Shown in pieces: positions 1 through 64,000 of a stretch of DNA of 64,000 bases. How positions within the stretch are numbered: the first letter of the stretch is position 1; every line of letters begins with the position of its first letter. The DNA lies in contig OZ219926.1 in the NCBI GenBank assembly GCA_964291405.2, positions 2,752,001 through 2,816,000 of the forward strand. Direction: 5' to 3'. A program made the position numbers and the translations under genes. The DNA is from Thermodesulfobacteriota bacterium. GTDB taxonomy: Bacteria > Desulfobacterota > Binatia > Bin18. Under the pieces are notes generated by a model. It was not told the DNA's origin and made no database searches. It saw only the letters and a program-made list of their open reading frames with translations.

Positions 1-1276
1 ACTGATTCGTGCTCTGCCCGTTCTGATCGTTATCCCATTTGCGAAAGACGAGACAGGCGTTGGTCCCTCCAAAGCCGAAGGAATTGGATAAGACGGCCCG
101 GACAGGTGTCGAGCGGGACTTATTGGGCACATAGTCTAAGTCGCACTCTGGATCAGGTTCCTCATAGTTAATGGTTGGCGGTATGATCTGATGATGGAGC
201 GCCAAAGCGGAATAGACGGCTTCGACGCCACCGGCAGCCCCAAGTAAATGGCCGGTCATGGACTTGGTCGAACTGATCGCGAGCTTTGTGGCGTGTTCTC
301 CAAAGACTCTCTTCAGGGCCAAGGTTTCGGTCGCGTCGTTATACGGTGTTGAGGTCCCGTGTGCATTGACGTAATCGATCTCGGTTGGATCAAGTCCGCT
401 GCTCCGGAGGGCCATCCGCATGCACCGGACTGCGCCCTCACCTTCGGGCGAGGGCGCGGTGATATGATGCGCGTCCCCATTGGCACCGTAGCCGATCACT
501 TCAGCGTAGATGGTTGCCCCATGACTCTTTGCGAATTCGAGCTCCTCCAACACAACGATACCGGCGCCTTCGGCCATGACAAAGCCGTCACGATTCTTGT
601 CAAACGGACGGCTGGCTCCCTCAGGTGCGTCGTTCCGCGTCGAGACTGCCCGCATGGCAATAAAGCCGCCGAGCCCTAACGGGGTCAGCGCCGCCTCTGC
701 TCCCCCGGCAATAACGGCGTCTTGGTCGCCCAGTCGAATGGCCCGGTACGCTTCACCAATGGCATGCGCACCAGAAGAGCAGGCACTCGTTGGCGTATAA
801 TTAATACCTTTGGCGCCATAGCGAATAGAGATTTGGCCGGGTGCCAGGTTGCTCAACAGCTTGGGGATAAAGAAGGGAGAAACGCGCTTGAGCCGGGTAT
901 CGAGAAAGAGCAGATGATTCTCTTCAATACTGGTGAGCCCACCAATCCCCACCCCGATAATACACCCCACCAGATCCTCATTGTCCGGCGTGATTGGGAC
1001 CTTAGCCTCATCCATTGCCATCTGGGCCGCGGCCACACTGTACTGGATGAAGAGGTCCATCTTTTTGACCTCTTTTTTCTCGATAAAATCGGTGGGTGTG
1101 AAGTCGGTGACCTCGCCAGCGATCCGCGTGGGAAAGTCTGAAACATCAAAGCGGGTTAACGGTCCTACCCCAGAGCGTCCCTCAAGCAGTGCTTGCCAGT
1201 TTTTCTCCACTCCAGTGCCCAGTGGAGTGACCGCCCCTAGCCCAGTAATGACGACACGACGTTGCCCGTCTTGCAT
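1..1276 (-). CDS. fabF: beta-ketoacyl-ACP synthase II (3' end runs off window)
   Basis: Manual translation: [20 protein letters not shown]...HGTSTP...[12 protein letters not shown]...[13 protein letters not shown]; no stop before position 1, hence absent from the ORF track. Confidence 0.95.
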
Positions 1277-1300
1277 AATATCCTGCCTTACAAACTACTG

Positions 1301-1356
1301 AAAAGAGTAAGCGTGTCCTCCACTAGACATGAGAGGCTGGACACGTTTACTCTTTT
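1301..1356. repeat. palindromic element AAGAGTAAACGTGTCC...GGACACGTTTACTCTT, copy 1
   Basis: Inverted arms at 1301-1318 and 1339-1356; related copies at 5405, 32071 and 60972. Confidence 0.75.
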
Positions 1357-1604
1357 GCCAACATCCCACCGTCCCAAAGGTGGGCTCAATAGTTTTTTAC
1401 CCGCGCCTCTCCGTTCCCCCAGAAACTTTATTCAGGCTGTGTATCTTAAAGCCTCCGAGAATCCCCTGCAACCAGTTAGCTATGCTCCTCGCGAACCCGA
1501 ATCGAGTGGACGAGCACCAAAGGGAGTCCCTTTTCTGACAGTGGGCTGCTATACGGAATACTCCAAAAGGCAGTACCGTAATCATGAGGAGTTGACAGAG
1601 GCGT

Positions 1605-2855
1605 ATGCCAGAACAGGAGCAGGGTCGACACATTCAAACAGTGTACCTGGACCAACGTGCCTACGCCTTCCCGCATCGGCCTGTGGTCGTGATCTGTATA
1701 GACGGGTGTGATCCAGCCTATATCAAGACTGGCCTGGCCCGGAACATTCTGCCCAACATCCAGCGTTTTCTCACCAAAGGGTTTGGCACCTGGGCGGACG
1801 CGGTCGTCCCAACGTTTACGAATCCGAACAATCTATCCATTGTCACGGGCAGTCCGCCCGCTGTGCACGGGATTTCAGGGAATTATTTTCTCGATCCGAC
1901 AACCGGACAGACAGTCATGATGACCGATCCCCACCAGCTCCGTTCAGAAACCCTGCTGGCGCGCTTCTCCCACAGCGGGGTCAAAGTCATCGTCATTACC
2001 GCCAAAGAGAAACTGCGCCGTTTGCTTGGCTACGGAATCGCCGACGGTATATGTTTCTCTGCCGAAAAGGCGGAAGACTGTACCATCCCCGTGCACGGTA
2101 TTGAGAACGTTTGCCAGCGGATTGGCCGTCCACAGCCCGATGTCTACTCTGCCGAGCTGTCACTCTTTGTCCTAGAAGCTGGCCTCGCCCTGCTCGAACA
2201 GTACCGACCGGGGTTGATGTATCTCTCGCTGAGCGACTATGTCCAGCATAAACATGCACCGGGGAGCGCGGAAGCGAACGCGTTCTATGCCGCGCTTGAC
2301 CTTGTGTGTGGTCGGCTGGCTGAAGCGGGAGCCATGGTCGCTCTCACCGCCGACCATGGCATGAATGCCAAACCACGAGTCGTGTTTCTCCAGGATATTC
2401 TGAATACGAGCTGTGGTCAGGGCAAGACACGCGTAATCTGTCCGATTACTGATCCCTATGTGGTCCATCATGGGGCGTTGGGGTCTTGTGTCCGCGTCTA
2501 CTGTCTTGATACGGACCGGGCTGCCGTGCAGGCTATCATCGCAGACATTCCTGGGGTTGAAGCGGTTTATGATAGGTTCGCCGCGTGCGAGCGGTTTCTC
2601 CTGCCGCCCGACCGCGAGGCCGACCTCCTTGTGCTTGGCGACCAACACACGGCCATTGGGGCGGCCGAACGAGATCATGACTTGTCCGAGTTAGGCGATG
2701 CACCGCTCCGCTCTCATGGAGGGCGCGCGGAGCAGGTGGTCCCATTTATCCTTTCCGAGCCAGTTTCCGAGGCGTACCATACCCGCGCGGCAACCATCCG
2801 GCTTAGCACCTTCGACCTGTTCGACTACGCTTTGAATGGGACATGTGAGTTGTAG
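1605..2855 (+). CDS. phnA: phosphonoacetate hydrolase (alkaline phosphatase superfamily)
   Basis: VVICIDG, PTFTNPNNLSIVTG, DYVQHKH, TADHGM and RSHGG motifs. Confidence 0.9.
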   Translation: MPEQEQGRHIQTVYLDQRAYAFPHRPVVVICIDGCDPAYIKTGLARNILPNIQRFLTKGFGTWADAVVPTFTNPNNLSIVTGSPPAVHGISGNYFLDPTTGQTVMMTDPHQLRSETLLARFSHSGVKVIVITAKEKLRRLLGYGIADGICFSAEKAEDCTIPVHGIENVCQRIGRPQPDVYSAELSLFVLEAGLALLEQYRPGLMYLSLSDYVQHKHAPGSAEANAFYAALDLVCGRLAEAGAMVALTADHGMNAKPRVVFLQDILNTSCGQGKTRVICPITDPYVVHHGALGSCVRVYCLDTDRAAVQAIIADIPGVEAVYDRFAACERFLLPPDREADLLVLGDQHTAIGAAERDHDLSELGDAPLRSHGGRAEQVVPFILSEPVSEAYHTRAATIRLSTFDLFDYALNGTCEL

Positions 2856-2921
2856 CCTTCTGCGCTTTTCTCGTTTCCTCACGCCTTGTGTCGGGAAAAT
2901 GGAGTCTATAGACTGAAAATA

Positions 2922-3554
2922 ATGGATGTCTCAGGCGTGGTGCAGCAACTGTCCATTTGGGTACTGCCGGTCCTTGTGGCGGTCATCTTGCACGAGCTCG
3001 CGCATGGCTATAGCGCCTATCTGCTGGGTGATCCGACCGCTGCCCGAATGGGTCGCCTGACCCTGAATCCAATTGCCCATATCGATCTGCTTGGAACCCT
3101 CTTATTACCCTTCCTGCTGATCATGACTGGCGCGCCGTTTCTGTTTGGCTACGCCAAGCCCGTTCCCGTAGACTTTACGAATCTGCGCAACCCCCGACGA
3201 GATATGGTCCGTGTGGCCGCGGCTGGTCCGATCATGAACCTGATATTAGCCGGACTGTCCGCCTTTGCGCTGAAGTTCCTGCTGTCCCTCCAACTCATCA
3301 CCGATGGACTGGTCGCCCGCAACCTGTTGAATAGCGTCCTGATCAATGTTGTACTCGCCGTCTTTAATTTGTTTCCGCTCCCGCCGCTCGACGGCGGGCG
3401 GGTCGCCACCGGACTGCTGCCTCGGCAGCCGGCTCTGGTGCTCGCCAGGCTTGAGCCCTATGGCATGTTGATCGTGATATTCCTGTTGATGACCGGGATT
3501 CTTGGCGACATACTTCAACCGCCGGTGCTCTTTGTCCTCAACACTCTCTTGTGA
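2922..3554 (+). CDS. site-2 protease family (M50) membrane metalloprotease
   Basis: HELAH, AAAGP and NLFPLPPLDGG motifs; start chosen at ATG 2922. Confidence 0.92.
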   Translation: MDVSGVVQQLSIWVLPVLVAVILHELAHGYSAYLLGDPTAARMGRLTLNPIAHIDLLGTLLLPFLLIMTGAPFLFGYAKPVPVDFTNLRNPRRDMVRVAAAGPIMNLILAGLSAFALKFLLSLQLITDGLVARNLLNSVLINVVLAVFNLFPLPPLDGGRVATGLLPRQPALVLARLEPYGMLIVIFLLMTGILGDILQPPVLFVLNTLL

Positions 3555-3564
3555 GATTTTCTGC

Positions 3565-4590
3565 ATGACCGACACCACACCGATGCGGCAAACGATTGTG
3601 AGTGGATTTCGTCCAACCGGTAAGCTTCATCTTGGACATTTACACGGTACGCTGACCAACTGGGTCCGGCTCCAGAGCGAGTACCGGTGTTTTTTCTTTG
3701 TGGCCGACTGGCACGCCCTGACCACCGGGAAGACGGACGCCGAGAGCATTCGGAGCAATACCGAAGAGATGGTAATTGACTGGCTAAGCGTTGGGCTCGA
3801 CCCCAACCAGTCTGTGATTTTCCGTCAGTCTGATGTGAAGGAGCATGCCGAGCTGCACCTCTTGTTTTCGATGATTACGCCGACGCCGTGGCTGATTCGG
3901 AACCCTACCGTCAAAGAGCAAGCGCGTGAACTGGGCTTTATTGACTCTGATGATGAGGCTGCGGTGACCACGATTCACTACGGGTTGCTCGGCTATCCTG
4001 TCCTCCAGGCCGCCGACATCCTGATGTATAAGGCGCAGCGGGTTCCGGTCGGGGTCGATCAAGTGCCGCATATCGAGTTGACCCGCGAGATTGCCCGGCG
4101 CTTTAATGCCGTCTACGAGACCAGGGTCTTTCCCGAGCCCCAGGCTCTGCTTACGGAGATTCCAAAGATTCTTGGCGTTGACGGCCGCAAAATGAGCAAG
4201 AGCTATGGCAACGCGGTCGTCCTCTCAGACCCGCCGCAGGAGGTCGATACGAAACTGTCGCGGATGATGACCGACCCACGCCGAGCGCGCCGACGTGACC
4301 CTGGCGACCCGGCCGACTGCCCGGCTTTTCACCTGCACCGCCTCTACTGTACGCCGGAAGAAATCGAATTTGTCACAAGCGGGTGTAAAACCGCGGATAT
4401 CGGCTGTCTTGAATGCAAGAAGATTATGATCAAGCATGTGCTTGACGATTTGGCACAATTCAGGGAAAAACGAACGTACTGGGAAAACCACCGCGACGAT
4501 GTGCGCGACGTCCTCCGGGAAGGGGAGCGTCAGGCTCACGAAATCGCCCGTCAAACCATGGCGGAGGTGCGGGAGGTTGTTGGTGTGTAA
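3565..4590 (+). CDS. trpS: tryptophan--tRNA ligase
   Basis: PTGKLHLGH (HIGH-like), KMSKS, YPVLQAADIL, VPVGVDQ. Confidence 0.96.
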   Translation: MTDTTPMRQTIVSGFRPTGKLHLGHLHGTLTNWVRLQSEYRCFFFVADWHALTTGKTDAESIRSNTEEMVIDWLSVGLDPNQSVIFRQSDVKEHAELHLLFSMITPTPWLIRNPTVKEQARELGFIDSDDEAAVTTIHYGLLGYPVLQAADILMYKAQRVPVGVDQVPHIELTREIARRFNAVYETRVFPEPQALLTEIPKILGVDGRKMSKSYGNAVVLSDPPQEVDTKLSRMMTDPRRARRRDPGDPADCPAFHLHRLYCTPEEIEFVTSGCKTADIGCLECKKIMIKHVLDDLAQFREKRTYWENHRDDVRDVLREGERQAHEIARQTMAEVREVVGV

Positions 4591-4700
4591 GGTGACGGAA
4601 GGGTCAGGCCACCAGAGTTGGTGAGACGGTGTCGGCCCTCCCTTTTGCCACATGGGAAATGACGAACGGCGAAGAGTGTCCAGCCGACAAAGCCCTTTCC

Positions 4701-5438
4701 ATGTTTTATCGCGTTAAGCTCAACGTCTTTGAGGGACCGCTCGACTTATTGCTCCATCTCGTCAAGAAGAACGAGGTGGAGTTGCCCGATATCCCTGTTG
4801 CTGAAATTACCGATCAGTATTTAGCCTACCTCGACCTTCTCAAACAGCTCGATCTTGACATCGCAGGAGAATACCTGGTGATGGCGGCGAGCCTGCTCTA
4901 CCTCAAATCGCGTCTCCTGCTGCCTCTTGAGGAAACCCCCGAAGAAGAGGAGGGTGAAGACCCGCGCGCGGAGTTGGCTCGACAACTGCTCGAATACCAA
5001 CGCTTCAAAGAAGCAGCCGAGACGCTGATAGGTCGGGAGATGCTCAACCGCGACGTGTTTATTCGCCCACCCATGCCCGTCGAGCCGGATGGTAAAGACG
5101 ATGTCGTGTATGACTTGTCGCTGGGCGATCTGCTCGATGCTCTGCAGGATGTGATGACACGCGCAGACTCTCAAGAGGCGCATCAGATCATGCTTGAGCA
5201 TGTGTCTTTGCGGGATCGACTGCGTGCGGTGCTTGATACCTTACGGGAAAAAGGAGAGGTGTTCTTCGAGCAGCTTTTTCCCCAGAATTCAACCCGCCTG
5301 CAGGTCCTGGTGACCTTCCTGGCCGTTCTCGAACTGGCCCGCAATAGGATGATCCAGGTGCGCCAAGAGAATCCCTTTGGCCCGATCGTTGCCTCCCTGG
5401 CGGTAAGAGGAAACGTGTCCTCCAATGATGTCGTATAA
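4701..5438 (+). CDS. scpA: segregation/condensation protein A
   Basis: FEGPLDLLLHLV N-terminus, TFLAVLEL C-terminus; synteny with scpB. Confidence 0.95.
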   Translation: MFYRVKLNVFEGPLDLLLHLVKKNEVELPDIPVAEITDQYLAYLDLLKQLDLDIAGEYLVMAASLLYLKSRLLLPLEETPEEEEGEDPRAELARQLLEYQRFKEAAETLIGREMLNRDVFIRPPMPVEPDGKDDVVYDLSLGDLLDALQDVMTRADSQEAHQIMLEHVSLRDRLRAVLDTLREKGEVFFEQLFPQNSTRLQVLVTFLAVLELARNRMIQVRQENPFGPIVASLAVRGNVSSNDVV

Positions 5439-5458
5439 AGCTGGACACGTTTCCTCTT
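5405..5458. repeat. palindromic element copy 2, overlapping scpA 3' end
   Basis: AAGAGGAAACGTGTCC ... GGACACGTTTCCTCTT, with a compensatory change in both arms. Confidence 0.75.
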
Positions 5459-5498
5459 CGAGCCCAGAGGAGCCCTTACCCGAGGCGCTCGGACACCT

Positions 5499-6194
5499 AT
5501 GAAAACAGATCACATCAAGGCGATCGTCGAAAGTCTGCTATTTGCATCCGGCGTGCCCCTGCCGCTTCGCCGTCTGGTTGAGGTCACTGGCGCAACCAAG
5601 ACAGAGGTGAAGGAAGCCCTTGCCGCCCTGCGCGCCGAATATACCGGCCCCTACCGAGGGGTGCGGCTCCGAGAAGTCGCGGGCGGCTATCAGTTTCGGA
5701 CGGTTGCCGACTATGCCGACTATGTGAAAGCCCTAGGTCGGGATAAACCGGTCAAGTTGAGCCGCGCGGCCCTCGAAACGCTCGCCATTATTGCCTATCG
5801 TCAACCCTTGACCAAGATTGAGATTGAAGCCATTCGTGGCGTCGATGTGGACGGCGTGTTAAACTCGCTCCTCACCCGCAAGCTCATTACCGTCCTGGGG
5901 CGTAAAGATGTACCCGGCCGGCCGTGGATATACGGGACGAGCCAGCAGTTTCTTGAAGTTTTCAACCTGGAGAGTATTAGAGACCTCCCCCCGTTGCCCG
6001 ACATTCATGAGCCAACGGCAAATGCGCACGCAGAAGACAGCCCAGACTCAACGGCTCCAGAAGATCCTGAGTCAGGCGGGGATTTCTTCGCGACGGGCAG
6101 CGGAGCGGTTGATCCAGGCCGGTCGAGTCCGGGTGAATGGACAAACGGTCACGCGTCTGGGAACAACGGCGGACCCGCGACAGGATCGCATTGA
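5499..6194 (+). CDS. scpB: SMC-Scp complex subunit ScpB
   Basis: VESLLFAS, LSRAALETLAIIAYRQP, IRGVD, GRPWIYGT. Confidence 0.95.
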   Translation: MKTDHIKAIVESLLFASGVPLPLRRLVEVTGATKTEVKEALAALRAEYTGPYRGVRLREVAGGYQFRTVADYADYVKALGRDKPVKLSRAALETLAIIAYRQPLTKIEIEAIRGVDVDGVLNSLLTRKLITVLGRKDVPGRPWIYGTSQQFLEVFNLESIRDLPPLPDIHEPTANAHAEDSPDSTAPEDPESGGDFFATGSGAVDPGRSSPGEWTNGHASGNNGGPATGSH

Positions 6195-6783
6195 AGTTGA
6201 TGGGCACCTGATCGATTTGCCTACCGGTTGGCTGTATTTCCTGCTGCATAAACCACCGCGTGTGGTCAGCACCCTCAAAGATCCAGAGGGGCGTCCAACG
6301 GTCCGCGATTTGCTCTCCGGTGTTCGCGAACGTCTCTTTCCGGTCGGTCGTCTTGACTATGACTCATCCGGGCTGCTGCTGCTGACCAATGACGGCGCGC
6401 TGACGGAACGCCTTCTCCATCCCCGTTTTCAGGTGCCTCGCACCTATCAGGCAAAGGTCGGTGGTGTCGTCACCAGCAGAGCGCTGGCCGAGCTTCGCCG
6501 CGGCGTACAATTGGACGATGGCGCTCTCGCGGCCCCTGCCGAGGCGCATATTCTCCGGGCAACGGCTCGGAAGACCTGGCTCGAACTGGTGCTGCGCGAA
6601 GGACGCAACCGCGAGGTGCGCCGGATGTGTGAGGCGCTCGGCTATCGGGTGGAAAAATTGATCCGCGTGCAGTACGGCCCGCTCAGTTTAGACGTTCCGG
6701 TGGGTGCTTACCGGATGCTGATCCCACAAGAGGTCAAACGCCTGAAGCATCTGGTTGAAAGGCCTGCGCAATCACGACCTTAA
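6022..6783 (+). CDS. rluB: rRNA pseudouridine synthase (RsuA/RluB family)
   Basis: S4 domain RLQKILSQAGISSRRAAE, GRLDYDSSGLLLLTNDG, EGRNREVRRM; start uncertain and overlaps scpB. Confidence 0.9.
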   Translation: MRTQKTAQTQRLQKILSQAGISSRRAAERLIQAGRVRVNGQTVTRLGTTADPRQDRIEVDGHLIDLPTGWLYFLLHKPPRVVSTLKDPEGRPTVRDLLSGVRERLFPVGRLDYDSSGLLLLTNDGALTERLLHPRFQVPRTYQAKVGGVVTSRALAELRRGVQLDDGALAAPAEAHILRATARKTWLELVLREGRNREVRRMCEALGYRVEKLIRVQYGPLSLDVPVGAYRMLIPQEVKRLKHLVERPAQSRP

Positions 6784-6854
6784 CTTTGGTCTTGACGCCA
6801 TCTTTTCGGGGCGCTACATCTATCCGACGCGGCACCAGCCGCATTGCTGTCCTG

Positions 6855-6930
<76 letters not shown>

Positions 6931-6933
6931 TAT

Positions 6934-6968
6934 GAGAGTCCCGTCAGTTCAAGAACTGCGGGACTCTC
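6934..6968 (+). terminator. hairpin downstream of tRNA
   Basis: GAGAGTCCCG(T)CAGTTC-AA-GAACTG-CGGGACTCTC inverted repeat; no U-tract. Confidence 0.45.
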
Positions 6969-7009
6969 GCCATGTATACGGCCCGCTAAACAAGCGAGAT
7001 TGTGTACCT

Positions 7010-8749
7010 ATGGAATCAGACACAACGCGCGGCAAAGACTCCATTCGCTACGAACCCAACGAAAACCCACCGCCCCTGCTCTCCTTCGGTATCGGCTTTC
7101 AGGCGGCCATGCTGGTAGTGGCCGGGATAGTATTGACCCCCGCGATTGTGATCCGGGCGGCCGACCAGAGCGAGGTCTATCTGTCCTGGGCGATCTTTGC
7201 GGCGCTTATTATCAGCGGGTCAACCACCGTCCTGCAAGCCGTCCGGGTCGGGCGCTTCGGAGCCGGCCACATCCTGATCATGGGGACCTCCGGCGCCTTT
7301 ATCGCGGTGTGCATCACCGCCCTGGTGAAGGGCGGGCCGGCCTTGCTGGCGACGCTCATCTTTATCTCTTCCTTGTTCCAGTTCACCCTGGCGACTCGGC
7401 TATCGCTCTTACGACGGATCATTACGCCGGTTGTTTCGGGCACAGTGGTCGCGCTGATTGCCGTGACCATTATGCCCATCGCGTTTCAGATGGTGTCGGT
7501 CGTGCCCGAGGGCACGTCGCCGGCAGCCGCGCCGGTGTCCGCCACCGCCACCCTGGTCGCCATTGCGGTGCTGGCATTGCGTGCGTCGGGTGTATGGCGG
7601 CTCTGGGCACCGGTCATCGGCATTGCGGTGGGCTGTCTGGTTGCCTCTTTCTTCGGGCTCTATGATGTTGCGCGCGTGGTCGAGGCGGATTGGATTGGCA
7701 TGCCGACATCCGGCTGGCCCGGCTTTGACCTGTCGTTTGGGAGCGAGTTCTGGGTGCTGCTGCCGGCCTTCGTGTTTGTGACCCTGGTCGGTGCCATTGA
7801 AACAATAGGCGATTCAGTGGCCATTCAGCGCGTCTCATGGCGCACCCCCCGGGCGGTCGATTTCCGCACGGTCCAGGGTGCGGTGAACGCCGATGGCCTG
7901 GGCAATCTGTTGTCCGGTCTGGCCAGTACTGTGCCGAATACGACCTATTCGAGCAGCATCCCGCTCACCGAATTAACCGGCGTGGCGGCGCGCAACGTCG
8001 GGGTCAGCCTGGGTCTCATCTTCATCGCTCTCGCCTTTCTGCCCAAGGTGTCCGCCCTGATCCTCGCCATTCCCAGCCCGGTGGTTGCCGCCTATGTCAT
8101 GGTGCTGATGGGTATGCTCTTCGTCCAGGGTATGAAGATCGTCATGCAGGACGGACTCGACTATCGGAAAGGCGTAGTGGTCGGGATTTCTTTCTGGCTC
8201 GGCGCGGGCTTTCAGAACCAGGACATCTTTGCCGCCCAACTCGGCGAGCAGTGGGGGGCGCTGCTCGGCAATGGCATGACAGCCGGCGGCCTGGCCGTTC
8301 TCGTCCTGACCCTGTTTACGGAACTGACGGGTCCGCGCCGCCACCGCCTGGAAATGGACCTGGACATAACGGCCCTGCCCAAGATCGACGGGTTTCTACG
8401 GGACCTGGCCTCGCGCTTCGGCTGGCATACCGCCTCGACGGAGCGCTTGTGCGCGGCCGGTGAGGAAACGCTGCTGAGTCTGGTGCAGCCGGAGGATGAA
8501 ACCACCCCCGACAAGCGGCGGCTCTTTATTGTTGGGCGTGGCGACGGCGCGGAAATCGAGTTGGAATTTGTGGCCGCGGTCGGGGATGAAAATCTCGAAG
8601 ACCGCATGGTCCTGCTCGGTGAGGGGAGCACCACACCCGAAGAGCACGAGATTTCTCTCCGCCTATTGAAACATTTTGCGGCCTCGGTCCGCCACCAGCA
8701 ATACCACGATATCGACATCGTAACCGTGCGGGTCGAAGCGGCACGCTAG
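7010..8749 (+). CDS. NCS2 (xanthine/uracil) permease with C-terminal degenerate RsbW-like HATPase domain
   Basis: YEPNENPP N-terminus, multiple TM helices, ETIGD and PNTTYSSS NCS2 motifs; about 135-aa soluble tail. Confidence 0.8.
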   Translation: MESDTTRGKDSIRYEPNENPPPLLSFGIGFQAAMLVVAGIVLTPAIVIRAADQSEVYLSWAIFAALIISGSTTVLQAVRVGRFGAGHILIMGTSGAFIAVCITALVKGGPALLATLIFISSLFQFTLATRLSLLRRIITPVVSGTVVALIAVTIMPIAFQMVSVVPEGTSPAAAPVSATATLVAIAVLALRASGVWRLWAPVIGIAVGCLVASFFGLYDVARVVEADWIGMPTSGWPGFDLSFGSEFWVLLPAFVFVTLVGAIETIGDSVAIQRVSWRTPRAVDFRTVQGAVNADGLGNLLSGLASTVPNTTYSSSIPLTELTGVAARNVGVSLGLIFIALAFLPKVSALILAIPSPVVAAYVMVLMGMLFVQGMKIVMQDGLDYRKGVVVGISFWLGAGFQNQDIFAAQLGEQWGALLGNGMTAGGLAVLVLTLFTELTGPRRHRLEMDLDITALPKIDGFLRDLASRFGWHTASTERLCAAGEETLLSLVQPEDETTPDKRRLFIVGRGDGAEIELEFVAAVGDENLEDRMVLLGEGSTTPEEHEISLRLLKHFAASVRHQQYHDIDIVTVRVEAAR

Positions 8750-8776
8750 GCGGGGATCATCTTCGGCCTGCAATCC

Positions 8777-10192
8777 CTACTCAACGGCCGGTTTGGTCGC
8801 TTGCCAGGGGCACATCTTCTCGAACGCCGCGGAGGCACGTAGCACCCCGGCATCGTCAAACCGCCGTCCCACAATTTGGAGTCCGACTGGCAAGCCTGCT
8901 TTTGTAAATCCACACGGAATGGACGCCGCCGGATTCCCGGTCAGATTGAAGGGAAACGTAAAGGTGAGCCACTCGTACGGGGAGAGCCGGGTGCCGTTTA
9001 CTGATTTGGCATTGTCGAGCCCGACCGCAAACGGCGGGCAGGGCAGGGTCGGGGTAAGCAGCAGGGTGTATTTCTCAAAAAATTTCTGGACCCCGGTATT
9101 CCAGTCCAGGCGCGCGAACCACGCGTCAATATAGTGGTTGGCTTTCCATTTATGCGTTTTCTCAATCAACTTCACCAGATTGGGATCAATATCCGACCGG
9201 CGCGTTTTGAGCGCTGGCCCCAGCCGGGCAGCAATCCCGCCACAAAACAGACCCTCCCAGGCCGGTTGCGGGTTTGGCCATTTGGGTTTGACGCTTTCGA
9301 CCCGACACCCCAGGTCCCTGAACCGCCGGGCCGCCTTGGCGCACAGGGCTTTGACCTCCGGGTCAAGCGCCTTGGTAGAGCCCAGATCATCGCACCATGC
9401 CACCCGCCAGCCTTCCATTGAGCCCTTGAGAGCTTTGACATAGTCGGTCGTGTCCGCCGGTAGAGAGTACTGGTCGTGCCCGTCCGGTCCTGCCGTGACG
9501 TTCAGCATGAGCGCGGCATCGGCCACCGTCCGCGTCATCGGCCCGACATGCGACAAACTCCAGGCTCCGCTCGGCGGATACACCGGAATCCGGCCAAAGG
9601 ACGGCTTGATCCCATATACCCCGCTGAACGACGAAGGGATACGGATTGAGCCGCCCCCATCCGTTCCTATGGCCAGAGGTCCCAGGCCGGCCGCGATCGC
9701 CGCTCCGGCTCCGCCACTTGAGCCGCCCGGTGTCAAGGCGAGATTCCACGGATTCCGGGTTGGCCCGAACAAGAGATTGTGCGTGACTCCCAGCCAGCCA
9801 AACGTTGGCGTATTTGTCTTGCCGAGCTGAATGCCCCCCGCCGCTTTCATGCGTGCCACCATGGGGGCATCTTCAGTCGGGACGTTGTCGGCGAACAGCG
9901 GTGTCCCAAACGTCGTGCGCACCCCTTTGGTTATCACCAGGTCCTTGGTTGAGAACGGAACGCCGTGGAGCGGACCAAGTGAAGCCGAGCGCTGCATCAG
10001 CATTTTCTCGGCTTTACGCGCGTCGCGCAGCGCGGCTTTGTCCGTCAGGGTGACAAAGGCGTTGAGCCGTGGGTTGAGTTGGTCAATGCGATCGAGTATC
10101 GCTCGCGTGACTTCGACCGGGGAGAGCTGTTTGCGCCGAATCGCTTTCGCCAGTTCGGTTGCGGACAGCCAGCAGATATCGTCCTTTGCCAT
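8777..10192 (-). CDS. amidase signature family protein
   Basis: TKD, GGSSGG and GTDGGGSIRIPS (Ser-cisSer-Lys triad). Confidence 0.93.
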   Translation of the reverse strand: MAKDDICWLSATELAKAIRRKQLSPVEVTRAILDRIDQLNPRLNAFVTLTDKAALRDARKAEKMLMQRSASLGPLHGVPFSTKDLVITKGVRTTFGTPLFADNVPTEDAPMVARMKAAGGIQLGKTNTPTFGWLGVTHNLLFGPTRNPWNLALTPGGSSGGAGAAIAAGLGPLAIGTDGGGSIRIPSSFSGVYGIKPSFGRIPVYPPSGAWSLSHVGPMTRTVADAALMLNVTAGPDGHDQYSLPADTTDYVKALKGSMEGWRVAWCDDLGSTKALDPEVKALCAKAARRFRDLGCRVESVKPKWPNPQPAWEGLFCGGIAARLGPALKTRRSDIDPNLVKLIEKTHKWKANHYIDAWFARLDWNTGVQKFFEKYTLLLTPTLPCPPFAVGLDNAKSVNGTRLSPYEWLTFTFPFNLTGNPAASIPCGFTKAGLPVGLQIVGRRFDDAGVLRASAAFEKMCPWQATKPAVE

Positions 10193-10651
10193 GTTGTTCT
10201 TTCTGCTCACTTTTGTTAGCACTTCACCCTTTTCTAAAAGTGAGGGATTTCAGGGGCTTGGCGAGTTTATTGTGGTTTTTCTTCTTACCTCTCTCAGGCT
10301 TCTGACATATCCTTAATACTACCATTTCATTGTGACACAGGTTTTCTCCGTATTCAAAGGGAAACTCCCTCATAACTCCCCGCTCCCAGGTCCCCCCGCT
10401 GCCCGGAGGCGGCCGCCCCGACGGGCAAGCCACAGCCCGTTCAGAACGCTTGACCGACACGGTGTCTGGCGTTATCTATTGTACTTTTTCTGCGTAACTT
10501 ATTTATATTACACCACTTTTTACTCCTCATATTAGTAGCAAACCCCTCAAGACTAGGGGAACTAGCGGTGCATGACGGTAGCGGACCGTAGACGAGAGGA
10601 AGCCAGTATACCACCAGCAGTCGGTGCCGATACCGAGAGAGGACATACCAC

Positions 10652-11635
10652 GTGCCCCGCAACGACCAAGTCACTCGCCAGTGGTTCTTGATGCAGAAAT
10701 TGGAGCAGTCCCAAGGGGCGACCGTGCAGGAATTGGCCGCCTCCCTGCCCGAAGATTTTTCCTGTCACCCGCGCACCATTCGACGCGACCTCGAAGCCCT
10801 GGAGGCCGCGCATATTCCTCTCGTCACCGAACGCAGCAACGGGCAGACCCGCTGGCGGCTGATGGACGGCTATCGCAAAGTCCTTCCCCTGGCACTCTCG
10901 CCGACCGAACTCATGGCCCTGGTCTTCAGCCGGGATTTACTGCAACCCCTGGAAGGAACGGAACTCAAGGCGTCGCTCGATTCTGCGCTCAACAAGGCCG
11001 CAGCCGCGCTACCAGCAGAGGGCACACGCTATCTTGAGCAACTCCGAAGCCATTTTTCCGTCGGGCTGGGTGCCCACAAGACCTACCGTCAGCATAGACA
11101 GACCATAGACCACCTCCAGCGGGCCATTGCCCAGACGCGCACCGTACAAATGCGCTATTACACGGCCTCGCGCGACCGGACCGGCCGCCGCGAGGTGGAC
11201 CCCTATCACCTGTGGTACGCCGACGGCGGGCTGTATCTGATCGGCCACTGTCACCTGCGCCAGGAGGTGCGCATGTTTGCAGTGGACCGGATTCGTTCCC
11301 TGACCTTGACCAATCGTCCCTGCCAGATGCCGTTCGATTTCGACCTGGACGCTTATGTGAAGGACGCCTTGGTGGTCATGCGCGGAACACCGATTGAGGT
11401 CGAACTGTTGTTCGACAAACCCACCAGCGCCTGGGTGAAAGGCCGGCAGTGGCACCCGAGCCAGCAGACCACGGAACGGAAAGACGGACGCCTGGCCATG
11501 TCGATTCGCGCGGCAGATACGCGCGAGTTGGTTGGCTGGGTGTTGCACTTTGGTAGTGGGGTGCAGGTCATCAGCCCGGAATCCTTCCGAGACAAGGTCC
11601 GCGCAGAAGCCCAAAAAATTTGTGAACAGGAGTGA
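10652..11635 (+). CDS. HTH-WYL(-WCX) transcriptional regulator
   Basis: wHTH RTIRRDLEAL; WYL domain REVDPYHLWYADGGLYLIGHCHLRQEVRMFAVDRI; directly upstream of the cas genes. Confidence 0.92.
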   Translation: MPRNDQVTRQWFLMQKLEQSQGATVQELAASLPEDFSCHPRTIRRDLEALEAAHIPLVTERSNGQTRWRLMDGYRKVLPLALSPTELMALVFSRDLLQPLEGTELKASLDSALNKAAAALPAEGTRYLEQLRSHFSVGLGAHKTYRQHRQTIDHLQRAIAQTRTVQMRYYTASRDRTGRREVDPYHLWYADGGLYLIGHCHLRQEVRMFAVDRIRSLTLTNRPCQMPFDFDLDAYVKDALVVMRGTPIEVELLFDKPTSAWVKGRQWHPSQQTTERKDGRLAMSIRAADTRELVGWVLHFGSGVQVISPESFRDKVRAEAQKICEQE

Positions 11636-11657
11636 CCCCGGATGTCACACCGGTGTG
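11632..11657. promoter_or_regulatory. candidate WYL operator palindromes
   Basis: GTGAC-N7-GTCAC (11632-11648) overlapping the perfect palindrome CACACCGGTGTG (11646-11657). Confidence 0.5.
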
Positions 11658-11701
11658 CTACAGGCAATGCAAATGAACTGACCCAGCGACGGCCCCTGCT
11701 T

Positions 11702-11738
11702 CCCTCTCCCCTGGAGGGAGAGGGCTAGGGTGAGGGGG
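11702..11738. repeat. CCCTCTCCC..GGGAGAGGG..GGGTGAGGG short palindromic repeat
   Basis: Hairpin motif typical of REP-like intergenic repeats. Confidence 0.6.
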
Positions 11739-11764
11739 AAGAGATGGAGAAAGGAACATATCGC

Positions 11765-11890
11765 ATGCCCTCGATTGATTTAGCGTTTCGCCTGACCGGA
11801 TCAGCCCTTCCGGTTGACCACGGCTATGCCTTGTATGCCGCGCTGAGCCGGATTCTGCTCTCAACCTTCAACAAAATATCTGCCTCTTAA
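11765..11890 (+). pseudogene. cas6: truncated Cas6 (Cmx6/I-MYXAN-type) N-terminal fragment
   Basis: MPSIDLAFRLTGSALPVDHGYALYAALSRI then stop after 41 aa; RBS-like AAGGA upstream. Confidence 0.8.
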
Positions 11891-11908
11891 TATAGAAGAA
11901 CCGTTTTT

Positions 11909-12889
11909 ATGGATGATTTCTCTCCGTCTGATCTCAAGACCATTCTCCACTCAAAACGCGCCAATATGTACTACCTTCAACACTGTCGGGTATTGGTCAA
12001 TGGTGGGCGAGTGGAATATGTGACCGATCAGGGTAAACAGTCTCTCTACTGGAATATCCCTATCGCTAATACAACCTCTTTGCTTTTGGGCACGGGCACC
12101 TCAATAACACAAGCAGCAATGCGCGAATTAGCCAAGGCTGGTGTCTTGGTCGGGTTTTGCGGCGGCGGCGGCTCGCCTCTATTTGCGGCAAATGAAGTTG
12201 AAGTGGATGTGTCTTGGCTGAGTCCACAGAGCGAATATCGGCCTACGGAGTATTTACAGCACTGGGTCAGTTTCTGGTTTGACGAAGACAGCCGCGTTGC
12301 CGCTGCAAAAGCGTTCCAACACGTGCGTTTTGAACAGATTAGAAAACATTGGCTGGATTCGACAATGCAACGGGAAAGCGCGTTTGATCTCAGCGCCGCT
12401 GCTCTCACCACTATTCTTGATACGACACAAGAATCATTGGAATTGTGTCAAACAACCAATGCCATTCTTTCGCTAGAAGCCCAGATTACCAAGCATCTAT
12501 ACAGACTTGCAGTCAACGCTGTTGGCTATGGAGAGTTTGTCCGTGCGAAACGGGGCTCAGGCTCCGACTTGGCGAACCGATATCTTGACCACGGGAATTA
12601 TCTCGCTTACGGACTGGCGGCCACTGCGGCCTGGGTGCTTGGCCTGCCTCATGGTCTCGCGGTACTGCACGGAAAGACCAGGCGGGGAGGGCTGGTCTTT
12701 GATATCGCCGACCTAGTGAAAGACGCTCTGATCCTCCCGCAAGCCTTCATTTCGGCAATGGCCGGTCAGGATGAACAAGAATTTCGTCAAGCCTGCCTCC
12801 ACCGATTCAATCAAGCCGAAGCCCTGGACACCATGATAGACACCATCAAGTCTGTTGCGATTGAGTTCAGCAAAGTCCCACGACCATGA
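11909..12889 (+). CDS. cas1: type I-F CRISPR-associated endonuclease Cas1f
   Basis: SDLKTILHSKRAN, YWNIPIANTT, HGKTRRGGLVFD. Confidence 0.97.
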   Translation: MDDFSPSDLKTILHSKRANMYYLQHCRVLVNGGRVEYVTDQGKQSLYWNIPIANTTSLLLGTGTSITQAAMRELAKAGVLVGFCGGGGSPLFAANEVEVDVSWLSPQSEYRPTEYLQHWVSFWFDEDSRVAAAKAFQHVRFEQIRKHWLDSTMQRESAFDLSAAALTTILDTTQESLELCQTTNAILSLEAQITKHLYRLAVNAVGYGEFVRAKRGSGSDLANRYLDHGNYLAYGLAATAAWVLGLPHGLAVLHGKTRRGGLVFDIADLVKDALILPQAFISAMAGQDEQEFRQACLHRFNQAEALDTMIDTIKSVAIEFSKVPRP

Positions 12890-15800
12890 ATATCTTGCTT
12901 ATCTCTCAGTGCAATAAAAGAGCCCTGGTTGAAACTAGGCGCGTTCTGGATCAATTTGCAGAACGCAAAGGTGAGCGTACCTGGCAAACAGCAATCACAC
13001 TTCAAGGTTTGCAGACACTCCGCAAGATGCTGAAAAAATCAGCGCGGAGAAATACCGCCGTGGCCTGTCACAGAATCGGCGGCAAGAATTACAGCGAATT
13101 GCTGTGGGTGGTCGGCAACGCCAACAAGTTCAATATCGAAGGCACGATCCCGACCAATTTCACCCGGCGCGACGTGTTGAAGGCCGACGACGAGAACCAA
13201 TGGTACACGGCAACGATTATTGCCCTTCTCTCGGCACTAGCAGCCTTGTTTCACGACTTTGGGAAAGCCAATGTCCTGTTCCAGGACAAGCTGAAAAAAG
13301 GAAAGCGTGCCACGGAGCCATATCGCCACGAATGGGTCAGTCTCCGCATGTTTGAGGCGTTTGTTCGCGGCGAGCCAGACGAACAATGGCTGCAACGGTT
13401 AGCCAACGTTTCGAGCAGTGATGAACAGAGCCTCTTAGACCGCCTCAAAGCAATACAGGACCACCCCGATACAGTAATAGATTCGCCGTTCAAGTCTCTG
13501 AAACCCCTCGCGCAAGCGGTCGGCTGGCTTATCCTGACGCACCACAAACTTCCACAGACTCCGAAAGAGGAAAAAGGACGACTCAAGCACATTGCCTATT
13601 TCCTCAGCCGCCACCTTCAACCCGATTGGAACTCGTCTCGGGAAAGATGGGTGAAGGGCGAACGGAAAGAGTGGGCCGGCGCAGACGAAGAAGTCGGTCA
13701 GGTTTGGACTTTCCCAGACGGAACACCGTTAAGAAGTAGTACTTGGTGCAAGAAAGCCCGGAACATCGCCCAACGATTGGCGCAACCCGGCATTTTTGAT
13801 TCGTCTGATTCGTCCTGGGACAACGATTTTGTTATGCACGTTGCCCGCATGACCCTCATGCTGGCGGACCACTATTACTCGTCGCAGGACCGCGATCCAA
13901 GGTACGGGGATGATGGTTACAAGGTCTACGCCAACACTGACAAGGACGGCAATCGGAAACAACAGCTTGATGAGCACCTTGTCGGTGTCTACAAGCACAG
14001 CTTACGGATTATGAGAATCCTCCCTGGGCTGAGAAACACCTTACCGGCACTCGGACGACATGCGGCCTTCAAGAAACGGACACGAGACAGCCGGTTTCTC
14101 TGGCAGAATAAAGCCTACGAATTGGCATGTTCTCTGAAGGACAAGGCACAAGAGGGTGGTTTTTTCGGGGTAAACATGGCGTCAACCGGGTGTGGCAAAA
14201 CGTTTGCCAACGCACGCATCATGTATGCCTTGGCTGACGAGAAACGTGGCTGCCGGTTCAGTGTTGCCTTGGGTTTACGAACCCTGACACTACAGACCGG
14301 CGATGCTTTCCGGCAAAGAATGCTGCTAGACGAAGATGATATGGCAGTGATGATTGGCTCTGCCGCGGTCCGCAAGCTCCATGAAGATCAAGTGGCGGAA
14401 AAGGAAAAAGAGGAACAGGAAAAACCGGACAGGTTCACCGGATCGGAATCCGCCGAGGCGTTAGATGACGACTATTACATCATCTATGACGAGGCGCTTG
14501 CAGATACCGCGCTCAAGCGTTGGCTCAAAGCCTCGCCAAAGGCAGACCGTATGGTCGGTGCGCCTATCTTGGTCAGCACGATTGACCATCTTATGCCAGC
14601 AACGGAAGGCACGCGCGGCGGCCGGCAGATTGCTCCCATGCTCCGCCTGCTGACCTCAGACTTGGTGATAGACGAGCCGGACGATTTCAGTCTTGATGAC
14701 CTCAAGGCACTGACCCGTTTGGTCCATTGGGCCGGAATGCTGGGCAGCAAGGTCGTGCTCTCTTCCGCAACGCTTTCTCCTGCTCTCCTGACCGGACTCT
14801 TCCAGGCATATCATATTGGACGGACCGTCTATAACAAAAATTGTGGAAACCCGAACCAGGAAACTATCTACTGCGCGTGGTTTGACGAGAAAAAGGCAGA
14901 GCCCGCAGCCATTGCCAATGTCGAAGAGTTTCGTGCCAATGTGGAGAAGTTTCGTCAACAGCACAGTACTTTTACGAAGGATCGAGCGGCAGAGCTCGCA
15001 ACTGGACATCCGAAACGAAAAGCAGAAATCGTGTCGTTGACCGGCTCTGTACTGACGCCGCAGGACGCTGTGAATGTAATGAGTGAAAAGATTCTCGAAG
15101 GCATACACCGACTGCACAGCGACCACAGCCAAGAAGACCCAAAGACCAAGAAAAGAATCAGTGTTGGTCTGGTCCGCATGGCGAACATCAACCCGCTTGT
15201 ATCCGTCGCACAGCGTTTGCTGGAAAAGGAGCCCCCGGCTGATACAACTGTCCACTATTGCGTGTACCATAGTCGGTTTCCCTTGATCGTGCGATCCGAA
15301 ATCGAGCGCATTCTTGATACGGTCCTGACTCGAAAGGACGGCAAAGAACTCTGGCAGTCCTCCGTTATCCAAGAAGCAATCGCACGCGCCGCTACCACAA
15401 ATCATATCTTTGTCGTGATAGCCTCTCCCGTAGCCGAGATCGGACGCGATCATGACTATGATTGGGCAGTTGTCGAACCGAGTTCTATGCGGTCTCTCGT
15501 CCAAATAGGCGGACGGGTCTTACGTCACAGGGACCGGCTACCAGAAACGGTGAACATGCTCTTGTTGAGTAAAAACTATAGGGGTTTGACAGGCAAACGG
15601 CCCGCGTTCTGTCGCCCCGGTTTCGAGTCCGACGACAGGCGACTTACCCGCTATGACTTGGCCGACCTTCTCTGCGAGGACCAATACACCGTGATTGATT
15701 CCCGACCCTGCATCGTCCCGAGAGAGAATTTCGACCCAACACAAAACCTGGCGGACATGGAACATCGGGAAACCGATCTTGCCTTCTCCAGCCCTGACCA

Positions 15801-16206
15801 AAGCGACCCATATGCCTCGCAGTGGATCAAATCACGCGCCACGCTGACCGGGGAGCTTCAGAAGCGGACGCCGTTTCGGAAGTCTGCCAAAGAAGACGAC
15901 TATTTCCTGCACCTAGGAGAAGGCGATGAGGAACCCACAGTCAGAAAATGGCACGGAGACGGACCGTACAAAGAAGCCAAAGACTGTGATGAGATTAACC
16001 TGACCGAACTGTCTATAGATTCTGGCAACAGAATATGGGGGCACGTTGCTTACTCGGACGCACTGAACCGGCTGGCACAGAAGGAAGGCAAGGACGTAGA
16101 AGAACTTGGCAAGACCTACGGGACGTTTTCCTTGCGGCCTGCACGGATTGGCTGGCCTTGGCAATATACCCCAAAAATCGGTTTTTATGAGCCGATGAAA
16201 AAATGA
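12886..16206 (+). CDS. cas3: type I-F Cas2-3 fusion helicase/nuclease
   Basis: Cas2 N-terminus MNILLISQCNKRAL, HDFGK HD motif, STGCGKT, DEPD, QIGGRVLRHR. Confidence 0.97.
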   Translation: MNILLISQCNKRALVETRRVLDQFAERKGERTWQTAITLQGLQTLRKMLKKSARRNTAVACHRIGGKNYSELLWVVGNANKFNIEGTIPTNFTRRDVLKADDENQWYTATIIALLSALAALFHDFGKANVLFQDKLKKGKRATEPYRHEWVSLRMFEAFVRGEPDEQWLQRLANVSSSDEQSLLDRLKAIQDHPDTVIDSPFKSLKPLAQAVGWLILTHHKLPQTPKEEKGRLKHIAYFLSRHLQPDWNSSRERWVKGERKEWAGADEEVGQVWTFPDGTPLRSSTWCKKARNIAQRLAQPGIFDSSDSSWDNDFVMHVARMTLMLADHYYSSQDRDPRYGDDGYKVYANTDKDGNRKQQLDEHLVGVYKHSLRIMRILPGLRNTLPALGRHAAFKKRTRDSRFLWQNKAYELACSLKDKAQEGGFFGVNMASTGCGKTFANARIMYALADEKRGCRFSVALGLRTLTLQTGDAFRQRMLLDEDDMAVMIGSAAVRKLHEDQVAEKEKEEQEKPDRFTGSESAEALDDDYYIIYDEALADTALKRWLKASPKADRMVGAPILVSTIDHLMPATEGTRGGRQIAPMLRLLTSDLVIDEPDDFSLDDLKALTRLVHWAGMLGSKVVLSSATLSPALLTGLFQAYHIGRTVYNKNCGNPNQETIYCAWFDEKKAEPAAIANVEEFRANVEKFRQQHSTFTKDRAAELATGHPKRKAEIVSLTGSVLTPQDAVNVMSEKILEGIHRLHSDHSQEDPKTKKRISVGLVRMANINPLVSVAQRLLEKEPPADTTVHYCVYHSRFPLIVRSEIERILDTVLTRKDGKELWQSSVIQEAIARAATTNHIFVVIASPVAEIGRDHDYDWAVVEPSSMRSLVQIGGRVLRHRDRLPETVNMLLLSKNYRGLTGKRPAFCRPGFESDDRRLTRYDLADLLCEDQYTVIDSRPCIVPRENFDPTQNLADMEHRETDLAFSSPDQSDPYASQWIKSRATLTGELQKRTPFRKSAKEDDYFLHLGEGDEEPTVRKWHGDGPYKEAKDCDEINLTELSIDSGNRIWGHVAYSDALNRLAQKEGKDVEELGKTYGTFSLRPARIGWPWQYTPKIGFYEPMKK

Positions 16207-16258
16207 CGGTTTGCTTCGTATCGGCCAGTAAGATGGCAGGAACGAAGCTAACGGACCA

Positions 16259-16286
16259 ATTCACTACCGCACGGGTAGCTAAGAAA
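16259..16286 (+). CRISPR. solitary diverged type I-F repeat in the cas3-csy1 intergenic region
   Basis: ATTCACTACCGCACGGGTAGCTAAGAAA matches the array repeat at 23/28; stem CTACC/GGTAG carries a compensatory G-C to A-T change; CTAAGAAA handle intact. Confidence 0.85.
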
Positions 16287-16321
16287 TATCTATCGATATT
16301 TATACTTTTAGAGGAGATTTC

Positions 16322-17602
16322 GTGATGCCAAACACACAACAGAACGGGCTTACTGCTCGAATCCTGGAATACGTCCAGCAACGAGAAGCCGAGGAACTGA
16401 AGAACGTCAAGGACGATGCCAAACGACTGAAAATCGCGGCCAAGTACGAACCTCAAACCTGGCTGAGCGAGAAAGCCCGTACAGCAAAAAGCGTCGCTGC
16501 CTCCTCTTGGCAGTCATTCTCCGATGTCACGCATGTGGCGAAGTTTGTCCACGGCGGCGCAGAGGCGAGTAGCGTTTCCACAACGGGAGCGAAAGAAACT
16601 GACGGCTATATTTCCACGCCCAGTGTTGCAATGCTCACCTACGATACCGCCTGCAATGCTGCTGCCCTCCCTATTAAGCCTTTCTTGCTTCTCGAACATG
16701 ACGGTCGGACACTGATTGATGCCTTGCGACAAGGGGACGTGTCTCCGCTCTTGGAGATTGCTCCAGATGAAACAACGGCGCAGGAGTGGGCAAGCGCGTT
16801 TATCTCGGCTTTTGAGGCAAAGGAACCCGACGCACACATGATCAAACAGTGCTATTGGCCGGTCCCCAGCGATGGGTATCATCTCCAGATTCCGCTTTAC
16901 CCTACGTCATTCGCGCAGGCGATTTATGCGTCTATTCAACGCGCAAAATTCTCCGGCGAGGCCAAAGCAACCCGGAAAGCCCGCAGCGATGAACAGGAAT
17001 CCGACCGAGAAGATGTCCGCTATCCAAACCTTGCCATTCAGAGCTTTGGCGGCTCTAACAAACAGAACATCAGCCAACTGAACAGCCCGCGTGGTGGCAA
17101 AGCCTACTTGTTCTCATGCGCGCCACCAACCTGGAAACGACGGAACGCTCCGCCTCTGCACATCTCCTCCGTTTTTCCCTCTTGCTTTGAACGCCAAGTC
17201 CGGTCCCGACATATCAAGCCGCTACAGGAGTTCCTGTACAGCGTTCGAGACAAGGACACTAACGCCAGAATCAGAAAACACCGCGAGGGACGGGTGGATG
17301 CCCTGATAGATGTCATTCTGAGTCAGGCGGCTGACATTCAACAGATGCAACCGGGATGGAGCGCTGACCCTGACTGCCGGTTGCCGCTTGCGGAGCAGTA
17401 TTGGTTAGACCCTGAAAGAGCGGAGACGGATGAGGGTTTTCGGTCCGAACGAGACGCGGCTGACTGGCAAACCGAGGTCGCCAACACCTTTGCTATCTGG
17501 CTCAGTCGCAAACTGGAGCGTAACGGGCTTGCTTTCGGTGCCGATGAACAACATGCACTACGCAGCGATTGGCGTAATCGCATGAGGGAGGGGATTGTAT
17601 GA
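16322..17602 (+). CDS. csy1: type I-F Cas8f (Csy1)
   Basis: THVAKFVH, KQCYWPV, FGGSNKQNISQLNS, WLDP. Confidence 0.93.
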   Translation: MMPNTQQNGLTARILEYVQQREAEELKNVKDDAKRLKIAAKYEPQTWLSEKARTAKSVAASSWQSFSDVTHVAKFVHGGAEASSVSTTGAKETDGYISTPSVAMLTYDTACNAAALPIKPFLLLEHDGRTLIDALRQGDVSPLLEIAPDETTAQEWASAFISAFEAKEPDAHMIKQCYWPVPSDGYHLQIPLYPTSFAQAIYASIQRAKFSGEAKATRKARSDEQESDREDVRYPNLAIQSFGGSNKQNISQLNSPRGGKAYLFSCAPPTWKRRNAPPLHISSVFPSCFERQVRSRHIKPLQEFLYSVRDKDTNARIRKHREGRVDALIDVILSQAADIQQMQPGWSADPDCRLPLAEQYWLDPERAETDEGFRSERDAADWQTEVANTFAIWLSRKLERNGLAFGADEQHALRSDWRNRMREGIV

Positions 17603-18531
17603 TGGACCATGATTTTGTTGTTGTTTTGAGGCATCTGGAAGTCCACGGGGCCAACGCCATTACTGGCGCGACCTATGGGTTTCCCGCAATAACGCATTTC
17701 CTGGGCCACGCGCACGCCTTGCAACGCAAGCTGTCGGAAGAGTTTGCTCTGACCTTTGACGGCTGCGGGGTTGTTTGTCACCGGCATCATGTCCACGCGC
17801 ACAGACCTCCTGGCGGCCTTGGCTTCACCGATTTCGGTTTCGCTCTGAGCCGCAATCCTCTTGATAAAAAGGGCCAGTCACCGTCGTTTGTCGAAGAGGG
17901 CAAGATGAATATGGAGGTGACGCTGCTCATAGCCGTAACGGAAGGAAACCAACCAATCGGTCCGGTAGAGCAGGAGAAACTAAAAAAAGATTTGTTGAAC
18001 CAGTCAACCCGACAACGCTTGGCCGGTGGAGTTATTACCAACACGCCGGAAATTGAAATCATCCAGAGCGAGGCTTTTGAAGAGGGCCGGAAGAAAATCC
18101 TACGAGACCTCCTGCCGGGATTTGCGTTAGTGAGTCGGCACGATTTGCTGCTGGCCGAGCAGGACCGACAACGCAAGGCTGGCGTTCAAGACCCGGAACT
18201 CGCCGCCTGGATGTCGTTTTCGACGATACGGTACGCCGCCGATACAAACCAAACACAGAACGGCAAAACTCCGTGGCTGTTGGTGGAAAAACCGGCGACC
18301 GGGTGGATCACGCCTCTTGCCGTAGGCTATCGGCGCATCTCCCCACTGTACGGCCCTGGAAAGGTCAAGAATGTCCGCGACCCGACTGTACCGGCCTGTT
18401 TTGTGGAAAACCTGTATTCCCTCGGGCAGTGGATCAGTCCGCACAGAATCACAGACACGGACCATTTGTTCTGGCAGCAGGAATACGACGGTACAGGGCG
18501 GTATCTCTGCCGCAATTCGTATGAACCATAA
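17599..18531 (+). CDS. csy2: type I-F Cas5f (Csy2)
   Basis: [48 protein letters not shown]. Confidence 0.95.
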
Positions 18532-18619
18532 AGAGGGAGATGGTGATGTAGACATAGAAGGTTCGTGCGGAAAGAGGGCCGATTTCACAAACCGAAAGTA
18601 CAAAGAAAGGACCATCACT

Positions 18620-19642
18620 ATGACAACGCAGGTAAAAACAGCATCAGTCCTGGCGTTCGAGCGGAAACTGGCGAACTCCGACGGCCTGATGTACTCAGGC
18701 AAATGGGAGAATCGAGACAATGCGGAATCCTGGTCGCCACTGACGGTCCACGAGAAAGCAGTACGGGGTACTATCTCAAACCGCCCGAAGACCAAAGGCG
18801 ATTCAGACCCTTTGAAACTGAACGAGAAAATCGAGAACCCGAATCCCCAGACGGTCGATGTGGCCATGCTGCCGCACGATCACGACACGGTGATACTCGC
18901 GTTTACGCTTCGAGTGCTCTCAGACCTGGATGTCCCATCTGCGTGTAATGACGCGGACTACCAAGAGGCGTTGGGGACAACGATCAATACCTATATCGCC
19001 AAGCACGGTTTTGCCGAATTGTCTCAGCGCTATGCCACGAATATAGCCAATGGGCGCTTCCTGTGGCGGAATCGTGTCGGCGCTGAAACCGTTACGGTAC
19101 GTGTGACCCGGTATCAGGGGCAGGAAGTCGTAGCCAGATGGGACTTTGAGAGCGGCCGTATATCCTTGCGGGATTTCGGTACTACGGACGTGGACGTGTC
19201 TGCACTCGCAGCCGCTATTGAAGCCGGTCTGAAAGGGGAGGCGTTTACGTTTCTCAAGATAGAAGGCTTTGCCCGTCTCGGCGAGGGACAGGAGGTGTTT
19301 CCCTCTCAGGAACTCATTTTAGACCGAGACAATGCCGGGAAGAGCAAAACGCTCTATGAAATTGGGGGTGTGGCGGGATTGCATTCTCAAAAAATCGGCA
19401 ACGCGCTGAGAACAATAGACACCTGGTATCCCGAAGCAGACCAATTTGGCCCCATATCGGTTGAACCGTTTGGCTCCGTCACCAATCGTGGCAAGGCATA
19501 CCGCCAGCCCAAAGACAAGCTGGATTTCTATACCCTCCTCGATAATTGGGTCTTAAAAGGAAAGACCCCCGAAGTGGAACAGCAACATTACGTTATGGCC
19601 GTGTTGGTTCGGGGCGGTGTTTTTGGAGAAAAGTCAGAGTGA
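18620..19642 (+). CDS. csy3: type I-F Cas7f (Csy3)
   Basis: [41 protein letters not shown]. Confidence 0.96.
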
Positions 19643-19651
19643 GGTAGGAGC

Positions 19652-20203
19652 ATGGACCATTACGTTGATATCCAGGTGCTTCCCGACCCGGAGTTTCTGG
19701 AGACCACGCTCATGAATGAACTGTTCTCCAAATTGCACCGGGCGCTGGGGAAACACGGGCAGGGCAAAATAGGAGTGAGTTTTCCCAAGCACGGCAAAAC
19801 CCTTGGACCGCGAATTCGTCTACATGGCAGCAAAGGGGCGCTTGAGGAATTCATGCAAACGCAGTGGATAGCGGGCATGACGGATTATTGTCGTGTCAGC
19901 GCTGTTTGCCCTGTCCCCCCTCAGACTTCATTCTGTACGGTCAGGCGAGTCCAAGCGAAGAGTGCATACAACAAACGGAACCGCTCGGTGGCGAAGGGCT
20001 GGTTGGATGAATCTGAAGCGCAGAAGCGTATTCCCGATTCTCAACAGAGAATGCTTGATCTGCCATACGCTCAACTCCGCAGTTTATCGAATGGAAATAT
20101 GATGCGCGTTTATATTGAGCATAGTAAGCCGATCCAACAATCCGTCGCAGGGTCATTTTCCGCCTATGGTCTCAGCAGCACTGCTACCGTCCCCTGGTTT
20201 TGA
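19652..20203 (+). CDS. csy4: type I-F Cas6f (Csy4) crRNA endoribonuclease
   Basis: MDHYVDI..PDPEF, catalytic His in KLHRAL, YGLSSTATVPWF. Confidence 0.96.
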   Translation: MDHYVDIQVLPDPEFLETTLMNELFSKLHRALGKHGQGKIGVSFPKHGKTLGPRIRLHGSKGALEEFMQTQWIAGMTDYCRVSAVCPVPPQTSFCTVRRVQAKSAYNKRNRSVAKGWLDESEAQKRIPDSQQRMLDLPYAQLRSLSNGNMMRVYIEHSKPIQQSVAGSFSAYGLSSTATVPWF

Positions 20204-20332
20204 CCCTTTTTTCCTGGTTATCCATAACCCTTTGATTTACTTGTATATTTTTTAGGGGTTCGTATTAAGGTAAAGTCGTCACGTTTTACCCGAACTCCTT
20301 GAGAATCAAAGGCTTACACATCTGTGTCTTCA
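20204..20332 (+). promoter_or_regulatory. CRISPR leader with two IHF consensus sites
   Basis: AT-rich; WATCAANNNNTTR matches at 20225-20237 (minus) and 20304-20316 (plus). Confidence 0.8.
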
Positions 20333-21861
20333 GTTCACTGCCGTACAGGCAGCTAAGAAATACACGCTTGATCTCTTTGCCGGTGATTCTGCGTTCACTG
20401 CCGTACAGGCAGCTAAGAAAAGCTAGAGCTAGACGTACAACTGTTGAACCCCGTTCACTGCCGTACAGGCAGCTAAGAAAACCCAGATATGCCGGGCTGT
20501 GGGGTGTGCTGGGTTCACTGCCGTACAGGCAGCTAAGAAAACCCTGGATTCCGTAGCGGCGGGAGACATGGTGTTCACTGCCGTACAGGCAGCTAAGAAA
20601 AGTTGCCTGGCATTTTTGCCGGGGCAGACTATGTTCACTGCCGTACAGGCAGCTAAGAAAACCGTGGAGTGCCGCGCCGTGACCCTGACCGTGTTCACTG
20701 CCGTACAGGCAGCTAAGAAAGCCATATGGTAACCCAGAAGCTGGCCGATGCCGTTCACTGCCGTACAGGCAGCTAAGAAAAGCTTGATCCTCACCGTTCC
20801 CCCTGTCTTAACGTTCACTGCCGTACAGGCAGCTAAGAAAAAATCGTCGGGGACGTAGCGCCTGGACCAAGTGTTCACTGCCGTACAGGCAGCTAAGAAA
20901 TGAAAGCTGCTCAACTCCTGAACCTCCCGACCGTTCACTGCCGTACAGGCAGCTAAGAAATATCGTTGATTGGTGATTCAATGGTCGATTTTGTTCACTG
21001 CCGTACAGGCAGCTAAGAAAAAGCGGAATTCCCAGATGGCCGAGGCGATACGGGTTCACTGCCGTACAGGCAGCTAAGAAAGCTCAGCCTAGAGGAGGAA
21101 GAGCCGATGAAAGGTTCACTGCCGTACAGGCAGCTAAGAAAACCAGCGGCTGACGAAACCCGAACTGCTGGATGTTCACTGCCGTACAGGCAGCTAAGAA
21201 ATTCGCGAAGTCATGTCGAACGACCTGGAGGGCGTTCACTGCCGTACAGGCAGCTAAGAAATATTGGGGGTCGCCATACTTCTATTTATGTTCGTTCACT
21301 GCCGTACAGGCAGCTAAGAAAACCGGGCTTGTCGTGCAGAACGAGGCCGGGACGTTCACTGCCGTACAGGCAGCTAAGAAATCCTCTGCTGTTGGGCATC
21401 CACTATGGATATTGTTCACTGCCGTACAGGCAGCTAAGAAAGTCTGCCTCTGATTACCCGCATTCGGCACTCAGTTCACTGCCGTACAGGCAGCTAAGAA
21501 AAACAAAAGCGAGCAAGACGACACGATGCACACGTTCACTGCCGTACAGGCAGCTAAGAAATATCGACTGGCGCGGCGGGTCAACCAGCTCGTGTTCACT
21601 GCCGTACAGGCAGCTAAGAAAAAGAGCATCAAGTCGGTCCGCTATCCAGTCGCGTTCACTGCCGTACAGGCAGCTAAGAAATTGATGTCGCCGAAGACCG
21701 TAGAGTACTGTCCGTTCACTGCCGTACAGGCAGCTAAGAAAAACGCGACTACGCCCGCAGCGAGCACGGCAAGGTTCACTGCCGTACAGGCAGCTAAGAA
21801 AAGCGAAAGCAGGTGGTTGAGCGCTGTATTGAAGTTCACTGCCGTACAGGCAGCTAAGAAA
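20333..21861 (+). CRISPR. type I-F array: 26 repeats GTTCACTGCCGTACAGGCAGCTAAGAAA, 25 spacers (32 nt, one 33 nt)
   Basis: Exact 28-nt repeats at 60-nt period with a one-base shift after repeat 12. Confidence 0.99.
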
Positions 21862-21905
21862 CTGGAAAATCAAGGACTTATCCAAGAAACCCTGGTGCCC
21901 GGTTT

Positions 21906-21984
21906 GTCACCCCTGTGAAAACAGGGACAGGAATCCAGGCTATCCGCCTACGTCCTCTGGATGCCGGATCACGTCCGACATGAC
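21906..21984. repeat. composite palindromic repeat (GTCACCCCTGTGAAAACAGGG / CTGGATGCCGGATCACGTCCGACATGAC)
   Basis: Modules recur at 23491-23586 and 49546-49723. Confidence 0.75.
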
Positions 21985-22038
21985 GAGAGCGGAGCGGCAG
22001 GGCGACAGCTTGGCGTGAAATGCTCTTATTGAGCGAAA

Positions 22039-22075
22039 GAAGCACCGGCCTTAACGAGCCGGTGAGGACTGAAAC
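22039..22075 (+). CRISPR. orphan 37-nt repeat of a different (I-C/I-B-like) class
   Basis: GAAGCACCGGCCTTAACGAGCCGGTGAGGACTGAAAC: 7-bp stem CACCGGC/GCCGGTG and a 3' end resembling GAGGATTGAAAC. Confidence 0.6.
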
Positions 22076-22139
22076 GCCAAATCAAAAGCCCGTTGCTCTT
22101 CGCCTTGACGAAGGTTCAGGAATGAGAAAAAACTAGACC

Positions 22140-22433
22140 ATGACCGAGTTTGAGACAGCGACGATTGCTTTCCAGAACGCTTCCCTGTGGGCAGCCTCTA
22201 TTCAGGCCGGGATAGCGGGCCTGGTAGGACTGGTGCAATGCGCCTTGATTTTTTACGGCTTAAAGCTGATGCAGCGGAGCAATACCGACCGACAACGCCA
22301 AATGGACCTCGCCGAGAAGCGGCATGAGGAAAGCCTGTCGGCCTTACAGACCCAGACGGGCCTTGCCGAGAAGCGGCATGAGGAAAGCCTGCTCACATTA
22401 CGGACACTGATTGAACGGACCGCACCTCGGTGA
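22140..22433 (+). CDS. small single-TM hypothetical protein with internal duplication
   Basis: Hydrophobic helix followed by two LAEKRHEESL units (27-nt exact repeat, 54-nt period). Confidence 0.7.
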   Translation: MTEFETATIAFQNASLWAASIQAGIAGLVGLVQCALIFYGLKLMQRSNTDRQRQMDLAEKRHEESLSALQTQTGLAEKRHEESLLTLRTLIERTAPR

Positions 22434-22571
22434 CGCGCCCCTCCAAAAAAAGGAACGTCACGAAATGTGCCTAGGCCCCCATCCGACCTTGTCACTATCT
22501 GGGCTGAATGGTAGGGTTCCCCTCGATTTTACGGCTCATCCCTCGACTGGAACATATTCAGGAGTACATAC

Positions 22572-23450
22572 ATGCCCGAACAGCAAACAGACATTTCAGC
22601 CCAACGCGTGACCTATCGCGTCGAAGAAGAACTCACCATTATCGGCGACGCCTGGGGAGACACCGGCAATCCGCCCGTCCTGCTCCTGCACGGCGGCGGC
22701 CAAACGCGCTTTGCCTGGGGAAATACGGCCCGGACCCTGGCCGAGCACGGCTGGTATGCAGTGTCCCTGGACCTGCGTGGGCATGGAGAGAGCGGCTGGG
22801 CTCCGGACGGCAATTACAATATCGAGAAGTTTTCTGCGGACCTCCACGTCGTGCTGGGTCATTTTGACCAACGGCCGGTTCTGGTCGGGGCCTCCCTGGG
22901 CGGCATTACCTCAATGCTGACCGAAGGGGAAGCGCCGCAGCCGGTGAGTGCCGGTGTGGTCCTGGTTGATGTCACGCCGCGGGTGGAGCAGAAGGGCGTG
23001 GACCGCATTCGAGCCTTTATGACCGCCCGACCCGACGGCTTTGAGAGTCTGGAAGAAGTCGCCGATACCATCGCCGCCTATATTCCCCACCGTCCCCGTC
23101 CAAAGGATGTGAGCGGGCTGGCCAAAAACCTGCGTAAGGGAGAGGACGGCCGCTACCGCTGGCACTGGGACCCGGACCTCATGAACCCGGCCCGCTTTCG
23201 GCGCGACCCCGAACGGCTCATGGCCGCGGCCCGCGGGCTGCGGCGAGTGCCGACCCTGCTGGTCCGAGGGAAACTCAGCGATGTGATCAGCGACGAAACG
23301 ACCCAGGAATTTCTCGATGCCGTGCCGCATGCCAAATATATCGATGTGTCTGATGCCGGCCATATGGTCGCCGGGGATAAGAACGACATCTTCAGCCAGG
23401 CGGTCATCGAATTCCTGGCCGATATCAAGACAACCGCGCCGGCCGCTTAG
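22572..23450 (+). CDS. alpha/beta hydrolase
   Basis: HGGGQ, DLRGHGES, GASLGG nucleophile elbow, GHMV. Confidence 0.92.
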   Translation: MPEQQTDISAQRVTYRVEEELTIIGDAWGDTGNPPVLLLHGGGQTRFAWGNTARTLAEHGWYAVSLDLRGHGESGWAPDGNYNIEKFSADLHVVLGHFDQRPVLVGASLGGITSMLTEGEAPQPVSAGVVLVDVTPRVEQKGVDRIRAFMTARPDGFESLEEVADTIAAYIPHRPRPKDVSGLAKNLRKGEDGRYRWHWDPDLMNPARFRRDPERLMAAARGLRRVPTLLVRGKLSDVISDETTQEFLDAVPHAKYIDVSDAGHMVAGDKNDIFSQAVIEFLADIKTTAPAA

Positions 23451-23490
23451 GGCGTTTTCGGGTGGTCTCTCGCCGTTCTCTTGCGTTTTC

Positions 23491-23586
23491 GTCATGCCGG
23501 ACGTGATCCGGCATCCAGTCCTCCGACTTCGCCTTGCTACGCTCAGGACGAACAGGGGGCTGGATTCCTGCCTTCGCAGGAATGAC
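23491..23586. repeat. composite palindromic repeat
   Basis: GTCATGCCGGACGTGATCCGGCATCCAG ... CTGGATTCCTGCCTTCGCAGGAATGAC. Confidence 0.75.
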
Positions 23587-23808
23587 GGGTGGCCACACAG
23601 AAGCGTCGTTTGCTCTGGTCAGGAGCGTTGAGACAGCCGGCCCTACTGCTCCCGGCCCGTGGTGTAAAACTCGTCGTTGGGTCGTATCGTCAGATGAGCC
23701 ATGCGAGGGGACATCCCAGGGCTCGCCAAAAAATCTTGGCTTTCGCAATGGAGCCAGCTAGGCTAGGGGCCTGCTTGCGATCTGTTGTGGGACAAAAGGA
23801 GGGCCATT

Positions 23809-24231
23809 ATGGAAAACAAGCCGGAAAAAACAGCCCTGCAAGACGATTACTCCTACCGGGCGGTCGATGCCTATAACACCCGGATGTACCTCCTGCCATC
23901 GCTTGCTGACCCCGAGCGCCGCGCCGCGCTGATTGCCGAGCACCGCGCCCGTCCGCTGTATGAGGCCGCTCAGCCCGGCAAACCCGCTCCCATGGACAGC
24001 CCGGAGCTGGCCCGTTTGCTGGACCGCCTGCGCGTTGTCCCCCAGCAGGACAAACATGTCATTGTCGAAACGCGCCCCTGGGAGGAATATCGTATTGGTG
24101 TTTTGCCTGGTGTCCGAGGCAAGGCGATTCATATAACGGACGAAGCCTATCCCACTCGTGAAGACGCCGAGCATGCGATTTTCCTCAAACGCCTCAACGC
24201 CTTACTCGACGCCTACGGGATTACAGACTAA
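23809..24231 (+). CDS. dmfA1: N,N-dimethylformamidase small subunit-like protein
   Basis: LIAEHRARP, SPELARLLDRLR, AEHAIFLKRL; directly upstream of the large subunit. Confidence 0.8.
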   Translation: MENKPEKTALQDDYSYRAVDAYNTRMYLLPSLADPERRAALIAEHRARPLYEAAQPGKPAPMDSPELARLLDRLRVVPQQDKHVIVETRPWEEYRIGVLPGVRGKAIHITDEAYPTREDAEHAIFLKRLNALLDAYGITD

Positions 24232-24255
24232 GCCGCGGTTTGTAAGGAGAGACGT

Positions 24256-26631
24256 ATGACGACACTGGGGATTACCGGCTATAGCGACCGTATTTCCGTG
24301 CAGCCCGGGCAGACTATTCAATTCCATGTGCACTCCGAACGCAACGAAGCCTATCGGGCCGATATTGTCCGGCTCATCCATGGCGACACCGATCCTGACG
24401 GTCCCGGCTATAAGGAAGAAGAAATTGTAACCTCAGTAAGCGGTGAGTATCCGGGGCGTCATCAAGCCGTCCACGCCGGCTCGTATATTTGCGTCCCATA
24501 CGATGCACGGTTCGATATCGGCAGTTTCACCCTGATGGCCCTTGTTTTTCCCACGACGCCCACCAAGGGGGTGCAGGGTATTATCACGAAATGGTCCGGA
24601 CCGGAGGAGACGGGCTACGGTCTGTTTATTGATGAGCAGGGTGAGTTGGCCGTGCGGATAGGTCGGGGAAAGGGTGTGGTCGAACAGTTGTCCTCGGGTA
24701 AACCGCTGTTCCGTAAGGTGTGGTATCTGGTGGCGGCAAGCTTTGACGCGGCCAGCGGTCATATGACCCTGGTGCAAGAACCGATTGTGACCAGTACCAA
24801 CACGGGGCACGGGATGCGTTTTATCCATCCCATTGAAGAAACCCGTGCCGCAGTCGAGCGGCTCGGCTCTCCCCAGGTCCCCGCCCCGAATGACTGTCCG
24901 GTGCTGATTGCCGCGGCAACCACCCAGGCACATTCAGGCCGATATATTTGTGGCGGGCATTTCAGCCATGTGCACTCGCCCATCGAGATTCCGGAGCACG
25001 AAGCCAAGTTCAACGGACGGATAGAACGCCCGGCTATCGCCAATCGCGTGCTCAACCGGGCGGAAATCGAACGCGTCCTGCAAGGTCCCCGGCCCCTCCC
25101 GACCGAGCTGCGTCCGGTACTGGTTGCGGCCTGGGATTTTGCGGCCAATATCGTTCCAAACGCGGCCTCCACCCAGGTGCTGGATGATTCCTTGCATCGC
25201 CTGCACGGTCACTGCATCAACATGCCGTCACGCGGCATGCCCGGTCACAACTGGACTGCGGATCATATGAGTTTTTCTGCCGCGCCCCAGGAGTACGGTG
25301 CGATTCATTTTCATGACGACGCCGTAGACGACGCGCGCTGGGAGGTTGATTTTTCCCTGACCGTTCCCGAAGACCTGAAAAGCGGAGTGTACGCCGCCCG
25401 ACTGCGTTTGGGCGGGCGGGACGCGCCCGGTAGTGAAGACTACATCCCGTTCATTGTTCGTCCCCCGACAGGCAGACCCACCGCCAAAATCGCGGTTATT
25501 ATTCCCACGGCCAGCTATATGGCCTATGCCAACGAAAATCTCAGTGCGGACTCACAGGTCGCCCAACTCCTGACCGGTCGCGTGCCGCTGATGCAGCCCG
25601 GAGATCTCTTGCTCCAGGAAAAGGATGGCTACGGCTACGGCACCTACACCGTTCATAGTGACGGCTGGGGGGTGCATATCTCCTCGCGTCTGCGGCCCAT
25701 TCTCAATATGCGGCCTAAATACACGCATGTGCTGTCGCCGTCGGTCTGGCAACTGAACGCCGACCTGCATCTGACCGACTGGCTTGAAGCCATGGCGTTC
25801 GACTTTGATGTGCACACGGATGAAGACCTGCAACGCGAAGGGGTCGAACTGCTCAAGCAGTACCGCGTCGTACTGACCTGTCATCATCCCGAATACTGCT
25901 CGGAAGAAATGCTGGACGCCTACGAAGCCTACCAACAGCAAGGCGGTCGCTGGCTGTATCTGGCGGCCAACGGTTTTTACTGGTGTACGGTGTTTCACCC
26001 CGACAATCCCGCTCTCATCGAGGTGCGCAAAGGCGACAACGGTACGCGGGCCTGGACCATCAGCCCAGGGGAGTATTGCAACGCCTTTGACGGAAAACAC
26101 GGTGGCCTGTGGCGGGTGCGAGGCCGGAATATGAGTAAGCTGACCGGCGTAAGTTTTACCTCGTTCGGTCTGACGGCCTCAAGCTATTACCGCCGAGCCC
26201 CGGACAGCTTCCGGCAGGAATGTGCCTGGATGTTTGCAGGCATCGGCGAAGACGAGCCGATTGGAAATTTCGGTCTGGTCGGAGGTGGAGCCGCCGGGCT
26301 GGAGCTCGACCGCTACGACCTGGAACTCGGGACGCCCCACAATGCCTTTCTGCTCGCCCACTCCGAGGGCCATAACGATATTTTCGTGACAGTCTCAGAG
26401 GAATCGACGTTCAACGCGCGCGGCTATTTTGCGGCCGGTGGCACCGGCGACCAGAATCCCTATATCCGGGCGGACATTGTCTACTTCAAGACGCCGAATA
26501 ACGGGGCGGTGTTCTCGGCCAGCTCCATGGCCTGGTGTGGCAGCCTCTCACACAACAACTACGACAATAATGTGTCGCGTCTGACTGCCAATGTCATTCG
26601 CGGCTTTCTCCAGGATGGGCCGTTGCCGTGA
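24256..26631 (+). CDS. dmfA2: N,N-dimethylformamidase large subunit-like protein
   Basis: GYSDRISV, YGAIHFHDD, SYMAYANE, YTVHSDG, HPEY, GLELDR, DNNVSRLTANV. Confidence 0.88.
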   Translation: MTTLGITGYSDRISVQPGQTIQFHVHSERNEAYRADIVRLIHGDTDPDGPGYKEEEIVTSVSGEYPGRHQAVHAGSYICVPYDARFDIGSFTLMALVFPTTPTKGVQGIITKWSGPEETGYGLFIDEQGELAVRIGRGKGVVEQLSSGKPLFRKVWYLVAASFDAASGHMTLVQEPIVTSTNTGHGMRFIHPIEETRAAVERLGSPQVPAPNDCPVLIAAATTQAHSGRYICGGHFSHVHSPIEIPEHEAKFNGRIERPAIANRVLNRAEIERVLQGPRPLPTELRPVLVAAWDFAANIVPNAASTQVLDDSLHRLHGHCINMPSRGMPGHNWTADHMSFSAAPQEYGAIHFHDDAVDDARWEVDFSLTVPEDLKSGVYAARLRLGGRDAPGSEDYIPFIVRPPTGRPTAKIAVIIPTASYMAYANENLSADSQVAQLLTGRVPLMQPGDLLLQEKDGYGYGTYTVHSDGWGVHISSRLRPILNMRPKYTHVLSPSVWQLNADLHLTDWLEAMAFDFDVHTDEDLQREGVELLKQYRVVLTCHHPEYCSEEMLDAYEAYQQQGGRWLYLAANGFYWCTVFHPDNPALIEVRKGDNGTRAWTISPGEYCNAFDGKHGGLWRVRGRNMSKLTGVSFTSFGLTASSYYRRAPDSFRQECAWMFAGIGEDEPIGNFGLVGGGAAGLELDRYDLELGTPHNAFLLAHSEGHNDIFVTVSEESTFNARGYFAAGGTGDQNPYIRADIVYFKTPNNGAVFSASSMAWCGSLSHNNYDNNVSRLTANVIRGFLQDGPLP

Positions 26632-26677
26632 GGAAAATATTGCAGAGGGGTACTGGCAAGCCTGTGTCGGTCTTGTA

Positions 26678-26971
26678 TTAAGCGGCATGCTCAACGGCTT
26701 CCTCAAGAAGTTCATGCAGCAAGGTTTGGTACGGTTTTTGTCTCTTTGCCGCCAGTTTCCGTAGTTTGGTCAGCAGTCCGGGATCGAGCCGGATCGCGAT
26801 TAATTGCTTGGAGCGATCTTTCCTGGGCCGACCAACGCGCCGGCCCCGTAACAGCTCGTCATCACTCATCTCCGGAATATCGCTGAAGTCAATTTTGGAG
26901 TCTGGCATATGCCGCACGTTCTTTACGCGACGCTTGGCGTGCGCTGATGATTCGGGTTGTTTCTGTGCCAT
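26678..26971 (-). CDS. brnA: BrnA family antitoxin
   Basis: IDFSDIPE, GRPR, IAIRLD, YQTLLHELL. Confidence 0.85.
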   Translation of the reverse strand: MAQKQPESSAHAKRRVKNVRHMPDSKIDFSDIPEMSDDELLRGRRVGRPRKDRSKQLIAIRLDPGLLTKLRKLAAKRQKPYQTLLHELLEEAVEHAA

Positions 26972-26992
26972 TTATATATCCCAGGGGAACAT
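26972..26992 (-). pseudogene. possible BrnT toxin 5' remnant (MFPWDI*)
   Basis: Resembles the BrnT M-F-x-W-D start, abuts the brnA ATG, and has a GTATATAC palindrome just upstream. Confidence 0.45.
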
Positions 26993-27095
26993 ATTTCCGT
27001 ATATACAAAAATATAGAGAAAGAAGGACGATTATTCCACCTTCCTCCCAACGAGCACTCTTATTTGCTTGGGAGAAAGACCGATAGAGGCGTGAG

Positions 27096-27674
27096 ATGAA
27101 ACCGCTCACCCGCTGCGCGTGGGCCAAAAACGCACTGGCGATTCAGTACCACGACGAGGAATGGGGCGTACCGGTGCACGACGACCGGACCTTGTTCGAG
27201 TTTCTCATCCTCGAAGGAGCCCAGGCCGGCCTGAGTTGGGACACCATTCTTAGGAAGCGCGTCCACTATCGGACCGTCTTTAACCACTTCGACCCCGTTC
27301 GTGTCGCCCGCTACACCCCGCGCAAAGTTGAGCGGCTGCTGGCCGACCCCGGTATCGTACGAAACCGGCTGAAGGTCGAGTCCGCCATAAAGAACGCGAA
27401 CGCCCTTCTCGCTGTCCAGAAAGAGGCGGGCAGTTTCGATGCCTACATCTGGCAGTTTGTCGGTGGGCGGCCGCATCAGAACACGTGGCGCACCCTGCAA
27501 GAGATCCCGGCGCGCACCGCGCAGTCGGACGCGATGAGCAAGGACCTCAAAAAGCGTGGTTTCTCTTTTGTGGGGTCAACAATCTGTTACGCCTTCATGC
27601 AGGCCACCGGCATGGTCAACGACCACACCACAGACTGTTTTCGGTATGCTGAAGTGGAATCCCTTAGCCCGTAA
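27096..27674 (+). CDS. tag: DNA-3-methyladenine glycosylase I
   Basis: RCAWA, YHDEEWG, LEGAQAGLSW, MQATGMVNDHTTDC. Confidence 0.96.
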   Translation: MKPLTRCAWAKNALAIQYHDEEWGVPVHDDRTLFEFLILEGAQAGLSWDTILRKRVHYRTVFNHFDPVRVARYTPRKVERLLADPGIVRNRLKVESAIKNANALLAVQKEAGSFDAYIWQFVGGRPHQNTWRTLQEIPARTAQSDAMSKDLKKRGFSFVGSTICYAFMQATGMVNDHTTDCFRYAEVESLSP

Positions 27675-28674
27675 TGACGATCTTGCCGAAATGCGTGGCG
27701 CTTTCCATGAGTTTCAGGGCCTCTTGGGCTTCCTCAAACGGATACACCCGATCAATCACCGGTTTGATCTGATTCACGGCCATGGCCGTGTTCATCTCTT
27801 CAAACATCTCGCGTGAGCCAACATAGACACCTTGGAGTCGAAGGCTCTTCATCAGCACCGGAATGGGATTCACCTCACCATCCGTGCCGGCCAGAATCCC
27901 GATCAGTCCAATAAAGCCACCGACCCGCGTGGCCTCCATCGACTGCACCAGCGTCCCGGCCCCGGCCACTTCGACCACCTGATCAACCCCCACCCCATCG
28001 GTGAGTTCCAACACCTTTTTGCCCCACTCTGGTGTGGTCCTGTAATTAATGACTTCGGACGCGCCGAGCTGTGTGGCGCGTTCGAGTTTTTCGTCACTGC
28101 TCGATGTAATAATCGTGCGCATCCCGGCGGCTTTGGCAAATTGAAGGGCAAAGATCGAGACGCCCCCGGTTCCCAGAATCAAGATCGTGTCACCGGCTTT
28201 CATATTGCCCAGCGTGACCATACTCTGCCAGGCGGTGACCGCGGCGCAGGGCAGGGTGGCCGCGTCTTCATACGTCATATAATCGGGGATCGTCACAACC
28301 CCGTCTTCGTGCAAGATGACCAGTTCGGCCCACATGCCGTCCACGGCACCGCCGAGCGCCGAGGCCGCATGGGACGCGTCCGGCCCACCGGCCAGCCAGT
28401 TCTGAAAGAAAATACCTGCGACCCGGTCGCCCGGTTTGACCCGCGTCACGCCCGCGCCCGTGGCAACCACCTCGCCCGCGCCGTCGGACAGGGGAATCAA
28501 CGGCATCTTGAGGCCCCGCATCCCGCCGTATTTGACGGTCATGAGGTCCCGATAATTGAGTGACGTGGCTTTGACCCGGATAGCAATCTGACCGTAACCG
28601 GGCTGCGGGTCTGGCCGGTCCGTGAGGGTTAAATTTTCAATGCCAAATTCCTGATTGATCTGCCACGCACGCAT
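27664..28674 (-). CDS. NAD(P)-dependent medium-chain dehydrogenase/reductase
   Basis: SLNYRD, PLSDGAG, GTGGVS, HFGKIVI. Confidence 0.9.
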   Translation of the reverse strand: MRAWQINQEFGIENLTLTDRPDPQPGYGQIAIRVKATSLNYRDLMTVKYGGMRGLKMPLIPLSDGAGEVVATGAGVTRVKPGDRVAGIFFQNWLAGGPDASHAASALGGAVDGMWAELVILHEDGVVTIPDYMTYEDAATLPCAAVTAWQSMVTLGNMKAGDTILILGTGGVSIFALQFAKAAGMRTIITSSSDEKLERATQLGASEVINYRTTPEWGKKVLELTDGVGVDQVVEVAGAGTLVQSMEATRVGGFIGLIGILAGTDGEVNPIPVLMKSLRLQGVYVGSREMFEEMNTAMAVNQIKPVIDRVYPFEEAQEALKLMESATHFGKIVITG

Positions 28675-28701
28675 GTCAGTAACTCCTTGTGGATTCGTTT
28701 T

Positions 28702-29718
28702 TTATGCGGAAAACGCTTTGACTATCGAGCGCCAGCGGGCATCATTTACGCCCGGACGGTCGGGATGATAGAAGGCTACCCGGTCGAGCAAGCCGTCGTA
28801 TTTTTCTTTGAGCATGGCCGGGATTTCATCCGGGGAGCCGGTCACCGCATACTCGTCCAGCATTTCGTCGGTCACGTCGTTGGCCATGGCCTGCCACTCG
28901 CCCTTGGCTGCTTTGGCGTTCAGGCGGAGACACACGTCACCCCAACCGTGGACGTCCAGCACCGGTTGATACGTTCGGGTAGAGGCATAGAACGCAATCT
29001 GCATGCGCACCTTTTCGCGCATAGCGTCCGTCTCTTTTTGCGTGTCGCCCATAATGACGAAGGACGAGCTTGAGACCACAATGTCTTTTCGGCTGCGACC
29101 GGATTTCCGCGCCCCCTCTTCGATCTGGGGGATCACCCGTTCACGCAGAAATTTCGCAGAGTGAAACGGGTGGGCGTGAAAGCCGTCGCACAGCTCGCCC
29201 GCCAAACGGCAGATATACGGGTTCACCCCGGCAATATAGATAGGAATCTGCGGATGGTCGATTTTCCCTGGTGAAAAGGCCGGGGTCATCAGCGTATGCT
29301 GATAAAACTCGCCCTGAAAGTCCAACGGCGTGCCGTTTTGCCAGCAGTCCCAAATCGCCCGCAGCGCCAGAACAATCTCGCGCAACTTCGGACCCGGTGA
29401 TTCCCATTTCACGCTATACCGCCGTTGATTGTGGCCCTTCACCTGGGTGCCGAGTCCCAGAACAAAGCGCCCGTTTGAGGCGCGTTGCAGGTCCCAGGCC
29501 GTGTAGGCCAACGACATCGGGCTGCGCGGAAACGACAAGGCAATCGCCGTGCCGAGAGTCAGCTTGGTGGTGGCGGTCGCCGAGACGGCAAGCGAAAGAA
29601 AGGGGTCGTGCTGGTTCTCCATGCTCCACACCCCATCAAAACCCATGTCCTCGGCATTACGCGCAATCGCAATCGCCTCGTCGAGTGAGCGGGCAGTCAG
29701 TAAGCTGTCAAGTTTCAT
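28702..29718 (-). CDS. LLM class, probable F420-dependent oxidoreductase (TIGR03617-like)
   Basis: HDPFL, FPRSPM, LGLGTQVKGH, FYASTRTY. Confidence 0.88.
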   Translation of the reverse strand: MKLDSLLTARSLDEAIAIARNAEDMGFDGVWSMENQHDPFLSLAVSATATTKLTLGTAIALSFPRSPMSLAYTAWDLQRASNGRFVLGLGTQVKGHNQRRYSVKWESPGPKLREIVLALRAIWDCWQNGTPLDFQGEFYQHTLMTPAFSPGKIDHPQIPIYIAGVNPYICRLAGELCDGFHAHPFHSAKFLRERVIPQIEEGARKSGRSRKDIVVSSSSFVIMGDTQKETDAMREKVRMQIAFYASTRTYQPVLDVHGWGDVCLRLNAKAAKGEWQAMANDVTDEMLDEYAVTGSPDEIPAMLKEKYDGLLDRVAFYHPDRPGVNDARWRSIVKAFSA

Positions 29719-29823
29719 ATGTATCCTTCCCCGTTACGTGGCGGATCGGCGTGACTGGATCGTAGTAGGCCGCGCGTTGCAGCCGCTCTCTTATCAGTTC
29801 CCCGCCAGATGTCCTAGAGTGGG

Positions 29824-30696
29824 TCACCCGCGGTCGCGAGTTTCAACGGGGACTGGGAGACTGAAAGGAAGGCGTGCAAAACGACGGTCGAGTTCCTGCT
29901 TGGCCTGCTTTCGGAGCTGGATACAATTTCTATAGCGCCAGCCGGTCCTGAGCCAACTCCATACGCCCCCTTGCTGAAGAGGGTTCATGGCTTGGGCAAA
30001 GCCCAGCACGCCGGACTGCGGCTTTTTAATTTTCAGTAAAGAAGGGAGATTTTCCAGAACAGGCCCTTCGAGCGTCACACGGGCGCGTGTTCTCGTGTTT
30101 TCCAACACCAGATTGAGCGCATAGTCCCCGTCCATCCCTGGGATATCCTTGCCGTACAGACGCAGTTCGGGAGGGTGACGGTGTTCTTTGGTCAACGGCG
30201 TATCGCGCTCCTCCCGTTCCACGAACCGTACCCAGTCCAGTTCTCCGGTGGCAGACAGCCGATATTCCAGCTCTCCGCCCTGACCGGACGCGACCTGGAC
30301 ATAGCGCGTCAAAACCGGCCCGGTGATGGCCTGCTGCGTCTTCACGGCGACCAACTGCAAAGCCAGTCCGAACGTGGCGTCGTACCACTCGGACGGAAGC
30401 GCAAGCCGCTTTTTCTCAATGGTAAGAGAAACGCCGTTCGGCCCGGGCGGCCCGGCGATCCATCCGACATTCACTTTGGCCAGCACGAGCGCCTCGTACC
30501 GGCCCTCGGGCGAGCGTTTCTCGAAAAAGGCGTATGCCTGCCGGTACGCCCCATAGCCGTGACCGAGTTCGGAGCAGAGATGATCAAACCTCAGGGGATG
30601 GCCCCGGTCGAAAACCGCTATGCCTGCTTGGTGCTGACCTAGAGCGATGCTTGCAGACAAGAAAAACAAGACGGTGATGGTAATAACTTTAGGCAT
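29824..30696 (-). CDS. secreted hypothetical protein
   Basis: Signal peptide MPKVITITVLFFLSASIALG; no recognised domain. Confidence 0.6.
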   Translation of the reverse strand: MPKVITITVLFFLSASIALGQHQAGIAVFDRGHPLRFDHLCSELGHGYGAYRQAYAFFEKRSPEGRYEALVLAKVNVGWIAGPPGPNGVSLTIEKKRLALPSEWYDATFGLALQLVAVKTQQAITGPVLTRYVQVASGQGGELEYRLSATGELDWVRFVEREERDTPLTKEHRHPPELRLYGKDIPGMDGDYALNLVLENTRTRARVTLEGPVLENLPSLLKIKKPQSGVLGFAQAMNPLQQGGVWSWLRTGWRYRNCIQLRKQAKQELDRRFARLPFSLPVPVETRDRG

Positions 30697-30807
30697 AATG
30701 CACGACAGATAAGGTGCGAACCCTACGCTTGAATTTTCCGGGCTTGTGTCTATTTGTACAGGCGTTCGGACCGGGACTGAACCCACCTTACTGCGGGAAA
30801 TCGACGT

Positions 30808-32052
30808 CTAGTGCTTTTCCAGTCGCTCTCCCTCTAAGGAATCGACTTGGCGCAACTGCGGAAAGATACGTGCCCACAGACCAACAACGGCCAGGGTGCC
30901 GAGTCCGCCTAGCACCACTGCGGGTACAACCCCGAACCAGGCCGCGGTGACGCCGGACTCAAATTCCCCGAGTTCGTTTGACGCGCCAATAAAGACCGAT
31001 TCGACCGCGCTGACCCGACCGCGCATATCGTCCGGTGTTTTCACTAAAACCAGGACCCGACGAATGACCACACTGATCATGTCTGACGCGCCCAGGATGG
31101 TGAGGGCCAGCAGCGACAGCCAGAGATTGTGAGACAGCCCAAAGACGACGATGGACAGTCCGAAGACTCCGACTGCCCCCAGAAGAATTGCACCCGCATG
31201 ACGCTGAATAGGCCAGCGAGCGACGATCAGCGCCGTGACCAGCGCGCCAACTGCCGGAGCGCTTCTCAGCAGCCCGAGTCCCCAGGGACCAACGTACAAA
31301 ATATCCCGCGCATAGATCGGTAGCAGGGCGGTTGCTCCGCCCAACAGCACCGCAAACAGGTCGAGCGATGCGGCACCCAGGACAACCGGCTGGCCCCGAA
31401 TAAAGGAAATCCCCGCCACAACAGACTCCCAGGTGGCGGCCATCTGCTCTCTCTCGCGGTGTTCAATGCGGATGGTGTTCACTAAAAAAGCGGAAAGAAG
31501 AAACATCAGAACACAGCAACCATACACTGCCTCCGGTCCAATGGCGTAGAGCAGCCCACCGATGGCCGGGCCGACAATGGTCGCGACCTGCCACGAAGAC
31601 GAACTCCAGGCCGCGGCGTTGGTAAAAAGGCGCTGGGGCACCAGATTGGGCATCAGGGCGACCGAAGCCGGAAACTCAAAGGCGCGGGCCGTCCCGAACA
31701 GGATGAGTACGCCAAAGAGGAAGAGCGTATTTGTGCCGCCTTGCAGCGTAAACGTCAAAAAGAGCACAGCGCATATCGCCTCAACGATGATGCATAGCGC
31801 CATCACGGTCCGCCGGTCATAGCGGTCGGCGACGTGACCGGTCACTAGCGCCAAGCCGAGCGACGGGAGAAATTGAGCCAGGCCGACCAGGCCGAGGTCG
31901 AGCGGCCGGCGCGTCAGATCATAGACCTGCCAGCCAATGGCCACTGCCTGCATTTGAATGGCCAGGGTGACACACAGCCGGGCGGCCCAATAGCGTTGGA
32001 AGCTGGGGTAGGTAAAGGCCGATGCTGAAGTAAGAGCTGTCCGTTGTTCCAA
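30808..32052 (-). CDS. MFS transporter (EntS/MFS_3-like)
   Basis: About 12 TM helices, GHVADRYDRR, RGRV, SNELGEFESG. Confidence 0.92.
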   Translation of the reverse strand: MEQRTALTSASAFTYPSFQRYWAARLCVTLAIQMQAVAIGWQVYDLTRRPLDLGLVGLAQFLPSLGLALVTGHVADRYDRRTVMALCIIVEAICAVLFLTFTLQGGTNTLFLFGVLILFGTARAFEFPASVALMPNLVPQRLFTNAAAWSSSSWQVATIVGPAIGGLLYAIGPEAVYGCCVLMFLLSAFLVNTIRIEHREREQMAATWESVVAGISFIRGQPVVLGAASLDLFAVLLGGATALLPIYARDILYVGPWGLGLLRSAPAVGALVTALIVARWPIQRHAGAILLGAVGVFGLSIVVFGLSHNLWLSLLALTILGASDMISVVIRRVLVLVKTPDDMRGRVSAVESVFIGASNELGEFESGVTAAWFGVVPAVVLGGLGTLAVVGLWARIFPQLRQVDSLEGERLEKH

Positions 32053-32070
32053 AAAACCCGCCTAACCTCG

Positions 32071-32123
32071 AAAAGAGTAAACGTGTCCGGCCTTTATAGC
32101 TATGGAGGACACATTTACTCTTT
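32071..32123. repeat. palindromic element copy 3, supplies the acyl-CoA dehydrogenase stop codon
   Basis: AAAAGAGTAAACGTGTCC ... GGACACATTTACTCTTT. Confidence 0.75.
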
Positions 32124-33269
32124 ATAGGCAGTGTAGGCTTTCCCAAACGCCTCGCGGGCGACAATGCCCTTCATAACCTCTGGCGTACCGTCACCGATTT
32201 CAAACCCGACGACATCCCGCCAGCGCTGCTCTAAGGGGACTTCCATGCTGTAGCCGTAGTGACCGTGTAAAATCATACAGGCGTGAATCGCCTCGGCAGA
32301 CACTTTCGGGCCCATCCATTTGGCCATGGCCGCCTCTTGGGTATGCCGCTGGCCGCAGTCTTTGAGCCACAGACATTTATAGGCAACAAGGCGAGCCGCT
32401 TCGAGCAGCGTCAGATATTCGGCGACCTGAAACGCCACGCCCTCAAACGTCGCCAGTGGTTTGCCAAAGACTTGCCGCCCTTTGGTGTATTCGATGGTTT
32501 CATCAATCGACTGCTGGGCTGCTCCGACAGCGGCCAAGGCCACCAGGGCCCGGTTAAAATCAAAGGCAATCATGGCCTGATAAAAGCCGCCGCTCTCATC
32601 TCCTACCAGATAAGCGGCCGGAATACGCACATTATCAAAAAACAGTGAGCCGCGTTGATGCAGCCGAGCCCCGGCACTGTTATACACCTGACGTGAGACA
32701 CCGGGCGCGTCAAAGGGAACCAGAAAGGCGGAAATGCCCCGCGCCCCACCCCCGGCTGTCCTGGCCAAGACCAGCCCGGCGTCCGCATTGCCGGCAAAGG
32801 TGATGCTGGCCTTCTCTCCGTTCAGCACATACGCGTCGCCGGTTTTGACAGCGCGGGCCGTGATATTGGCAGCGTCCGAGCCTGCCGCCGGCTCGGTCAG
32901 CGCAATAGCCATAATGGCGTCGCCCGTTGCCATGCGGGGCAACCATTCGGCTTGGACCTCGGGCCGGGCGTAAGCGGCCAGCAATTCGGCGATCATCATC
33001 CCAAGCTGGAGAAAGAGACTGTAATTGAAATCGCCGCGCGACAGCTCCTCGTTCATAATGCCACAGGTGACAAAGTCTGCATTCTGGCCGCCAAACTGCT
33101 CTGGCACGCGCAGGCCAAAGATGCCGAGTTCAGCGACTTCCCGAATCTCCGCTCTACCGATCTTTTCTCCTCGGTCCCAGCGCGAATAATTCGGTAACAA
33201 TTTGTCTTTGGCAAACTGACGGACCGTCTGTTGGACCAAGAGATGTTCTTCAGTAAAGGCAAATTCCAT
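32115..33269 (-). CDS. acyl-CoA dehydrogenase (cyclohexanecarboxyl-CoA dehydrogenase-like)
   Basis: ALTEPAAGSD, NGEKASI, HGHYGY, EIGDGT. Confidence 0.9.
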   Translation of the reverse strand: MEFAFTEEHLLVQQTVRQFAKDKLLPNYSRWDRGEKIGRAEIREVAELGIFGLRVPEQFGGQNADFVTCGIMNEELSRGDFNYSLFLQLGMMIAELLAAYARPEVQAEWLPRMATGDAIMAIALTEPAAGSDAANITARAVKTGDAYVLNGEKASITFAGNADAGLVLARTAGGGARGISAFLVPFDAPGVSRQVYNSAGARLHQRGSLFFDNVRIPAAYLVGDESGGFYQAMIAFDFNRALVALAAVGAAQQSIDETIEYTKGRQVFGKPLATFEGVAFQVAEYLTLLEAARLVAYKCLWLKDCGQRHTQEAAMAKWMGPKVSAEAIHACMILHGHYGYSMEVPLEQRWRDVVGFEIGDGTPEVMKGIVAREAFGKAYTAYKE

Positions 33270-33399
33270 AACAGTTTTCTGTTGGGCTCAGGCTCAAAAG
33301 AAGAGGAGTGTAGACATGAACGCATAGAGCGTCAATGAAGCAGGCGCTTGGCGGTCTGCCTCGCTCAGGGCATACTAACAAGCCTAAGGAGGAGATTGC

Positions 33400-34185
33400 A
33401 TGCCAGAACCAGTTCTCATGGTTGAGAAAGCCGATGGGATCGCGACCCTGACCCTGAACCGCCCACAGGCGATGAACGCCCTGTCTCGTGAACTCCGGCT
33501 TGCCATTGTCAGCACCCTTGAATCTTTGCAAAACGACCCGGCGACCCATGTCGTTATCCTGACCGGAGCCGGTCGGGCGTTCTGTGCGGGTATGGACCTC
33601 AAAGAGCTGAGCCGGACGAGCGAGCCCTTACAAGAACCGCGACCAACACAGGGCAGCATGGACGTGGTGCGAGTCATGGAGGCGTTCGACCGGCCCATTA
33701 TTGGGGCGATCAACGGTTTTGCCATTACTGGCGGGTTTGAACTGGCCCTGGCCTGCGATGTCCTGATCGCGTCCAGCGACGCGCGTTTTGCAGATACGCA
33801 CGCCCGGATGGGGGTCATGCCGGGTTGGGGCCTGAGCCAGAAACTCTCGCGCGTGATTGGTATTTACCGGGCGCGTGAATTGTCTTTGACCGGAAACTAT
33901 CTGTCCGCCCAGCAAGCCGAAGCCTGGGGACTGGTGAACCGGGTTGTTGCTCCTGATGACTTGCTGCCGACCTGTCATGCCCTGGCCAAGGATATGCTGT
34001 CGTGTCTGCCAGACATGCTGCGCAATATGAAACACGTGATTAACGAAGGCTACGCCCGGACGCTCAGCGACGGGCTCCAACTCGAATCAACCGCCTGGCG
34101 TAAGCAGGTTCGTGGCGTCACGCCAGAGGCGATTGCGAACCGGGTCGAAGGGGTGAAACAGCGCGGACGGACGCAGACATCCTGA
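33400..34185 (+). CDS. enoyl-CoA hydratase/isomerase
   Basis: LNRP, FCAGMDL, GGFELALACD. Confidence 0.92.
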   Translation: MPEPVLMVEKADGIATLTLNRPQAMNALSRELRLAIVSTLESLQNDPATHVVILTGAGRAFCAGMDLKELSRTSEPLQEPRPTQGSMDVVRVMEAFDRPIIGAINGFAITGGFELALACDVLIASSDARFADTHARMGVMPGWGLSQKLSRVIGIYRARELSLTGNYLSAQQAEAWGLVNRVVAPDDLLPTCHALAKDMLSCLPDMLRNMKHVINEGYARTLSDGLQLESTAWRKQVRGVTPEAIANRVEGVKQRGRTQTS

Positions 34186-34193
34186 GTCAGCCG

Positions 34194-34219
34194 GGCGGAC
34201 ACGGGGGTCCGCCCCTACC
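34194..34219 (-). repeat. GTAG-family REP element
   Basis: Reverse complement reads GTAGGGGCGGACCCCCGTGTCCGCCC; lies between convergent genes. Confidence 0.7.
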
Positions 34220-34220
34220 G

Positions 34221-35096
34221 CTAGACCCGCCCAATGACCGTGTCACCAAGTTCTTTTACGTAATCGATAATTTCTGTCTCAGTGGCATTGAGTGTGAACA
34301 GGGCATCCCCTTTGGGCGGGAAAAGCAGAATCAAACGATCCACGCCCAGGTCCGCATAACGTTTGGCCTTGTCGAGATCGATCCGTCCAACCGGCGTCAC
34401 GCTGATTTCCAGCTTGCCCAATCCGCTCGGACGTTCATTTTTTTCTCCGGCAGCCTGCAAGCCGTCGAGGCATTTCTTGGTCCCATCGACATCGAGGGCA
34501 AAGCCGTACCAGCCGTCGCCATGGGTCACGGACCGTTGAAACGCCTGGGGGGTCATACCGCCAAACACAACCGGCGGACCGGGCTGCTGGACCGGCTTGG
34601 GGAATGCCTTGACGCCGCTAAAAGAGGCAAACGGTCCCTGATAGGACGGGTCGTCCTGACTCCAAATCGCCCGCATGGCATCAACGTAGTCGAGCGTACG
34701 CGGACCTTTATGGCCGAACGGGGCTCCGAGAGCGTCAAATTCCGGCTTGAGATAGCCAATGCCGACACCAAAGATCAGGCGTCCGCCTGACAGGACATCG
34801 AGGCTGGCCATCTCTTTTGCGAGCACCAGCGGATTCCGTTGCGGTAAAATAATAATGCCGGTTCCCATGCGGATGGTTTTGGTCTGGCCGGCCAGAAAGG
34901 CAAAGGAAATATTGGGGTCGAGCATGGGGTAGGTCGGCGGTAACGGCGAGGGCGGCTCCTGCGGGTCCGGCAACACAACGTGCTCGCCCGCCCAGACGGA
35001 TTCAAACCCAGCGGCCTCGGCGGCCTGTGCCACCCGCGCCGATGCGTCCGGCGTACTGCACGGTCCCATATTGATGCCAAAGAGTCCGAGTTGCAT
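34221..35096 (-). CDS. LLM class, probable F420-dependent oxidoreductase (TIGR03619-like)
   Basis: GFESVWAGEHVV, LAKEMASLDVLSGGRL, PKPVQ. Confidence 0.88.
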   Translation of the reverse strand: MQLGLFGINMGPCSTPDASARVAQAAEAAGFESVWAGEHVVLPDPQEPPSPLPPTYPMLDPNISFAFLAGQTKTIRMGTGIIILPQRNPLVLAKEMASLDVLSGGRLIFGVGIGYLKPEFDALGAPFGHKGPRTLDYVDAMRAIWSQDDPSYQGPFASFSGVKAFPKPVQQPGPPVVFGGMTPQAFQRSVTHGDGWYGFALDVDGTKKCLDGLQAAGEKNERPSGLGKLEISVTPVGRIDLDKAKRYADLGVDRLILLFPPKGDALFTLNATETEIIDYVKELGDTVIGRV

Positions 35097-35147
35097 ATCT
35101 TTCCTCCTTTTTTACTCAGGTGAGACGAGTGCAGGGGCCACGCTGCG

Positions 35148-36020
35148 TTACTTCTTTGGCGCTAACACTTCAATGGCCCGCTCGTCCGGCACCATACCAC
35201 CCTTGGGGCTCAGCGGCATGATACACACGTGTGACGCTCCCGCCTCATAATAGGCCGCCACCCGCTCGCGAATTTTTGCTTCGTCTCCCCAGGCAATAAC
35301 CGCGTCCACGAGTCGGTCACTGCCGCCGTTTGCCATGTCGGCGTCAGTAAAACCGACTTCTTTGAAGCGTTGGACGTAGTGATCGATTTGGAGATAGGTC
35401 TGCATATAACTGCGGGCGGCGGCGCGGGCCGTATCCGCGTCCGACTCCAGCATCACACCCAGCTCGGCACACAGCCACGGTTCCGGCCCCAGTGCCCTGC
35501 GGGTCGCCGCAATTTGCTCAGGCACGGTGAAATAGGTATGCGTCCCCTGAGTCTGCGTTGCGGCCAGCGCAAGCATCTTGGGCATCATCCCGGCCAGCAC
35601 CACAGGCGGGTCGTTTTGTGGGGCTGGTGCGGCGTACGGTACAGCTTTCATCCTGGTCAGATACTCACGTGTGAAGCTGAGCGGCTTGCCATACGGAATG
35701 CCGCGCCGGGCGTTGCCCTGCGCATTACTCACGCCCAGGCCGAGCACAAAGCGGTCGCCGTAGAGCTCGGCGAGCGTCCGGGCGGCATTGGCAATCGCAA
35801 TCGGCTCATACGCATAGGTCACCACAATGCCGGTAGCGATGACCAGACGCTCGGTTTGGCTCAGCAAATACGAGGCAAACGAAAAACTTTCGCGGCCCAG
35901 GGTCTCGGGAAACCACAGGGCACTATAGCCGAGCTGTTCGACTTTGCGGGCGAGCCGGCCGGTCTGCTCGCCCGTAAGGCCATCCAGAAAGGTAAAAACA
36001 CCAGGAGGTCGGAGGTCCAT
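35148..36020 (-). CDS. LLM class, probable F420-dependent oxidoreductase (TIGR03620-like)
   Basis: GYSALW, ATGI, RFVLGLGVS, GSDRLVDA, GASHVC. Confidence 0.88.
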   Translation of the reverse strand: MDLRPPGVFTFLDGLTGEQTGRLARKVEQLGYSALWFPETLGRESFSFASYLLSQTERLVIATGIVVTYAYEPIAIANAARTLAELYGDRFVLGLGVSNAQGNARRGIPYGKPLSFTREYLTRMKAVPYAAPAPQNDPPVVLAGMMPKMLALAATQTQGTHTYFTVPEQIAATRRALGPEPWLCAELGVMLESDADTARAAARSYMQTYLQIDHYVQRFKEVGFTDADMANGGSDRLVDAVIAWGDEAKIRERVAAYYEAGASHVCIMPLSPKGGMVPDERAIEVLAPKK

Positions 36021-36036
36021 ACACTGCTCCCGTGGA

Positions 36037-37080
36037 CTAGCGAAAGGCTGGAATAACCTTGCTGGTAAACAGTTCCAAATGAGGCTGAATCCAGCTCGCC
36101 GGCAGGCCCGGCGGCAGCGTCCACGAATAATAATGCGTCAGCGGGGTCTCTAAGGCATAGTCGCGGATCATCTGAATACAGGAGTCCACATCTACCACCT
36201 GAAACAGACCCGATTCACGTAAAGTATCGGTATCCGGCACTTTTGGAAACAGAGGCATACCGGCCTTCTCCGACCACTCGGCATAGGCATTGACCTGATA
36301 GCGAACGTGTTCGGCGGCTTCGTTCCAGGTCTTGTCCGGGTCTTCTGACGGAATCAGCCAAAAATATCCACCCGCGAGGCGAATATCCGTTGTGGACTTC
36401 CCGACCTTTTCCAAGGCGGTCACATAGCGTTCATACGCCTCTTTCAACGGGCCGACGCCGATATAGCCGTCGCCATACTTTGCCGCTCGCCGGAGTGCCG
36501 GTGGGGTGAAGCCACCGACCCAAATCGGTGGCCGGGGTTGCTGAATCGGCTCCGGGGTGAGCTTGGCTTTGGTCACCGTGTAATATTTCCCCTCAAATGT
36601 CAGGGTTTCGCCCTCCCATAGGCGACGAATGATTTCGAGGCCCTCATTCGTACGGGCGCCACGCTCTTTGCTCGACACATCGAAGCTCTCAAACTCCTCG
36701 ACTTTATACCCAACGCCCACACCCAACTCGAACCGACCACCCGAAATCACGTCCACCGTGGCCGCGTCTTCAGCCATCCGGACCGGATTGTGGAAAGGCA
36801 GGAGTATCACGCTCGTCCCGATATGAATTTTCTTGGTCCGGGAGGCAATCGCGGCGGCAATCGGCATCAGCGCAGGAGAATAGCCATCCTCGATAAAATG
36901 GTGCTCGGACAGCCAGATATCGTCAAAGCCGTTCTCCTCTCCCCACACGATCTGGTCAATGATCTCGTTGTAGAGCTGGTCATAAGGACGCTTCCAGGCG
37001 GGTGGGTTGCGAAAGTCGTACCACATACCAAAGCGAATTTTCGGATTTCCGTTCTCACTCATCGGGCTGTCCTCCTTCAT
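36037..37080 (-). CDS. LLM class flavin-dependent oxidoreductase
   Basis: GFDDIWLSEHHF, AEDAATVDVISGGR. Confidence 0.9.
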   Translation of the reverse strand: MKEDSPMSENGNPKIRFGMWYDFRNPPAWKRPYDQLYNEIIDQIVWGEENGFDDIWLSEHHFIEDGYSPALMPIAAAIASRTKKIHIGTSVILLPFHNPVRMAEDAATVDVISGGRFELGVGVGYKVEEFESFDVSSKERGARTNEGLEIIRRLWEGETLTFEGKYYTVTKAKLTPEPIQQPRPPIWVGGFTPPALRRAAKYGDGYIGVGPLKEAYERYVTALEKVGKSTTDIRLAGGYFWLIPSEDPDKTWNEAAEHVRYQVNAYAEWSEKAGMPLFPKVPDTDTLRESGLFQVVDVDSCIQMIRDYALETPLTHYYSWTLPPGLPASWIQPHLELFTSKVIPAFR

Positions 37081-37287
37081 AACCGATTGCGTATCTTATG
37101 GTCTCAGTGTGAAAATGGAAAGCGGACGTTGCTACAATTGATTCGTCAGACGACCCTTCTTCGCTCTGGAGAATCCTGGGTCCTCCCGCCTAGTTGACGG
37201 GTCGCGGGGTTCTCTGTATAGCGAACGGGTTTCACACGAGAAGAGTATGGGAGAGAATAGAGTATCTCTCCTTGAGAAAGGTATTGC

Positions 37288-38715
37288 ATGACGGACCAGA
37301 TTGGCTCTGAAACAAATCCCCTCCGCGTCGCTATCTTCGGCTCGGGACCGGCTGGATTCTACGCGGTTGGCGAACTGCTCAAGCAAAAAGATATTGCTAC
37401 TCGGGTTGACCTGTTTGACCGCCTGCCGACTCCCTACGGATTGGTCCGGGGCGGCGTGGCACCGGATCATCAAAAAATTAAAGCGGTCATTCGGCAGTAC
37501 GAAAAATTTGCCAGTCGGCCCGGCTTTCGCTTTTTCGGAAACGTGACCTTTGGCGAAGATATCCGGCTGGCCGATACCCTGGCACACTACCATCAAGTCC
37601 TGTTTTCAACCGGCGCAGAATCCGACCGGCAGCTCGGCATTCCGGGTGAGGACTTGACCGGCAGCGACCCGGCGACGATCTTTGTCGGCTGGTATAACGG
37701 GCATCCTGATTACCGCGATCTCAACTATGATCTGAGCAATGTTGAACGTGTCGCCGTGATCGGAAACGGCAATGTGGCCATGGACGTTGCCCGTATTCTG
37801 GCCCGCTCTATTGAAGAACTTTCAAAAACGGATATCGCCGACTATGCGCTCGAAGCGCTCAAGAAAAGTGCGGTCAAGGAGATCTATCTGCTGGGCCGAC
37901 GGGGGCCGGCACAAGCGGCCTTCACCAACCCCGAGATTCGCGAACTGACCGAAATGCCGATCACCGATCTGGTCGTCGAGCCGAAAGACCTCGAACTTGA
38001 CGAGGCCAATGCCGAATTCCTGGCGCAGGCCACAGAGCCGGTGCATCAGCGCAATATGGATATCCTGACGGCCCAGATTCCCAAGGGCGAGGGAACGGCC
38101 CAAAGGAAAATTCGGGCGCGTTTTTTTGTCTCTCCGGTTGAACTCTACGGGACCGAGCGCGTCGAGGGCATGAAACTCGAGAAAAACCGTCTGGTGAAGG
38201 ATGACAGTGGGACGCTGCGTGCGCGCGGAACCGGAGAATACGAGGAGTTGCCGAATATTCAGATGGTCTTCCGCTCTATTGGCTATAAGGGCCATCCGCT
38301 GAAAGACGTTCCGTTTGACGAGCGCTCAGGGATTATTCCGAACCAGACCGGTCGGGTCATCGACCCGGAAACACAGGCGCCTCTTGAGCGCCTGTACGTG
38401 GCCGGCTGGATCAAGCGCGGTCCGTCCGGCGTGGTGGGTACGAATAAGCCGGATGCGATTGAAACCGTCGGACTCATGTTGGAAGACCTGCAACAGGGCA
38501 AGGTGCCCAATACCATCAACGCCAGCGACGAAGCAGTTCCGGCTCTGCTGGCCGAGAAGGGCGTCCGCTACGTCTCTTTTGCTGACTGGAAATATCTGGA
38601 TCAGATAGAAGTCGAGAACGGGAAAAAAGTGGGCAAGCCGCGTGAGAAGATGACGACCGTCGCGGAGATGCTGGCCGCGCTCGATACCCAGACTTTGCAA
38701 GCTGCTGCTAAATAA
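37288..38715 (+). CDS. fprA: ferredoxin--NADP+ reductase (FprA/adrenodoxin reductase type)
   Basis: GSGPAG, GLVRGGVAPDH, GNGNVAMD, GWIKRGPSG. Confidence 0.9.
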   Translation: MTDQIGSETNPLRVAIFGSGPAGFYAVGELLKQKDIATRVDLFDRLPTPYGLVRGGVAPDHQKIKAVIRQYEKFASRPGFRFFGNVTFGEDIRLADTLAHYHQVLFSTGAESDRQLGIPGEDLTGSDPATIFVGWYNGHPDYRDLNYDLSNVERVAVIGNGNVAMDVARILARSIEELSKTDIADYALEALKKSAVKEIYLLGRRGPAQAAFTNPEIRELTEMPITDLVVEPKDLELDEANAEFLAQATEPVHQRNMDILTAQIPKGEGTAQRKIRARFFVSPVELYGTERVEGMKLEKNRLVKDDSGTLRARGTGEYEELPNIQMVFRSIGYKGHPLKDVPFDERSGIIPNQTGRVIDPETQAPLERLYVAGWIKRGPSGVVGTNKPDAIETVGLMLEDLQQGKVPNTINASDEAVPALLAEKGVRYVSFADWKYLDQIEVENGKKVGKPREKMTTVAEMLAALDTQTLQAAAK

Positions 38716-38746
38716 TGGCAAACCGCCGTGGAAGTGAGTCAACGCT

Positions 38747-39724
38747 ATGAAAGCTATTCGGATACACGAGTTTGGTGAACCAGAGGTATTGCAGCTCGAA
38801 GAAGTCGCGGACCTGACCCCCGGGACGGGGCAAGTCGTGGTGCGCATGCACGCGGTCGGAGTCAATCCGGTTGAGACCTATATTCGGTCCGGTATCTACC
38901 CCAAGCCGCCGACGCCCTTCACGCCCGGGTCGGACGGGGCCGGCGTAATCGAGGCCGTGGGCGAGGGCGTGGACCGGGTTGCCGTGGGCGACCGGGTGTA
39001 TCTGGCCGGTTCTCTCAGCGGCACGTACGCCGAACAGGCCCTGTGCAAACAGGAGCAGGTACATCCGCTTGGCGAATCGGCATCGTTCGCCCAAGGGGCC
39101 GCCGTGTTTGTGCCCTATGGTACTGCCTATCAGGCGCTCTTTCACTGCGGCCATGCCTCACCCGGCGAAACGCTTTTCGTGCATGGGGCTAGCGGTGGAG
39201 TGGGCATAGCCGGGGTACAGCTCGGTCGGGCCGCTGGCATGACGGTCATTGGAACCGCGAGTACGGAGCGCGGGCGCCAACTCGTATCCGAACAGGGCGC
39301 GCAGCACGTTCTCGACCACAGTGCCGCCTCGTACCTGGAAGAAGTGCAGACCCTGACGGATGGACGGGGCGTTGATGTGATTTTGGAGATGCTGGCCAAC
39401 GTCAATCTCGCCAAAGACCTCGACCTCCTCGCCATGCATGGGCGCGTGGTTGTCATCGGCAATCGGGGCGAGAGGAATCAGGGCACGATCGAGATCAATC
39501 CGCGGGCGGCCATGATGCGGGATGCCTCCATCATCGGCATGACCTTACGCAACGCCACGCCGCAGGATCACGTCCGTATACACTCGGCCCTTGTGGCCGG
39601 TCTGGCCAACGGTACGCTCCGGCCCGTGATCGGACAGGAACTCCCCCTGGCCGAAGCCGCCCAAGCCCACCGCGCCGTAAGCGGAGCGGGCAAAGCCTAC
39701 GGCAAGGTGGTGCTGATACCGTAG
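38747..39724 (+). CDS. NADPH:quinone reductase (zeta-crystallin)
   Basis: GVNPVETYIRSG, HGASGGVG, EMLANVNL. Confidence 0.92.
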   Translation: MKAIRIHEFGEPEVLQLEEVADLTPGTGQVVVRMHAVGVNPVETYIRSGIYPKPPTPFTPGSDGAGVIEAVGEGVDRVAVGDRVYLAGSLSGTYAEQALCKQEQVHPLGESASFAQGAAVFVPYGTAYQALFHCGHASPGETLFVHGASGGVGIAGVQLGRAAGMTVIGTASTERGRQLVSEQGAQHVLDHSAASYLEEVQTLTDGRGVDVILEMLANVNLAKDLDLLAMHGRVVVIGNRGERNQGTIEINPRAAMMRDASIIGMTLRNATPQDHVRIHSALVAGLANGTLRPVIGQELPLAEAAQAHRAVSGAGKAYGKVVLIP

Positions 39725-39840
39725 GGCTGGTCTTACTCACCGGTATTATCACCACTCGCTCGAATCGTGGTGGGCGCACTCGGCCTAGAGCAAAATTCAC
39801 ATTAGTGTCGCGTCCCACGGCCTCCGCGCGTTGCCCGATA

Positions 39841-39894
39841 CGTAGGGTGCGCCCTGCGCACCGGGGCAAGGTGGTGCATGGGATGCACCCTACG
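39841..39894. repeat. GTAG-family REP doublet
   Basis: CGTAGGGTGCGCCCTGCGCACC...GGTGCATGGGATGCACCCTACG. Confidence 0.85.
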
Positions 39895-39968
39895 GAACTC
39901 TGGAGAGCACCTCGCTACACCACGGAGGAAACTGCTCTAGAGCGTTTTACGATAAGTTGTAGCGGTTT

Positions 39969-40026
39969 CAGTATGCTGAGCGGGAAGTCTTTTGATGTTG
40001 AAATACATGCTTGATACCAATATTGC
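39969..40026 (+). pseudogene. vapBC junction remnant
   Basis: QYAEREVF* overlaps (TGATG) MLKYMLDTNI, the VapC PIN-domain start; then interrupted by a REP. Confidence 0.65.
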
Positions 40027-40041
40027 CTCGGCCCGGGCTCT

Positions 40042-40093
40042 CGTAGGGTGCGCCCTGCGCACCGGGAAGCTGGTGCATGGGATGCACCCTACG
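40042..40093. repeat. GTAG-family REP doublet, second copy
   Basis: Near-identical to 39841-39894. Confidence 0.85.
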
Positions 40094-40182
40094 GAAGGGA
40101 ACGGCTGGCTATACGGAATCGTAAATTGCTCTAGCCGGAACAATAATTCCACCGAAGTTACTTCACAAAAGAGAGGTAACGT

Positions 40183-41145
40183 ATGCCTACAATAAACTTG
40201 TTTTCCACTTATCGGCAGGGAGAGAACCGCGTCACCGCAACTTTCCTGGCTGTCCTCCAACGGCTAAGCCTACTCAACATCGACCGGATTCTCGGAGGAC
40301 TTCTTGAAGAAGACGCATTTAGCCTTGTCTCCTTTGAGAATCAGCCCAAAGGGCAGAGCACAAGACCTGATGCCAGAATTAGAACAAAATCCGCTATTTG
40401 GATTGAAACCAAGACATCTTCTGACGCGGTGAACACCAACCAGATCCAAGGGCATTTGGAAGTCCTTGGAGAAGGCGAGCGCCTGCTATTGCTCACGCCG
40501 GATGCCGATGAGCCCCAGCAATTGCCCGATAATAATAGAGTTATCTGGTCGAACTTCAGACGCTTGGTCGAGATCGTTGAAGGCATTCTCAAGGACGAGG
40601 ATGAGCCTCCTTCCGAACGGGAGGTATTCCTCCTGAGGGAGTTCATAAAGATGATCCGGCAAGACGGACTCACAGGTTCTACCGAGCAACTTATGAGAAT
40701 AGTGCCCTGTGGTCAGAGCCTTGAGATAAACAGAGAATATGGAATCTACTTTCACCCATCAGATCGTAGCTATACGAAACATCGGTTCGTAGGAATCTAT
40801 AAGGACAAGACCGTCCAGGCAATCTGGGAGATTGAGAGTGTTTTTGACGTTGAATACAACGGAGTTGAGTTTGAAAAAATATTGGTGGAGGGGGAGATGA
40901 CAGATGACTACGATGACAGACTCAGATCTATAATCAATGATGCAAAGAGTGAATGTGACTATGACATTCGGACTGGACACCGCTTTTTTTGTGGAGAGCC
41001 TCAAGAGACCCATTATGAAAGGTTGTCGCGCGGTGGCATTCCGGGTGCTCGGTTTCAGAATTTGCGAGAAGTCATAGGAGACCAATTTGACAACTTGGAT
41101 GTAGAGGGCATTGCACAGAGATTAAGAGAAATGACATGGGAATGA
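40183..41145 (+). CDS. hypothetical protein with N-terminal PD-(D/E)XK nuclease-like motif
   Basis: GENRVT...RPDARI...IWIETK...Q; visibly more AT-rich than its neighbours. Confidence 0.6.
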   Translation: MPTINLFSTYRQGENRVTATFLAVLQRLSLLNIDRILGGLLEEDAFSLVSFENQPKGQSTRPDARIRTKSAIWIETKTSSDAVNTNQIQGHLEVLGEGERLLLLTPDADEPQQLPDNNRVIWSNFRRLVEIVEGILKDEDEPPSEREVFLLREFIKMIRQDGLTGSTEQLMRIVPCGQSLEINREYGIYFHPSDRSYTKHRFVGIYKDKTVQAIWEIESVFDVEYNGVEFEKILVEGEMTDDYDDRLRSIINDAKSECDYDIRTGHRFFCGEPQETHYERLSRGGIPGARFQNLREVIGDQFDNLDVEGIAQRLREMTWE

Positions 41146-41394
41146 TGTCAACGAGTACGTCTTTAGTTTACATCGTTCAGGTTGGAGATGTGCTCCACGG
41201 GACGCCCAAGCCTGCTCGGCTATGTTCCACCATGTCGTGAGCGTTGTTTTGCTATCAGAAAATCAGCGAACAGAAAGAGATGCGACATGGACACAACGGT
41301 GCAAGTCCAACAAAGGGGCGATCCTGGTCGGAATGAGAGAGGAAAACTTCTTTTGGCACTAGAGACGGATACGCTTTGCCAAGAGAACGCGCCA

Positions 41395-41805
41395 TCAGGC
41401 GTGGCTGAGGATTGCGTCTGCGATTGGTTTGATTTCGGTTTCGTCGTTCCCGTGCTCACTGATCTTGAACTGCGGGAGTCGCTGAAGTATCCAGGGGATA
41501 TCGTCCTCCGGCAGTTGCTGGGGATCGCCTACCAATACCGGGATCAGGCGGTTACGATAACGGGTGCCGCTCAGAGCGGACTCGATTTCCCATTTTACCC
41601 AGGGTGAGCGCAACGCCTCAGGTGTTAGTAGCACAACCATAGCCTCGGACTCTTCGAGGGCCCGGGCGACCTCGTAGCCAAAATTGTCGCCCGGCATGAG
41701 GCAGCTATTCGCTTCCCAAACTTCAAGCCCGGCATCTTTCAGAACAGCGGAGATGTTCCCGACGAGCGGTTCATCCGTTTGGGCATGGCTGATAAAAACT
41801 TGCAT
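41395..41805 (-). CDS. stand-alone TIR domain protein
   Basis: VFISHA, MVVLLTPEALRSPWVKWEIESAL (catalytic Glu position), LIPVL. Confidence 0.9.
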   Translation of the reverse strand: MQVFISHAQTDEPLVGNISAVLKDAGLEVWEANSCLMPGDNFGYEVARALEESEAMVVLLTPEALRSPWVKWEIESALSGTRYRNRLIPVLVGDPQQLPEDDIPWILQRLPQFKISEHGNDETEIKPIADAILSHA

Positions 41806-41971
41806 TGAATCTCTCTGCTGACTTTTTAACCAATATCTACCCTAAAAGACGATACGAGACGCTAGCATAGGCGTCAAGGTCTCGTGTACAGAATGTCTGC
41901 ACAGCACGCGAGTGAGACTAGGGAGCCTGAGCCGTATTACAAGTCCTGTTCGTTCGACCTCGTTGTGCTTT

Positions 41972-43282
41972 TCAGAAGTCGGTCTGTCCAAAATCAATCT
42001 GGATATTGGAGTAGACCTCGTTCAGGCTGGATATGTGTTCCCACGGAACGCCTAAGCCTTCACGGCTGTTCCCCATCATGATGGGTTGCAGGTCTTCTCT
42101 GGCAAGAGGCTGGGCATCGGTGAAGACGAGCACGCCGGCCGCAGTGATCTGAGGTTGATCGAACTCGATAAATCGATCCGTCTCCCAGATGGCATCCTGC
42201 ATCGTCAGCGTCAGCATTTTTGTTTCACCCGGTTGGAAGAGTCCGTCGGGTTCCACCTGCATCGTCGGAATCTCGTTTTGTATATCCGTATAGAGGTCTT
42301 GCGTGGCGGGATTGATGAAAGACAGATAACTGGTCGTGAGCTTGCGTAAGACCACCGCTTGATCCGAGGTGTTCGTGGCTTCAACCTGCATGCTCAGGGA
42401 TCGCTCGGTGGTGTTATAGCGCAGCTCTTTGACCTCGGTCCGAACGGCACTCGGGACTGGGAGGCCGGACAGGTCCCACATTCTGGCGGCTTGGTGTGGA
42501 ATGATCGGCGGACGGCCCGAGTTCGTGACCAATAACCCTCCGATAACCAAGACCACCAGGACCACACCAAAAATAAGAGACGTTCGACGATCAGCGGGAG
42601 TGATTTGTTCTTCATCAACTCCGTTAACCAGCAGGGCGTAACGGACGAGCATCGGCCGTCTGGCCCAATAGCCCAGCCAGGCCAGCCCGAGAATCCCAAA
42701 CACGATATGCCAGCCGACAACCCGCCCAAACCCGTAGTGCTCCAGGTCTATGGTCTCGCCGGTTGCCGGAATCTGTACGGTATAGGATGGCGGGGCGTCG
42801 CCCGGCACAACGGTGATCCACTTGGCCGGACCCACCAGCCCGCCCGTACCGGACAGATTAATCAGCGGGTGGACATGATACCGGCCCGGCTCGCGCGCCT
42901 GGAGAATCATCTTAAAATCGTAAATCTCTCCTAATTCGATATTAAACGCGTTCTGGATAAAGCGGTCATTCACCCAGCGTTCTCGCACGGCAAGTTTCGG
43001 ACCCGGAACCAGGACGCCGAGCCATGCCAACTCCGGTATGGTCAGCATGCGTGGCCAGGAGTTCATCGCTCTGAACTTGCCGGTGACGGTCATGGTCTCG
43101 TTGACCGCGAGCCGCTCGTGCGAGAACTCTACGTTGAAGAACGAGATCCCGCGCATGCGGATAAACGGTTCGAGATTGTGCTCACCATGGGCGTGGACAA
43201 CCGGCGCCTGCATAAACGAGGCCCCGAACACGCACAGGCAGGCGAGGCTGACAGCGAGGCGGGCTTTTCCGAGTGGAGACAT
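41972..43282 (-). CDS. pmoB: copper membrane monooxygenase subunit B (PmoB/AmoB family)
   Basis: Signal peptide ending VHA, mature N-terminal HGE, EPFIRMR, PGRYHVHP, ETIDLEHY, two TM helices, C-terminal cupredoxin-like domain. Confidence 0.93.
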   Translation of the reverse strand: MSPLGKARLAVSLACLCVFGASFMQAPVVHAHGEHNLEPFIRMRGISFFNVEFSHERLAVNETMTVTGKFRAMNSWPRMLTIPELAWLGVLVPGPKLAVRERWVNDRFIQNAFNIELGEIYDFKMILQAREPGRYHVHPLINLSGTGGLVGPAKWITVVPGDAPPSYTVQIPATGETIDLEHYGFGRVVGWHIVFGILGLAWLGYWARRPMLVRYALLVNGVDEEQITPADRRTSLIFGVVLVVLVIGGLLVTNSGRPPIIPHQAARMWDLSGLPVPSAVRTEVKELRYNTTERSLSMQVEATNTSDQAVVLRKLTTSYLSFINPATQDLYTDIQNEIPTMQVEPDGLFQPGETKMLTLTMQDAIWETDRFIEFDQPQITAAGVLVFTDAQPLAREDLQPIMMGNSREGLGVPWEHISSLNEVYSNIQIDFGQTDF

Positions 43283-43297
43283 GAAAGCCTCTACCAG

Positions 43298-44041
43298 TCA
43301 GGTTTGACGCAGGACTTTCTGTAGCGGCATAACGCCGAGCAGTTTTCCCAGGCCGATGCCAATCCAATACATGAAGGTGCAGGCGATACCGGCCATTAAT
43401 ATGCTGATCCAGATACGCTGGCCCAGGAAGGCTTGCAGCGTGCCTTCATCTATCCGGCGTAAGTATTCCGGGGTCTGGGGGCGGATGAAGTAATAGCCCA
43501 TCAAATCGGCAACGGTAAAAGTCTTGCCAAACAGCGTCACCGGCTGCAGAAAAGGCATAAGCATCAGCCAGTTCACGGGATAAAAGAGAAAACCCCATAA
43601 AAACCCACCAATCAGACTCGTCGCCAGATAGCTGCGTGACCAAAAGAGAATCAGGTCAAGTGCCAGTGCCATGGGAATCGTTGTGGCCGGCCAGATAAAA
43701 TTAATCGGATAATACTCCATAGCGTAAAAGCTGAAGACCCGACTCAGCCAGGCTCCAATCAAAACGAACACCGCGGTAAACGTGGCTCCCAGCGGCAGAC
43801 GCAGATAGTACCAGGCCAGATAGTGGCCCACCGCAGTGACCAACAGAGCGGAGCTCGGGCCGGCGATCGGCCACCACAGCTTGTCTTTCCAGTCCACCCA
43901 GAAATCCCAGTCACCCATATAGAGCATACGACTGACATGGGGGATAACGGTGAAAAAGCCGATCAGGGCCAGGAGCAGGATGACATCAAAGACCTTGGCC
44001 ATTCTGTGCTGGCCAAGCGCGGCAAGCTCTTCGGCCTTCAT
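43298..44041 (-). CDS. pmoA: copper membrane monooxygenase subunit A (PmoA/AmoA family)
   Basis: GDWDFWVDWKD, RLPLGAT, YPINFIWP, LFYPVNW, TPEYLR.IDEGTL; RBS GGAGAGG. Confidence 0.95.
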   Translation of the reverse strand: MKAEELAALGQHRMAKVFDVILLLALIGFFTVIPHVSRMLYMGDWDFWVDWKDKLWWPIAGPSSALLVTAVGHYLAWYYLRLPLGATFTAVFVLIGAWLSRVFSFYAMEYYPINFIWPATTIPMALALDLILFWSRSYLATSLIGGFLWGFLFYPVNWLMLMPFLQPVTLFGKTFTVADLMGYYFIRPQTPEYLRRIDEGTLQAFLGQRIWISILMAGIACTFMYWIGIGLGKLLGVMPLQKVLRQT

Positions 44042-44120
44042 TGTTTTTAACCTCTCCTGAGGCCCGACCCTTCCTGAACGCCGTGCGTTGCGGCAGTCCG
44101 CCGGTAGACGAGTCGGTAGC

Positions 44121-44972
44121 CTACGATGAGGCCTTCGCCTCGGTTGACGCTTGCTGGGCCATTGCTCCCAGGTTTTCAAAGATGCGTGGAACGGTCTTAA
44201 AGAGCAGCGCAAACCCGGCAAAAAAGAAATACGTCGCCCAGGCAAACGGCCAATGGTAGGGCTGCACAAACAGTTCTTCGGTAATCCAGCTTGAGTGTCC
44301 CAGCTCATTAAACGCCACATTGGCGAACAGGAACCAGCCGCCGGCCGGAAACAGCAGATAGCAGATGGGTATGCCTTTGCCCCCTTCACCGACGTAGAGA
44401 TAGTGTAAACGGTTATAGGCGTACCAGGAGCTGACGCCAGTCATGATGATCAACATGGGAAAGGTATAGAAGAAGAGGGGGATGTGGCTGGGCGTAAAGG
44501 CCGTATCGCGCACCACAATTTGGTGCCACACAGCGTCTTGCTCGGCAAAATAGCTGACCCCAAAGCCAAACGTAGCCGCCACCGCGACCGTAGCCCAGAG
44601 TTTGCCGATGTGGTTGAGCTCGTGCTCGGGGTCGATACGCCCCAACTCTTTTCTCTGAACGGCACAGGTCGAACAGGGTTTGCGATAAGCCGTAAAGCCG
44701 ATGATGGCGGCGGCAATAAGGACGATCCACTCGACGTAGAGCAGACCCAACCAATACTTCGCAAATTCAGGCGTCGTTGCGTCCATACCAACCGGGAACC
44801 ACCACTCGCCCTGCCACAGCCTGATGAGAAACAACGACAGCAGCCCCAGGCCGCCGCCTATGACCAGAAAGCGCATGAACGGCATCTCGCCGTGCGCTGT
44901 TTTGTCGTGCTTCATTTCCCCTATCTGAACGGCTTGACTTTCGACTGAGGCCGACATAGACGTTGCTGCCAT
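44121..44972 (-). CDS. pmoC: copper membrane monooxygenase subunit C (PmoC/AmoC family)
   Basis: PEFAKYW, SYFAEQDAVWHQ..RDTAFTPSH, NELGH..EELF..PYHWPF. Confidence 0.95.
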   Translation of the reverse strand: MAATSMSASVESQAVQIGEMKHDKTAHGEMPFMRFLVIGGGLGLLSLFLIRLWQGEWWFPVGMDATTPEFAKYWLGLLYVEWIVLIAAAIIGFTAYRKPCSTCAVQRKELGRIDPEHELNHIGKLWATVAVAATFGFGVSYFAEQDAVWHQIVVRDTAFTPSHIPLFFYTFPMLIIMTGVSSWYAYNRLHYLYVGEGGKGIPICYLLFPAGGWFLFANVAFNELGHSSWITEELFVQPYHWPFAWATYFFFAGFALLFKTVPRIFENLGAMAQQASTEAKASS

Positions 44973-45117
44973 AGAAGGTCCCTCCCCGTGCATTATCATT
45001 CAGTCCCGAGCGCCCTGTAGTGGACAACCCCGGAACAATAATCGCACTGTACACAGAATAACATCCCCGTACCACATATCTTCCAAAATATGCAAACAGG
45101 GCTTTGAGTTCTGTCCC

Positions 45118-46272
45118 TTACCGATTGTGCTCTTCGTCCTCAAATACCCCCGGCTCATGCCAGCGACGGCTGATGAGCAGTTTCCCGGCGTGGTGTCGCT
45201 TCTTGCGGAAGCCCAACAGGTGAAAAATTTCCATCACAAGCCACCGGGCAATGCGTGGCTCGACGACCAGGGTCGTGGTCTGGTCTGGGTGTCTACGTAC
45301 TCCGGGCAGCAGCGGTAAGAGTCGCTCAAGCCGGAGGTGGCGCAGCCACACCGCGAGACGCAACCAGAACCGCCGGACTGTTCTGACCAGGAAAAACCCG
45401 TCCGCACCCTGACCTTGATAGAGGGGCATCAGGATCTGTCCGGACTCAGGAGCTCGAATCTGGCCGTGACGGTCACGGGCCAAGAGCTGGCCCCGCCTGA
45501 CCGACTGGAAGTTTGTGAAGCCGGGTTCCATCACAAAATCGTCACCGGCTTGGATCAGATGGTGATAGCGGATTTCCAATACCGGCTGCCCGGTCGGCGT
45601 CTTTTCGGGCGCGTCCTGGGGCCGGAGACAGCCAGCGGTTGTCAGGACGCTCCAGATGGCCACAGTATGGTTCTCCACTGCGCTTGGCGAAGCGTGCTGT
45701 CCGCCTTCAAAACCAATGACGACATGTCCCTGCTCGCTCAGATAATTCAGCAGCGTACCCTCTAGCTGTTCTTCCAGGCCAAGAATGACCGGAGCCTGAA
45801 GACCAAAGGCAAAGCGACGGTTGGGCAGGCTATCGCCAATCACCACAAACGGCTGACCCTCGGCAGAGGTGGTGTGCAGGTCGAGGAAGACCGCCGGTCC
45901 CTGGTGCTGGGCCAGCACGGTTTCTATTGCCGTCAGCAGCTCCCGCTGCTCCTGCTCTTCTGAGGTCAGCTCAGCGCGTTGCTCCCTCACCCCTTGGAGG
46001 CGCTCAGATATCCACAGTCGGTTGAAATCCTCATCAATATACCGACAGCCGCGCGCCAGCGCGGCGCGATTTCCGGTGAGCGCGAGTAGCTTGCCTCGAA
46101 AGGAAGGACACCGGGAATGTAAACTGTGCAGCACATCCTGCAAGGCAAAAACCCCAGCCGGCTCATTGCCGTGCATCCCTCCAATACCAATCACGAGCGG
46201 CCCGGGCGTATCGCCGCCATAACTGCCGAGCAGGCGGGGAAAGCCGGGGGACTGGGCGGGAGGGTCGGGCAT
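45118..46272 (-). CDS. succinylglutamate desuccinylase/aspartoacylase (M14) family protein
   Basis: GGMHGNE, DFNR, DLHTTS, FEGGQH, C-terminal biotinyl-like hybrid motif. Confidence 0.88.
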   Translation of the reverse strand: MPDPPAQSPGFPRLLGSYGGDTPGPLVIGIGGMHGNEPAGVFALQDVLHSLHSRCPSFRGKLLALTGNRAALARGCRYIDEDFNRLWISERLQGVREQRAELTSEEQEQRELLTAIETVLAQHQGPAVFLDLHTTSAEGQPFVVIGDSLPNRRFAFGLQAPVILGLEEQLEGTLLNYLSEQGHVVIGFEGGQHASPSAVENHTVAIWSVLTTAGCLRPQDAPEKTPTGQPVLEIRYHHLIQAGDDFVMEPGFTNFQSVRRGQLLARDRHGQIRAPESGQILMPLYQGQGADGFFLVRTVRRFWLRLAVWLRHLRLERLLPLLPGVRRHPDQTTTLVVEPRIARWLVMEIFHLLGFRKKRHHAGKLLISRRWHEPGVFEDEEHNR

Positions 46273-48188
46273 CAGTCCTTCCGGGCTGACCGTTCAAGCA
46301 GACGGGCCGTTAGCGTCAGGATGTCATGCTCGGTCACGATCCCGATCAGCCGCTCGTCCTTGGCCACCAGCAGAGACGCGCTTTTTTCTTGTTGCATCCG
46401 GGCGACTGCTTCTGCGAGGGGTGTCTCGGGTGGAAGCGTCAGCGGCTTCGACTGCATGATCGCCCCGACCGGGACCGGCTCGCTCTCGGCCTGCTGGAGT
46501 GACGGTGTACAGTGACGCAAGACCTCAAAGCACGAGATCAAGCCAACCAGCTTGCCCTGGTCGTCCTCAACCGGGATATGCCGAATCCGTTTCCAGTCCA
46601 TCAGCTTGGCCACCAAGTCTATCGGTTCATTGGGATGGACAGTGAACAGATCGGTCGTCATACATTCTTCAATACGCAGGGTGTGCACTTTCTCACTCCA
46701 GCCTTCTTCAATCTGGGCCAACGGCCACTCATGCACCGGGCTTCCCGCCCATTGTCTTCGAGCGGTGGCTGCGGTCAGCGCGCTCAGCCGCGCCGCTTGG
46801 GTATCAGTCTCCCGCATGTCTGCTAATGAGCGCAAGAGCCAAGACGAACCGGTCCGGCCGACCGTGACCCGTTGTTCGATCACGCCCAGGTACCGCTCAA
46901 TGTCCGCAGGGTTCAGCCTTGCCGTGCGGAGTCCGTGCCGGGCCAGCGGTAATAAGTCCTGGCGAATCAAGTCACGGGCTAGCACGACCTGCCCGTCGAG
47001 CCAGGTAAACTGGGCGTCCAAACCTCTCTGAGCCGCGGCAAGAAAATTGATTTCCGCGTTGTGGAAGGGCATTTTTTGAGCAATATCACCATAGGTTTGT
47101 TGCCCTCCCCGGAGTAAACCGAGGAAAAAGGCAGCGTTCGCGACCTCATCAACAACACTCGGACCGGCTGGCAGGACGCGGTTCTCAATACGGATATGGG
47201 CCTTCCCCCCTCCGATGCCAAAGCAACCTCTATTCCAGCGATACACCGTCCCCGTATGGAGACGCAGGGCTTGTAATTCGGGCAGCCCGCCCTGTTCCAG
47301 TAAGCGCAAAGAATCTTCCCGCGATGGCGTTCCGATCAGGACGCGAAAACGGGCCAAATCTTCCTGGATGAGATCGAGTATCGAGTGGTCTACCCACTGT
47401 TGACCGAAGCTCACCCGTGGCGCACGCTCACGCAGATGGGTGCTGGCGCGGCGGGTATCAACAGATTGCTGAAACAATGGAATCCGCGTCTCGCGCCACA
47501 GCCGGCGGCCAAACAGCAATGGCGAGTTGGCGGCCGCGGCCAGGAGCGGAGCCGTCATGGCCTGGGCGATATTATAACACTGGGGAAACTCGGCTGGCTC
47601 GACTTGGTAGTGGACCTGAAAACTGGTACAGCCCGCTTCCAGCATGACCGAGTCGTGCTTGAGGTTCAGCTCATCCGCGCCCTTGAGCTGAAATTCGTAA
47701 TCGCCCCCACGGAGCTGGGTGAGTATGGTATTCAATTCCCGGTAGCGCGGCTTGGGAGTCATATTGGTCAGCGCCAAGTCAGACTTGCGCAGCGTCGGCA
47801 AAATCCCACTCAGGACCACCTCGGCCCCACACTGGTGAGCGGCAGCCCGCACTGCGGCGAGTGAGCGGTTGAGTTGACCCTCAAGCTGACTCAGGCAGTC
47901 TCCCTCAAATACTAAGGGGTCCAGATTGATCTCCAGATTAAACAGCCCCAACTCAGTGGTGTAATGGGGGTCATCGATCCGCTCCAGGATATCCAGCGCG
48001 AGCGGCGCCGGATGCCAGGCGGCATCCACTAAGAACAGTTCTTGCTCAACCCCAATCCGGTGGACCCCGGATTCGATCAAACCGGTGTCAAGCATGTGCT
48101 CCAGCGCGTGGATATCGCGCAGGAGATGGGTGATAAAGCGGCGGAGTTGGCCTGAATCACTATCGCGCAGTACGTCTTGATTTCCCAC
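46272..48188 (-). CDS. glutamate--cysteine ligase (GCS2)-like protein with C-terminal CBS pair
   Basis: GVEQE, TTELGLFNLE, SFQVH, ANSP, WNR, RIENR; CBS motifs RHIPV and GIVTEHD. Confidence 0.88.
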   Translation of the reverse strand: MGNQDVLRDSDSGQLRRFITHLLRDIHALEHMLDTGLIESGVHRIGVEQELFLVDAAWHPAPLALDILERIDDPHYTTELGLFNLEINLDPLVFEGDCLSQLEGQLNRSLAAVRAAAHQCGAEVVLSGILPTLRKSDLALTNMTPKPRYRELNTILTQLRGGDYEFQLKGADELNLKHDSVMLEAGCTSFQVHYQVEPAEFPQCYNIAQAMTAPLLAAAANSPLLFGRRLWRETRIPLFQQSVDTRRASTHLRERAPRVSFGQQWVDHSILDLIQEDLARFRVLIGTPSREDSLRLLEQGGLPELQALRLHTGTVYRWNRGCFGIGGGKAHIRIENRVLPAGPSVVDEVANAAFFLGLLRGGQQTYGDIAQKMPFHNAEINFLAAAQRGLDAQFTWLDGQVVLARDLIRQDLLPLARHGLRTARLNPADIERYLGVIEQRVTVGRTGSSWLLRSLADMRETDTQAARLSALTAATARRQWAGSPVHEWPLAQIEEGWSEKVHTLRIEECMTTDLFTVHPNEPIDLVAKLMDWKRIRHIPVEDDQGKLVGLISCFEVLRHCTPSLQQAESEPVPVGAIMQSKPLTLPPETPLAEAVARMQQEKSASLLVAKDERLIGIVTEHDILTLTARLLERSARKD

Positions 48189-48344
48189 TCGTATCCCTCG
48201 GGCACGAATCCCTCACCGGTCTCGAATGCGGTAGCGTATGTTATATGTCGTAAGAGCGGAGGCATAGAGTGTCCGGTGACAAAGAGACGGAGCGCGCGGC
48301 TGTGTTTCTCCGAGAGCGTACACCACGCGGAGGAATTAACGACA

Positions 48345-48731
48345 ATGGCAAGTAAGGGCCGACCTTTCCGAACCGTCTCTTTCGAGGGCTTTGAGATTCT
48401 GGTGGGCAAAGGGGATGCCCAGAATGACCGGCTGACCTTCGAGGTTGCGGAGCCTGAAGACTTCTGGCTGCACGTGGTCAACTTTCCCGGCAGCCATGTC
48501 GTGGTACGCAATCCCGACCGGCTCGCCGCACTGCCGCCCGCGGTCTTGGTGCATGCGGCCCGGCTGGCGGCCTGGCATTCCAAGGCGCGCGGCAGCCGGG
48601 GCAAAGTGGAAGTGCATATCTGCCGGGCCGCGGACGTGTCTCAGCCACCCGACTTTCCGCCCGGTAAAGTGCTTTTACGTCGCTGGCACAGCCTCAAAGT
48701 CTATCCTTTGGAGCCGTCCGACGAGGCGTAA
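48345..48731 (+). CDS. stand-alone NFACT-R (DUF814) RNA-binding domain protein
   Basis: ILVGK...NDRLT, DFWLHV..PGSHVVV, AARLAAWHSKAR, PGKV. Confidence 0.85.
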   Translation: MASKGRPFRTVSFEGFEILVGKGDAQNDRLTFEVAEPEDFWLHVVNFPGSHVVVRNPDRLAALPPAVLVHAARLAAWHSKARGSRGKVEVHICRAADVSQPPDFPPGKVLLRRWHSLKVYPLEPSDEA

Positions 48732-48824
48732 TGGTGGACTGTGAATACCGGTTGGGGACAGCCCACAGTTTTCGGAACCCCGCCTATCGGCTTACGCTCC
48801 GCTTACTCGATTGACGGAGGACTG

Positions 48825-49127
48825 CTACACGGCGTGACAGCGAACCCGCGCACGGATTATGTCGCCGCTCTCGGCCTGCACCTTTGACAGTTCGTAGACC
48901 GTCTGAGCGTTCATCCAGAATTCCGGAGTCTGGCCGAAATACTCGCCCAGCGCAATCGCGGTCTCAGCCGTCACTCCGCGCCGTTCATGGACAATCTCGT
49001 GCAGGCGTGTCGCTGGCAGGCCCGTCTCACGCGCCACACGGCTGACGCTCAACGCCATTTCCTCAATTTGCTCCATGAGTAGCGCACCGGGATGCGTTGC
49101 AATCCGATGGGTCGGTGCCTTCAACAT
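48825..49127 (-). CDS. higA: HigA family antitoxin
   Basis: HPGALL, HTH, RGVTAETAIAL, PEFWMNAQ..YEL. Confidence 0.92.
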   Translation of the reverse strand: MLKAPTHRIATHPGALLMEQIEEMALSVSRVARETGLPATRLHEIVHERRGVTAETAIALGEYFGQTPEFWMNAQTVYELSKVQAESGDIIRARVRCHAV

Positions 49128-49142
49128 AGTCTCGCTCCTGTC

Positions 49143-49382
49143 TCAGTCATAATGGTTGTTCAACTCCACCTCGAAGGCATCCCCTGCCCGCCAGGTGAAA
49201 CATATCCGCCAGCCGCGCGATACACGAATGCTGTACTGTCCGGCGCGGTCTCCCCTGAGGCGTTCAAGCCGATTACCGGGCGGTACTCGAAGGTCTTTTA
49301 TAGAAGCTACATAGTTGATTCGGTCCAGCTTGCTCTGCGCTCTTTTCAGAAGTCTCGCCGGGAACGACCGGTCTCGCACCGG
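49143..49382 (-). pseudogene. higB: HigB toxin lacking its normal N-terminus
   Basis: DLRVPPGNRLERLRGDRAGQYSIRV..WRICFTW...NHYD; usual MIxSF start is missing. Confidence 0.75.
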
Positions 49383-49501
49383 ATGTCTACGAAGTCGAGT
49401 TCTGCGATGATGAAGGGCAAACCTACATGGAACTCGCACTGCGCAACGACCAGATTATCGCGCTCCATACTCAGGGAGAAACGTTAAAGATTGGTGCCTG
49501 A
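49373..49501 (+). pseudogene. DUF4926 protein C-terminal fragment
   Basis: LAPDVYEVEFCDDEGQTYMELALRNDQIIALH; no start codon or N-terminal half. Confidence 0.65.
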
Positions 49502-49545
49502 CCAGCGGAAAAAACAGCCATCTCGCAGGCGTGCCGTTGCGCTCC

Positions 49546-49723
49546 GTCATGCTGGACGTGATCCGGCATCCATGCTTCGACTCCGCCCTTTGGGCTACGC
49601 TCAGCACAAACGGCCTCGTGTTCGTCCTGAGCCTGTCCTGAGTCTTCACGAAGGGCGTAGTGAAGCGAAGTCGAAGGACCTGCCCCTGTTTTCACAGGGG
49701 TGACGTTTTTTCGCCGGAATGAC
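49546..49723. repeat. nested composite palindromic repeat
   Basis: GTCATGCTGGACGTGATCCGGCATCC, CTTCGACT..GCTCAG, GTCCTGAGC..GTCGAAGGAC and CCCCTGTTTTCACAGGGGTGAC modules. Confidence 0.75.
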
Positions 49724-49779
49724 GTTGCTGGTGGATATACCGCAGCGTAAAATGCTCCAGCCGTGTAGATTGCCCCCGT

Positions 49780-52700
49780 CTAATCCCCGAATGCTTTCTC
49801 TTCTTTTATTTGGGCCGGGACCGGAGGCGGCATTGGGTCGGGGACCGGAGGCGATGCTTGCACCGGCCTCCGGCGAAAAAGCCGGCGCGGCAGGTTTCTC
49901 AAGGCCGGAACCGTGCGGCCCAGCCATGCCTCAATGTCATCGAATAAGGAATAGGCGACGGGAGTTACCAATAAGGTGATCAATAAGCACAAACTCTGTC
50001 CGCCAATGACCACGACCGCAATGCCCCGATGACTTTCCGCAGCCGGACCCTGGCCGATCAGAATCGGGACCATGCCGGCCACAAGGGCCAGGGTCGTCAT
50101 CAGAATCGGGCGCAGGCGTTCCTTGTTGGCCTGCAAAATGGCTTCGTCGCGCGGCAGGCCTGCGGCCCGTAAATTGATCGTATGGTCAATTTGCAGGATC
50201 GAGTTTTTCTTGACAATCCCGAATAACAATAGCATGCCCAGAATCGCGAACAACGCCAAATGCTGGCCCGCGATGTACAGCGCCAACAGGGCAAAGGGCA
50301 CGGCCAGGGGCAGGGACAGCATAATGGTAATGGGGTGCAGAAAACTCTCAAACTGCGCCGCCAGGACCATATACATGCCAATAATGGACAACAGAAAAGC
50401 AATCTGAAAACTTTCCATCATCTCTTCAAACATCTTGCCCATGCCGGTCACCCCAGTGGTATAGCCCAGCGGCAGGCCCATTTCCTCGACCTCGGCATCA
50501 ATGTCGGCAATCGCGTCGCCGAGCGCCTTGTCTTTGGCCAGATTGCCGGTAATCGTAATCTGGCGCTGCCGGTCCTGGCGGTCAATTTGCACCGGGCCGG
50601 TGCCGGGAACCATATTGACCACATTGTTGAGTATGACCTGCCCGACCGACGCCGACGGAACCGCGACCTGTTGAATCACCTCCGGCCGATTCCGACTCTC
50701 AGGCGTCAGGCGCAGGCGCACATCGTATAACTCATCGCCTTCGCGATAGGTCGTAATTTTTTCACCCGCGATCATAATACGCAGGGTCGACGCAATATCA
50801 GCCGCCTCAATGCCGAGATCGGAAGATTTCCGTCGGTTGAGATGGACTTGGAGTTCAGGGTTCCCGCCCTCGAAGGTCGAGTCCACATCTCGCAGACCCG
50901 GCATGTTCTGGGCGCGGGTTTTCAAATCTTCGGAATACTGTTGGAGCGTTTCCAGGTCCGGACCGCGCAAGTTGTATGAGACATCCACATTCTGGATACC
51001 CCCACCACTGACCGGCAGAATCTGGTCTACGCTGATCCTGAGATTGGGGAATCCCTGAACCTTCTCGCGGGCCAAATCCATGACCTGACTCTGGTGAAGG
51101 TCCCGCTCGGAGTAATGCTTGAGGGTGACGACAATTTTTGACTTTGTTACCGACTCACCCACGGTTGAGCCAATCTCGGTCAGCAGGTGGTTGACACCCG
51201 GAAGGGGATGAATCTCCTCTTCAATCTGGCGTGTCACGGCGTCGGTTTGCGCCAGCGAATAGCCGGGTGGTGTCTTGATATTGATTTCAAACTCCCCCCG
51301 GTCGTCACTGGCCATCAGGCTGGGGCGGACCAGACCCGCAATAAAAGGGGTGGACACAAACACGCCCAGCGTGAGGCACACAATCGCCCAGCGATGACGC
51401 ATCGACCACTTCAGCATGGCGGTATAGGAACGATCGATGAGCCGGTAGAAGCGTGACTCGCGCGAAGAATGGGCGTGGTCGGCCACATGCTCGTCGAGAT
51501 GTTTGGGCAGAAAGCGCGAGCACAGCATGGGGGTGAGGGTAAAGGCGACCAGCAGGGAGACCATGATCGCAAACGCCATGGTAAACCCGAAGCTGCTCAG
51601 CCACATGCCGACGATCCCCTTGAGAAAGCCGACCGGAATGAAGATCACAACCAGCGACAGGGTGGTGGCGCTGACGGCCAGGCCCACCTCGGCTGTGGCG
51701 GCGCGCGCGGCTTCAAAGGCGTTCATGCCCTTTTCTTCGATGTAGCGATAAATGTTTTCCAGCACGACAATCGCGTCATCAATGACAATGCCGACGGCCA
51801 GGGTGAGCCCCAGCAGGGTGATGCGATTGAGGGAATAGCCGGCCGCGGCCAAAAGCGTATAGGTCGAGATGATGGACACCGGAATCGCAACCGCGGCAAT
51901 CAGTGTCGAGCGCAGATTGCCGAGAAAGAAGTACACGATGATACTGGCAAACAGCGAGCCCAGGATGAGATGCTGCTGGACCTCGTGCACGGAGGCTTTG
52001 ACGAAATCTGACTGATCGCGGGTAACGAGCGCTTCGACCCCCGGCGGGAGGAGCTGCCGAACCTCAACCAGACGCTCCTGAACCGCCTCGACTGCGGCCA
52101 CCGTGTTCGAGCCGGACTGTTTACGAATGATAAGCGACACGGCGTTCTTGCCGTCGTACCGGGACAATGAGCGCGGCTCTTCCACGCCGTCTTCGACCCG
52201 GCCAATATCGGCCAGGGTAATAGGTACGCCGTCATTGGTGGCGACCACGATATCCTCGAACTCACGGACCGATTTGACCCGTCCGAGCGTGCGCAAAACG
52301 GTCTCTCCGCTCTCTTGGGTAATACGTCCGCCCGGAAATTCGACGTTTTGCTTGGCCAGGGCCTGTGCAACGGTTCGGATAGCCAGCCCGTATGCCTTCA
52401 GTCGGTCGGGATCAATCAAAATCTGAATTTCCCGTTTCCGACCGCCTAATACATCAATGGCGCCGACTCCGGTCACCGACTCCAGGGGTTCTTTGACCTG
52501 ATTCTCTGCGATTTCGGTCAGCTCCTTCAGACCGCGAAAGCCTGAGACGGTAACGGTGGCAATCGGGGTGGCGTCAATGTCGAACTTCTCGACAATCGGC
52601 GGGTCTGCATCTTCGGGCAGGTCAGCCAGGACCGTGCCCACCTTGTCGCGGACTTCTTGGGCGGCAATGCCAAGGTCTTTCTCCAGAACGAACTGCACAA

Positions 52701-52974
52701 TAATTTGGGATAACCCTTCACGGGTGACCGACCGGAGCTCATCAATTCCACTGACCGTATTGATGGCTTCCTCAATGATCTTGGTCACCTGGGCCTCAAT
52801 CTCTTCCGGTCCGGCACCGGGCAGGGTGGTTGTCACCGTCACAACCGGCATTTCGACCTTAGGCATCAACTCCAAGGTGAGGCTGTTGTAGGAAAACCAG
52901 CCGGCCACCACGAGCACCCCAACCAGCATGGTGGCAAAGACGGGTCGGCGAACACACACGTCGGCAAGAATCAT
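49780..52974 (-). CDS. RND efflux permease (AcrB family)
   Basis: RRPVFA, GIVIDDAIVVLENI, GIVKKNSIL, RLRPILMTT. Confidence 0.95.
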   Translation of the reverse strand: MILADVCVRRPVFATMLVGVLVVAGWFSYNSLTLELMPKVEMPVVTVTTTLPGAGPEEIEAQVTKIIEEAINTVSGIDELRSVTREGLSQIIVQFVLEKDLGIAAQEVRDKVGTVLADLPEDADPPIVEKFDIDATPIATVTVSGFRGLKELTEIAENQVKEPLESVTGVGAIDVLGGRKREIQILIDPDRLKAYGLAIRTVAQALAKQNVEFPGGRITQESGETVLRTLGRVKSVREFEDIVVATNDGVPITLADIGRVEDGVEEPRSLSRYDGKNAVSLIIRKQSGSNTVAAVEAVQERLVEVRQLLPPGVEALVTRDQSDFVKASVHEVQQHLILGSLFASIIVYFFLGNLRSTLIAAVAIPVSIISTYTLLAAAGYSLNRITLLGLTLAVGIVIDDAIVVLENIYRYIEEKGMNAFEAARAATAEVGLAVSATTLSLVVIFIPVGFLKGIVGMWLSSFGFTMAFAIMVSLLVAFTLTPMLCSRFLPKHLDEHVADHAHSSRESRFYRLIDRSYTAMLKWSMRHRWAIVCLTLGVFVSTPFIAGLVRPSLMASDDRGEFEINIKTPPGYSLAQTDAVTRQIEEEIHPLPGVNHLLTEIGSTVGESVTKSKIVVTLKHYSERDLHQSQVMDLAREKVQGFPNLRISVDQILPVSGGGIQNVDVSYNLRGPDLETLQQYSEDLKTRAQNMPGLRDVDSTFEGGNPELQVHLNRRKSSDLGIEAADIASTLRIMIAGEKITTYREGDELYDVRLRLTPESRNRPEVIQQVAVPSASVGQVILNNVVNMVPGTGPVQIDRQDRQRQITITGNLAKDKALGDAIADIDAEVEEMGLPLGYTTGVTGMGKMFEEMMESFQIAFLLSIIGMYMVLAAQFESFLHPITIMLSLPLAVPFALLALYIAGQHLALFAILGMLLLFGIVKKNSILQIDHTINLRAAGLPRDEAILQANKERLRPILMTTLALVAGMVPILIGQGPAAESHRGIAVVVIGGQSLCLLITLLVTPVAYSLFDDIEAWLGRTVPALRNLPRRLFRRRPVQASPPVPDPMPPPVPAQIKEEKAFGD

Positions 52975-52990
52975 ACGCTCTCCACAGGGC

Positions 52991-54148
52991 TTACTGGGAT
53001 TGGGATAAGGAGTCTATTGAGTCGGTTGAGTCCAAAGACCCAACGACTTCCTGGGTTTGCACGGTCATGCCGTCGGCCAGACGGTTGAGGGCGCTGACGG
53101 CGACCGTTTCTCCTTCAGCAAGTCCTTTGGCAATTTCTATCCAGTCCCCGTCCTCCATGCCGGAGGTGACCTCACGCGAGGTGATGACGTTATCCTCAAC
53201 GATAAAGATGCGCTCAACCCCGGCAAAACGCGCCAGGCCGGTGCGTGGAATAAAGAGGGCGTCTTCTTCGCCGAGCACGCCGGTAATACGCGCAAAATAG
53301 CCGGGACGGAGTTTCCCATCGGGATTGGGGATCTCGGCTTCAATTAGCAGGGAGCGCGTCCTGTGGTCCACCCGGGCGGCCATGCGGGTTAGGATTCCTT
53401 CAAATATCTGTCCAGGCAGCGCCTCGACTTCAACTCGGAGCGGCATGCCCGTCTCGGCCACCGCGGCAAAGCGTTCCGGCACAGGGGAACGCAGCTTGAG
53501 CGGGTTGACCACGACCAATTCAAGCAGGGATGATGCCGCCTCCTTGTACTCACCGGGATTGATAAAGCGTTCCTGGACAAAACCGTTGACTGGCGAAACA
53601 ATCCGGGTATCGCGCAGGCGTTTGCGCGCCAGAGCCAGGATCTTTTCCGCGGTACGGACCCGCGCCTCCATCACTTTATAGTCGGCCTCATTGGTATCCA
53701 GCCGTTGCTCGGGAATCAGGTTTTCCGCGGCCAACTCCTTGGCGCGGGTATATTCGGCCTGGGCGCGGATGAAGTTGGCTTCCGCCTGTTTGAGTGCGCT
53801 TTCCTGGACTTCAACCTCCAGGGCAAGCTCTTCCTGCTCCATCTCGGCCAGGAGCTGGCCCTTTTTTATTTTGTCACCAAAGTCAACATACACTTGCTGG
53901 ACGTAGCCCTCCTGCTTATTCGACAGAATGATGCTCTCTTTGGCGAATAACGCCCCCTGTCCCCGGCCGGTTCGCACTACGGTGCGTACGACTGGCTGGG
54001 CTACCTGAACGGTGAGAGGCGGGGGAGGGGCAGCAGCGGCTTGGTCTTGCGCTTTGGCCGCCTCCGAACTGGACGATTGACAACTCGGAAAGACGAGCAG
54101 GACCAACACCATATACACTTGGCCAAGAGGGAATAAGAAGGATTTCAC
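52991..54148 (-). CDS. RND membrane fusion protein (probable lipoprotein)
   Basis: PSC lipobox-like motif, GDKIKKGQLL, IVSPVNG, LRPGYF, GLAEGE. Confidence 0.92.
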   Translation of the reverse strand: MKSFLFPLGQVYMVLVLLVFPSCQSSSSEAAKAQDQAAAAPPPPLTVQVAQPVVRTVVRTGRGQGALFAKESIILSNKQEGYVQQVYVDFGDKIKKGQLLAEMEQEELALEVEVQESALKQAEANFIRAQAEYTRAKELAAENLIPEQRLDTNEADYKVMEARVRTAEKILALARKRLRDTRIVSPVNGFVQERFINPGEYKEAASSLLELVVVNPLKLRSPVPERFAAVAETGMPLRVEVEALPGQIFEGILTRMAARVDHRTRSLLIEAEIPNPDGKLRPGYFARITGVLGEEDALFIPRTGLARFAGVERIFIVEDNVITSREVTSGMEDGDWIEIAKGLAEGETVAVSALNRLADGMTVQTQEVVGSLDSTDSIDSLSQSQ

Positions 54149-54795
54149 GATACTGGCTCCTCATGGTTCTGATGCTGATTCAGAACTCCGTTGAAAAACA
54201 AATCGAGCAAAATACCCGCGTCTTCGGTGGCTGGACGCGCCGTCAGCCCCAATGCCCGTTGCTGAAAGCAGCCACGAATCGCCTCGTTGAGGACAAAGGC
54301 CGAGGCTTCGACATTATGGGGCCGGAACACGCCCACGCGAACGCCGTCCTGGATGATTTCTTCGATAAAACGGATATGGGTCAGATACAGGTCGAGCATA
54401 TGCGCCGCTTCCGGATGATTGGGTGAAGCGGCCAGAAAGTTCCGCTCCAGCAGCAGGGTCTTGAAAAAATCGCGATAGGTATCGCTCAGTTCAAGGCTGA
54501 CTTCAATCAGACGTTGGAGCTTTTCAATCGGAGTCAGCGCCTGGGCGACTTGCGTGCGTACCTGACCGGTGAAATTCTGCATTCCTTGCTCAACAGCAGC
54601 GGTGAAGAGTTCATCCTTGTTCTGGAAATACAGATAGACGGTCCCCTTGGCGATCTCCGCCTCCTCAGCAACGCGCTCAACCGTGGCCCCCTGAAACCCG
54701 TGGCTCGCCACCACCCGGCACGTAGCATCCAGAATTTCGCGGATTCGAAACTCGCGGAGTACGTCTTCTTTTCTTGTGGCTGAACTTTTAGTCAT
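54145..54795 (-). CDS. TetR/AcrR family regulator
   Basis: ILDATC...VAEEAEIAKGTVYLYFQNKDEL. Confidence 0.93.
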   Translation of the reverse strand: MTKSSATRKEDVLREFRIREILDATCRVVASHGFQGATVERVAEEAEIAKGTVYLYFQNKDELFTAAVEQGMQNFTGQVRTQVAQALTPIEKLQRLIEVSLELSDTYRDFFKTLLLERNFLAASPNHPEAAHMLDLYLTHIRFIEEIIQDGVRVGVFRPHNVEASAFVLNEAIRGCFQQRALGLTARPATEDAGILLDLFFNGVLNQHQNHEEPVS

Positions 54796-54798
54796 ATG

Positions 54799-54816
54799 AC
54801 TGACTATACAGTCAGT
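54799..54816. promoter_or_regulatory. probable TetR operator
   Basis: ACTGACT-ATAC-AGTCAGT inverted repeat just upstream of the tetR start. Confidence 0.7.
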
Positions 54817-54852
54817 ATATGCAAAATGCAAGACATGTCAGAGCGTCGGTCT

Positions 54853-55989
54853 TTATTCCCTTATCTTCCGGGGGTTTCTCGAGAAAATAAAATAACTGGT
54901 CGAACTATCAGGATGCTGATTATTGCATTCCTGGTTGAACAGGGAACCGCTGGCAACGCCGTGTGCGATACTATGCCGGGAAATGTCGATTTCTGATGTG
55001 TCAGGATGGAAGTCTGCAAAGTAGACATCACGAAGATAAGTGTTAAAGCGGTGAGGTAGGAGCAGGCATTTCCCCTTTTCAATTTTTGCGGCCACAGCTA
55101 AATGGGCCAAGCTGTCCGTCTCGGAAGGTTGCTCGGCTATACCAAGGCTAGTGTGATGAGTACGTAAGATTCCTTCGATGCGAGGAAACTAATGCCGTAC
55201 AACTCACAGGATCATCGTTTTTCGCTCAGCAGCGTGTTCAAGGATTTTTAGGTGTTCCGCAACGATCCAGGGGTGGGTACACCAACTATTCATTTGCGGG
55301 ATACGCCCTTTGACTCTTCGGAGATAATGTCATTAAGCTCCTCATCTGGATTCCAACCGGAACGGACACGGCTTATCAAAGTGTTGATCGTTTCATTCCG
55401 AAGGCTGCAAACGGAAACCATTTCGCCGCAAACAACGCATCCCATTCAGAGGCAGATATACTAAATCGTTCCTGAAAAAGAATATGGTAAGCTTGTCCCA
55501 AGACGGAGGAGATATCATACTGGCGCCGCTGGGGGCTTGGTCTAGAGATAGGACCAAAATCATAGAAAAGCCCCTTTCTCCAGCCCACGGAGAAAAGGAA
55601 GTAGAAAGCCAGCATCTCAGGTATCCATACTCCAAGATCGAGGCGCTCCTCATCAGCTATATCGTCTTTCGTGACGCCTGCCCCGGCTCCAACTGGGCGC
55701 CTGCGCGAATTCCGGCTCGTAGCGCTAGTTCGTTGATATAAACGGTTGCTTTGCCATTACGATTAGCAAATAGCAAGCAGGTGATCCACTTGCGATGGGG
55801 GGATCGGATCTGGCAATTTTTGGAGGATAGTGCTTGGAATGCCCTCAAGTCGCTTGATGAAAGGTTGCCCATCTTCCGAGATGTAAATTCGCGAAAAGCA
55901 ACCTTAACGTTCTCCCCAGTACGCCCAGCTTCAAGGGCATAGCCAGCAGGCGGTTCAAGAATAATTTCGACTGGCATCTCCACCTCCAC
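54853..55989 (-). pseudogene. frameshifted HEPN-like protein
   Basis: Collinear fragments in several frames (EPPAGY..., ATVYINEL, GWRKGLFYDFGP, YLRDVYFADF, SRHSIAHG RxxxxH motif); more AT-rich. Confidence 0.6.
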
Positions 55990-56164
55990 GAACGAAGAGA
56001 AGGCCCTTCACTCGCAGCTCACCAGAAATGAGCTTGGGTAGTCGGGTAGTAAGGCATCCCGCAGAGCGGCGAGGTAGCGGGACTCCGTTGCGTTCCACTG
56101 AGCCAACGTGCCAAGGATGTTTTTGCAAGGAAATATCAGTTCGCTGGTCTCACCGCCGGCTGTA

Positions 56165-56953
56165 CTATTTCCCCTGGAATTGGGGGCGGCGTTTTTCCAT
56201 GAAGGCTTTCACCCCTTCTTGATAGTCCTCGCTCCCAAAGCAACGGGTGGACCAGGACTTGATGGCGTCCATGTCGCGCAGGGTTGCCGCTTTGGCACTT
56301 TCCCGGACGAAAAACTTGTGAGCCGCTACGCTTAAGGGGGCGTTGTCAGCCATCTTGAGCGCGTATTCGCGGGTATAGGAGTCAAGCTCGGCTTTGGGCA
56401 GGACGCGATTGACCAAGCCCATATGGGCCGCTTCTTCCGCGTTATAGACCCGTGCGGTCATCAGAATCTCAGCAGCGTTGGAGACCCCAACAATATGGAC
56501 GAGCCGCTCAACCCCCCGCTCAACCGGATAGGCAATGCCCAAACGCGCCGCCGGAATCCCAAAGCGGGCATCATCGGCACACAGCCGCAGGTCGCACATG
56601 ACGGCCACCGAACACCCGCCGCCCATGCAGAAGCCATGAATCATAGTAATGACCGGTTTTTCTAAGCCGGCGAGCGATTTCAGCGCGCCGGCTACAGCCT
56701 GGTCATAGCCCCGCGTCGCCTCAGCCCCGGAGCGGACCTTGCCGAACTGCGAGATATCGGCGCCTGAGACAAAGGCTTCCTCGCCTGCCCCACGCAGGAT
56801 GAGCACGCGCAGGTCATCGTCTGCCGCGACCTCGGCAACGAGCTGCGGCAGGGTAAGCCACATGTCCAGGTCAACCGCGTTCCGGCGCTCGGGCTTATTG
56901 AAAACAATCCAGGCTAACGGGGCTTCTTTTTGCAGAAGGAGGGTGTCTGACAT
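56165..56953 (-). CDS. enoyl-CoA hydratase/isomerase
   Basis: NKPERRNA, AFVSGADISQF, GFCMGGG, EGVKAFMEKRRPQFQG. Confidence 0.92.
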   Translation of the reverse strand: MSDTLLLQKEAPLAWIVFNKPERRNAVDLDMWLTLPQLVAEVAADDDLRVLILRGAGEEAFVSGADISQFGKVRSGAEATRGYDQAVAGALKSLAGLEKPVITMIHGFCMGGGCSVAVMCDLRLCADDARFGIPAARLGIAYPVERGVERLVHIVGVSNAAEILMTARVYNAEEAAHMGLVNRVLPKAELDSYTREYALKMADNAPLSVAAHKFFVRESAKAATLRDMDAIKSWSTRCFGSEDYQEGVKAFMEKRRPQFQGK

Positions 56954-57229
56954 GGTGAACTCCTGTTTTGTCTTTTGCACGCTTGCGTCCGCCCACCATA
57001 CCGCTCTCGCTGGGGTATTGTCCATCGCTGTGTCTCTTCGCCCGCCCTCACCTGGAATGTCAAGCTGTCTGGTATTCCTTTCCTATCCGGTGTATCATGA
57101 CAAAAATAAAGAACCGGCTCTCGGTGCGACCTTTCTCTCGCATGGATCTTCTTCCAGAAACTTCACACGACCCTCTGCCGGAGTGACACACGATATAAAG
57201 TCGCGACGGCAGGAAAGACGGGGGACAAT

Positions 57230-58294
57230 ATGGCAGATGGATGGCAAAACCAAGGAGGCTCTTCTCCCGGCGACGAACTTCTCCAGGGTCTTGAGGACCT
57301 CAAACGGACGTTCCAACGTTTTACCAAAGGAGCCGGAGTCTGGCTGATCATCGCGGTCGTCGCCCTCCTGTGGATCGGCTCGGGATTCTATGTCGTCGGT
57401 CCGAGCGAACGGGGCATTGTGCTGCGCTTTGGGGAGGTTGTGGCGGAAACTGACCCTGGCTTACGCTTTCATCTACCCTGGCCCGTTGAAAGGCATGTGG
57501 TGGTTGATATCGCCCGCGTTCGGAGCGCTCAGGTCGGCTATCGTCCGTCAGGGGTGCCTGGGCGTAGCGGCAGAGGCAGTGGCCGCACCATTCCGCAGGA
57601 AGCCCTGATGCTGACCGGTGACGAAAATATCGTTGAAGTCAACCTGGTGGTGCAGTATCGCATTCAAGATCCGGTCAGATATCTTTTTGGCGCGTTTGAG
57701 CCCGAAGGTATGTTGCATTCCTCGGCAGAGGTCGCGCTGCGCAGTGCGGTTGGCGGAAACACGATTGATTACACGATGACGGACGGACGGCTTGAGGTCC
57801 AGGAGCAAGCGAAAAGGGCACTCCAGAGCCTGCTCGATATCTATCAAACTGGCCTGTTCGTCACCGAGGCCCGCCTGCTCGCGGTTGATCCTCCCAACGA
57901 AGTCCGGGACGCCTTCAACGATGTGGTCCGGGCCTTGGAGGACCGGGACCGGCTCCGCCAGGAGGCCGAAGGCTATCAGGAGGACGTGGTGCCGAAGGCG
58001 CGTGGTGAGGCCGCCCAAATGGTCCAGCAAGCCGAGGCGTATAAGGCCCAGCGGGTCATCCGTTCCCAGGGTGACGCCGAGCGTTTTCTCCAGATCCTGG
58101 CCGAGTATGAGAAAGCCAAGTCGGTGACACGCGACCGGCTCTATCTTGAGAGTGTTGAGCGGATTATGCCGACCATGGAAAAGTTCATCCTCGATTCACA
58201 AAACGGCGGTGGGGTTGTACCCTTATTACCGCTGAAAGAGCTGAGCGCCGGCGAGACCGCAGCCGGGGCCGCAGCGAGTCAGGAGGGGAGATAA
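57230..58294 (+). CDS. hflK: FtsH protease modulator HflK
   Basis: MLTGDENIV, PPNEVRDAFNDV, PKARGEA, RLYLE. Confidence 0.95.
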   Translation: MADGWQNQGGSSPGDELLQGLEDLKRTFQRFTKGAGVWLIIAVVALLWIGSGFYVVGPSERGIVLRFGEVVAETDPGLRFHLPWPVERHVVVDIARVRSAQVGYRPSGVPGRSGRGSGRTIPQEALMLTGDENIVEVNLVVQYRIQDPVRYLFGAFEPEGMLHSSAEVALRSAVGGNTIDYTMTDGRLEVQEQAKRALQSLLDIYQTGLFVTEARLLAVDPPNEVRDAFNDVVRALEDRDRLRQEAEGYQEDVVPKARGEAAQMVQQAEAYKAQRVIRSQGDAERFLQILAEYEKAKSVTRDRLYLESVERIMPTMEKFILDSQNGGGVVPLLPLKELSAGETAAGAAASQEGR

Positions 58295-59167
58295 ATGGTA
58301 CCGCGCTTAGTTATCGGGCTGGGCTTAGTCCTGGTCTTTGTCGCCGCCCAGGCGGCGTTCACGATTGGTGAGTGGGAGCAAGGGATGGTGGTGCAGTTCG
58401 GTAATCCGAAACGTATCATTCAGGAGCCCGGCCTCTACTTTAAGCTGCCAGTAGCGCAAAATCTGGTCCGCTTTGAAAAACGGGTCCTGACAACCGATGC
58501 CCGTGAGTCCGAATATATTACGCTCGACAAGAAGCGTGTCCTGGTGGACCACGTCTCGCGTTGGCGTATCGACGATCCCCTCCAATTCTACCGGAGCGTC
58601 CGCGACCGCATTCGGGCCATGGCCCGGCTGGACGACATTATTTCGGCCCGCCTCCGACAAGAAATCGCCACGCATAATTTTCTCGATCTTATTCGTGAAA
58701 AGCGTGAAGATATTATGGCTATCGTGACCAAAGATACCCGAGAGACGGCCAAGAGCTTTGGTATCGAAGTGACCGACGTTCGGATCAAACGGCTCGACCT
58801 GCCCGAAGAAGTCCAGGCCAGCGTGTTTGCCCGGATGCGGGCGGAGCGCGAACGGATTGCCAAGCGCTACCGGGCGGAAGGGGAAGAGCAAGCGCAGCAT
58901 ATCCGGGCCGGTGCCGACCGGGAGCGTGAGGTCATCCTGGCCACTGCGTATGAGTCGAGCGAAAAGCTCAAAGGTGAGGGTGATGCCGAGGCCACGAGCA
59001 TTTATGCCAACGCGTTCGGCAAAGACGCCGAGTTCTATGCTTTCACACGACGGCTCCAGGCCTATGAGAAAATCCTGAGTAATGACACCACGCTGCTCCT
59101 GAACCCGGACTCCGAACTCCTGAACTACTTGCAGAGTCCGGGCAGCAGTCCACCAGCCAGCGAATAG
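58295..59167 (+). CDS. hflC: FtsH protease modulator HflC
   Basis: EPGLYFKLP, DVRIKRLDLP, RMRAERERIA, EFYAFTR. Confidence 0.95.
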   Translation: MVPRLVIGLGLVLVFVAAQAAFTIGEWEQGMVVQFGNPKRIIQEPGLYFKLPVAQNLVRFEKRVLTTDARESEYITLDKKRVLVDHVSRWRIDDPLQFYRSVRDRIRAMARLDDIISARLRQEIATHNFLDLIREKREDIMAIVTKDTRETAKSFGIEVTDVRIKRLDLPEEVQASVFARMRAERERIAKRYRAEGEEQAQHIRAGADREREVILATAYESSEKLKGEGDAEATSIYANAFGKDAEFYAFTRRLQAYEKILSNDTTLLLNPDSELLNYLQSPGSSPPASE

Positions 59168-59173
59168 TCGAGT

Positions 59174-59434
59174 ATGCCTGGACTCGTTCGCCTGCTGCTC
59201 CTGCTTGCAGTGGGCTACCTGATTATTGCGGGTATTCGTCGTCTCTTCTTGCCCGCTACTTCCGACCCAACGAAGCGGCAGGCAAACGCTTCGGGTCCAG
59301 AGAGCGTGCCCTTAGTCCAGGACCCCCAGTGCGGGCGTTTTATTCCGCAGAACGAAGCAATTCAGGTCTCGCGGCGTGGCCGGACCGTCTACTTCTGTAG
59401 TCAGGAGTGTCGCGCCGCGTATCGGGCGGCATGA
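59174..59434 (+). CDS. small membrane-anchored TRASH/YHS domain protein
   Basis: TM helix followed by DPQCG...YFCSQEC. Confidence 0.8.
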   Translation: MPGLVRLLLLLAVGYLIIAGIRRLFLPATSDPTKRQANASGPESVPLVQDPQCGRFIPQNEAIQVSRRGRTVYFCSQECRAAYRAA

Positions 59435-59526
59435 GTGTATAGGGTCTTTAGAGTGTATAGGGTCTTTGGAGTCTTTAGAGTCAAGACTCAATGACTCAAC
59501 AGACCCAACGACCCAACAGACTCAAC
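59434..59526. repeat. degenerate short (about 9-mer) tandem/inverted repeat tract
   Basis: (GAGTGTATAGGGTCTTT)x2 followed by GACTCAA/GACCCAA units. Confidence 0.65.
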
Positions 59527-60442
59527 CAGACCGAAATGCCGGAATGATCTCTTCCCCGATCAGACGGGTATTTTCGTCAATATAGTCGGCGGGGCAGGCC
59601 GAGGGCAGGATCACTGTTTTCGCACCGGCGTCAATATATTCCTGAAGTCGTTTCTGGCACTCTTCCGGCGTGCCGGCCAGGGCATATTTCCCTATCAGCT
59701 TGGAAAAATCTTGGGCGTACTGCTTGCCGAGCCGGTTTGCCGCCATCTCCCGGCCTTTGTCTCCGTTCGCGTGGGTCGCGGTGAAGATGAACACCCCAGG
59801 CTGAAACGACTCGACATCCCGCCCGTACTCTTTGCGCAGACTTTTGATCTTCTCAATGCTGTCGTGGAGCTGTTCGGGCGTATACATATACGGCAGCCAG
59901 CCATCCGCATATTTTGCCGTGCGTTTCATGGCCGGCTCCTTGCGGCCGGCAACCCAGATTGGCGGTCGTGGTTTCTGTACGGGCGCCGGTTCAATGCTGA
60001 CTTCATTCAGCGTGGTGTACCTTCCTTCGAAGGACACTTTCTTTTCCGTCCATAAGCGGGTGATCACTTCAAGCGCCTCATTCGTACGAGAGCCGCGCTG
60101 CTTCACCGGTACGCCGCAGGCCTCGAACTCTTTTGGAAACTCTCCACCAATGCCAACCCCAAAGTTATAGCGTCCATGTGAGGCCACATCGAGCGCCGCA
60201 CCCATTTTTGCCACCAGGGCGGCCGGATATAGCGGCAGGAGGACGATAGAGCTGAGCAGTTTAATCTTCTGGGTGGCGCCGGCCGCAACCGAGAGCGAGA
60301 TAAAGGTATTGCCCACCGGTCCGTGAAACATGACGTGTTCGCCACAACCGAGCAAATCAAAATCTAGCTGCTCTGCCCGCCGGGCAAACTCCCCAATATT
60401 GTCCATGATTGGCAAAGCCGTCCCAAATTCAATATCTCCCAT
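59522..60442 (-). CDS. LLM class flavin-dependent oxidoreductase
   Basis: CGEHVMFH, LDVASHGR, GGEFPKEFEACGV, PPIWVAG. Confidence 0.9.
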   Translation of the reverse strand: MGDIEFGTALPIMDNIGEFARRAEQLDFDLLGCGEHVMFHGPVGNTFISLSVAAGATQKIKLLSSIVLLPLYPAALVAKMGAALDVASHGRYNFGVGIGGEFPKEFEACGVPVKQRGSRTNEALEVITRLWTEKKVSFEGRYTTLNEVSIEPAPVQKPRPPIWVAGRKEPAMKRTAKYADGWLPYMYTPEQLHDSIEKIKSLRKEYGRDVESFQPGVFIFTATHANGDKGREMAANRLGKQYAQDFSKLIGKYALAGTPEECQKRLQEYIDAGAKTVILPSACPADYIDENTRLIGEEIIPAFRSG

Positions 60443-60538
60443 ACATCCTCCTACGAAATGATGTTCTCTCATAGCGGTGAACGTGGAGAGGAATCAAGCC
60501 GAGTCCGGTCCGTTCCAGGCCGAACGGAGTCTCTTGGC

Positions 60539-60877
60539 CTACTCCTCTGGCTTCTCGTCCATCCTCTGCCACGCGCCTCTCTGCCGCAGACGCTTGATAT
60601 CGTGAGCGGTCTGTTGCACCCGGATACCCATTGCGCCCAGGAGTTCAGTGCTCATATCCGCAGTAATCTGATCCTTGATGCTGCCGCTGCCGTAGGGGTC
60701 GGCGTTCATGAAGGCCTCGATTTTTTCGCGTGGTAGGCCGGTTTCGATGCAGATGTCCAGAAATTGCAGCAGGTCGATTTGCCCGCGCTGTTGGGTATAC
60801 AGCTCGTGTAAGCGTCGACAGTCTGCGCATATCCGTTTGAACCAGCCCGCGCGCTCCTGGCAGTATGCGCATTTCAT
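60539..60877 (-). CDS. hypothetical zinc-ribbon protein
   Basis: MKCAYC...CADC. Confidence 0.7.
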   Translation of the reverse strand: MKCAYCQERAGWFKRICADCRRLHELYTQQRGQIDLLQFLDICIETGLPREKIEAFMNADPYGSGSIKDQITADMSTELLGAMGIRVQQTAHDIKRLRQRGAWQRMDEKPEE

Positions 60878-60971
60878 CGCCCCGAGCTTAACGGTTCGCC
60901 CGGAGGGGAACAACGGGCGGGGCCAGACGATTTTGTGCTGGACAGTAAGAGTTGAGCGATATAAGGCTGAG

Positions 60972-60991
60972 AAGAGTAAACGTTTACTCTT
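60972..60991. repeat. collapsed palindromic element, copy 4
   Basis: Perfect palindrome AAGAGTAAACGTTTACTCTT upstream of xylE. Confidence 0.7.
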
Positions 60992-61019
60992 TGATGAACG
61001 TTCCGCAGGAGGGAGACCT

Positions 61020-61937
61020 ATGAGTGTAATGCGGCTCGGGTATGTACACGCCCGCGAATCGGACCTTGAGAAAGCGATTGACTATTACAGCAACGTCTTG
61101 GGGCTACAGGAAGTCGCCTGTCAGGACGACAAACATTATTTCAAATGCTGGGACGAGTATGACCATCACAGTCTGGTCGTTGAAAATGGTGGCCTGGGTA
61201 TGGTGAAGATGGGTTATAAAGTCGCGACTCAGGATGATCTTACCCAGATTGAGAAAGGGGCAGAGCAGTTCGGCCTGAGCGTCAGTCGGGTCTCGGCCGG
61301 TGAGAATCTGGGGATTGGACAGGCCGTCCGCTGCACGCTCCCGTCTGACCACGTATTGGAACTGTACGCCGAGGCCGAGCAGAGCGGCACCCAGGTTGGC
61401 GTGCTCAACCCTGACCCGTGGCCGAGCGACCGGTCGGCGACCGGCATCGGGCCAGACCGATTGGATCATCTGTTACTGACGGCTGAAGACGTGCAGACCA
61501 ATGTGGACTTCTTCACCCAAGTCCTCGGCTTTCGGATGAGCGAGCGGATCATTCCCGACCCGAACAACGAAGAACTCTTGGGCGCGTTTTTGTTTTGCTC
61601 GAACAAGGCGCACGATATCGCCTTTGTCAAAGGCCCGAACGGGAAGCTGCACCACTTCGCTTTCTGGCTGGATAGCTGGAATGATATTTTACGGGCCGGC
61701 GATATCCTGGGCAGGAATAATGTGAAAATCGACTTCGGTCCGGCCCGACATGGAATCACCCGCGGTACGACGATTTACTTCCTGGGCCCAAACGGCAATC
61801 GCAATGAGGTTTTCTCAGGCGGGTATATGACCTACGCCGACTTCCCGTGTATTACCTGGACCGCGGATCAGATCGGGAAAGCCATTTTCTATATTCACCG
61901 AGAGGTCAACGAGCGCTTCAACACCCACGTCACGTGA
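61020..61937 (+). CDS. xylE: catechol 2,3-dioxygenase
   Basis: MRLGYV, KCWDEYD, DHLLL, KAHDIA, LHHFAF, RHGITRG.TIYF, NRNEVF. Confidence 0.94.
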   Translation: MSVMRLGYVHARESDLEKAIDYYSNVLGLQEVACQDDKHYFKCWDEYDHHSLVVENGGLGMVKMGYKVATQDDLTQIEKGAEQFGLSVSRVSAGENLGIGQAVRCTLPSDHVLELYAEAEQSGTQVGVLNPDPWPSDRSATGIGPDRLDHLLLTAEDVQTNVDFFTQVLGFRMSERIIPDPNNEELLGAFLFCSNKAHDIAFVKGPNGKLHHFAFWLDSWNDILRAGDILGRNNVKIDFGPARHGITRGTTIYFLGPNGNRNEVFSGGYMTYADFPCITWTADQIGKAIFYIHREVNERFNTHVT

Positions 61938-61987
61938 TGACTCCTCTGCCCGCCTGATTTGCTCGGTGGATAGCCGCCCGGCCTCAC

Positions 61988-63313
61988 CTAGCCTGTCGGC
62001 TCTGCGACCGAGAGCAACGGCCGGCGAGGCCGAGCCCGCTGGGCAGCCGGCAGCTCACGCGGGATATAGCGGGTGTATAATTCATAGCGCTTGAGAATAG
62101 CATTGACATACTGCACCGCCTCACCGCCGGGGATAAAACTGGCGTTGATCTGCTGATAATACTCGGCGTCTTCCAGGAGAGGGAAAACGGACTCAACCGA
62201 GTCTTTCCAACAGTACGGGTCGTAGCCCAGGGCATGGGCGAGCCGCTGGGCCGCTCTGACTCGACTCGGGCCCAGCAGGTAGCCACTCAGAGCCAGGGCA
62301 AGACGGTCCTGGTGCCTGCCATCAGGGAACTGTTGCAGGAGAGACTGTAGATATTTGGTCCCTGCCTCAAGATTGCCGTGCAGGGTGTAAAAATCTTTCA
62401 CCCCGACCTCACGAGCCGCAACCTCCCTGACTTGCATAAGGCCATACGCGTCGCGCGGACTCCTCCGTTTTGGGTCAAAGCGCGATTCCTCAAAAATAAG
62501 AGCAGCAATAAGCCGCCAGTCAAAGCCAGCCAGCTCAGCATACTGCGCAATGAGAGGGTCGTATCGCGACAAACGGTTGGAGAATGCTGTTGATTCATCC
62601 GAACGGAGAAAACGGGTTGTTGTAAAATACTTCTCGTACAAAATTTTCTGTAGACCGGAGCGCTTCGTTTGAGCGTGATAGTCATTGATCGTGGCGAGCA
62701 GTTCCGAGTGTTCTGCTCGGACCGCCCAGCCTATCTGGGCCGGCTCCGAAAGAGGGCATACGCTTTCAGGGTGAGCGGCTGCCTCAGAAAGAACAGCGTT
62801 GGTCTGGAGCGCCTCGGGTGAACCTTGGTTCGTATTGCGAAGCAGCAGCGGCGTGTGAGGTTGGTCTGCCCGAGTAATAACCCGGACATCCGTGGCCATA
62901 TGGGCCTGAGAGTACCGAATGCGAGTGGAGGGGCCGCCATCCGGGACAACAACACCGGCGGCAATATCGCCTCTCCCTTCAACGAGCCACTGCGTGAGCG
63001 CCACACCTGGGGGTGGGGTCCGGACCTGGAGGGTGACGCCAAGCTGCCGGGCAAACTCGCGGGCCAATTCGTATTCAAACCCCTGTTCCTGACCCCGGTA
63101 GAGAAAATAGGACGCTGCATCATGGTGCATGAGCACGGTGAGTACTCCCCGTTTTTGGATATCAGCGACGGTTGGATGCAGGACGTGAAGAACCCGAACG
63201 GCAGAAGGAGCAGGTAAGATCGGCGCAGAGGGTGGAGACCAGAGCACCACGCCGCCGAGCGTACTCATCAGAACCAAGATCAGGATGCTGAAACGAAGGC
63301 TATTATGTCGCAT
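61988..63313 (-). CDS. mltF: MltF-like lytic transglycosylase (SBP domain + SLT domain)
   Basis: YFLYRG..GFEYELA, DWRLIAALIFEESRF, AYGLMQV. Confidence 0.8.
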   Translation of the reverse strand: MRHNSLRFSILILVLMSTLGGVVLWSPPSAPILPAPSAVRVLHVLHPTVADIQKRGVLTVLMHHDAASYFLYRGQEQGFEYELAREFARQLGVTLQVRTPPPGVALTQWLVEGRGDIAAGVVVPDGGPSTRIRYSQAHMATDVRVITRADQPHTPLLLRNTNQGSPEALQTNAVLSEAAAHPESVCPLSEPAQIGWAVRAEHSELLATINDYHAQTKRSGLQKILYEKYFTTTRFLRSDESTAFSNRLSRYDPLIAQYAELAGFDWRLIAALIFEESRFDPKRRSPRDAYGLMQVREVAAREVGVKDFYTLHGNLEAGTKYLQSLLQQFPDGRHQDRLALALSGYLLGPSRVRAAQRLAHALGYDPYCWKDSVESVFPLLEDAEYYQQINASFIPGGEAVQYVNAILKRYELYTRYIPRELPAAQRARPRRPLLSVAEPTG

Positions 63314-63409
63314 ACAGACAGTAGGAATATCCTTTACTCTTTTCGTTATTGTACAGCCCGCTCCTCCGGCGTGTTTGACAGTCTCAGACTTTTTACTTAC
63401 CGTGCCCGT

Positions 63410-64000
63410 GTGAACACGCGCGAAAAAATTCTCGACGTTGCCGGACGGCTGTTCGCCACGCAGGGGTATGCCGATACCTCATTGGCACAAGTGGCCCGGT
63501 CTGCGGAAGTGAGTAAGGCCCTCATTCTGTGGCATTTCAATAGCAAGAATGACCTCTTTCGTACGGCCTTACAGAACTTCCTGTCCCCGTACGCTATCGA
63601 CGCGACCGGCCTGCGTGGGCTGAGTGAACGGGAACAATTTGAGAAACTCATTGATGACTATTATACCTTTATCACTGACCACTTACCATCAGTAAAATTT
63701 GTCCTGGGCCAAGTCGTCCGTGAGGAAGAGAACGCTAAAGAGGTCATTGACCATGTCAGCGACCTCTACCACGTGTATCAGCAGTTGTTGACTTCCATTC
63801 TGAATCAGGGCCGAAAGACGCGCGTATTCCTGCCTGACATTCAGTCGGCGGAAGAGGCGGCCTTGATTATGGCAACCCTGACCGGATTACTGGTCCAGCG
63901 GCTCGTTGACGCCAACAGTGGCGTCGATGCACCCCGGTTGCTGGCTCGCTTCAAGGAGACGCTCCGGAGCCGACTCTATATGACCGAGGCGGCTTCTCCT
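63410..64000 (+). CDS. TetR/AcrR family regulator (runs off window)
   Basis: Manual translation: VNTREKILDVAGRLFATQGYADTSLAQVARSAEVSKALILWHFNSKNDLF. Confidence 0.9.
   Translation, partial: MNTREKILDVAGRLFATQGYADTSLAQVARSAEVSKALILWHFNSKNDLFRTALQNFLSPYAIDATGLRGLSEREQFEKLIDDYYTFITDHLPSVKFVLGQVVREEENAKEVIDHVSDLYHVYQQLLTSILNQGRKTRVFLPDIQSAEEAALIMATLTGLLVQRLVDANSGVDAPRLLARFKETLRSRLYMTEAASP

Follow-up and report, generated by a model that had tools for sequence, protein, structure and literature searches.

The locus raises the question of how a type I-F CRISPR-Cas operon came to lie directly behind a WYL regulator gene and the first codons of a cas6 gene of another subtype. It was studied in a window of 64,000 nucleotides, the whole stretch of DNA that was analysed, and the genome holding the window (G000) was compared within a set of 28 genomes of the genus, G000 included. 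The reading we prefer, at a probability of roughly 0.8, is that positions 10194-22099 form a composite CRISPR island of about 11.9 kb, in which an apparently functional type I-F1 system lies inside the shell of an older I-MYXAN (Cmx) system, which we take to be the I-B-like variant of the Myxococcus dev type. The features of the island and its flanks are listed below.

8777-10193, minus strand: amidase-like flanking gene (comparison with the empty sites of congeners)
10194-10613, no strand: left end of the island (homology searches)
10652-11635, plus strand: HTH-WYL-WCX regulator gene (domain matches; 92.6% identity to the G018 gene directly upstream of an intact cmx6)
11696-11742, no strand: hairpin of a dispersed repeat family, between the WYL gene and cmx6 (13 blastn matches in the genome, itself included)
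11765-11890, plus strand: cmx6 stub ORF of 41 aa (11765-11887) with stop codon 11888-11890 (profile matches and DNA homology)
11909-12889, plus strand: cas1f (TIGR03637, 512.5 bits)
12886-16206, plus strand: cas2-cas3f fusion (NCBIfam and domain matches)
16259-16286, plus strand: solitary degenerate I-F-like repeat between cas2-3 and csy1 (23 of 28 positions match)
16322-17602, plus strand: csy1/cas8f (NCBIfam)
17599-18531, plus strand: csy2/cas5f (NCBIfam)
18621-19642, plus strand: csy3/cas7f (NCBIfam; the ATG at 18621 was taken as the start, the listed ORF running from 18371)
19652-20203, plus strand: csy4/cas6f (NCBIfam)
20204-20332, plus strand: A+T-rich leader preceding the I-F array, with no second copy in the genome
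20333-21861, plus strand: I-F array, 26 copies of one 28-nt repeat separated by 25 unique spacers 32-33 nt long
21928-22026, no strand: one copy of a dispersed element some 100 nt long (41 blastn matches in the genome, itself included)
22039-22075, plus strand: solitary repeat of type I-C, a putative fossil, at most 25 nt from the right edge of the island
22140-22433, plus strand: 97-aa ORF with a 54-nt tandem duplication, outside the island (the empty site of G018 carries homologous sequence)

The limits of the island were set by comparison with congeners. In G000 the flanking amidase and hydrolase genes are separated by 14,037 bp. In the 19 congeners with both flanking genes on one contig, the ones in which the comparison was possible, the gap is 1.7-5.8 kb (gaps were worked out by hand from gene coordinates). 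The whole block, including the WYL gene, was missing from all 19. Blastn alignment with five empty sites halted at 10193, where the amidase ATG (10191-10193, minus strand) ends in the last base common to island-bearing and empty sites. The alignment restarted earliest in G018, at 22100; in G004, G001, and G026 the restart fell at 22481, and in G017 at about 22486. By these alignments the block 10194-22099 is an insertion at this chromosomal site. The island ends showed no sign of mobility such as an integrase or a target-site duplication, and a query with 10194-10651 gave no match besides itself in the fetched loci or elsewhere in the genome.

The initial annotation had taken the 41-aa ORF for the N-terminus of Cas6/Cmx6, broken off just before cas1f, and a profile search of the peptide bore this out. 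It matched TIGR02807 (cas6_cmx6) over positions 1-31 of 197 (E 2.9e-8, 33.9 bits) and PF09559 over positions 1-30 of 191 (32 bits, gathering threshold 26.7). The first score is far below the whole-protein cut-off of TIGR02807 (98.85), as expected because the peptide is a fragment and not a member protein, a full-length Cas6/Cmx6 having about 197 aa and scoring above the family cut-off; a genome-wide search of G000 found no other cmx6 copy. The ORF consists of 31 cmx6 codons, about 10 foreign codons, and a stop that lies 18 nt before the cas1f ATG (11909). DNA homology to the WYL-cmx6 loci of congeners was unbroken from the WYL gene through cmx6 codon 31, and its endpoint fell at 11856-11858 in five of the six fetched I-MYXAN loci, the five that gave a DNA match. 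One such locus (L020) was 86% identical to the window over 1205 nt, so the stub is not a chance resemblance. The ORF is a genuine cmx6 relic, and what once followed cmx6 codon 31 has been replaced by type I-F.

The gene upstream encodes a WYL-family protein, as judged by matches to an N-terminal HTH domain (PF08279, 24.8 bits, just missing the gathering threshold of 25), a WYL domain (PF13280, 80.7 bits), and a WCX domain (PF25583, 65.1 bits). Its orthologues lie directly 5' of cmx6 in G018, G019, and G022. The ancestral order WYL-cas6-...-array that had been proposed is intact in congeners; in G018 it reads WYL-cmx6-cas3-cas8a1/cmx1-cas7(DevR)-cas5(DevS)-cas4/1-cas2-array, with 31 repeats. 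The I-MYXAN gene set with its array of 36-nt repeats is thus complete in G018 and absent from the window apart from the stub, the genome-wide search of G000 having covered cmx6. G000 also carries an orphan array, 161 kb away, that consists of four I-MYXAN repeats; this array matched the congener I-MYXAN loci within the repeats only, and its leader gave no match.

The single 37-nt hairpin repeat noted beyond the I-F array was recovered at 22039-22075, and its fold had a z-score of -3.66, with none of 200 shuffles folding as well. Its assignment to the Cmx6-type system had to be abandoned. The I-MYXAN arrays in the genus have a different repeat of 36 nt, GTGACGACCTATCAGATGCCGTAAGGCGTTGAGCAC, and arrays of near-identical 37-mers were found in G006 (147 pattern matches, one strand), G002, G013, and G019. 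The G006 array adjoins cas3-cas5c-cas8c-cas7c-cas4-cas1c, so that it stands beside the cas5c-cas8c-cas7c genes that define a type I-C repeat. The window 37-mer differs at two positions from the array repeats of L029 and L030, the former adjoining I-C genes. Against Rfam CRISPR-DR9 it aligned over 1-37 of 37 with 29.3 bits (E 0.0016), below the gathering threshold of 45. The 37-mer is accordingly classed, by sequence and neighbourhood, as the type I-C repeat of the genus. It resembles the type I-C (Dvulg) repeat in lying two positions from congener array repeats; unlike in a type I-C system, it is present as a single copy, and the cognate cas genes, including Csd1/cas8c, were not found in G000. 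In three of the six congener loci (G016, G022, and G027) a solitary I-C repeat closes the I-MYXAN array, and for this reason the 37-nt repeat would still be a relic of the old island trailer; it stands at the island edge for no other reason than that I-MYXAN arrays in the genus often end in one. Part of this association could be coincidental. Orphan I-C repeats are common, a 14-mer pattern occurring in 25 of the 28 genomes. The juxtaposition of an I-C and then an I-F repeat was seen in one genome of 28, G000 itself. A match in L025, GTGAGGACTGAGAT, was considered as a trailer fossil and dropped, since it sits among cas genes and not in an array trailer.

The same stub-cas1f junction was found in G017, at a different chromosomal site. 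The two loci share 84% DNA identity over 11702-13548 and 37 of the 41 stub residues, and the replacement of I-MYXAN by I-F was probably a single event common to G000 and G017. The flanks of the G017 island and those of an island in G022 map to the same G000 genes (C3:1,041,459-1,042,061 and 1,037,362-1,038,207), and G022 carries a decaying I-MYXAN island at this interval. Both islands end in an I-C repeat, half deleted in G017. The swap would most likely have taken place at this interval, with the layers laid down in the order I-C, I-MYXAN, I-F. On this reading the left shell runs from the WYL regulator gene through its intergenic region and the ribosome-binding site to cmx6 codon 31, and the right shell is one I-C repeat, the presumed last remnant of a collapsed I-C array. 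The finished composite block may later have reached the amidase/hydrolase interval of G000; the reverse direction is also possible.

The initial annotation had instead placed the swap in situ, with I-F overwriting an ancestral WYL-cmx6-array locus that already stood in the amidase/hydrolase interval. Two features would agree with this: I-F directly follows the WYL gene and the stub, and its array is followed by a foreign repeat. However, none of the 19 congeners with both flanks has a CRISPR element between the amidase and hydrolase orthologues; the six fetched I-MYXAN islands occupy five other sites, and the G017 junction lies elsewhere, which makes a swap at this site improbable. It is very hard to credit that the WYL gene arrived with I-F and that the cmx6-like peptide reflects coincidence or a small gene of its own. 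PMC12887000 places WYL/HTH-domain genes near cas1 in Shewanella-type I-F1 loci, but the WYL orthologues directly upstream of cmx6, the continuous homology through codon 31, and the stub-free I-F locus of G006, which has no WYL gene, all argue against this reading.

As for the 37-nt repeat, its place just beyond the I-F array, like that of the similar repeat after the I-MYXAN arrays of G016, G022, and G027, would suit an origin in the replaced Cmx6-type system. Such an origin is highly improbable, since the unrelated 36-nt repeat is present in all six fetched I-MYXAN arrays and in the G000 orphan mini-array, and arrays of the 37-mer adjoin I-C cas genes. A functional I-C repeat, serving for example as a processing, termination, or decoy site, is unlikely, although several observations favor it: the hairpin is stable, the 3' tail GAGGAYTGAAAC is retained in diverged copies, the stem of the G016 variant is fully compensated, and a two-repeat I-C mini-array is conserved before the same gene in G017 and G018. 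Against this, no I-C cas8c was found in G000, the G017 copy is half deleted, a second copy in G000 shows two stem mismatches with no compensating change (read by eye), and no T-run follows the hairpin at 22039-22075 on the plus strand. We therefore keep to the reading of the solitary repeat as a fossil; with no I-C effector gene found in G000, it is presumably inert.

CRISPR turnover is already a known process, and the exchange of I-E and I-F in E. coli is a known turnover of cas clusters; the G000 island is a clean three-layer example (I-C, I-MYXAN, I-F). Subtype turnover is mostly inferred from patchy distributions, and here it can be read base by base, with a breakpoint inside cas6 and an unreplaced sister locus in the matching chromosomal interval of another species (G022 versus G017). 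As in I-MYXAN, the first 31 cas6/cmx6 codons and the upstream regulator match intact congener systems; unlike in I-MYXAN, the stub alone survives in the window. The third, older layer survives as a single repeat, which suggests that array collapse can leave one repeat as a durable fossil and that composite islands would move as units. Arrays without neighboring cas genes are discussed as possible remnant systems in PMC7145637; in contrast to such orphan arrays, a cas gene stub is here fused in frame-context to a different subtype, and both the base-level breakpoint and the unreplaced sister locus are known. A narrow literature search found no equivalent case of a cas stub or subtype swap, nor one among Binatia CRISPR loci.

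The locus would also serve as a natural test case for the passage of a regulator between CRISPR subtypes. According to PMC12887000, proteins with a WYL domain repress CRISPR-Cas and defence systems or serve as their sensors. Like those loci, the island encodes an HTH-WYL-WCX protein beside a cas operon; unlike them, it would have received its regulator from a different subtype. The stub-free I-F locus of G006 became homologous at 11904, 5 nt before the cas1f ATG, and the native I-F upstream region is missing from G000. Transcription of cas1f and cas2-3 therefore probably starts at the old cmx6 promoter, with WYL regulation a possibility. It is plausible that I-F is controlled by this promoter or by the WYL regulator. 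A promoter and terminator scan of 10100-12100, 16100-16400, and 20150-22600 found no sigma-70 consensus sites, none upstream of the stub included, and terminator-like matches were at background level. In G017 the equivalent of 11117-11701 is deleted, a loss that takes in the C-terminal half of the WYL gene and the greater part of the intergenic region, so that control by the regulator would be dispensable, at least in G017. It is doubtful that the WYL gene, the 5' end of cmx6, and the terminal repeat form a reusable socket that exchanges I-C, I-MYXAN, and I-F cassettes and moves across sites and species, with one WYL sensor controlling whichever is plugged in.

The I-F module itself has a type I-F1 gene set. 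All six genes (cas1f, cas2-3f, and csy1-4) scored above their NCBIfam cut-offs, and the Cas2 domain (PF21384) covers residues 1-79 of the Cas3 protein. All 26 repeats matched Rfam CRISPR-DR4 (RF01317) with 47.5 bits (gathering threshold 35), and the Rfam match, fold, and spacer lengths (28 nt, 5-bp stem, 32-nt spacers) identify a type I-F1 repeat. As in Pseudomonadota I-F1 systems of the Yersinia, Pectobacterium, and Pseudomonas type, the order is cas1, cas2-3, csy1-4, array, with a 28-nt CRISPR-DR4 repeat, 32-nt spacers, and Cas1f 70-77% identical; unlike those systems, it lies in a Binatia-like host in which I-F is rare, and its native upstream region is replaced by the WYL gene and cmx6 stub. 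Within the genus, 5 of the 28 genomes had a Cas1f, and a sample of 401 genomes of the phylum yielded 6; both figures include G000. The closest Cas1f relatives outside were mostly Pseudomonadota, at no more than 77% identity. These data agreed with the earlier view that I-F is foreign to the lineage. The proposed compositional breakpoint fared less well: GC3 was 0.53-0.62 in the I-F genes, 0.47-0.67 in the I-MYXAN genes of G018, and 0.68-0.74 in the flanks and WYL gene, and so did not separate I-F from I-MYXAN genes. In the Cas1f tree, G017 paired with the stub-free G006 and not with G000, a point against the preferred reading, though the pairing is weak (SH-aLRT 83).

The I-F arrays of G000, G017, and G006 contain 25, 24, and 60 spacers, each unique within its own array and none common between arrays, which indicates that I-F remained active after the swap. 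A search of the spacers against other CRISPR loci and the G000 genome gave self matches only. The sequence after a solitary I-F repeat at a second G000 site was compared with the trailer of the window array; shuffled sequences scored 19 on average (sd 3.5) and the local score was 22, so the similarity is not significant.

Degenerate repeats in cas intergenic regions (CreR/CreA) are reported for I-F in 10.1101/2023.03.10.532045 and 10.1101/2024.10.29.618823. The repeat at 16259-16286 is similarly placed, in a cas intergenic region upstream of effector genes. In a CreR/CreA mini-array two degenerate repeats enclose a pseudo-spacer that matches a cas promoter; here the best candidate for a second repeat matched, not convincingly, at 14 of 28 positions, and no pseudo-spacer target of at least 9 nt was found within the island. 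The stem of this degenerate repeat is preserved by changes on both sides.

The stub, a 41-aa ORF, is followed after 18 nt from its stop by a complete I-F set (cas1f, cas2-3f, csy1, csy2, csy3, and csy4, with the csy3 start placed at ATG 18621), all six genes of which scored above the NCBIfam cut-offs. The features of the island, the inserted block that carries them, are as follows.

10652-11635, HTH-WYL-WCX regulator gene, upstream of the stub
11765-11890, cmx6 stub ORF, 41 aa, whose first 31 residues are the Cas6/Cmx6 N-terminus
20333-21861, I-F array, 26 identical 28-nt repeats
22039-22075, 37-nt hairpin repeat, 177 nt past the last I-F repeat

The 25 spacers are 32-33 nt long and no two are alike. 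About 100 of the 177 nt between the array and the 37-nt repeat (21928-22026) belong to a copy of an element scattered through the genome (41 blastn matches there, itself included). A copy of a second dispersed host repeat family (13 blastn matches including itself) lies at 11696-11742; this family is also present upstream of I-C cas3 in congener G006 (L027 11447-11482).

The initial annotation had read the 41-aa ORF as the N-terminus of Cas6/Cmx6, and profile search bore this out: the ORF matched positions 1-31 of 197 in TIGR02807 (E 2.9e-8) and positions 1-30 of 191 in PF09559 (32 bits; gathering score 26.7). TIGR02807 was also searched in G000, the source genome of the window, and 60 related genomes. 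Matches were found in 11 of the 61 genomes, including G000, and eight of these were among the 27 congeners. The match was full-length and uninterrupted in six congeners (G007, G013, G016, G018, G019, and G027); in G022 cmx6 was split in two pieces, with a TGA within the first, and G017 had the same 31-residue fragment as G000. The intact order in G018 was a WYL orthologue (92.6% identical to that of the window over 323 aa), cmx6, cas3, cas8a1/cmx1, cas7 (DevR), cas5 (DevS), a cas4-cas1 fusion, cas2, and a 31-repeat array. The window and this G018 locus are homologous in DNA over 10655-11856 (86% over 1205 nt) and no further. The homology ended at 11856-11858 in all five loci with a DNA match among the six fetched loci of I-MYXAN, the Cmx6-type system intact in congeners; the sixth, L024, had no DNA match to the window. 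These data indicate that the stub is a true cmx6 relic.

The 37-nt repeat had been taken as a second relic of the Cmx6 system, and this reading failed. All I-MYXAN arrays examined use an unrelated 36-nt repeat. The tail pattern of the 37-nt repeat was present in 25 of the 28 genomes of the genus. It recurs about every 72 nt, as an array, in G006 (147 matches, counted on one strand), G002 (14), G013 (5), and G019 (3); the array repeats of L029 and L030 differ from the window copy at two positions. In G006 such an array comes after cas3, cas5c, cas8c, cas7c, cas4, and cas1c. Judged by these neighbours, the repeat is of type I-C and not of Cmx6 type. Cas8c was found in four of the 28 genomes, and G000 was not among them.

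Orthologues of the genes on either side, an amidase-like gene (8777-10193, minus strand) and a 791-aa gene (24256-26631), were mapped across the genus, and the gaps were computed by hand from the coordinates. Of 27 congeners, 19 have both on one contig, separated by 1,690-5,833 bp, against 14,037 bp in G000; the remaining eight, with the orthologues on separate contigs or no close amidase orthologue, were outside the count. In blastn against five empty sites, the match ended at 10193, exactly the amidase ATG, and restarted at 22481 (G004, G001, and G026), about 22486 (G017), or 22100 (G018), the last being earlier owing to G018 sequence that resembles the beginning of a 97-aa ORF. The block is thus, by these comparisons, an insertion at the window site, and the end and restart points place the island at about 10194-22099, with its right edge at most 25 nt from the end of the I-C repeat. 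At the left edge (10191-10260), which falls on the amidase start codon, island sequence replaces the original RBS and promoter region of the amidase seen in G004 and G018. The 97-aa ORF (22140-22433) has a 54-nt tandem duplication (22298-22405) and could not be assigned to a family with confidence; a related sequence stands at the G018 site, which is empty apart from it.

The G017 stub was identical to that of G000 at 37 of 41 residues, and the junction sequence was the same. Cas1f of the two genomes was 93.6% identical; beyond cas1f the G017 operon was far more diverged (Cas2-3, 67.5%; Csy1, 53%; Csy2, 64%; Csy3, 70.5%; Csy4, 82.5%), and DNA identity dropped from 84% to 69% near 13548. A deletion in G017 corresponds to 11117-11701 and takes out the C-terminal half of WYL together with most of the intergenic sequence. 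In G006, I-F stands without stub or WYL gene, and homology to the window sets in at 11904; about residues 210-963 are deleted from within its cas2-3, although a 61-repeat array is kept. The common junction indicates that the exchange of I-MYXAN for I-F is a single event shared by G000 and G017. When the I-F operons of G000, G017 (L022), and G006 (L116) were compared at window 12886-16206, DNA identity fell sharply near 13500, just past the Cas2 domain, from about 84-85% to 64-72%; this drop suggests separate histories of the adaptation and interference modules.

The flanks of the G017 island map to G000 contig coordinates C3:1,041,459-1,049,889 and 1,029,354-1,038,207, between which G000 is empty. 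The I-MYXAN island of G022 has the same two neighbour genes; it is decaying (WYL in pieces, cmx6 split, three repeats left), with an I-C repeat at its end, and in G017 the 5' half of this repeat closes the island. A single chromosomal interval thus carries the old system in G022 and the composite of stub and I-F in G017. The I-MYXAN islands fetched, six in all, lie at five distinct sites; such islands move. The proposed replacement in situ therefore stands in part: I-F replaced I-MYXAN past cmx6 codon 31, but probably at the G017/G022 interval and not at the window site. Likewise, cmx6 counterparts, intact or decaying, were found in relatives, but away from the amidase-hydrolase interval. The composite block would have moved from the G017 site to that of the window. 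The initial observation is confirmed, and its interpretation holds in part. The case is a finely resolved instance of an already known process, supplemented by a further layer and by clear evidence that such islands move.

That layer is the solitary I-C-type repeat, which despite its type still brackets the old island; it is found just past the last I-MYXAN repeat in three of the six fetched I-MYXAN loci and absent from those of G018, G019, and G013.

G022, 10 nt past the last I-MYXAN repeat
G016, about 60 nt past it, a 37-nt variant with the stem fully compensated
G027, about 275 nt past it, the 14-nt tail alone recognisable

A second G000 site outside the window, about 161 kb from the array (C3:2,935,024-2,935,421; L006 7025-7421, minus strand), carries on one strand four I-MYXAN repeats, 53 nt, one I-C repeat, 26 nt, and one I-F repeat, with no cas genes nearby. 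An I-C repeat followed by an I-F repeat was found in G000 alone of the 28 genomes. Direct-repeat recombination would shrink an array yet could not delete its last repeat, so a collapsed array would be expected to leave a solitary repeat as its fossil. The layer order would then be I-C, I-MYXAN, and then I-F. Two further orphan I-C-type copies occur in G000 at C3:4,214,355-4,214,389 (L007 about 6356-6390; hairpin kept via G-U pairs) and C3:3,010,334-3,010,347, neither with cas genes or an array nearby. In both G017 (L119), which has no cas8c, and G018 (L121), a two-repeat I-C mini-array (about 3020-3130) lies immediately 5' of one and the same small gene, a position conserved between the two species.

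Within the genus, Cas1f was found in five of 28 genomes, complete in G000, G006, and G017 and broken in two in G021 and G022; in a phylum sample it was found in six of 401, G000 counted. A contig scan confirmed 561 relatives, of which the best 80 were used, with these class labels: 63 Gammaproteobacteria, 7 Betaproteobacteria, 2 Binatia, 2 Desulfuromonadia, 1 Desulfobacteria, and 5 without a class label. The top two, titled Candidatus Binatia (L036, 94% identity; L037, 91%; others listed, at most 77%), grouped with the window in the unrooted tree (SH-aLRT 99, stem 0.25), but no close donor was apparent among these 80. The I-F genes had a lower GC3 (0.53-0.62) than WYL and the flanks (0.68-0.74); it was just as low in the I-MYXAN genes of G018 (0.47-0.67).

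The window has intact I-F genes and identical repeats, and spacer turnover is complete between G000, G017, and G006. Because the region upstream of cas1f kept in G006 is absent in the window, the old cmx6 promoter probably drives cas1f and cas2-3, and their transcription may be under WYL control. Promoter scans supported neither point. The truncated WYL gene of G017 shows that the regulator is dispensable. Between cas2-3 and csy1, a solitary I-F-like repeat (16259-16286) matches at 23 of 28 positions, its 5-bp stem kept by change on both sides and its CTAAGAAA tail intact. It scored 32.2 bits against Rfam CRISPR-DR4, just below the gathering score of 35. It may act as a regulator of the CreR/CreA kind or mark a site of Cas6f processing. 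A more degenerate copy lies at the same place in G017 (L022 from 9378).

What the first reader, a model, noticed from the sequence alone, without database searches (positions are those of the whole stretch)
16207..16321. Solitary Cas6f-cleavable repeat plus long hairpin in the csy1 5' region: candidate RNA-based cas autoregulation
Seen: a 28-nt I-F repeat (16259-16286, 23/28 identical to the array repeat) lies 35 nt upstream of the csy1 start. Its stem is preserved by a compensatory G-C to A-T pair and the 8-nt handle CTAAGAAA is intact, which suggests selection on RNA structure. Upstream, 16209-16235 is a weaker repeat-like match (about 17/28), separated by 23 nt; this stretch also folds as GTTTGCTTCGT...ACGAAGCTAAC. 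Known: CreA/CreR-type crRNA-like RNAs and solitary repeat units regulate cas promoters or titrate Cascade. Inference: either a mini-array giving a short regulatory guide, or a Csy4 cut site in the cas3-csy polycistronic mRNA giving direct feedback on Cascade synthesis. I found no convincing CC-PAM target in the window.
Basis: partly seen in the sequence, partly recalled or inferred. Interest (0 to 1): 0.8.

Follow-up and report, generated by a model that had tools for sequence, protein, structure and literature searches.

The report
Leftover CRISPR repeat before csy1
A single worn copy of the CRISPR repeat sits between two genes of this bacterium's type I-F CRISPR system; it is most likely what remains of a small self-regulating mini-array, a kind of element already described in such systems.

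Summary
16259-16286 is a real type I-F repeat copy (psiR). It matches the array repeat at 23 of 28 positions, keeps all five stem pairs through one compensatory G-C to A-T change, and has an intact 8-nt handle. It is the only such copy in the window.

The upstream hairpin (16208-16257) is also real (z -4.5).

Neither candidate guide has a CC-flanked target, although the same scan found a target in 9 of 9 control mini-arrays from other loci.

Related Binatia-type I-F loci carry a sense-strand repeat at the same junction:
- L087 still has a full two-repeat mini-array. Its 20-nt pseudo-spacer matches a CC-flanked site at the cas2-3 stop, with mismatches only at positions 6 and 12.
- L002 and L003 keep only a copy with a broken stem.

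My reading is that psiR is a vestige of a sense-strand CreR-type mini-array that has lost its guide function. It may still be bound or cut by Cas6f within the cas transcript. However, its loop G15 replaces an A that is invariant in 63 of 63 related array repeats, so this is uncertain.

Repeat-like elements at the cas3-cas8f junction of I-F1 loci are already published. Interest is modest.

The parts
16259..16286 (+). psiR: degenerate single type I-F CRISPR repeat (23/28 to the array repeat)
   Evidence: Rfam CRISPR-DR4 32.2 bits, E 3.7e-5.
16264..16278 (+). Cas6f-type hairpin of psiR: stem 16264-16268 / 16274-16278, loop 16269-16273. The predicted Cas6f cut would fall between 16278 and 16279.
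   Evidence: MFE -6.7 kcal/mol with the same shape as the array repeat. The hairpin also forms when the whole spacer is folded. The cut position is inferred from the known Cas6f cut 8 nt before the repeat end (review PMC5965381, passages).
16279..16286 (+). Intact 8-nt crRNA 5' handle
   Evidence: 8/8 identical to the array repeat.
16208..16257 (+). Long imperfect hairpin directly after the cas2-3 stop codon. Function unknown.
   Evidence: -21.8 kcal/mol, z -4.46. Unique in the genome. Not scored as terminator-like.
16209..16235 (+). Possible, badly decayed upstream repeat (psiR1). Weak.
   Evidence: 19 identities with 3 indels. Local-alignment null 6%. Not found by Rfam at E up to 10.
16236..16258 (+). 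Possible 23-nt pseudo-spacer between psiR1 and psiR. No usable target.
   Evidence: It pairs with 16209-16219 to form the long hairpin.
16287..16324 (+). AT-rich csy1 leader with Shine-Dalgarno AGAGGAG at 16310-16316. As a guide it has no CC-flanked target.
   Evidence: The hairpin predicted here is not better than shuffles (z +0.43).
12886..16206 (+). cas2-3 (Cas3f)
   Evidence: TIGR02562, 1219 bits.
16325..17602 (+). csy1 (cas8f). The ATG start gives the 425-aa protein held in the database; a GTG lies at 16322.
   Evidence: TIGR02564. P0001 100% identical, 425 aa.
19652..20203 (+). cas6f/csy4, the endoribonuclease expected to recognise psiR
   Evidence: TIGR02563. Alignment to P. aeruginosa Csy4 chains keeps His29 and the Arg/Gln pair.
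20333..21861 (+). CRISPR array, 26 identical repeats

Best explanation
psiR is a single surviving repeat of a small sense-strand regulatory mini-array that once sat between cas2-3 and csy1. Mini-arrays of this kind (called CreR or 'mini-array') make a crRNA-like RNA that guides Cascade to a partly matching site near the cas8f promoter and so represses Cascade synthesis.

In this genome the guide part has decayed:
- the upstream repeat is almost gone;
- neither flanking sequence has a PAM-flanked target.

What remains is the hairpin plus the handle. No promoter-like or terminator-like signal was found in the 115-nt spacer, so psiR is probably transcribed as part of the cas1-cas2-3-csy mRNA. Its most likely remaining activity is to be bound, and perhaps cut after 16278, by Cas6f. 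Cutting would separate the cas1-cas2-3 part, which would keep Cas6f on its 3' hairpin, from a csy1-4 part that begins with the crRNA handle.

Shown here: the identity of the element, its conservation of position and strand in related loci, and the absence of a target.
Inferred: transcription context, Cas6f binding or cutting, and any effect on expression.

My odds:
- about 0.85 that it is a vestige of, or relative of, a sense-strand mini-array;
- about 0.45 that Cas6f still acts on it;
- about 0.25 that this action is a selected regulatory function.
For: 1. Real repeat, not chance. 5 mismatches, with the next best match in the window at 10. There is only one other non-array hit in 4.95 Mb. Rfam CRISPR-DR4 gives E 3.7e-5.

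2. The pattern of change looks constrained. All 5 stem pairs and 8/8 handle positions are kept despite 5 substitutions. In simulations, 5 random substitutions kept both in only 0.5-2.4% of 400,000 trials per model (this is a post hoc test).

3. Same place and strand in relatives, although the flanking coding DNA is only about 60% identical to the window. Of 78 I-F loci with enough upstream sequence, 4 have a plus-strand repeat copy just before csy1: the window, L002, L003 and L087. All four belong to the window's Csy1 clade. A further 21 loci have the published minus-strand type and 53 have none.

4. L087 keeps the full design. It has a repeat with 1 mismatch, a 20-nt pseudo-spacer, then a repeat with 4 mismatches that ends 11 nt before the csy1 ATG. 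The pseudo-spacer has a CC-flanked match on the other strand across the cas2-3 stop. All of its first 14 positions match except 6 and 12, which is the type I-F signature. By my arithmetic the chance expectation in that 12.5-kb locus is about 1e-4.

5. The window's psiR scores the same as L087's distal repeat in Rfam (32.2 vs 32.4 bits). The broken-stem copies in L002 and L003 score 16.9 and 17.6.

6. A contig in a sponge-metagenome run, about 90% identical to the flanks, also has a piece that lies on 16261-16287. Its spacer is about 70 nt longer.

7. Cas6f competence is plausible.
- C6-G20 and U7-A19 are kept.
- The A8-U18 variant also occurs in the hairpin-keeping distal repeats of L046 and L068.
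- The window's Cas6f keeps His29 and the Arg/Gln pair that align with P. aeruginosa Arg102/Gln104. H29A is the inactive mutant according to PMC13478208. The roles of Arg102 and Gln104 are recalled from memory.
- No promoter-like or terminator-like site lies in 16000-16500.
Against: Loop position 15 is G in psiR. It is A in 63 of 63 array repeats of related loci. By my reading of the rows, it is also A in 25 of 25 minus-strand pseudo-repeats that keep their hairpin. Positions 8 and 18 are likewise invariant (G, C) in those 63 arrays. So psiR departs from every working repeat at three invariant positions, and Cas6f may bind it poorly.

Its Rfam score is below the curated threshold (32.2 < 35).

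The relatives L002 and L003 keep the copy with a broken stem (3 of 5 pairs), and L001 and G008 keep only a trace. The hairpin is therefore dispensable in the clade.

The homology of psiR to L087's first or second repeat cannot be resolved.

There is no expression data: no RNA run holds the stretch. The promoter scan uses an E. coli-type consensus that may not fit this phylum, so a csy promoter downstream of psiR (TATACT at 16301-16306) is not excluded.
Confidence: 0.5

Rival explanations
1. Inert relic. psiR is a decaying repeat with no present activity. Cas6f no longer recognises it, or recognises it without any consequence. The intact stem and handle reflect past selection or luck.
For: G15 replaces an A that is invariant in 63 of 63 related arrays. 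No target was found. The sister loci L002 and L003 carry plainly dead copies, and L001 and G008 only traces. The Rfam score is below threshold. Shmakov et al. treat scattered standalone repeats as sporadic (PMC10120712, section 22).
Against: Stem plus handle survive 5 substitutions, which random change achieves in 0.5-2.4% of trials. The element is still recognisable although flanking coding DNA is only about 60% identical between lineages. Its score equals that of the distal repeat of the apparently working L087 mini-array.
Confidence: 0.33
2. Active crRNA-like guide (CreR/CreA type). psiR1, the 23-nt pseudo-spacer and psiR (or psiR plus the downstream leader) yield a small RNA that guides Cascade to a DNA target and represses transcription.
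For: The geometry fits. The 23-nt spacer lies within the 23-27 nt typical of bacterial I-F CreA/CreR (bioRxiv 10.1101/2024.10.29.618823, passages). L087 shows the clade uses this design. The pseudo-spacer is complementary to the DNA just after the cas2-3 stop, which is where the L087 target lies. A CC precedes one register of that site, with 9 of 12 scored positions matching.
Against: In that register, seed positions 2 and 3 mismatch. With the handle-defined registers, no CC-flanked site in 10001-22000 runs beyond 6 positions, and the genome-wide best runs of 10-13 are about what chance gives. The same scan found a nearby target in 9 of 9 control mini-arrays. psiR1 has no stem, so Cas6f could not create the 5' handle, and its own handle is degenerate.
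Confidence: 0.07
3. Handle-led messenger. Cas6f cuts at 16278/16279, leaving the csy mRNA starting with the crRNA 5' handle. Cas5f/Cas8f bind that handle and Cas7f polymerises over the next ~32 nt, which cover the Shine-Dalgarno. Excess free Cascade subunits would then shut off their own translation without any DNA target.
For: The handle is 8/8. The 32 nt that follow (16287-16318) span the SD at 16310-16316 and end 3-6 nt before the start codon. In a minimal I-F system, Cas6f release of the 5' tag is proposed to start Cas5-Cas7 assembly, with Cas6f on the 3' hairpin acting as the roadblock (PMC4937334, discussion passages). No such roadblock lies downstream here. A solitary I-F repeat RNA can nucleate long Cas7f filaments (PMC10651486, passages). 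L002 and L003 keep the handle (8/8 and 7/8) directly against the SD although their stems are broken.
Against: This is pure inference from geometry. L002 and L003 lack the hairpin needed to create a free handle, and their handle may be kept only because it overlaps the SD. The G15 problem applies here too. No published natural case was found in searches.
Confidence: 0.08
4. Transcript-end element. The long hairpin, with or without psiR, marks and stabilises the 3' end of a cas1-cas2-3 transcript, and csy1-4 has its own promoter in the AT-rich stretch 16287-16310. psiR would then not be part of the csy mRNA.
For: The hairpin is strong and placed right after the stop codon. I-F1 loci often have a separate Cascade promoter between cas3 and csy1 (PMC10120712, section 23 passages). 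A -10-like TATACT lies at 16301-16306 in an 80%-AT stretch of a 58%-GC genome.
Against: No U-tract follows the hairpin, and the scans find no terminator-like or promoter-like site. A start about 7 nt after TATACT would leave a leader of roughly 10 nt. No usable -35 is present by my reading.
Confidence: 0.1

Closest known systems
Repeat-like sequences, single repeat units and mini-arrays in the cas3-cas8f intergenic region of type I-F1 loci (Shmakov et al. 2023, PMC10120712; abstract, section 22 and found passages read)
   Same: Same system subtype and same junction (cas3 to cas8f/csy1). It is a degenerate copy of the cognate repeat. The paper notes both two-repeat mini-arrays, whose short spacers partly match a PAM-flanked site near the cas8 promoter with position-6 mismatches, and many isolated single repeat units that may be mini-arrays with a lost second repeat. 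L087 fits the mini-array description and the window fits the single-unit description.
   Different: The paper's worked I-E and I-F1 examples are transcribed opposite to cas3 and sit in long (>200 bp) spacers with the target downstream. Here, and in L087, L002 and L003, the copy is on the sense strand, within 7-38 nt of the csy1 start, and the L087 target lies upstream at the cas2-3 stop. The window's spacer is only 115 nt. Their supplementary locus lists, which I could not open, may already contain sense-strand cases.
CreR / CreA crRNA-like regulators, including I-F CreTA in Acinetobacter (PMC10097628, passages; bioRxiv 10.1101/2023.03.10.532045, abstract only; bioRxiv 10.1101/2024.10.29.618823, passages)
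   Same: Two degenerate repeats around a 20-27 nt pseudo-spacer in the cas3-csy1 spacer, with a partial match to a CC-flanked target. L087 has all of this. The window has the position and one good repeat.
   Different: The window has no target and no convincing second repeat. No divergent toxin mini-ORF was looked for or seen. CreA in Acinetobacter lies in a ~400-bp spacer and is oriented divergently from creT.
Racr: viral solitary repeat units that mimic I-F repeats (PMC10651486, abstract and passages)
   Same: A lone repeat with a Cas6f hairpin. The RNA upstream of the cut binds Cas6f and seeds Cas7f filaments.
   Different: Racrs sit on phages and plasmids behind their own promoter and act against the host. 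This copy is chromosomal, inside the cas operon, with no promoter-like site before it. A strong hairpin 6 nt upstream of its first base would limit any Cas7f filament.
Engineered Csy4/Cas6f hairpins in operons and leaders (Qi et al. 2012, seen only in a reference list and otherwise recalled; MORTISE, PMC13478208, passages)
   Same: A Cas6f hairpin placed between cistrons or near an RBS changes expression through cleavage or through tight binding (about 50 pM, with Cas6f staying on its product).
   Different: Those are synthetic constructs using the exact P. aeruginosa hairpin. This would be a natural, degenerate site whose cleavage is unproven.

Membership tests
Type I-F CRISPR repeat (Rfam CRISPR-DR4, RF01317) | Matches the covariance model at or above the curated gathering score | tested here: not met
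   32.2 bits against a gathering score of 35, E 3.7e-5. Array repeats score 47.5.
Type I-F CRISPR repeat (Rfam CRISPR-DR4, RF01317) | 5-bp stem, 5-nt loop and 8-nt 3' handle | tested here: met
   5/5 pairs and 8/8 handle positions.
Type I-F CRISPR repeat (Rfam CRISPR-DR4, RF01317) | Invariant loop ends G11 and A15 and the G8-C18 pair | tested here: not met
   psiR has G15 and A8-T18. Among related array repeats, 63 of 63 have A15 and G8-C18.
Type I-F CRISPR repeat (Rfam CRISPR-DR4, RF01317) | Member of a regularly spaced array | tested here: not met
   It is solitary. The nearest array repeat is 4 kb away.
CreR/CreA-type regulatory mini-array | Two repeat-like sequences flanking a short pseudo-spacer | tested here: inconclusive
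   psiR is solid. The upstream copy 16209-16235 is marginal (local-alignment null 6%) and has no stem.
CreR/CreA-type regulatory mini-array | Pseudo-spacer partly complementary to a PAM-flanked target near a cas or toxin promoter | tested here: not met
   No CC-flanked seed match in 10001-22000 and none above chance in the genome. The feature is met in 9 of 9 control loci and in L087.
CreR/CreA-type regulatory mini-array | Located in an intergenic region of the cognate cas locus | tested here: met
   It lies in the cas2-3/csy1 spacer.
CreR/CreA-type regulatory mini-array | Processed into a small Cascade-bound RNA that represses transcription | not testable with these tools
   No RNA run holds the stretch.
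Solitary repeat unit of Racr type | Single repeat similar to the cognate array repeat | tested here: met
   23/28.
Solitary repeat unit of Racr type | Carried by a mobile element, behind its own promoter, away from cas genes | tested here: not met
   It lies inside the cas operon, and no promoter-like site was found in 16000-16500.
Cas6f (Csy4) substrate | Stem with C6-G20 and U7-A19 at its base, and G before the scissile bond | tested here: met
   Read from the sequence. The need for G next to the cut is stated in review PMC5965381.
Cas6f (Csy4) substrate | A cognate, apparently active Cas6f is encoded | tested here: met
   TIGR02563 182.6 bits. His29 and the Arg/Gln pair align with P. aeruginosa Csy4.
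Cas6f (Csy4) substrate | Actually bound and cleaved | not testable with these tools
   This needs an in vitro cleavage assay or 5'-end mapping.

The most novel reading that the evidence does not exclude
psiR is a natural Cas6f cut site that gives the csy1-4 messenger a crRNA 5' handle. Free Cas8f/Cas5f and Cas7f then assemble on their own mRNA leader as on a pseudo-crRNA, covering the 32 nt that hold the ribosome-binding site. Cascade would thereby throttle its own translation whenever subunits outnumber crRNAs. This would be target-free, RNA-level feedback, distinct from the DNA-targeting CreR circuits.
Probability: 0.08. Interest if true: 0.75.

Novelty: new member of a known kind. Interest (0 to 1): 0.35.

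Why it matters
If psiR is only a relic, its value is as a dated fossil. It shows that a Binatia lineage of type I-F systems carried its self-regulating mini-array on the sense strand, inside the leader of the Cascade operon. This layout is not among the published worked examples. In it, guide and effector come from one transcript (L087). The lineages lose it piecemeal: full in L087, hairpin plus handle in the window, handle only in L002 and L003, and a trace in L001 and G008.

If Cas6f still cuts it, this would be a natural counterpart of the engineered Csy4 insulators, uncoupling the amounts of Cas1/Cas2-3 from those of Cascade.

Tried and rejected
- The genome search with an IUPAC pattern of the repeat on the window's own genome returned 0 matches, although the window holds 27. 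I disregarded it and scanned the laid genome in Python instead.
- RNA evidence: no RNA holder is listed for 15800-16900. The one read-laying run used DNA contigs only.
- Closer relatives: Csy1 proteins 80%, 65% and 61% identical exist (P0002-P0004), but their DNA could not be fetched.
  - The genome-contig scan's best hit was 57%.
  - The metagenome scan gave one locus.
  - The order-level search covered 56 genomes and the phylum-level search 401; they added only a broken csy1 locus and distant ones.
- The hairpin predicted just downstream of psiR (16279-16312) is no better than shuffles (z +0.43), so I dropped it.
- Hairpins in the relatives' spacers are not significant.
- The first gapped-alignment attempt used a deprecated setting and gave a meaningless global alignment. 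I redid it.
- The primary Csy4 papers (Haurwitz 2010 and 2012, Sternberg 2012) are not held. Statements about Arg102, Gln104 and the loop are therefore recalled or taken from a review.
- I found no paper describing a natural Cas6f site in a cas mRNA with searches. Supplements were closed and I did not open any.
I rebuilt the table from the stored loci instead.

Full report
WHAT IS THERE

The window carries a complete type I-F1 locus on the + strand. Every gene scores above its NCBIfam cut-off:
- cas1 11909-12889
- cas2-3 12886-16206
- csy1 16322/16325-17602
- csy2 17599-18531
- csy3, ending at 19642
- cas6f 19652-20203

The array follows, with 26 identical 28-nt repeats at 20333-21861. All the gene junctions I read are tight: cas1/cas2-3 and csy1/csy2 overlap, and csy3/cas6f are 9 nt apart. 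The exception is the junction between the cas2-3 stop (16204-16206) and csy1, which is 115 nt to the GTG at 16322 and 118 nt to the ATG at 16325. The ATG gives the 425-aa protein found in the database.

16259-16286 differs from the array repeat at positions 1, 8, 12, 15 and 18. Positions 8 and 18 are partners in the stem and change together (G-C to A-T). All five pairs survive and the 8-nt handle is untouched.
- The next best match to the repeat anywhere in the 64 kb, on either strand, has 10 mismatches.
- In the whole 4.95-Mb assembly, the only other non-array hit at 7 mismatches or fewer is a 1-mismatch copy 167 kb away.
- Rfam's CRISPR-DR4 model picks out exactly 16259-16286 at 32.2 bits (E 3.7e-5). 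This is just below its gathering score of 35. The array repeats score 47.5.
- The hairpin forms both when psiR is folded alone and when the whole spacer is folded.

The upstream hairpin is also real. 16205-16258 folds at -21.8 kcal/mol with z -4.46, and it is not a dispersed repeat.

It needs three indels to reach 19 identities. A local alignment is matched by 6% of random window segments. It has no stem, and Rfam does not see it.

IT IS NOT A WORKING DNA-TARGETING GUIDE

I scanned for CC-flanked protospacers, allowing every sixth position to mismatch. Two candidate guides were used: 16236-16258 (between the two copies) and 16287-16318 (after the handle).
- Within 10001-22000 the best seed run is 6.
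- Genome-wide the best runs of 10-13 are about what 9.9 million positions give by chance.
- Dropping the PAM requirement adds only the element's own palindromes.

The scan does work. In nine other loci that carry the published kind of mini-array, it found a nearby CC-flanked partial target in 9 of 9.

WHAT THE RELATIVES SHOW

I compared the window, 80 loci from species-representative genomes and one metagenome locus. Of these 82 loci, 78 have at least 700 nt upstream of csy1. Each was scanned against its own array repeat at 8 mismatches or fewer:
- 21 carry minus-strand copies 100-500 nt upstream. This is the published arrangement.
- 53 carry none.
- 4 carry plus-strand copies right before csy1: the window, L002, L003 and L087.

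These four are the window's nearest Csy1 relatives (52-59% identity; Binatia MAGs by record title). Their flanking coding DNA is only about 60% identical to the window, so unconstrained spacer sequence should be unrecognisable between them.

L087 is the key locus. After the cas2-3 stop there are:
- two badly decayed repeats at 60-nt spacing;
- a repeat with 1 mismatch (5231-5258);
- a 20-nt pseudo-spacer;
- a repeat with 4 mismatches (5279-5306, stem intact, handle 6/8) that ends 11 nt before the csy1 ATG.

The pseudo-spacer has a CC-flanked match on the opposite strand that spans the cas2-3 stop codon. All of its first 14 positions are identical except 6 and 12. That is the hallmark of type I-F guide-target pairing noted by Shmakov et al. 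(PMC10120712, section 22). My arithmetic puts the chance expectation in that locus near 1e-4. L087 is therefore a sense-strand version of the known autoregulatory mini-array, sitting in the leader of the operon it would regulate.

The other relatives are more worn:
- L002 and L003 have a 44-nt spacer that is almost entirely one repeat copy. Its handle (8/8 and 7/8) runs into the Shine-Dalgarno. Its stem is broken (3 of 5 pairs; no hairpin folds; Rfam 16.9 and 17.6 bits).
- L001 and G008 keep only a trace.
- A contig in a sponge-metagenome run, about 90% identical to the window's flanks, also has a 27-nt piece lying on 16261-16287. Its spacer is about 70 nt longer. At the 80% threshold any I-F repeat would lie there, so this shows only that a repeat sits at the junction in that closer relative as well.

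READING

The simplest account is descent from a sense-strand mini-array at this junction, lost piecemeal in different lineages. The window keeps hairpin plus handle but has lost guide and target.

The pattern of change in psiR argues that it was under constraint for much of its history. Five random substitutions preserve both stem and handle in only 0.5-2.4% of simulations (this test was chosen after seeing the data). Among the minus-strand pseudo-repeats of other loci, 24 of 25 keep all five pairs despite 3-8 mismatches. So an intact stem is the mark of copies that still work with Cas6f. The A8-U18 variant recurs in the distal copies of L046 and L068.

No promoter-like or terminator-like site is found in 16000-16500. 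If the spacer is transcribed with the operon, which is an inference, Cas6f would meet this hairpin.
- Cas6f binds substrate and product at about 50 pM and stays on the product (PMC13478208).
- It cuts 8 nt before the repeat end, next to a G (PMC5965381).
- The window's Cas6f keeps His29 and the residues that align with P. aeruginosa Arg102 and Gln104 (the roles of Arg102 and Gln104 are recalled from memory).

Cutting would split the operon transcript. The cas1-cas2-3 part would end in the long hairpin plus a Cas6f-capped hairpin. The csy part would begin with the crRNA handle.

AGAINST THIS READING

Position 15, the last loop base, is G in psiR. It is A in 63 of 63 array repeats of related loci, and A in all 25 minus-strand pseudo-repeats by my reading. 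Positions 8 and 18 are also invariant in those arrays. I could not read the primary Csy4 specificity papers, so I cannot say how much a G15 costs. It is the main reason I put Cas6f action at about even odds. The inert-relic rival is close behind. The long hairpin remains unexplained by any reading. It may be a 3'-end stabiliser or the residue of old guide-target complementarity.

COMPARISON WITH WHAT IS KNOWN

Shmakov et al. report repeat-like sequences in 40% and mini-arrays in 15% of 1,145 I-F1 loci. They find a peak next to cas3, many isolated single repeat units, and experimental repression by a P. aeruginosa mini-array (PMC10120712). CreTA modules occupy the cas3-csy1 spacer in Acinetobacter (PMC10097628). 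Bacterial I-F CreA/CreR pseudo-spacers are typically 23-27 nt (bioRxiv 10.1101/2024.10.29.618823). The window's element is a new member of this kind.

Two things differ from the published worked examples: the sense orientation, and the position hard against the csy1 ribosome-binding site. Their supplementary lists, which I could not see, may already include such cases.

THE BOLDEST READING NOT EXCLUDED

After the cut, the csy messenger would start with a perfect handle. The next 32 nt, the length of a spacer, cover the Shine-Dalgarno and stop 3-6 nt before the start codon. Work on a minimal I-F system proposes that release of the 5' tag starts Cas5-Cas7 assembly, which runs until it meets Cas6f on the 3' hairpin (PMC4937334). 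A viral solitary repeat seeds long Cas7f filaments (PMC10651486). Cascade subunits might thus coat their own leader and block translation. This rests on geometry alone, and I give it about 8%.

VERDICT

The element belongs to a known kind, is probably vestigial, and has a testable residual activity.

Noticed in passing
L087:5110-5317 and L087:5029-5050: This metagenome locus has a sense-strand decayed array plus a two-repeat mini-array ending 11 nt before csy1. Its 20-nt pseudo-spacer matches a CC-flanked site across the cas2-3 stop, with mismatches only at positions 6 and 12 of the first 14. A minus-strand promoter-like site (5081-5052) lies just upstream of that target. I did not examine whether a small toxin-like gene follows.
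   Followed up: partly
window 10652-11635 (+): The gene directly upstream of cas1 encodes an HTH-WYL-WCX protein (Pfam WYL 80.7 bits, WCX 65.1 bits). From memory, WYL proteins are known CRISPR-linked regulators, so this may be a protein regulator of the locus.
   Followed up: no
window 11744-11890 (+): A 48-aa ORF between the WYL gene and cas1 matches residues 1-31 of type I-MYXAN Cas6/Cmx6 (TIGR02807, E 4.6e-8, far below cut-off because it is a fragment). It looks like a stump of an older, different CRISPR-Cas system replaced by the I-F locus.
   Followed up: partly
outside the window: G000:C3:2935024-2935451 (= L091 about 9025-9452), minus strand: An orphan composite array. It has about five copies of a 36-nt repeat of another type, then one unit of a third repeat type ending in ATTGAAAC, then a 26-nt spacer and a single I-F repeat with 1 mismatch. 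Among the 10 large ORFs I scanned within about 9 kb there are no cas genes; they include ccm genes, a decarboxylase and a TonB receptor.
   Followed up: partly
window 20244-20262 and 16301-16322: The CRISPR leader and the csy1 leader share a similar AT-rich motif: TATAYTTTT, then AGRGG, and a little further on TTCG. This could be a common promoter or start-site element, or it could be chance in AT-rich DNA.
   Followed up: no
L002:5963-5990 and window 16259-16286: Both plus-strand copies carry the same unusual A15-to-G loop change, while L003 keeps A. This could be shared ancestry or coincidence.
   Followed up: no
window 59433-59531: Short tandem repeats of periods 18/9 and 17/8 lie side by side.
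   Followed up: no
G008 (L085/L086): This same-genus genome has a csy1 interrupted by an internal deletion or frame break and one TAG. Its I-F locus appears to be decaying.
   Followed up: no

Follow-up and report, generated by a model that had tools for sequence, protein, structure and literature searches.

How copper membrane monooxygenases (CuMMOs) are supplied with electrons and loaded with copper is unsettled, as are the determinants of their substrate choice. A divergent xmoCAB operon within a 64,000-nucleotide stretch of a Bin18-lineage genome (the window) raises the question of what such an enzyme oxidizes. The operon is intact; its genes run C-A-B on the minus strand and encode XmoC (44121-44972; 283 aa, the PmoC/AmoC/HmoC homologue and catalytic-site subunit; Pfam AmoC, E 3e-43), the membrane subunit XmoA (43298-44041; 247 aa; Pfam AMO, E 6e-60) and XmoB (41972-43282; 436 aa; Pfam Monooxygenase_B, E 1e-98), bearing out the complete operon described in an earlier sequence-only reading. 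The genes are separated by 79 and 15 bp, and an in-frame ATG at 44999 offers an alternative start for xmoC. Scans returned 2 promoter-like sites (1.7 expected) and 8 terminator-like sites (3.9 expected), none of them usable at the operon ends. Orthologues were found in 21 of 80 retrieved GTDB loci at 78-97% identity; the C-A-B order is kept in 22/22 clade loci, with xmoB split in one of them (L012). The operon is under purifying selection, with dN/dS at 0.06-0.15 in 10 of 11 pairwise comparisons and the remaining one saturated.

The same reading had listed the His-brace, CuC and CuD ligands as retained, and every motif that it quoted is present, giving all nine copper ligands (CuB, CuC, CuD). 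In the sequence alignment, the CuC ligands of XmoC are D146, H150 and H163, in a segment with R155, D156 and A158 (44484..44537, minus strand), and the CuD ligands are N222, H226 and H240, in a loop with L224 and S228 (44253..44309, minus strand). These align to pMMO Asp156/His160/His173 and Asn227/His231/His245, respectively (numbering also given in PMC11811604), and all six are invariant in 22/22 clade sequences. The CuB His-brace of XmoB is H32, H136 and H138 by alignment to 3rgb_A, residues 1-31 presumably being a signal peptide, and the M. capsulatus bis-His (CuA) pair, H48 and H72, is not conserved. XmoA retains H35, M39, D44, D46 and E192. Folded alone, XmoC gave a PmoC-like helical model (pLDDT 83.9) whose top Foldseek match is pMMO 7s4h_C (E 1e-10, TM 0.81). 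With three homologues in one operon, every copper ligand and this fold, the enzyme belongs to the CuMMO superfamily.

All three subunits fall below the NCBIfam pMMO/AMO cut-offs, in agreement with the claim that they are far from both enzymes. Scores were 145/203/272 bits for TIGR03078/79/80 (cut-offs 281/318/395) and 220/336/159 bits for AmoA/B/C_BACT (cut-offs 290/336/319), with XmoB barely missing the AmoB_BACT cut-off (335.7 versus 336). Fold and CuB/CuC/CuD ligands are common to pMMO (M. capsulatus Bath, USC-gamma) and bacterial AMO, to which XmoA is 32-39% identical. In an XmoA tree of 60 rows, the clade lies within a 30-row group with actinobacterial hydrocarbon monooxygenases (HMOs; SH-aLRT 100), outside the pMMO group holding the Methylogaea, Methylocapsa and Methylocystis rows and separate from every pMMO, Pxm and AmoA-type row, the latter including no named betaproteobacterial AmoA. 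In a concatenated XmoCAB tree of 28 rows, a type of tree that the earlier reading had proposed, a branch of length 0.56 (100/100) has pMMO/Pxm on one side and the clade together with the HMO-side rows on the other. No high-identity nesting was seen within pMMO, AMO or the actinobacterial HMOs (~40% identity), and in the best tree the clade is not sister to the last; a short 95/95 branch parts it from the other HMO-side rows. The corresponding split was weak in the XmoC tree (54/52). Union with USC-gamma pMMO was rejected (p-AU 3e-50), while union with actinobacterial HMO was not (p-AU 0.064). The clade thus occupies a long branch that falls with the HMOs at a deep split, with Ala at the HmoC 151 position, in unrooted trees from a set in which no sequence was identified as that of Nocardioides CF8 or of SAR324. 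Because its stem is long (1.16), its placement may be distorted.

The clade has been seen before, since an orthologue in GCA_002238415.1, the sponge symbiont bin18 (order Bin18, Ca. Binatia), figures in Murphy et al. 2021 (PMC8262859); what stands of its description as uncharacterized is that our literature search found no assay of a clade enzyme. Across three alignment blocks of Fig. S1 of that paper, compared by eye, XmoB is ~94% identical to this orthologue (158/168 residues), and the two enzymes, although not identical in sequence, show no material difference there. Murphy et al. placed the GCA_002238415.1 enzyme with an Actinobacteria/SAR324 type, whereas here the clade forms a separate long branch. 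The same figure includes a second Bin18 genome with a Binataceae-type XmoB; from the common soil Binataceae-type CuMMO the window enzyme differs in lying on a separate branch, at 26-30/34-36/28-30% identity for C/A/B. The sister group (P0008, P0010, P0011, P0013 and P0337-P0340) is at 53-60% identity. The sequence-only reading had also proposed a check for mismatches to standard pmoA primers. Of the primers in PMC5567572, pmoA344 has no site (best, 6 mismatches in the window operon), pmoC374 has 3 mismatches (2-4 across the 22 loci) and pmoA189 has 1 (0-2 across the 22 loci).

The only characterized HMO in our comparison set, HmoCAB of Mycolicibacterium chubuense NBB4, acts on C2-C4 alkanes. 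It shares with the window enzyme the C-A-B order, all copper ligands, Ala at HmoC 151, the lack of Glu100 and His40, and the same side of the deep split, at 42/45/32% identity for C/A/B. The two differ in that XmoA retains Asp46 where HmoA has Ser, and in that XmoC has Ser in place of Phe at 228 and carries a Cys2His2 insertion; NBB4's linked genes (alcohol dehydrogenase, AMP-binding, regulator) are missing beside the window operon. Relative to pMMO, the substitutions are Asp168 to Ala, Phe233 to Ser, Trp229 to Leu, Glu100 to Ala and His40 to Ser. The last two had been singled out in the sequence-only reading, and the altered XmoA motifs are indeed present (H35-V-S37, where S37 is pMMO H40, and G96-A97-W-L-S-R, where A97 is pMMO E100). 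They are no sign of novelty, however, because they are shared with other non-pMMO clades, including HmoA, PxmA and the Binataceae type: the Glu100 position is Gln in 5/5 actinobacterial HmoA, Thr in PxmA and Ala/Ser/Thr in 13/13 Binataceae-type sequences, and the His40 position is Asn in 5/5 actinobacterial HmoA.

More telling are Ala158, Ser228 and the Cys2His2 insertion of XmoC. Ala158 aligns to HmoC Ala151 and to pMMO Asp168; the position is Ala in 22/22 clade sequences and 5/5 actinobacterial HmoC, and Asp in 3/3 USC-gamma PmoC. Ser228, present in 22/22 clade sequences, occupies the position of pMMO Phe233, which is aromatic or Leu in 28/28 comparison rows, and Leu224 occupies that of Trp229. 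We take Phe233 to be a cavity-lining residue of pMMO; a literature search for it in that role found nothing. The cavity at CuD has been described as Phe-lined, and a review proposes the CuD loop as a specificity region (PMC13058606). Changing HmoC Ala151 to Asp lowered activity on butane more than on ethane (PMC13058606), and this one mutation in one enzyme suggests that Ala158 may mark a preference for butane.

The insertion, which the sequence-only reading had missed, is a new observation. It places C100-x2-C103-x13-H117-x3-H121 between membrane helices 2 and 3 (44610..44675, minus strand; alignment and model). In 22/22 clade sequences the four residues are invariant, with variation at positions 101-102 and 104-116. 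Residues 91-130 have pLDDT 92-96 and are modelled as a helix-loop-helix, unlike the beta-beta-alpha of a classical zinc finger. The motif is absent from pMMO and AMO, and the C-x2-C/H-x3-H spacing of the putative zinc site recurs in four further deep HMO-side lineages, an Actinomycetota MAG (L029), Pseudonocardia sp. (L040) and archaeal MAGs (L047, P0350), with a spacer of 13 that shortens to 8-9 in the archaeal ones. Their XmoC is 28-38% identical to that of the window, they retain Phe at 228, and they form no supported clade with it. An ESM Atlas search with the insertion gave no usable match, and the flanks of other motif-bearing loci showed no shared gene in a survey (L029, L040, L047, L024) where 15 of 21 ORFs had an uninformative Pfam match or none. 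Conservation and model point to a candidate metal site on the cytoplasmic side, which probably binds one zinc ion and braces the helix bearing D146 and H150.

No accessory genes sit next to the operon. CopC/D, PQQ dehydrogenase and HAO families had no match among the scanned window ORFs (all but four, within a CRISPR array, of 73 non-overlapping ORFs of at least 70 aa), as had been said of copCD, methanol dehydrogenase and hao. The gene that comes after xmoB encodes a TIR protein and is not pmoD/amoD-like, a difference from pMMO and AMO. Operon flanks differ between L001-L017/L021 and L018-L020 (L020 ends at xmoB), and the operon flanks examined contain no alkane-pathway genes. Genes for an NADPH:quinone reductase and a ferredoxin-NADP reductase lie near the operon in 19 and 18 of 22 loci, respectively; we rejected them as a dedicated electron supply, for they lie on the opposite strand, with variable inserts between, and are absent beside the L018 and L019 operons. 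Given these features, shared ancestry suffices to explain their proximity, and a role in electron supply is a lead only. Recent horizontal arrival or a mobile element was likewise rejected: GC is near the window mean and the main subclade shares its chromosomal neighbourhood. A phage search gave no match, and plasmid matches were all below 60%. The host is rich in luciferase-like monooxygenases and also carries a ring-cleavage dioxygenase and a dimethylformamidase-like gene.

From tree position and active-site residues, we consider it probable that the operon encodes a functional, quinol-driven copper hydroxylase of small non-methane organics, belonging to the Bin18 lineage (Ca. Binatia) and working like the hydrocarbon monooxygenases. 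By analogy with the family, XmoC, XmoA and XmoB would assemble in the inner membrane as a trimer of heterotrimers, copper at the CuC/CuD site of XmoC would activate O2, and the quinol pool would supply two electrons for the insertion of one oxygen atom into a C-H bond. Tree position and second-shell residues suggest that the preferred substrate is a small organic molecule bigger than methane: most likely an alkane of C2-C4 or slightly above, or else a comparable alkene, haloalkane or ketone. Methane would be co-oxidized at most, and the alcohol product would pass to dehydrogenases encoded elsewhere. As a separate claim, a zinc ion on the cytoplasmic face would brace the D146/H150 helix. The evidence favours the earlier proposal of a substrate other than methane or ammonia; for aromatics, also proposed, we found none.

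An unlikely alternative is a true particulate methane monooxygenase whose host would act in sponges as a methane sink, the view published for bin18. Enzymes of this kind are taken for methane monooxygenases in two sponge papers: according to Ramirez et al. 2023, bin18 transcribes pmoA and is a likely methane sink (PMC9999580), and Burgsdorf et al. 2022 predict methane oxidation by sequence similarity, with pmoA expressed in 37/39 samples and pmoABC plus xoxF listed for a Bin18 MAG in Table S5. Methylotrophy genes are said to occur in nearly all Bin18 species representatives (PMC11264602), and together with xoxF they are consistent with methane and count against the non-methane reading. The absence of a neighbouring methanol dehydrogenase, previously used as an argument against methane, is uninformative because xoxF is reported elsewhere in Bin18 genomes. 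Neither a methanol dehydrogenase nor C1 assimilation is encoded in the window; both are reported for genomes of Bin18. However, XoxF oxidizes ethanol too (PMC8630023), and the methane claims rest, in the relevant passages of both papers, on annotation and transcripts, not assay. The TIGR03080 threshold in Burgsdorf et al. was 92 bits against a curated cut-off of 318, the window XmoA scoring 203. The Petrosia MAG enzyme may belong to the clade of the window enzyme. In three papers, the CuMMOs of Binatia sit closer to butane/hydrocarbon monooxygenases than to verified pMMO. Here, grouping with pMMO was rejected and Asp168 is replaced by Ala.

We hold it doubtful that the clade is a distinct CuMMO subfamily whose widened CuD pocket admits a substrate new to the family, such as a halogenated volatile or some other compound from the host. 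The symbionts would then not be methane sinks, and the cytoplasmic Cys2His2 site, an ancient HMO-side feature that several branches had lost, would act in regulation, copper handling or electron supply beyond fold bracing. Quite improbable is a hydroxylase acting well away from the known CuMMO range, on a compound that is non-volatile or comes from the host (a halogenated or aromatic metabolite, a methylated amine or sulfur compound). The long stem and two unique residues of the CuD loop (Ser228, Leu224), a proposed specificity region, would fit it, as would the abundant luciferase-like monooxygenases, the ring-cleavage dioxygenase and the dimethylformamidase-like gene of the host, and verrucomicrobial PMO3, which oxidizes acetone and neither methane nor propane, is a precedent for a switched CuMMO (PMC8630023); but direct evidence for any such compound is lacking, and with varying flanks those genes are untied to the operon across the clade. 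An ammonia monooxygenase is very improbable: AmoA/B/C_BACT are the top NCBIfam matches and XmoB is 0.3 bit short, but these models label methanotroph PmoA as well, the clade is distant from AmoA-type rows in the XmoA tree, and hao is absent from the window and from the Bin18 MAG in Table S5 of Burgsdorf et al.

If the probable reading, a hydroxylase of small non-methane organics, is correct, the consequences extend to sponge symbiosis. Bin18 relatives are reported from at least 46 sponge species (PMC9999580), and the label of Bin18 as a methane sink rests on such an enzyme. Should other substrates be preferred, that part of the sponge methane-loop model would fail, and pmoA counts from sponge data would have been misread. 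The natural combination of Ala158 and Ser228, in 22 sequenced variants, provides a direct test of CuMMO substrate choice, and the extra metal site of subunit C, if true, would add a new element to the structure of an intensively studied family of enzymes.

The window carries a real, intact copper membrane monooxygenase (CuMMO) operon. Its three genes all lie on the minus strand in the order C-A-B: xmoC (44121-44972; Pfam AmoC), xmoA (43298-44041; AMO) and xmoB (41972-43282; Monooxygenase_B). The sequence-only reading had proposed just such a complete operon, and every motif that it quoted was present in XmoCAB. The three subunits also match solved pMMO and AMO chains, and all score under the NCBIfam pMMO/AMO cut-offs, XmoB missing AmoB_BACT by 0.3 bit. 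Comparison with four relatives gave dN/dS values of 0.06-0.15 in ten of 11 gene pairs, the remaining pair being saturated. An AlphaFold2 model of XmoC (30-row alignment; pLDDT 83.9, pTM 0.80) had PmoC of M. capsulatus (7s4h_C) as its top Foldseek match. Pfam and NCBIfam searches gave zero matches within the window to copper-transport, methanol dehydrogenase or HAO families; PmoD was judged from gene layout alone.

Scanning GTDB genomes matched at least 598 stretches, of which 532 were confirmed; among the best 80 of these, XmoA identity was 78-97% in 21 and 35-47% in the other 59. All 21 close loci share the C-A-B order and together with the window enzyme form the clade described here. Eighteen are titled Ca. 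Binatia/Binatota and three 'uncultured Enterobacteriaceae'; the latter were taken as mislabels because their flanking genes are common to other clade loci. Titles at odds with CuMMO operons or flanks (Enterobacteriaceae, Klebsiella pneumoniae MAG) were seen for L013, L016, L021, L023 and L056, which are probably mislabelled or misbinned. A protein search recovered a sister group with XmoA 53-57% identical (four of 61 matches) and XmoC 56-60% identical (4/33), and in a 50%-cluster library the closest full-length representative, apart from those of the clade itself, was 44% identical. In the sister group (P0008, P0010, P0011, P0013; P0337-P0340) XmoA His35 is replaced by Phe in 4/4, and XmoC retains the Cys2His2 motif described below, with Thr at position 158 in 3/4. 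Among other matches, P0069 (514 aa) fits the models of both the C and the A subunit and might be an XmoC-XmoA fusion or an artefact of read-through, and P0079 (985 aa) carries a C-terminal XmoA domain.

A concatenated XmoCAB tree was built under LG+C20+F+G4 from 28 of 40 rows, 12 having been removed as near-duplicates or a long branch; all trees were unrooted and built without named CF8, SAR324, PMO3, betaproteobacterial and archaeal AMO sequences. Pxm (L082, A-B-C order), TUSC-like, Binataceae-type and comammox-type AmoA are provisional names that we gave to rows on the basis of typical motifs and of their record titles. The clade stands on a stem of length 1.16 (support 100/100). A branch of 0.56 (100/100) splits off the USC-gamma pMMO, Pxm and TUSC-like rows, and a short branch (95/95) lies between the clade and actinobacterial hydrocarbon monooxygenase (HMO), Binataceae-type and other deep rows. 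Union of the clade with USC-gamma pMMO was rejected (p-AU 3e-50); union with actinobacterial HMO was not (p-AU 0.064). In a 60-row XmoA tree including named Methylogaea, Methylocapsa and Methylocystis, the clade and its sister group fell inside a 30-row HMO-side group (SH-aLRT 100). Window XmoC, XmoA and XmoB are 42, 45 and 32% identical to HmoC, HmoA and HmoB of Mycolicibacterium chubuense NBB4, and XmoA is 32-39% identical to pMMO-type XmoA. The proposal that these sequences lie far from pMMO and AMO thus stood up to both identity and phylogeny, with a long separate stem and no high-identity nesting. The window enzyme appears to belong to neither characterised clade, HMO or pMMO.

An enzyme of this clade had been published earlier. 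Murphy et al. 2021 (PMC8262859) report CuMMOs in 2/2 Bin18 genomes; the one in GCA_002238415.1, whose host sponge is Aplysina aerophoba, they assign to the Actinobacteria/SAR324 type. Against the XmoB of that genome in Fig. S1, compared by eye from PDF text with rows 2 and 3 assigned by block position, window XmoB is identical at 51/55, 54/57 and 53/56 residues. Judged by this comparison, the window's enzyme and that of bin18 are orthologues, and on that ground the window's host would be a sponge symbiont. A literature search found no assay of a clade enzyme. Ramirez et al. 2023 (PMC9999580) take the transcription of 'pmoA' by bin18 as a sign that it is likely to be a methane sink, and the prediction of methane oxidation by Burgsdorf et al. 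2022 (PMC8941161) is based on similarity; PMC11264602 and bioRxiv 10.64898/2026.02.02.703227 place Binatia CuMMOs nearer butane/hydrocarbon monooxygenases and describe the substrate as unclear.

The changes at Glu100 and HxH in XmoA, stressed in the sequence-only reading, proved common outside pMMO in our residue table. XmoC Ala158, which aligns with M. capsulatus Asp168 and NBB4 HmoC Ala151, is more informative. HmoC Ala151 corresponds to RefSeq position 127 plus 24 from an upstream in-frame ATG, a shift that also fits D139, H143 and D149. According to a review (PMC13058606), the A151D change in HmoC lowered activity on butane markedly more than on ethane, and specificity may depend on the CuD loop. 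Alanine occupies position 158 in 22/22 clade, 5/5 actinobacterial and 13/13 Binataceae-type sequences, and aspartate in 3/3 USC-gamma. Within the CuD loop, serine at the position of pMMO Phe233 was found only in the clade (22/22), all 28 comparison rows having an aromatic residue or Leu; this serine may widen the CuD pocket. A cavity-lining role of Phe233 in pMMO is assumed here, a literature search for it having retrieved nothing, and in the core of the XmoC model confidence is lowest in this loop (pLDDT 58-69). Separately, in all 13 tabulated Binataceae-type loci (L027-L080) XmoC Glu144 is replaced by Asn and XmoA His35 by Asp, so that these residues, which we take to belong to the proposed tricopper site, are not kept in this large clade.

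XmoC also contains an insertion of about seven residues between membrane helices 2 and 3, bearing a candidate Cys2His2 site (C100-x2-C103-x13-H117-x3-H121). Both Cys and both His are kept in 22/22 clade sequences, while positions 101-102 and 104-116 show two to eight states each. Because 129 of 240 core XmoC positions are invariant anyway in this close-knit set, distant occurrences are the stronger evidence. The motif was found in 25 of 83 XmoC from the loci and window, a few being fragments not spanning it, and in 21 of 33 protein-search matches, for which the query was enriched for the motif. In an XmoC tree built without the insertion columns it occurs in five deep HMO-side lineages, requiring at least three changes; these include two actinobacterial lineages and one archaeal, 28-38% identical. 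No row of that tree has it on the pMMO side, in actinobacterial HMO proper or in the Binataceae-type group. In the model, C100 and C103 open a short helix, and H117 and H121 lie one turn apart, opening the helix that ends in D146/H150. PmoC topology and basic residues suggest that the insertion is cytoplasmic, and because of this placement metal binding is favoured over a disulfide. Literature searches outside subscription journals, with word searches of PMC12533140 and PMC13058606, found no mention of a CxxC or zinc finger in pmoC/xmoC, and within that scope the insertion is previously unreported.

The usual setting of the operon in L001-L017 and L021 has RND efflux/NFACT-R genes on one side and, on the other, a cluster of quinone reductase, ferredoxin-NADP reductase and luciferase-like genes; the inserts downstream of xmoB vary (TIR, PIN, nucleases), and the flanks of L018-L020 differ from these. 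Context gives no substrate because none of the neighbouring genes accompanies the operon in every locus. Ferredoxin-NADP reductase-like and NADPH:quinone reductase genes (37288-39724, plus strand) converge on it in 18-19 of 22 loci and might supply quinol; they are missing beside it in L018 and L019. The variable slot after xmoB (39937-41805; GC dip, 0.50) contains a gene for a TIR-domain protein and one for a 320-aa product that matches neither Pfam nor NCBIfam; in relatives it is filled by TIR, PIN, GIY-YIG, PLD, NERD-helicase or nuclease genes. A glutamate-cysteine ligase (GCS2)-CBS fusion and an AstE/AspA-family gene (45118-48188, minus) immediately precede xmoC in the same orientation in 10/22 loci. 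A HigBA-type toxin-antitoxin pair (48825-49439, minus) separates the NFACT-R and RND genes. Elsewhere, a complete type I-F CRISPR-Cas locus (10652-21861; WYL regulator, cas1, cas2-3, csy1-4, 26 CRISPR-DR4 repeats) lies just after a tRNA/permease/amidase region. An N,N-dimethylformamidase beta-subunit-like gene (24256-26631, plus; PF20254, E 4e-93), preceded by an unannotated 148-aa ORF, may feed methylamine/formate metabolism. Five luciferase-like monooxygenases, several matching F420-dependent families, occupy 28702-37080 and 59522-60472, and a catechol 2,3-dioxygenase-like gene (60708-61937, plus), its true start probably about 100 codons into the ORF, lies 16 kb from the operon.

That the window enzyme works like pMMO, as the published methane label would have it, seems unlikely given Ala158 and the rejected union with USC-gamma pMMO. 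Working like HMO is the more probable of the two and, on the sequence evidence, is what we would expect of this enzyme. The operon itself had been described earlier; what makes this CuMMO worth testing is the candidate Cys2His2 site, along with the residues that speak against the methane label.
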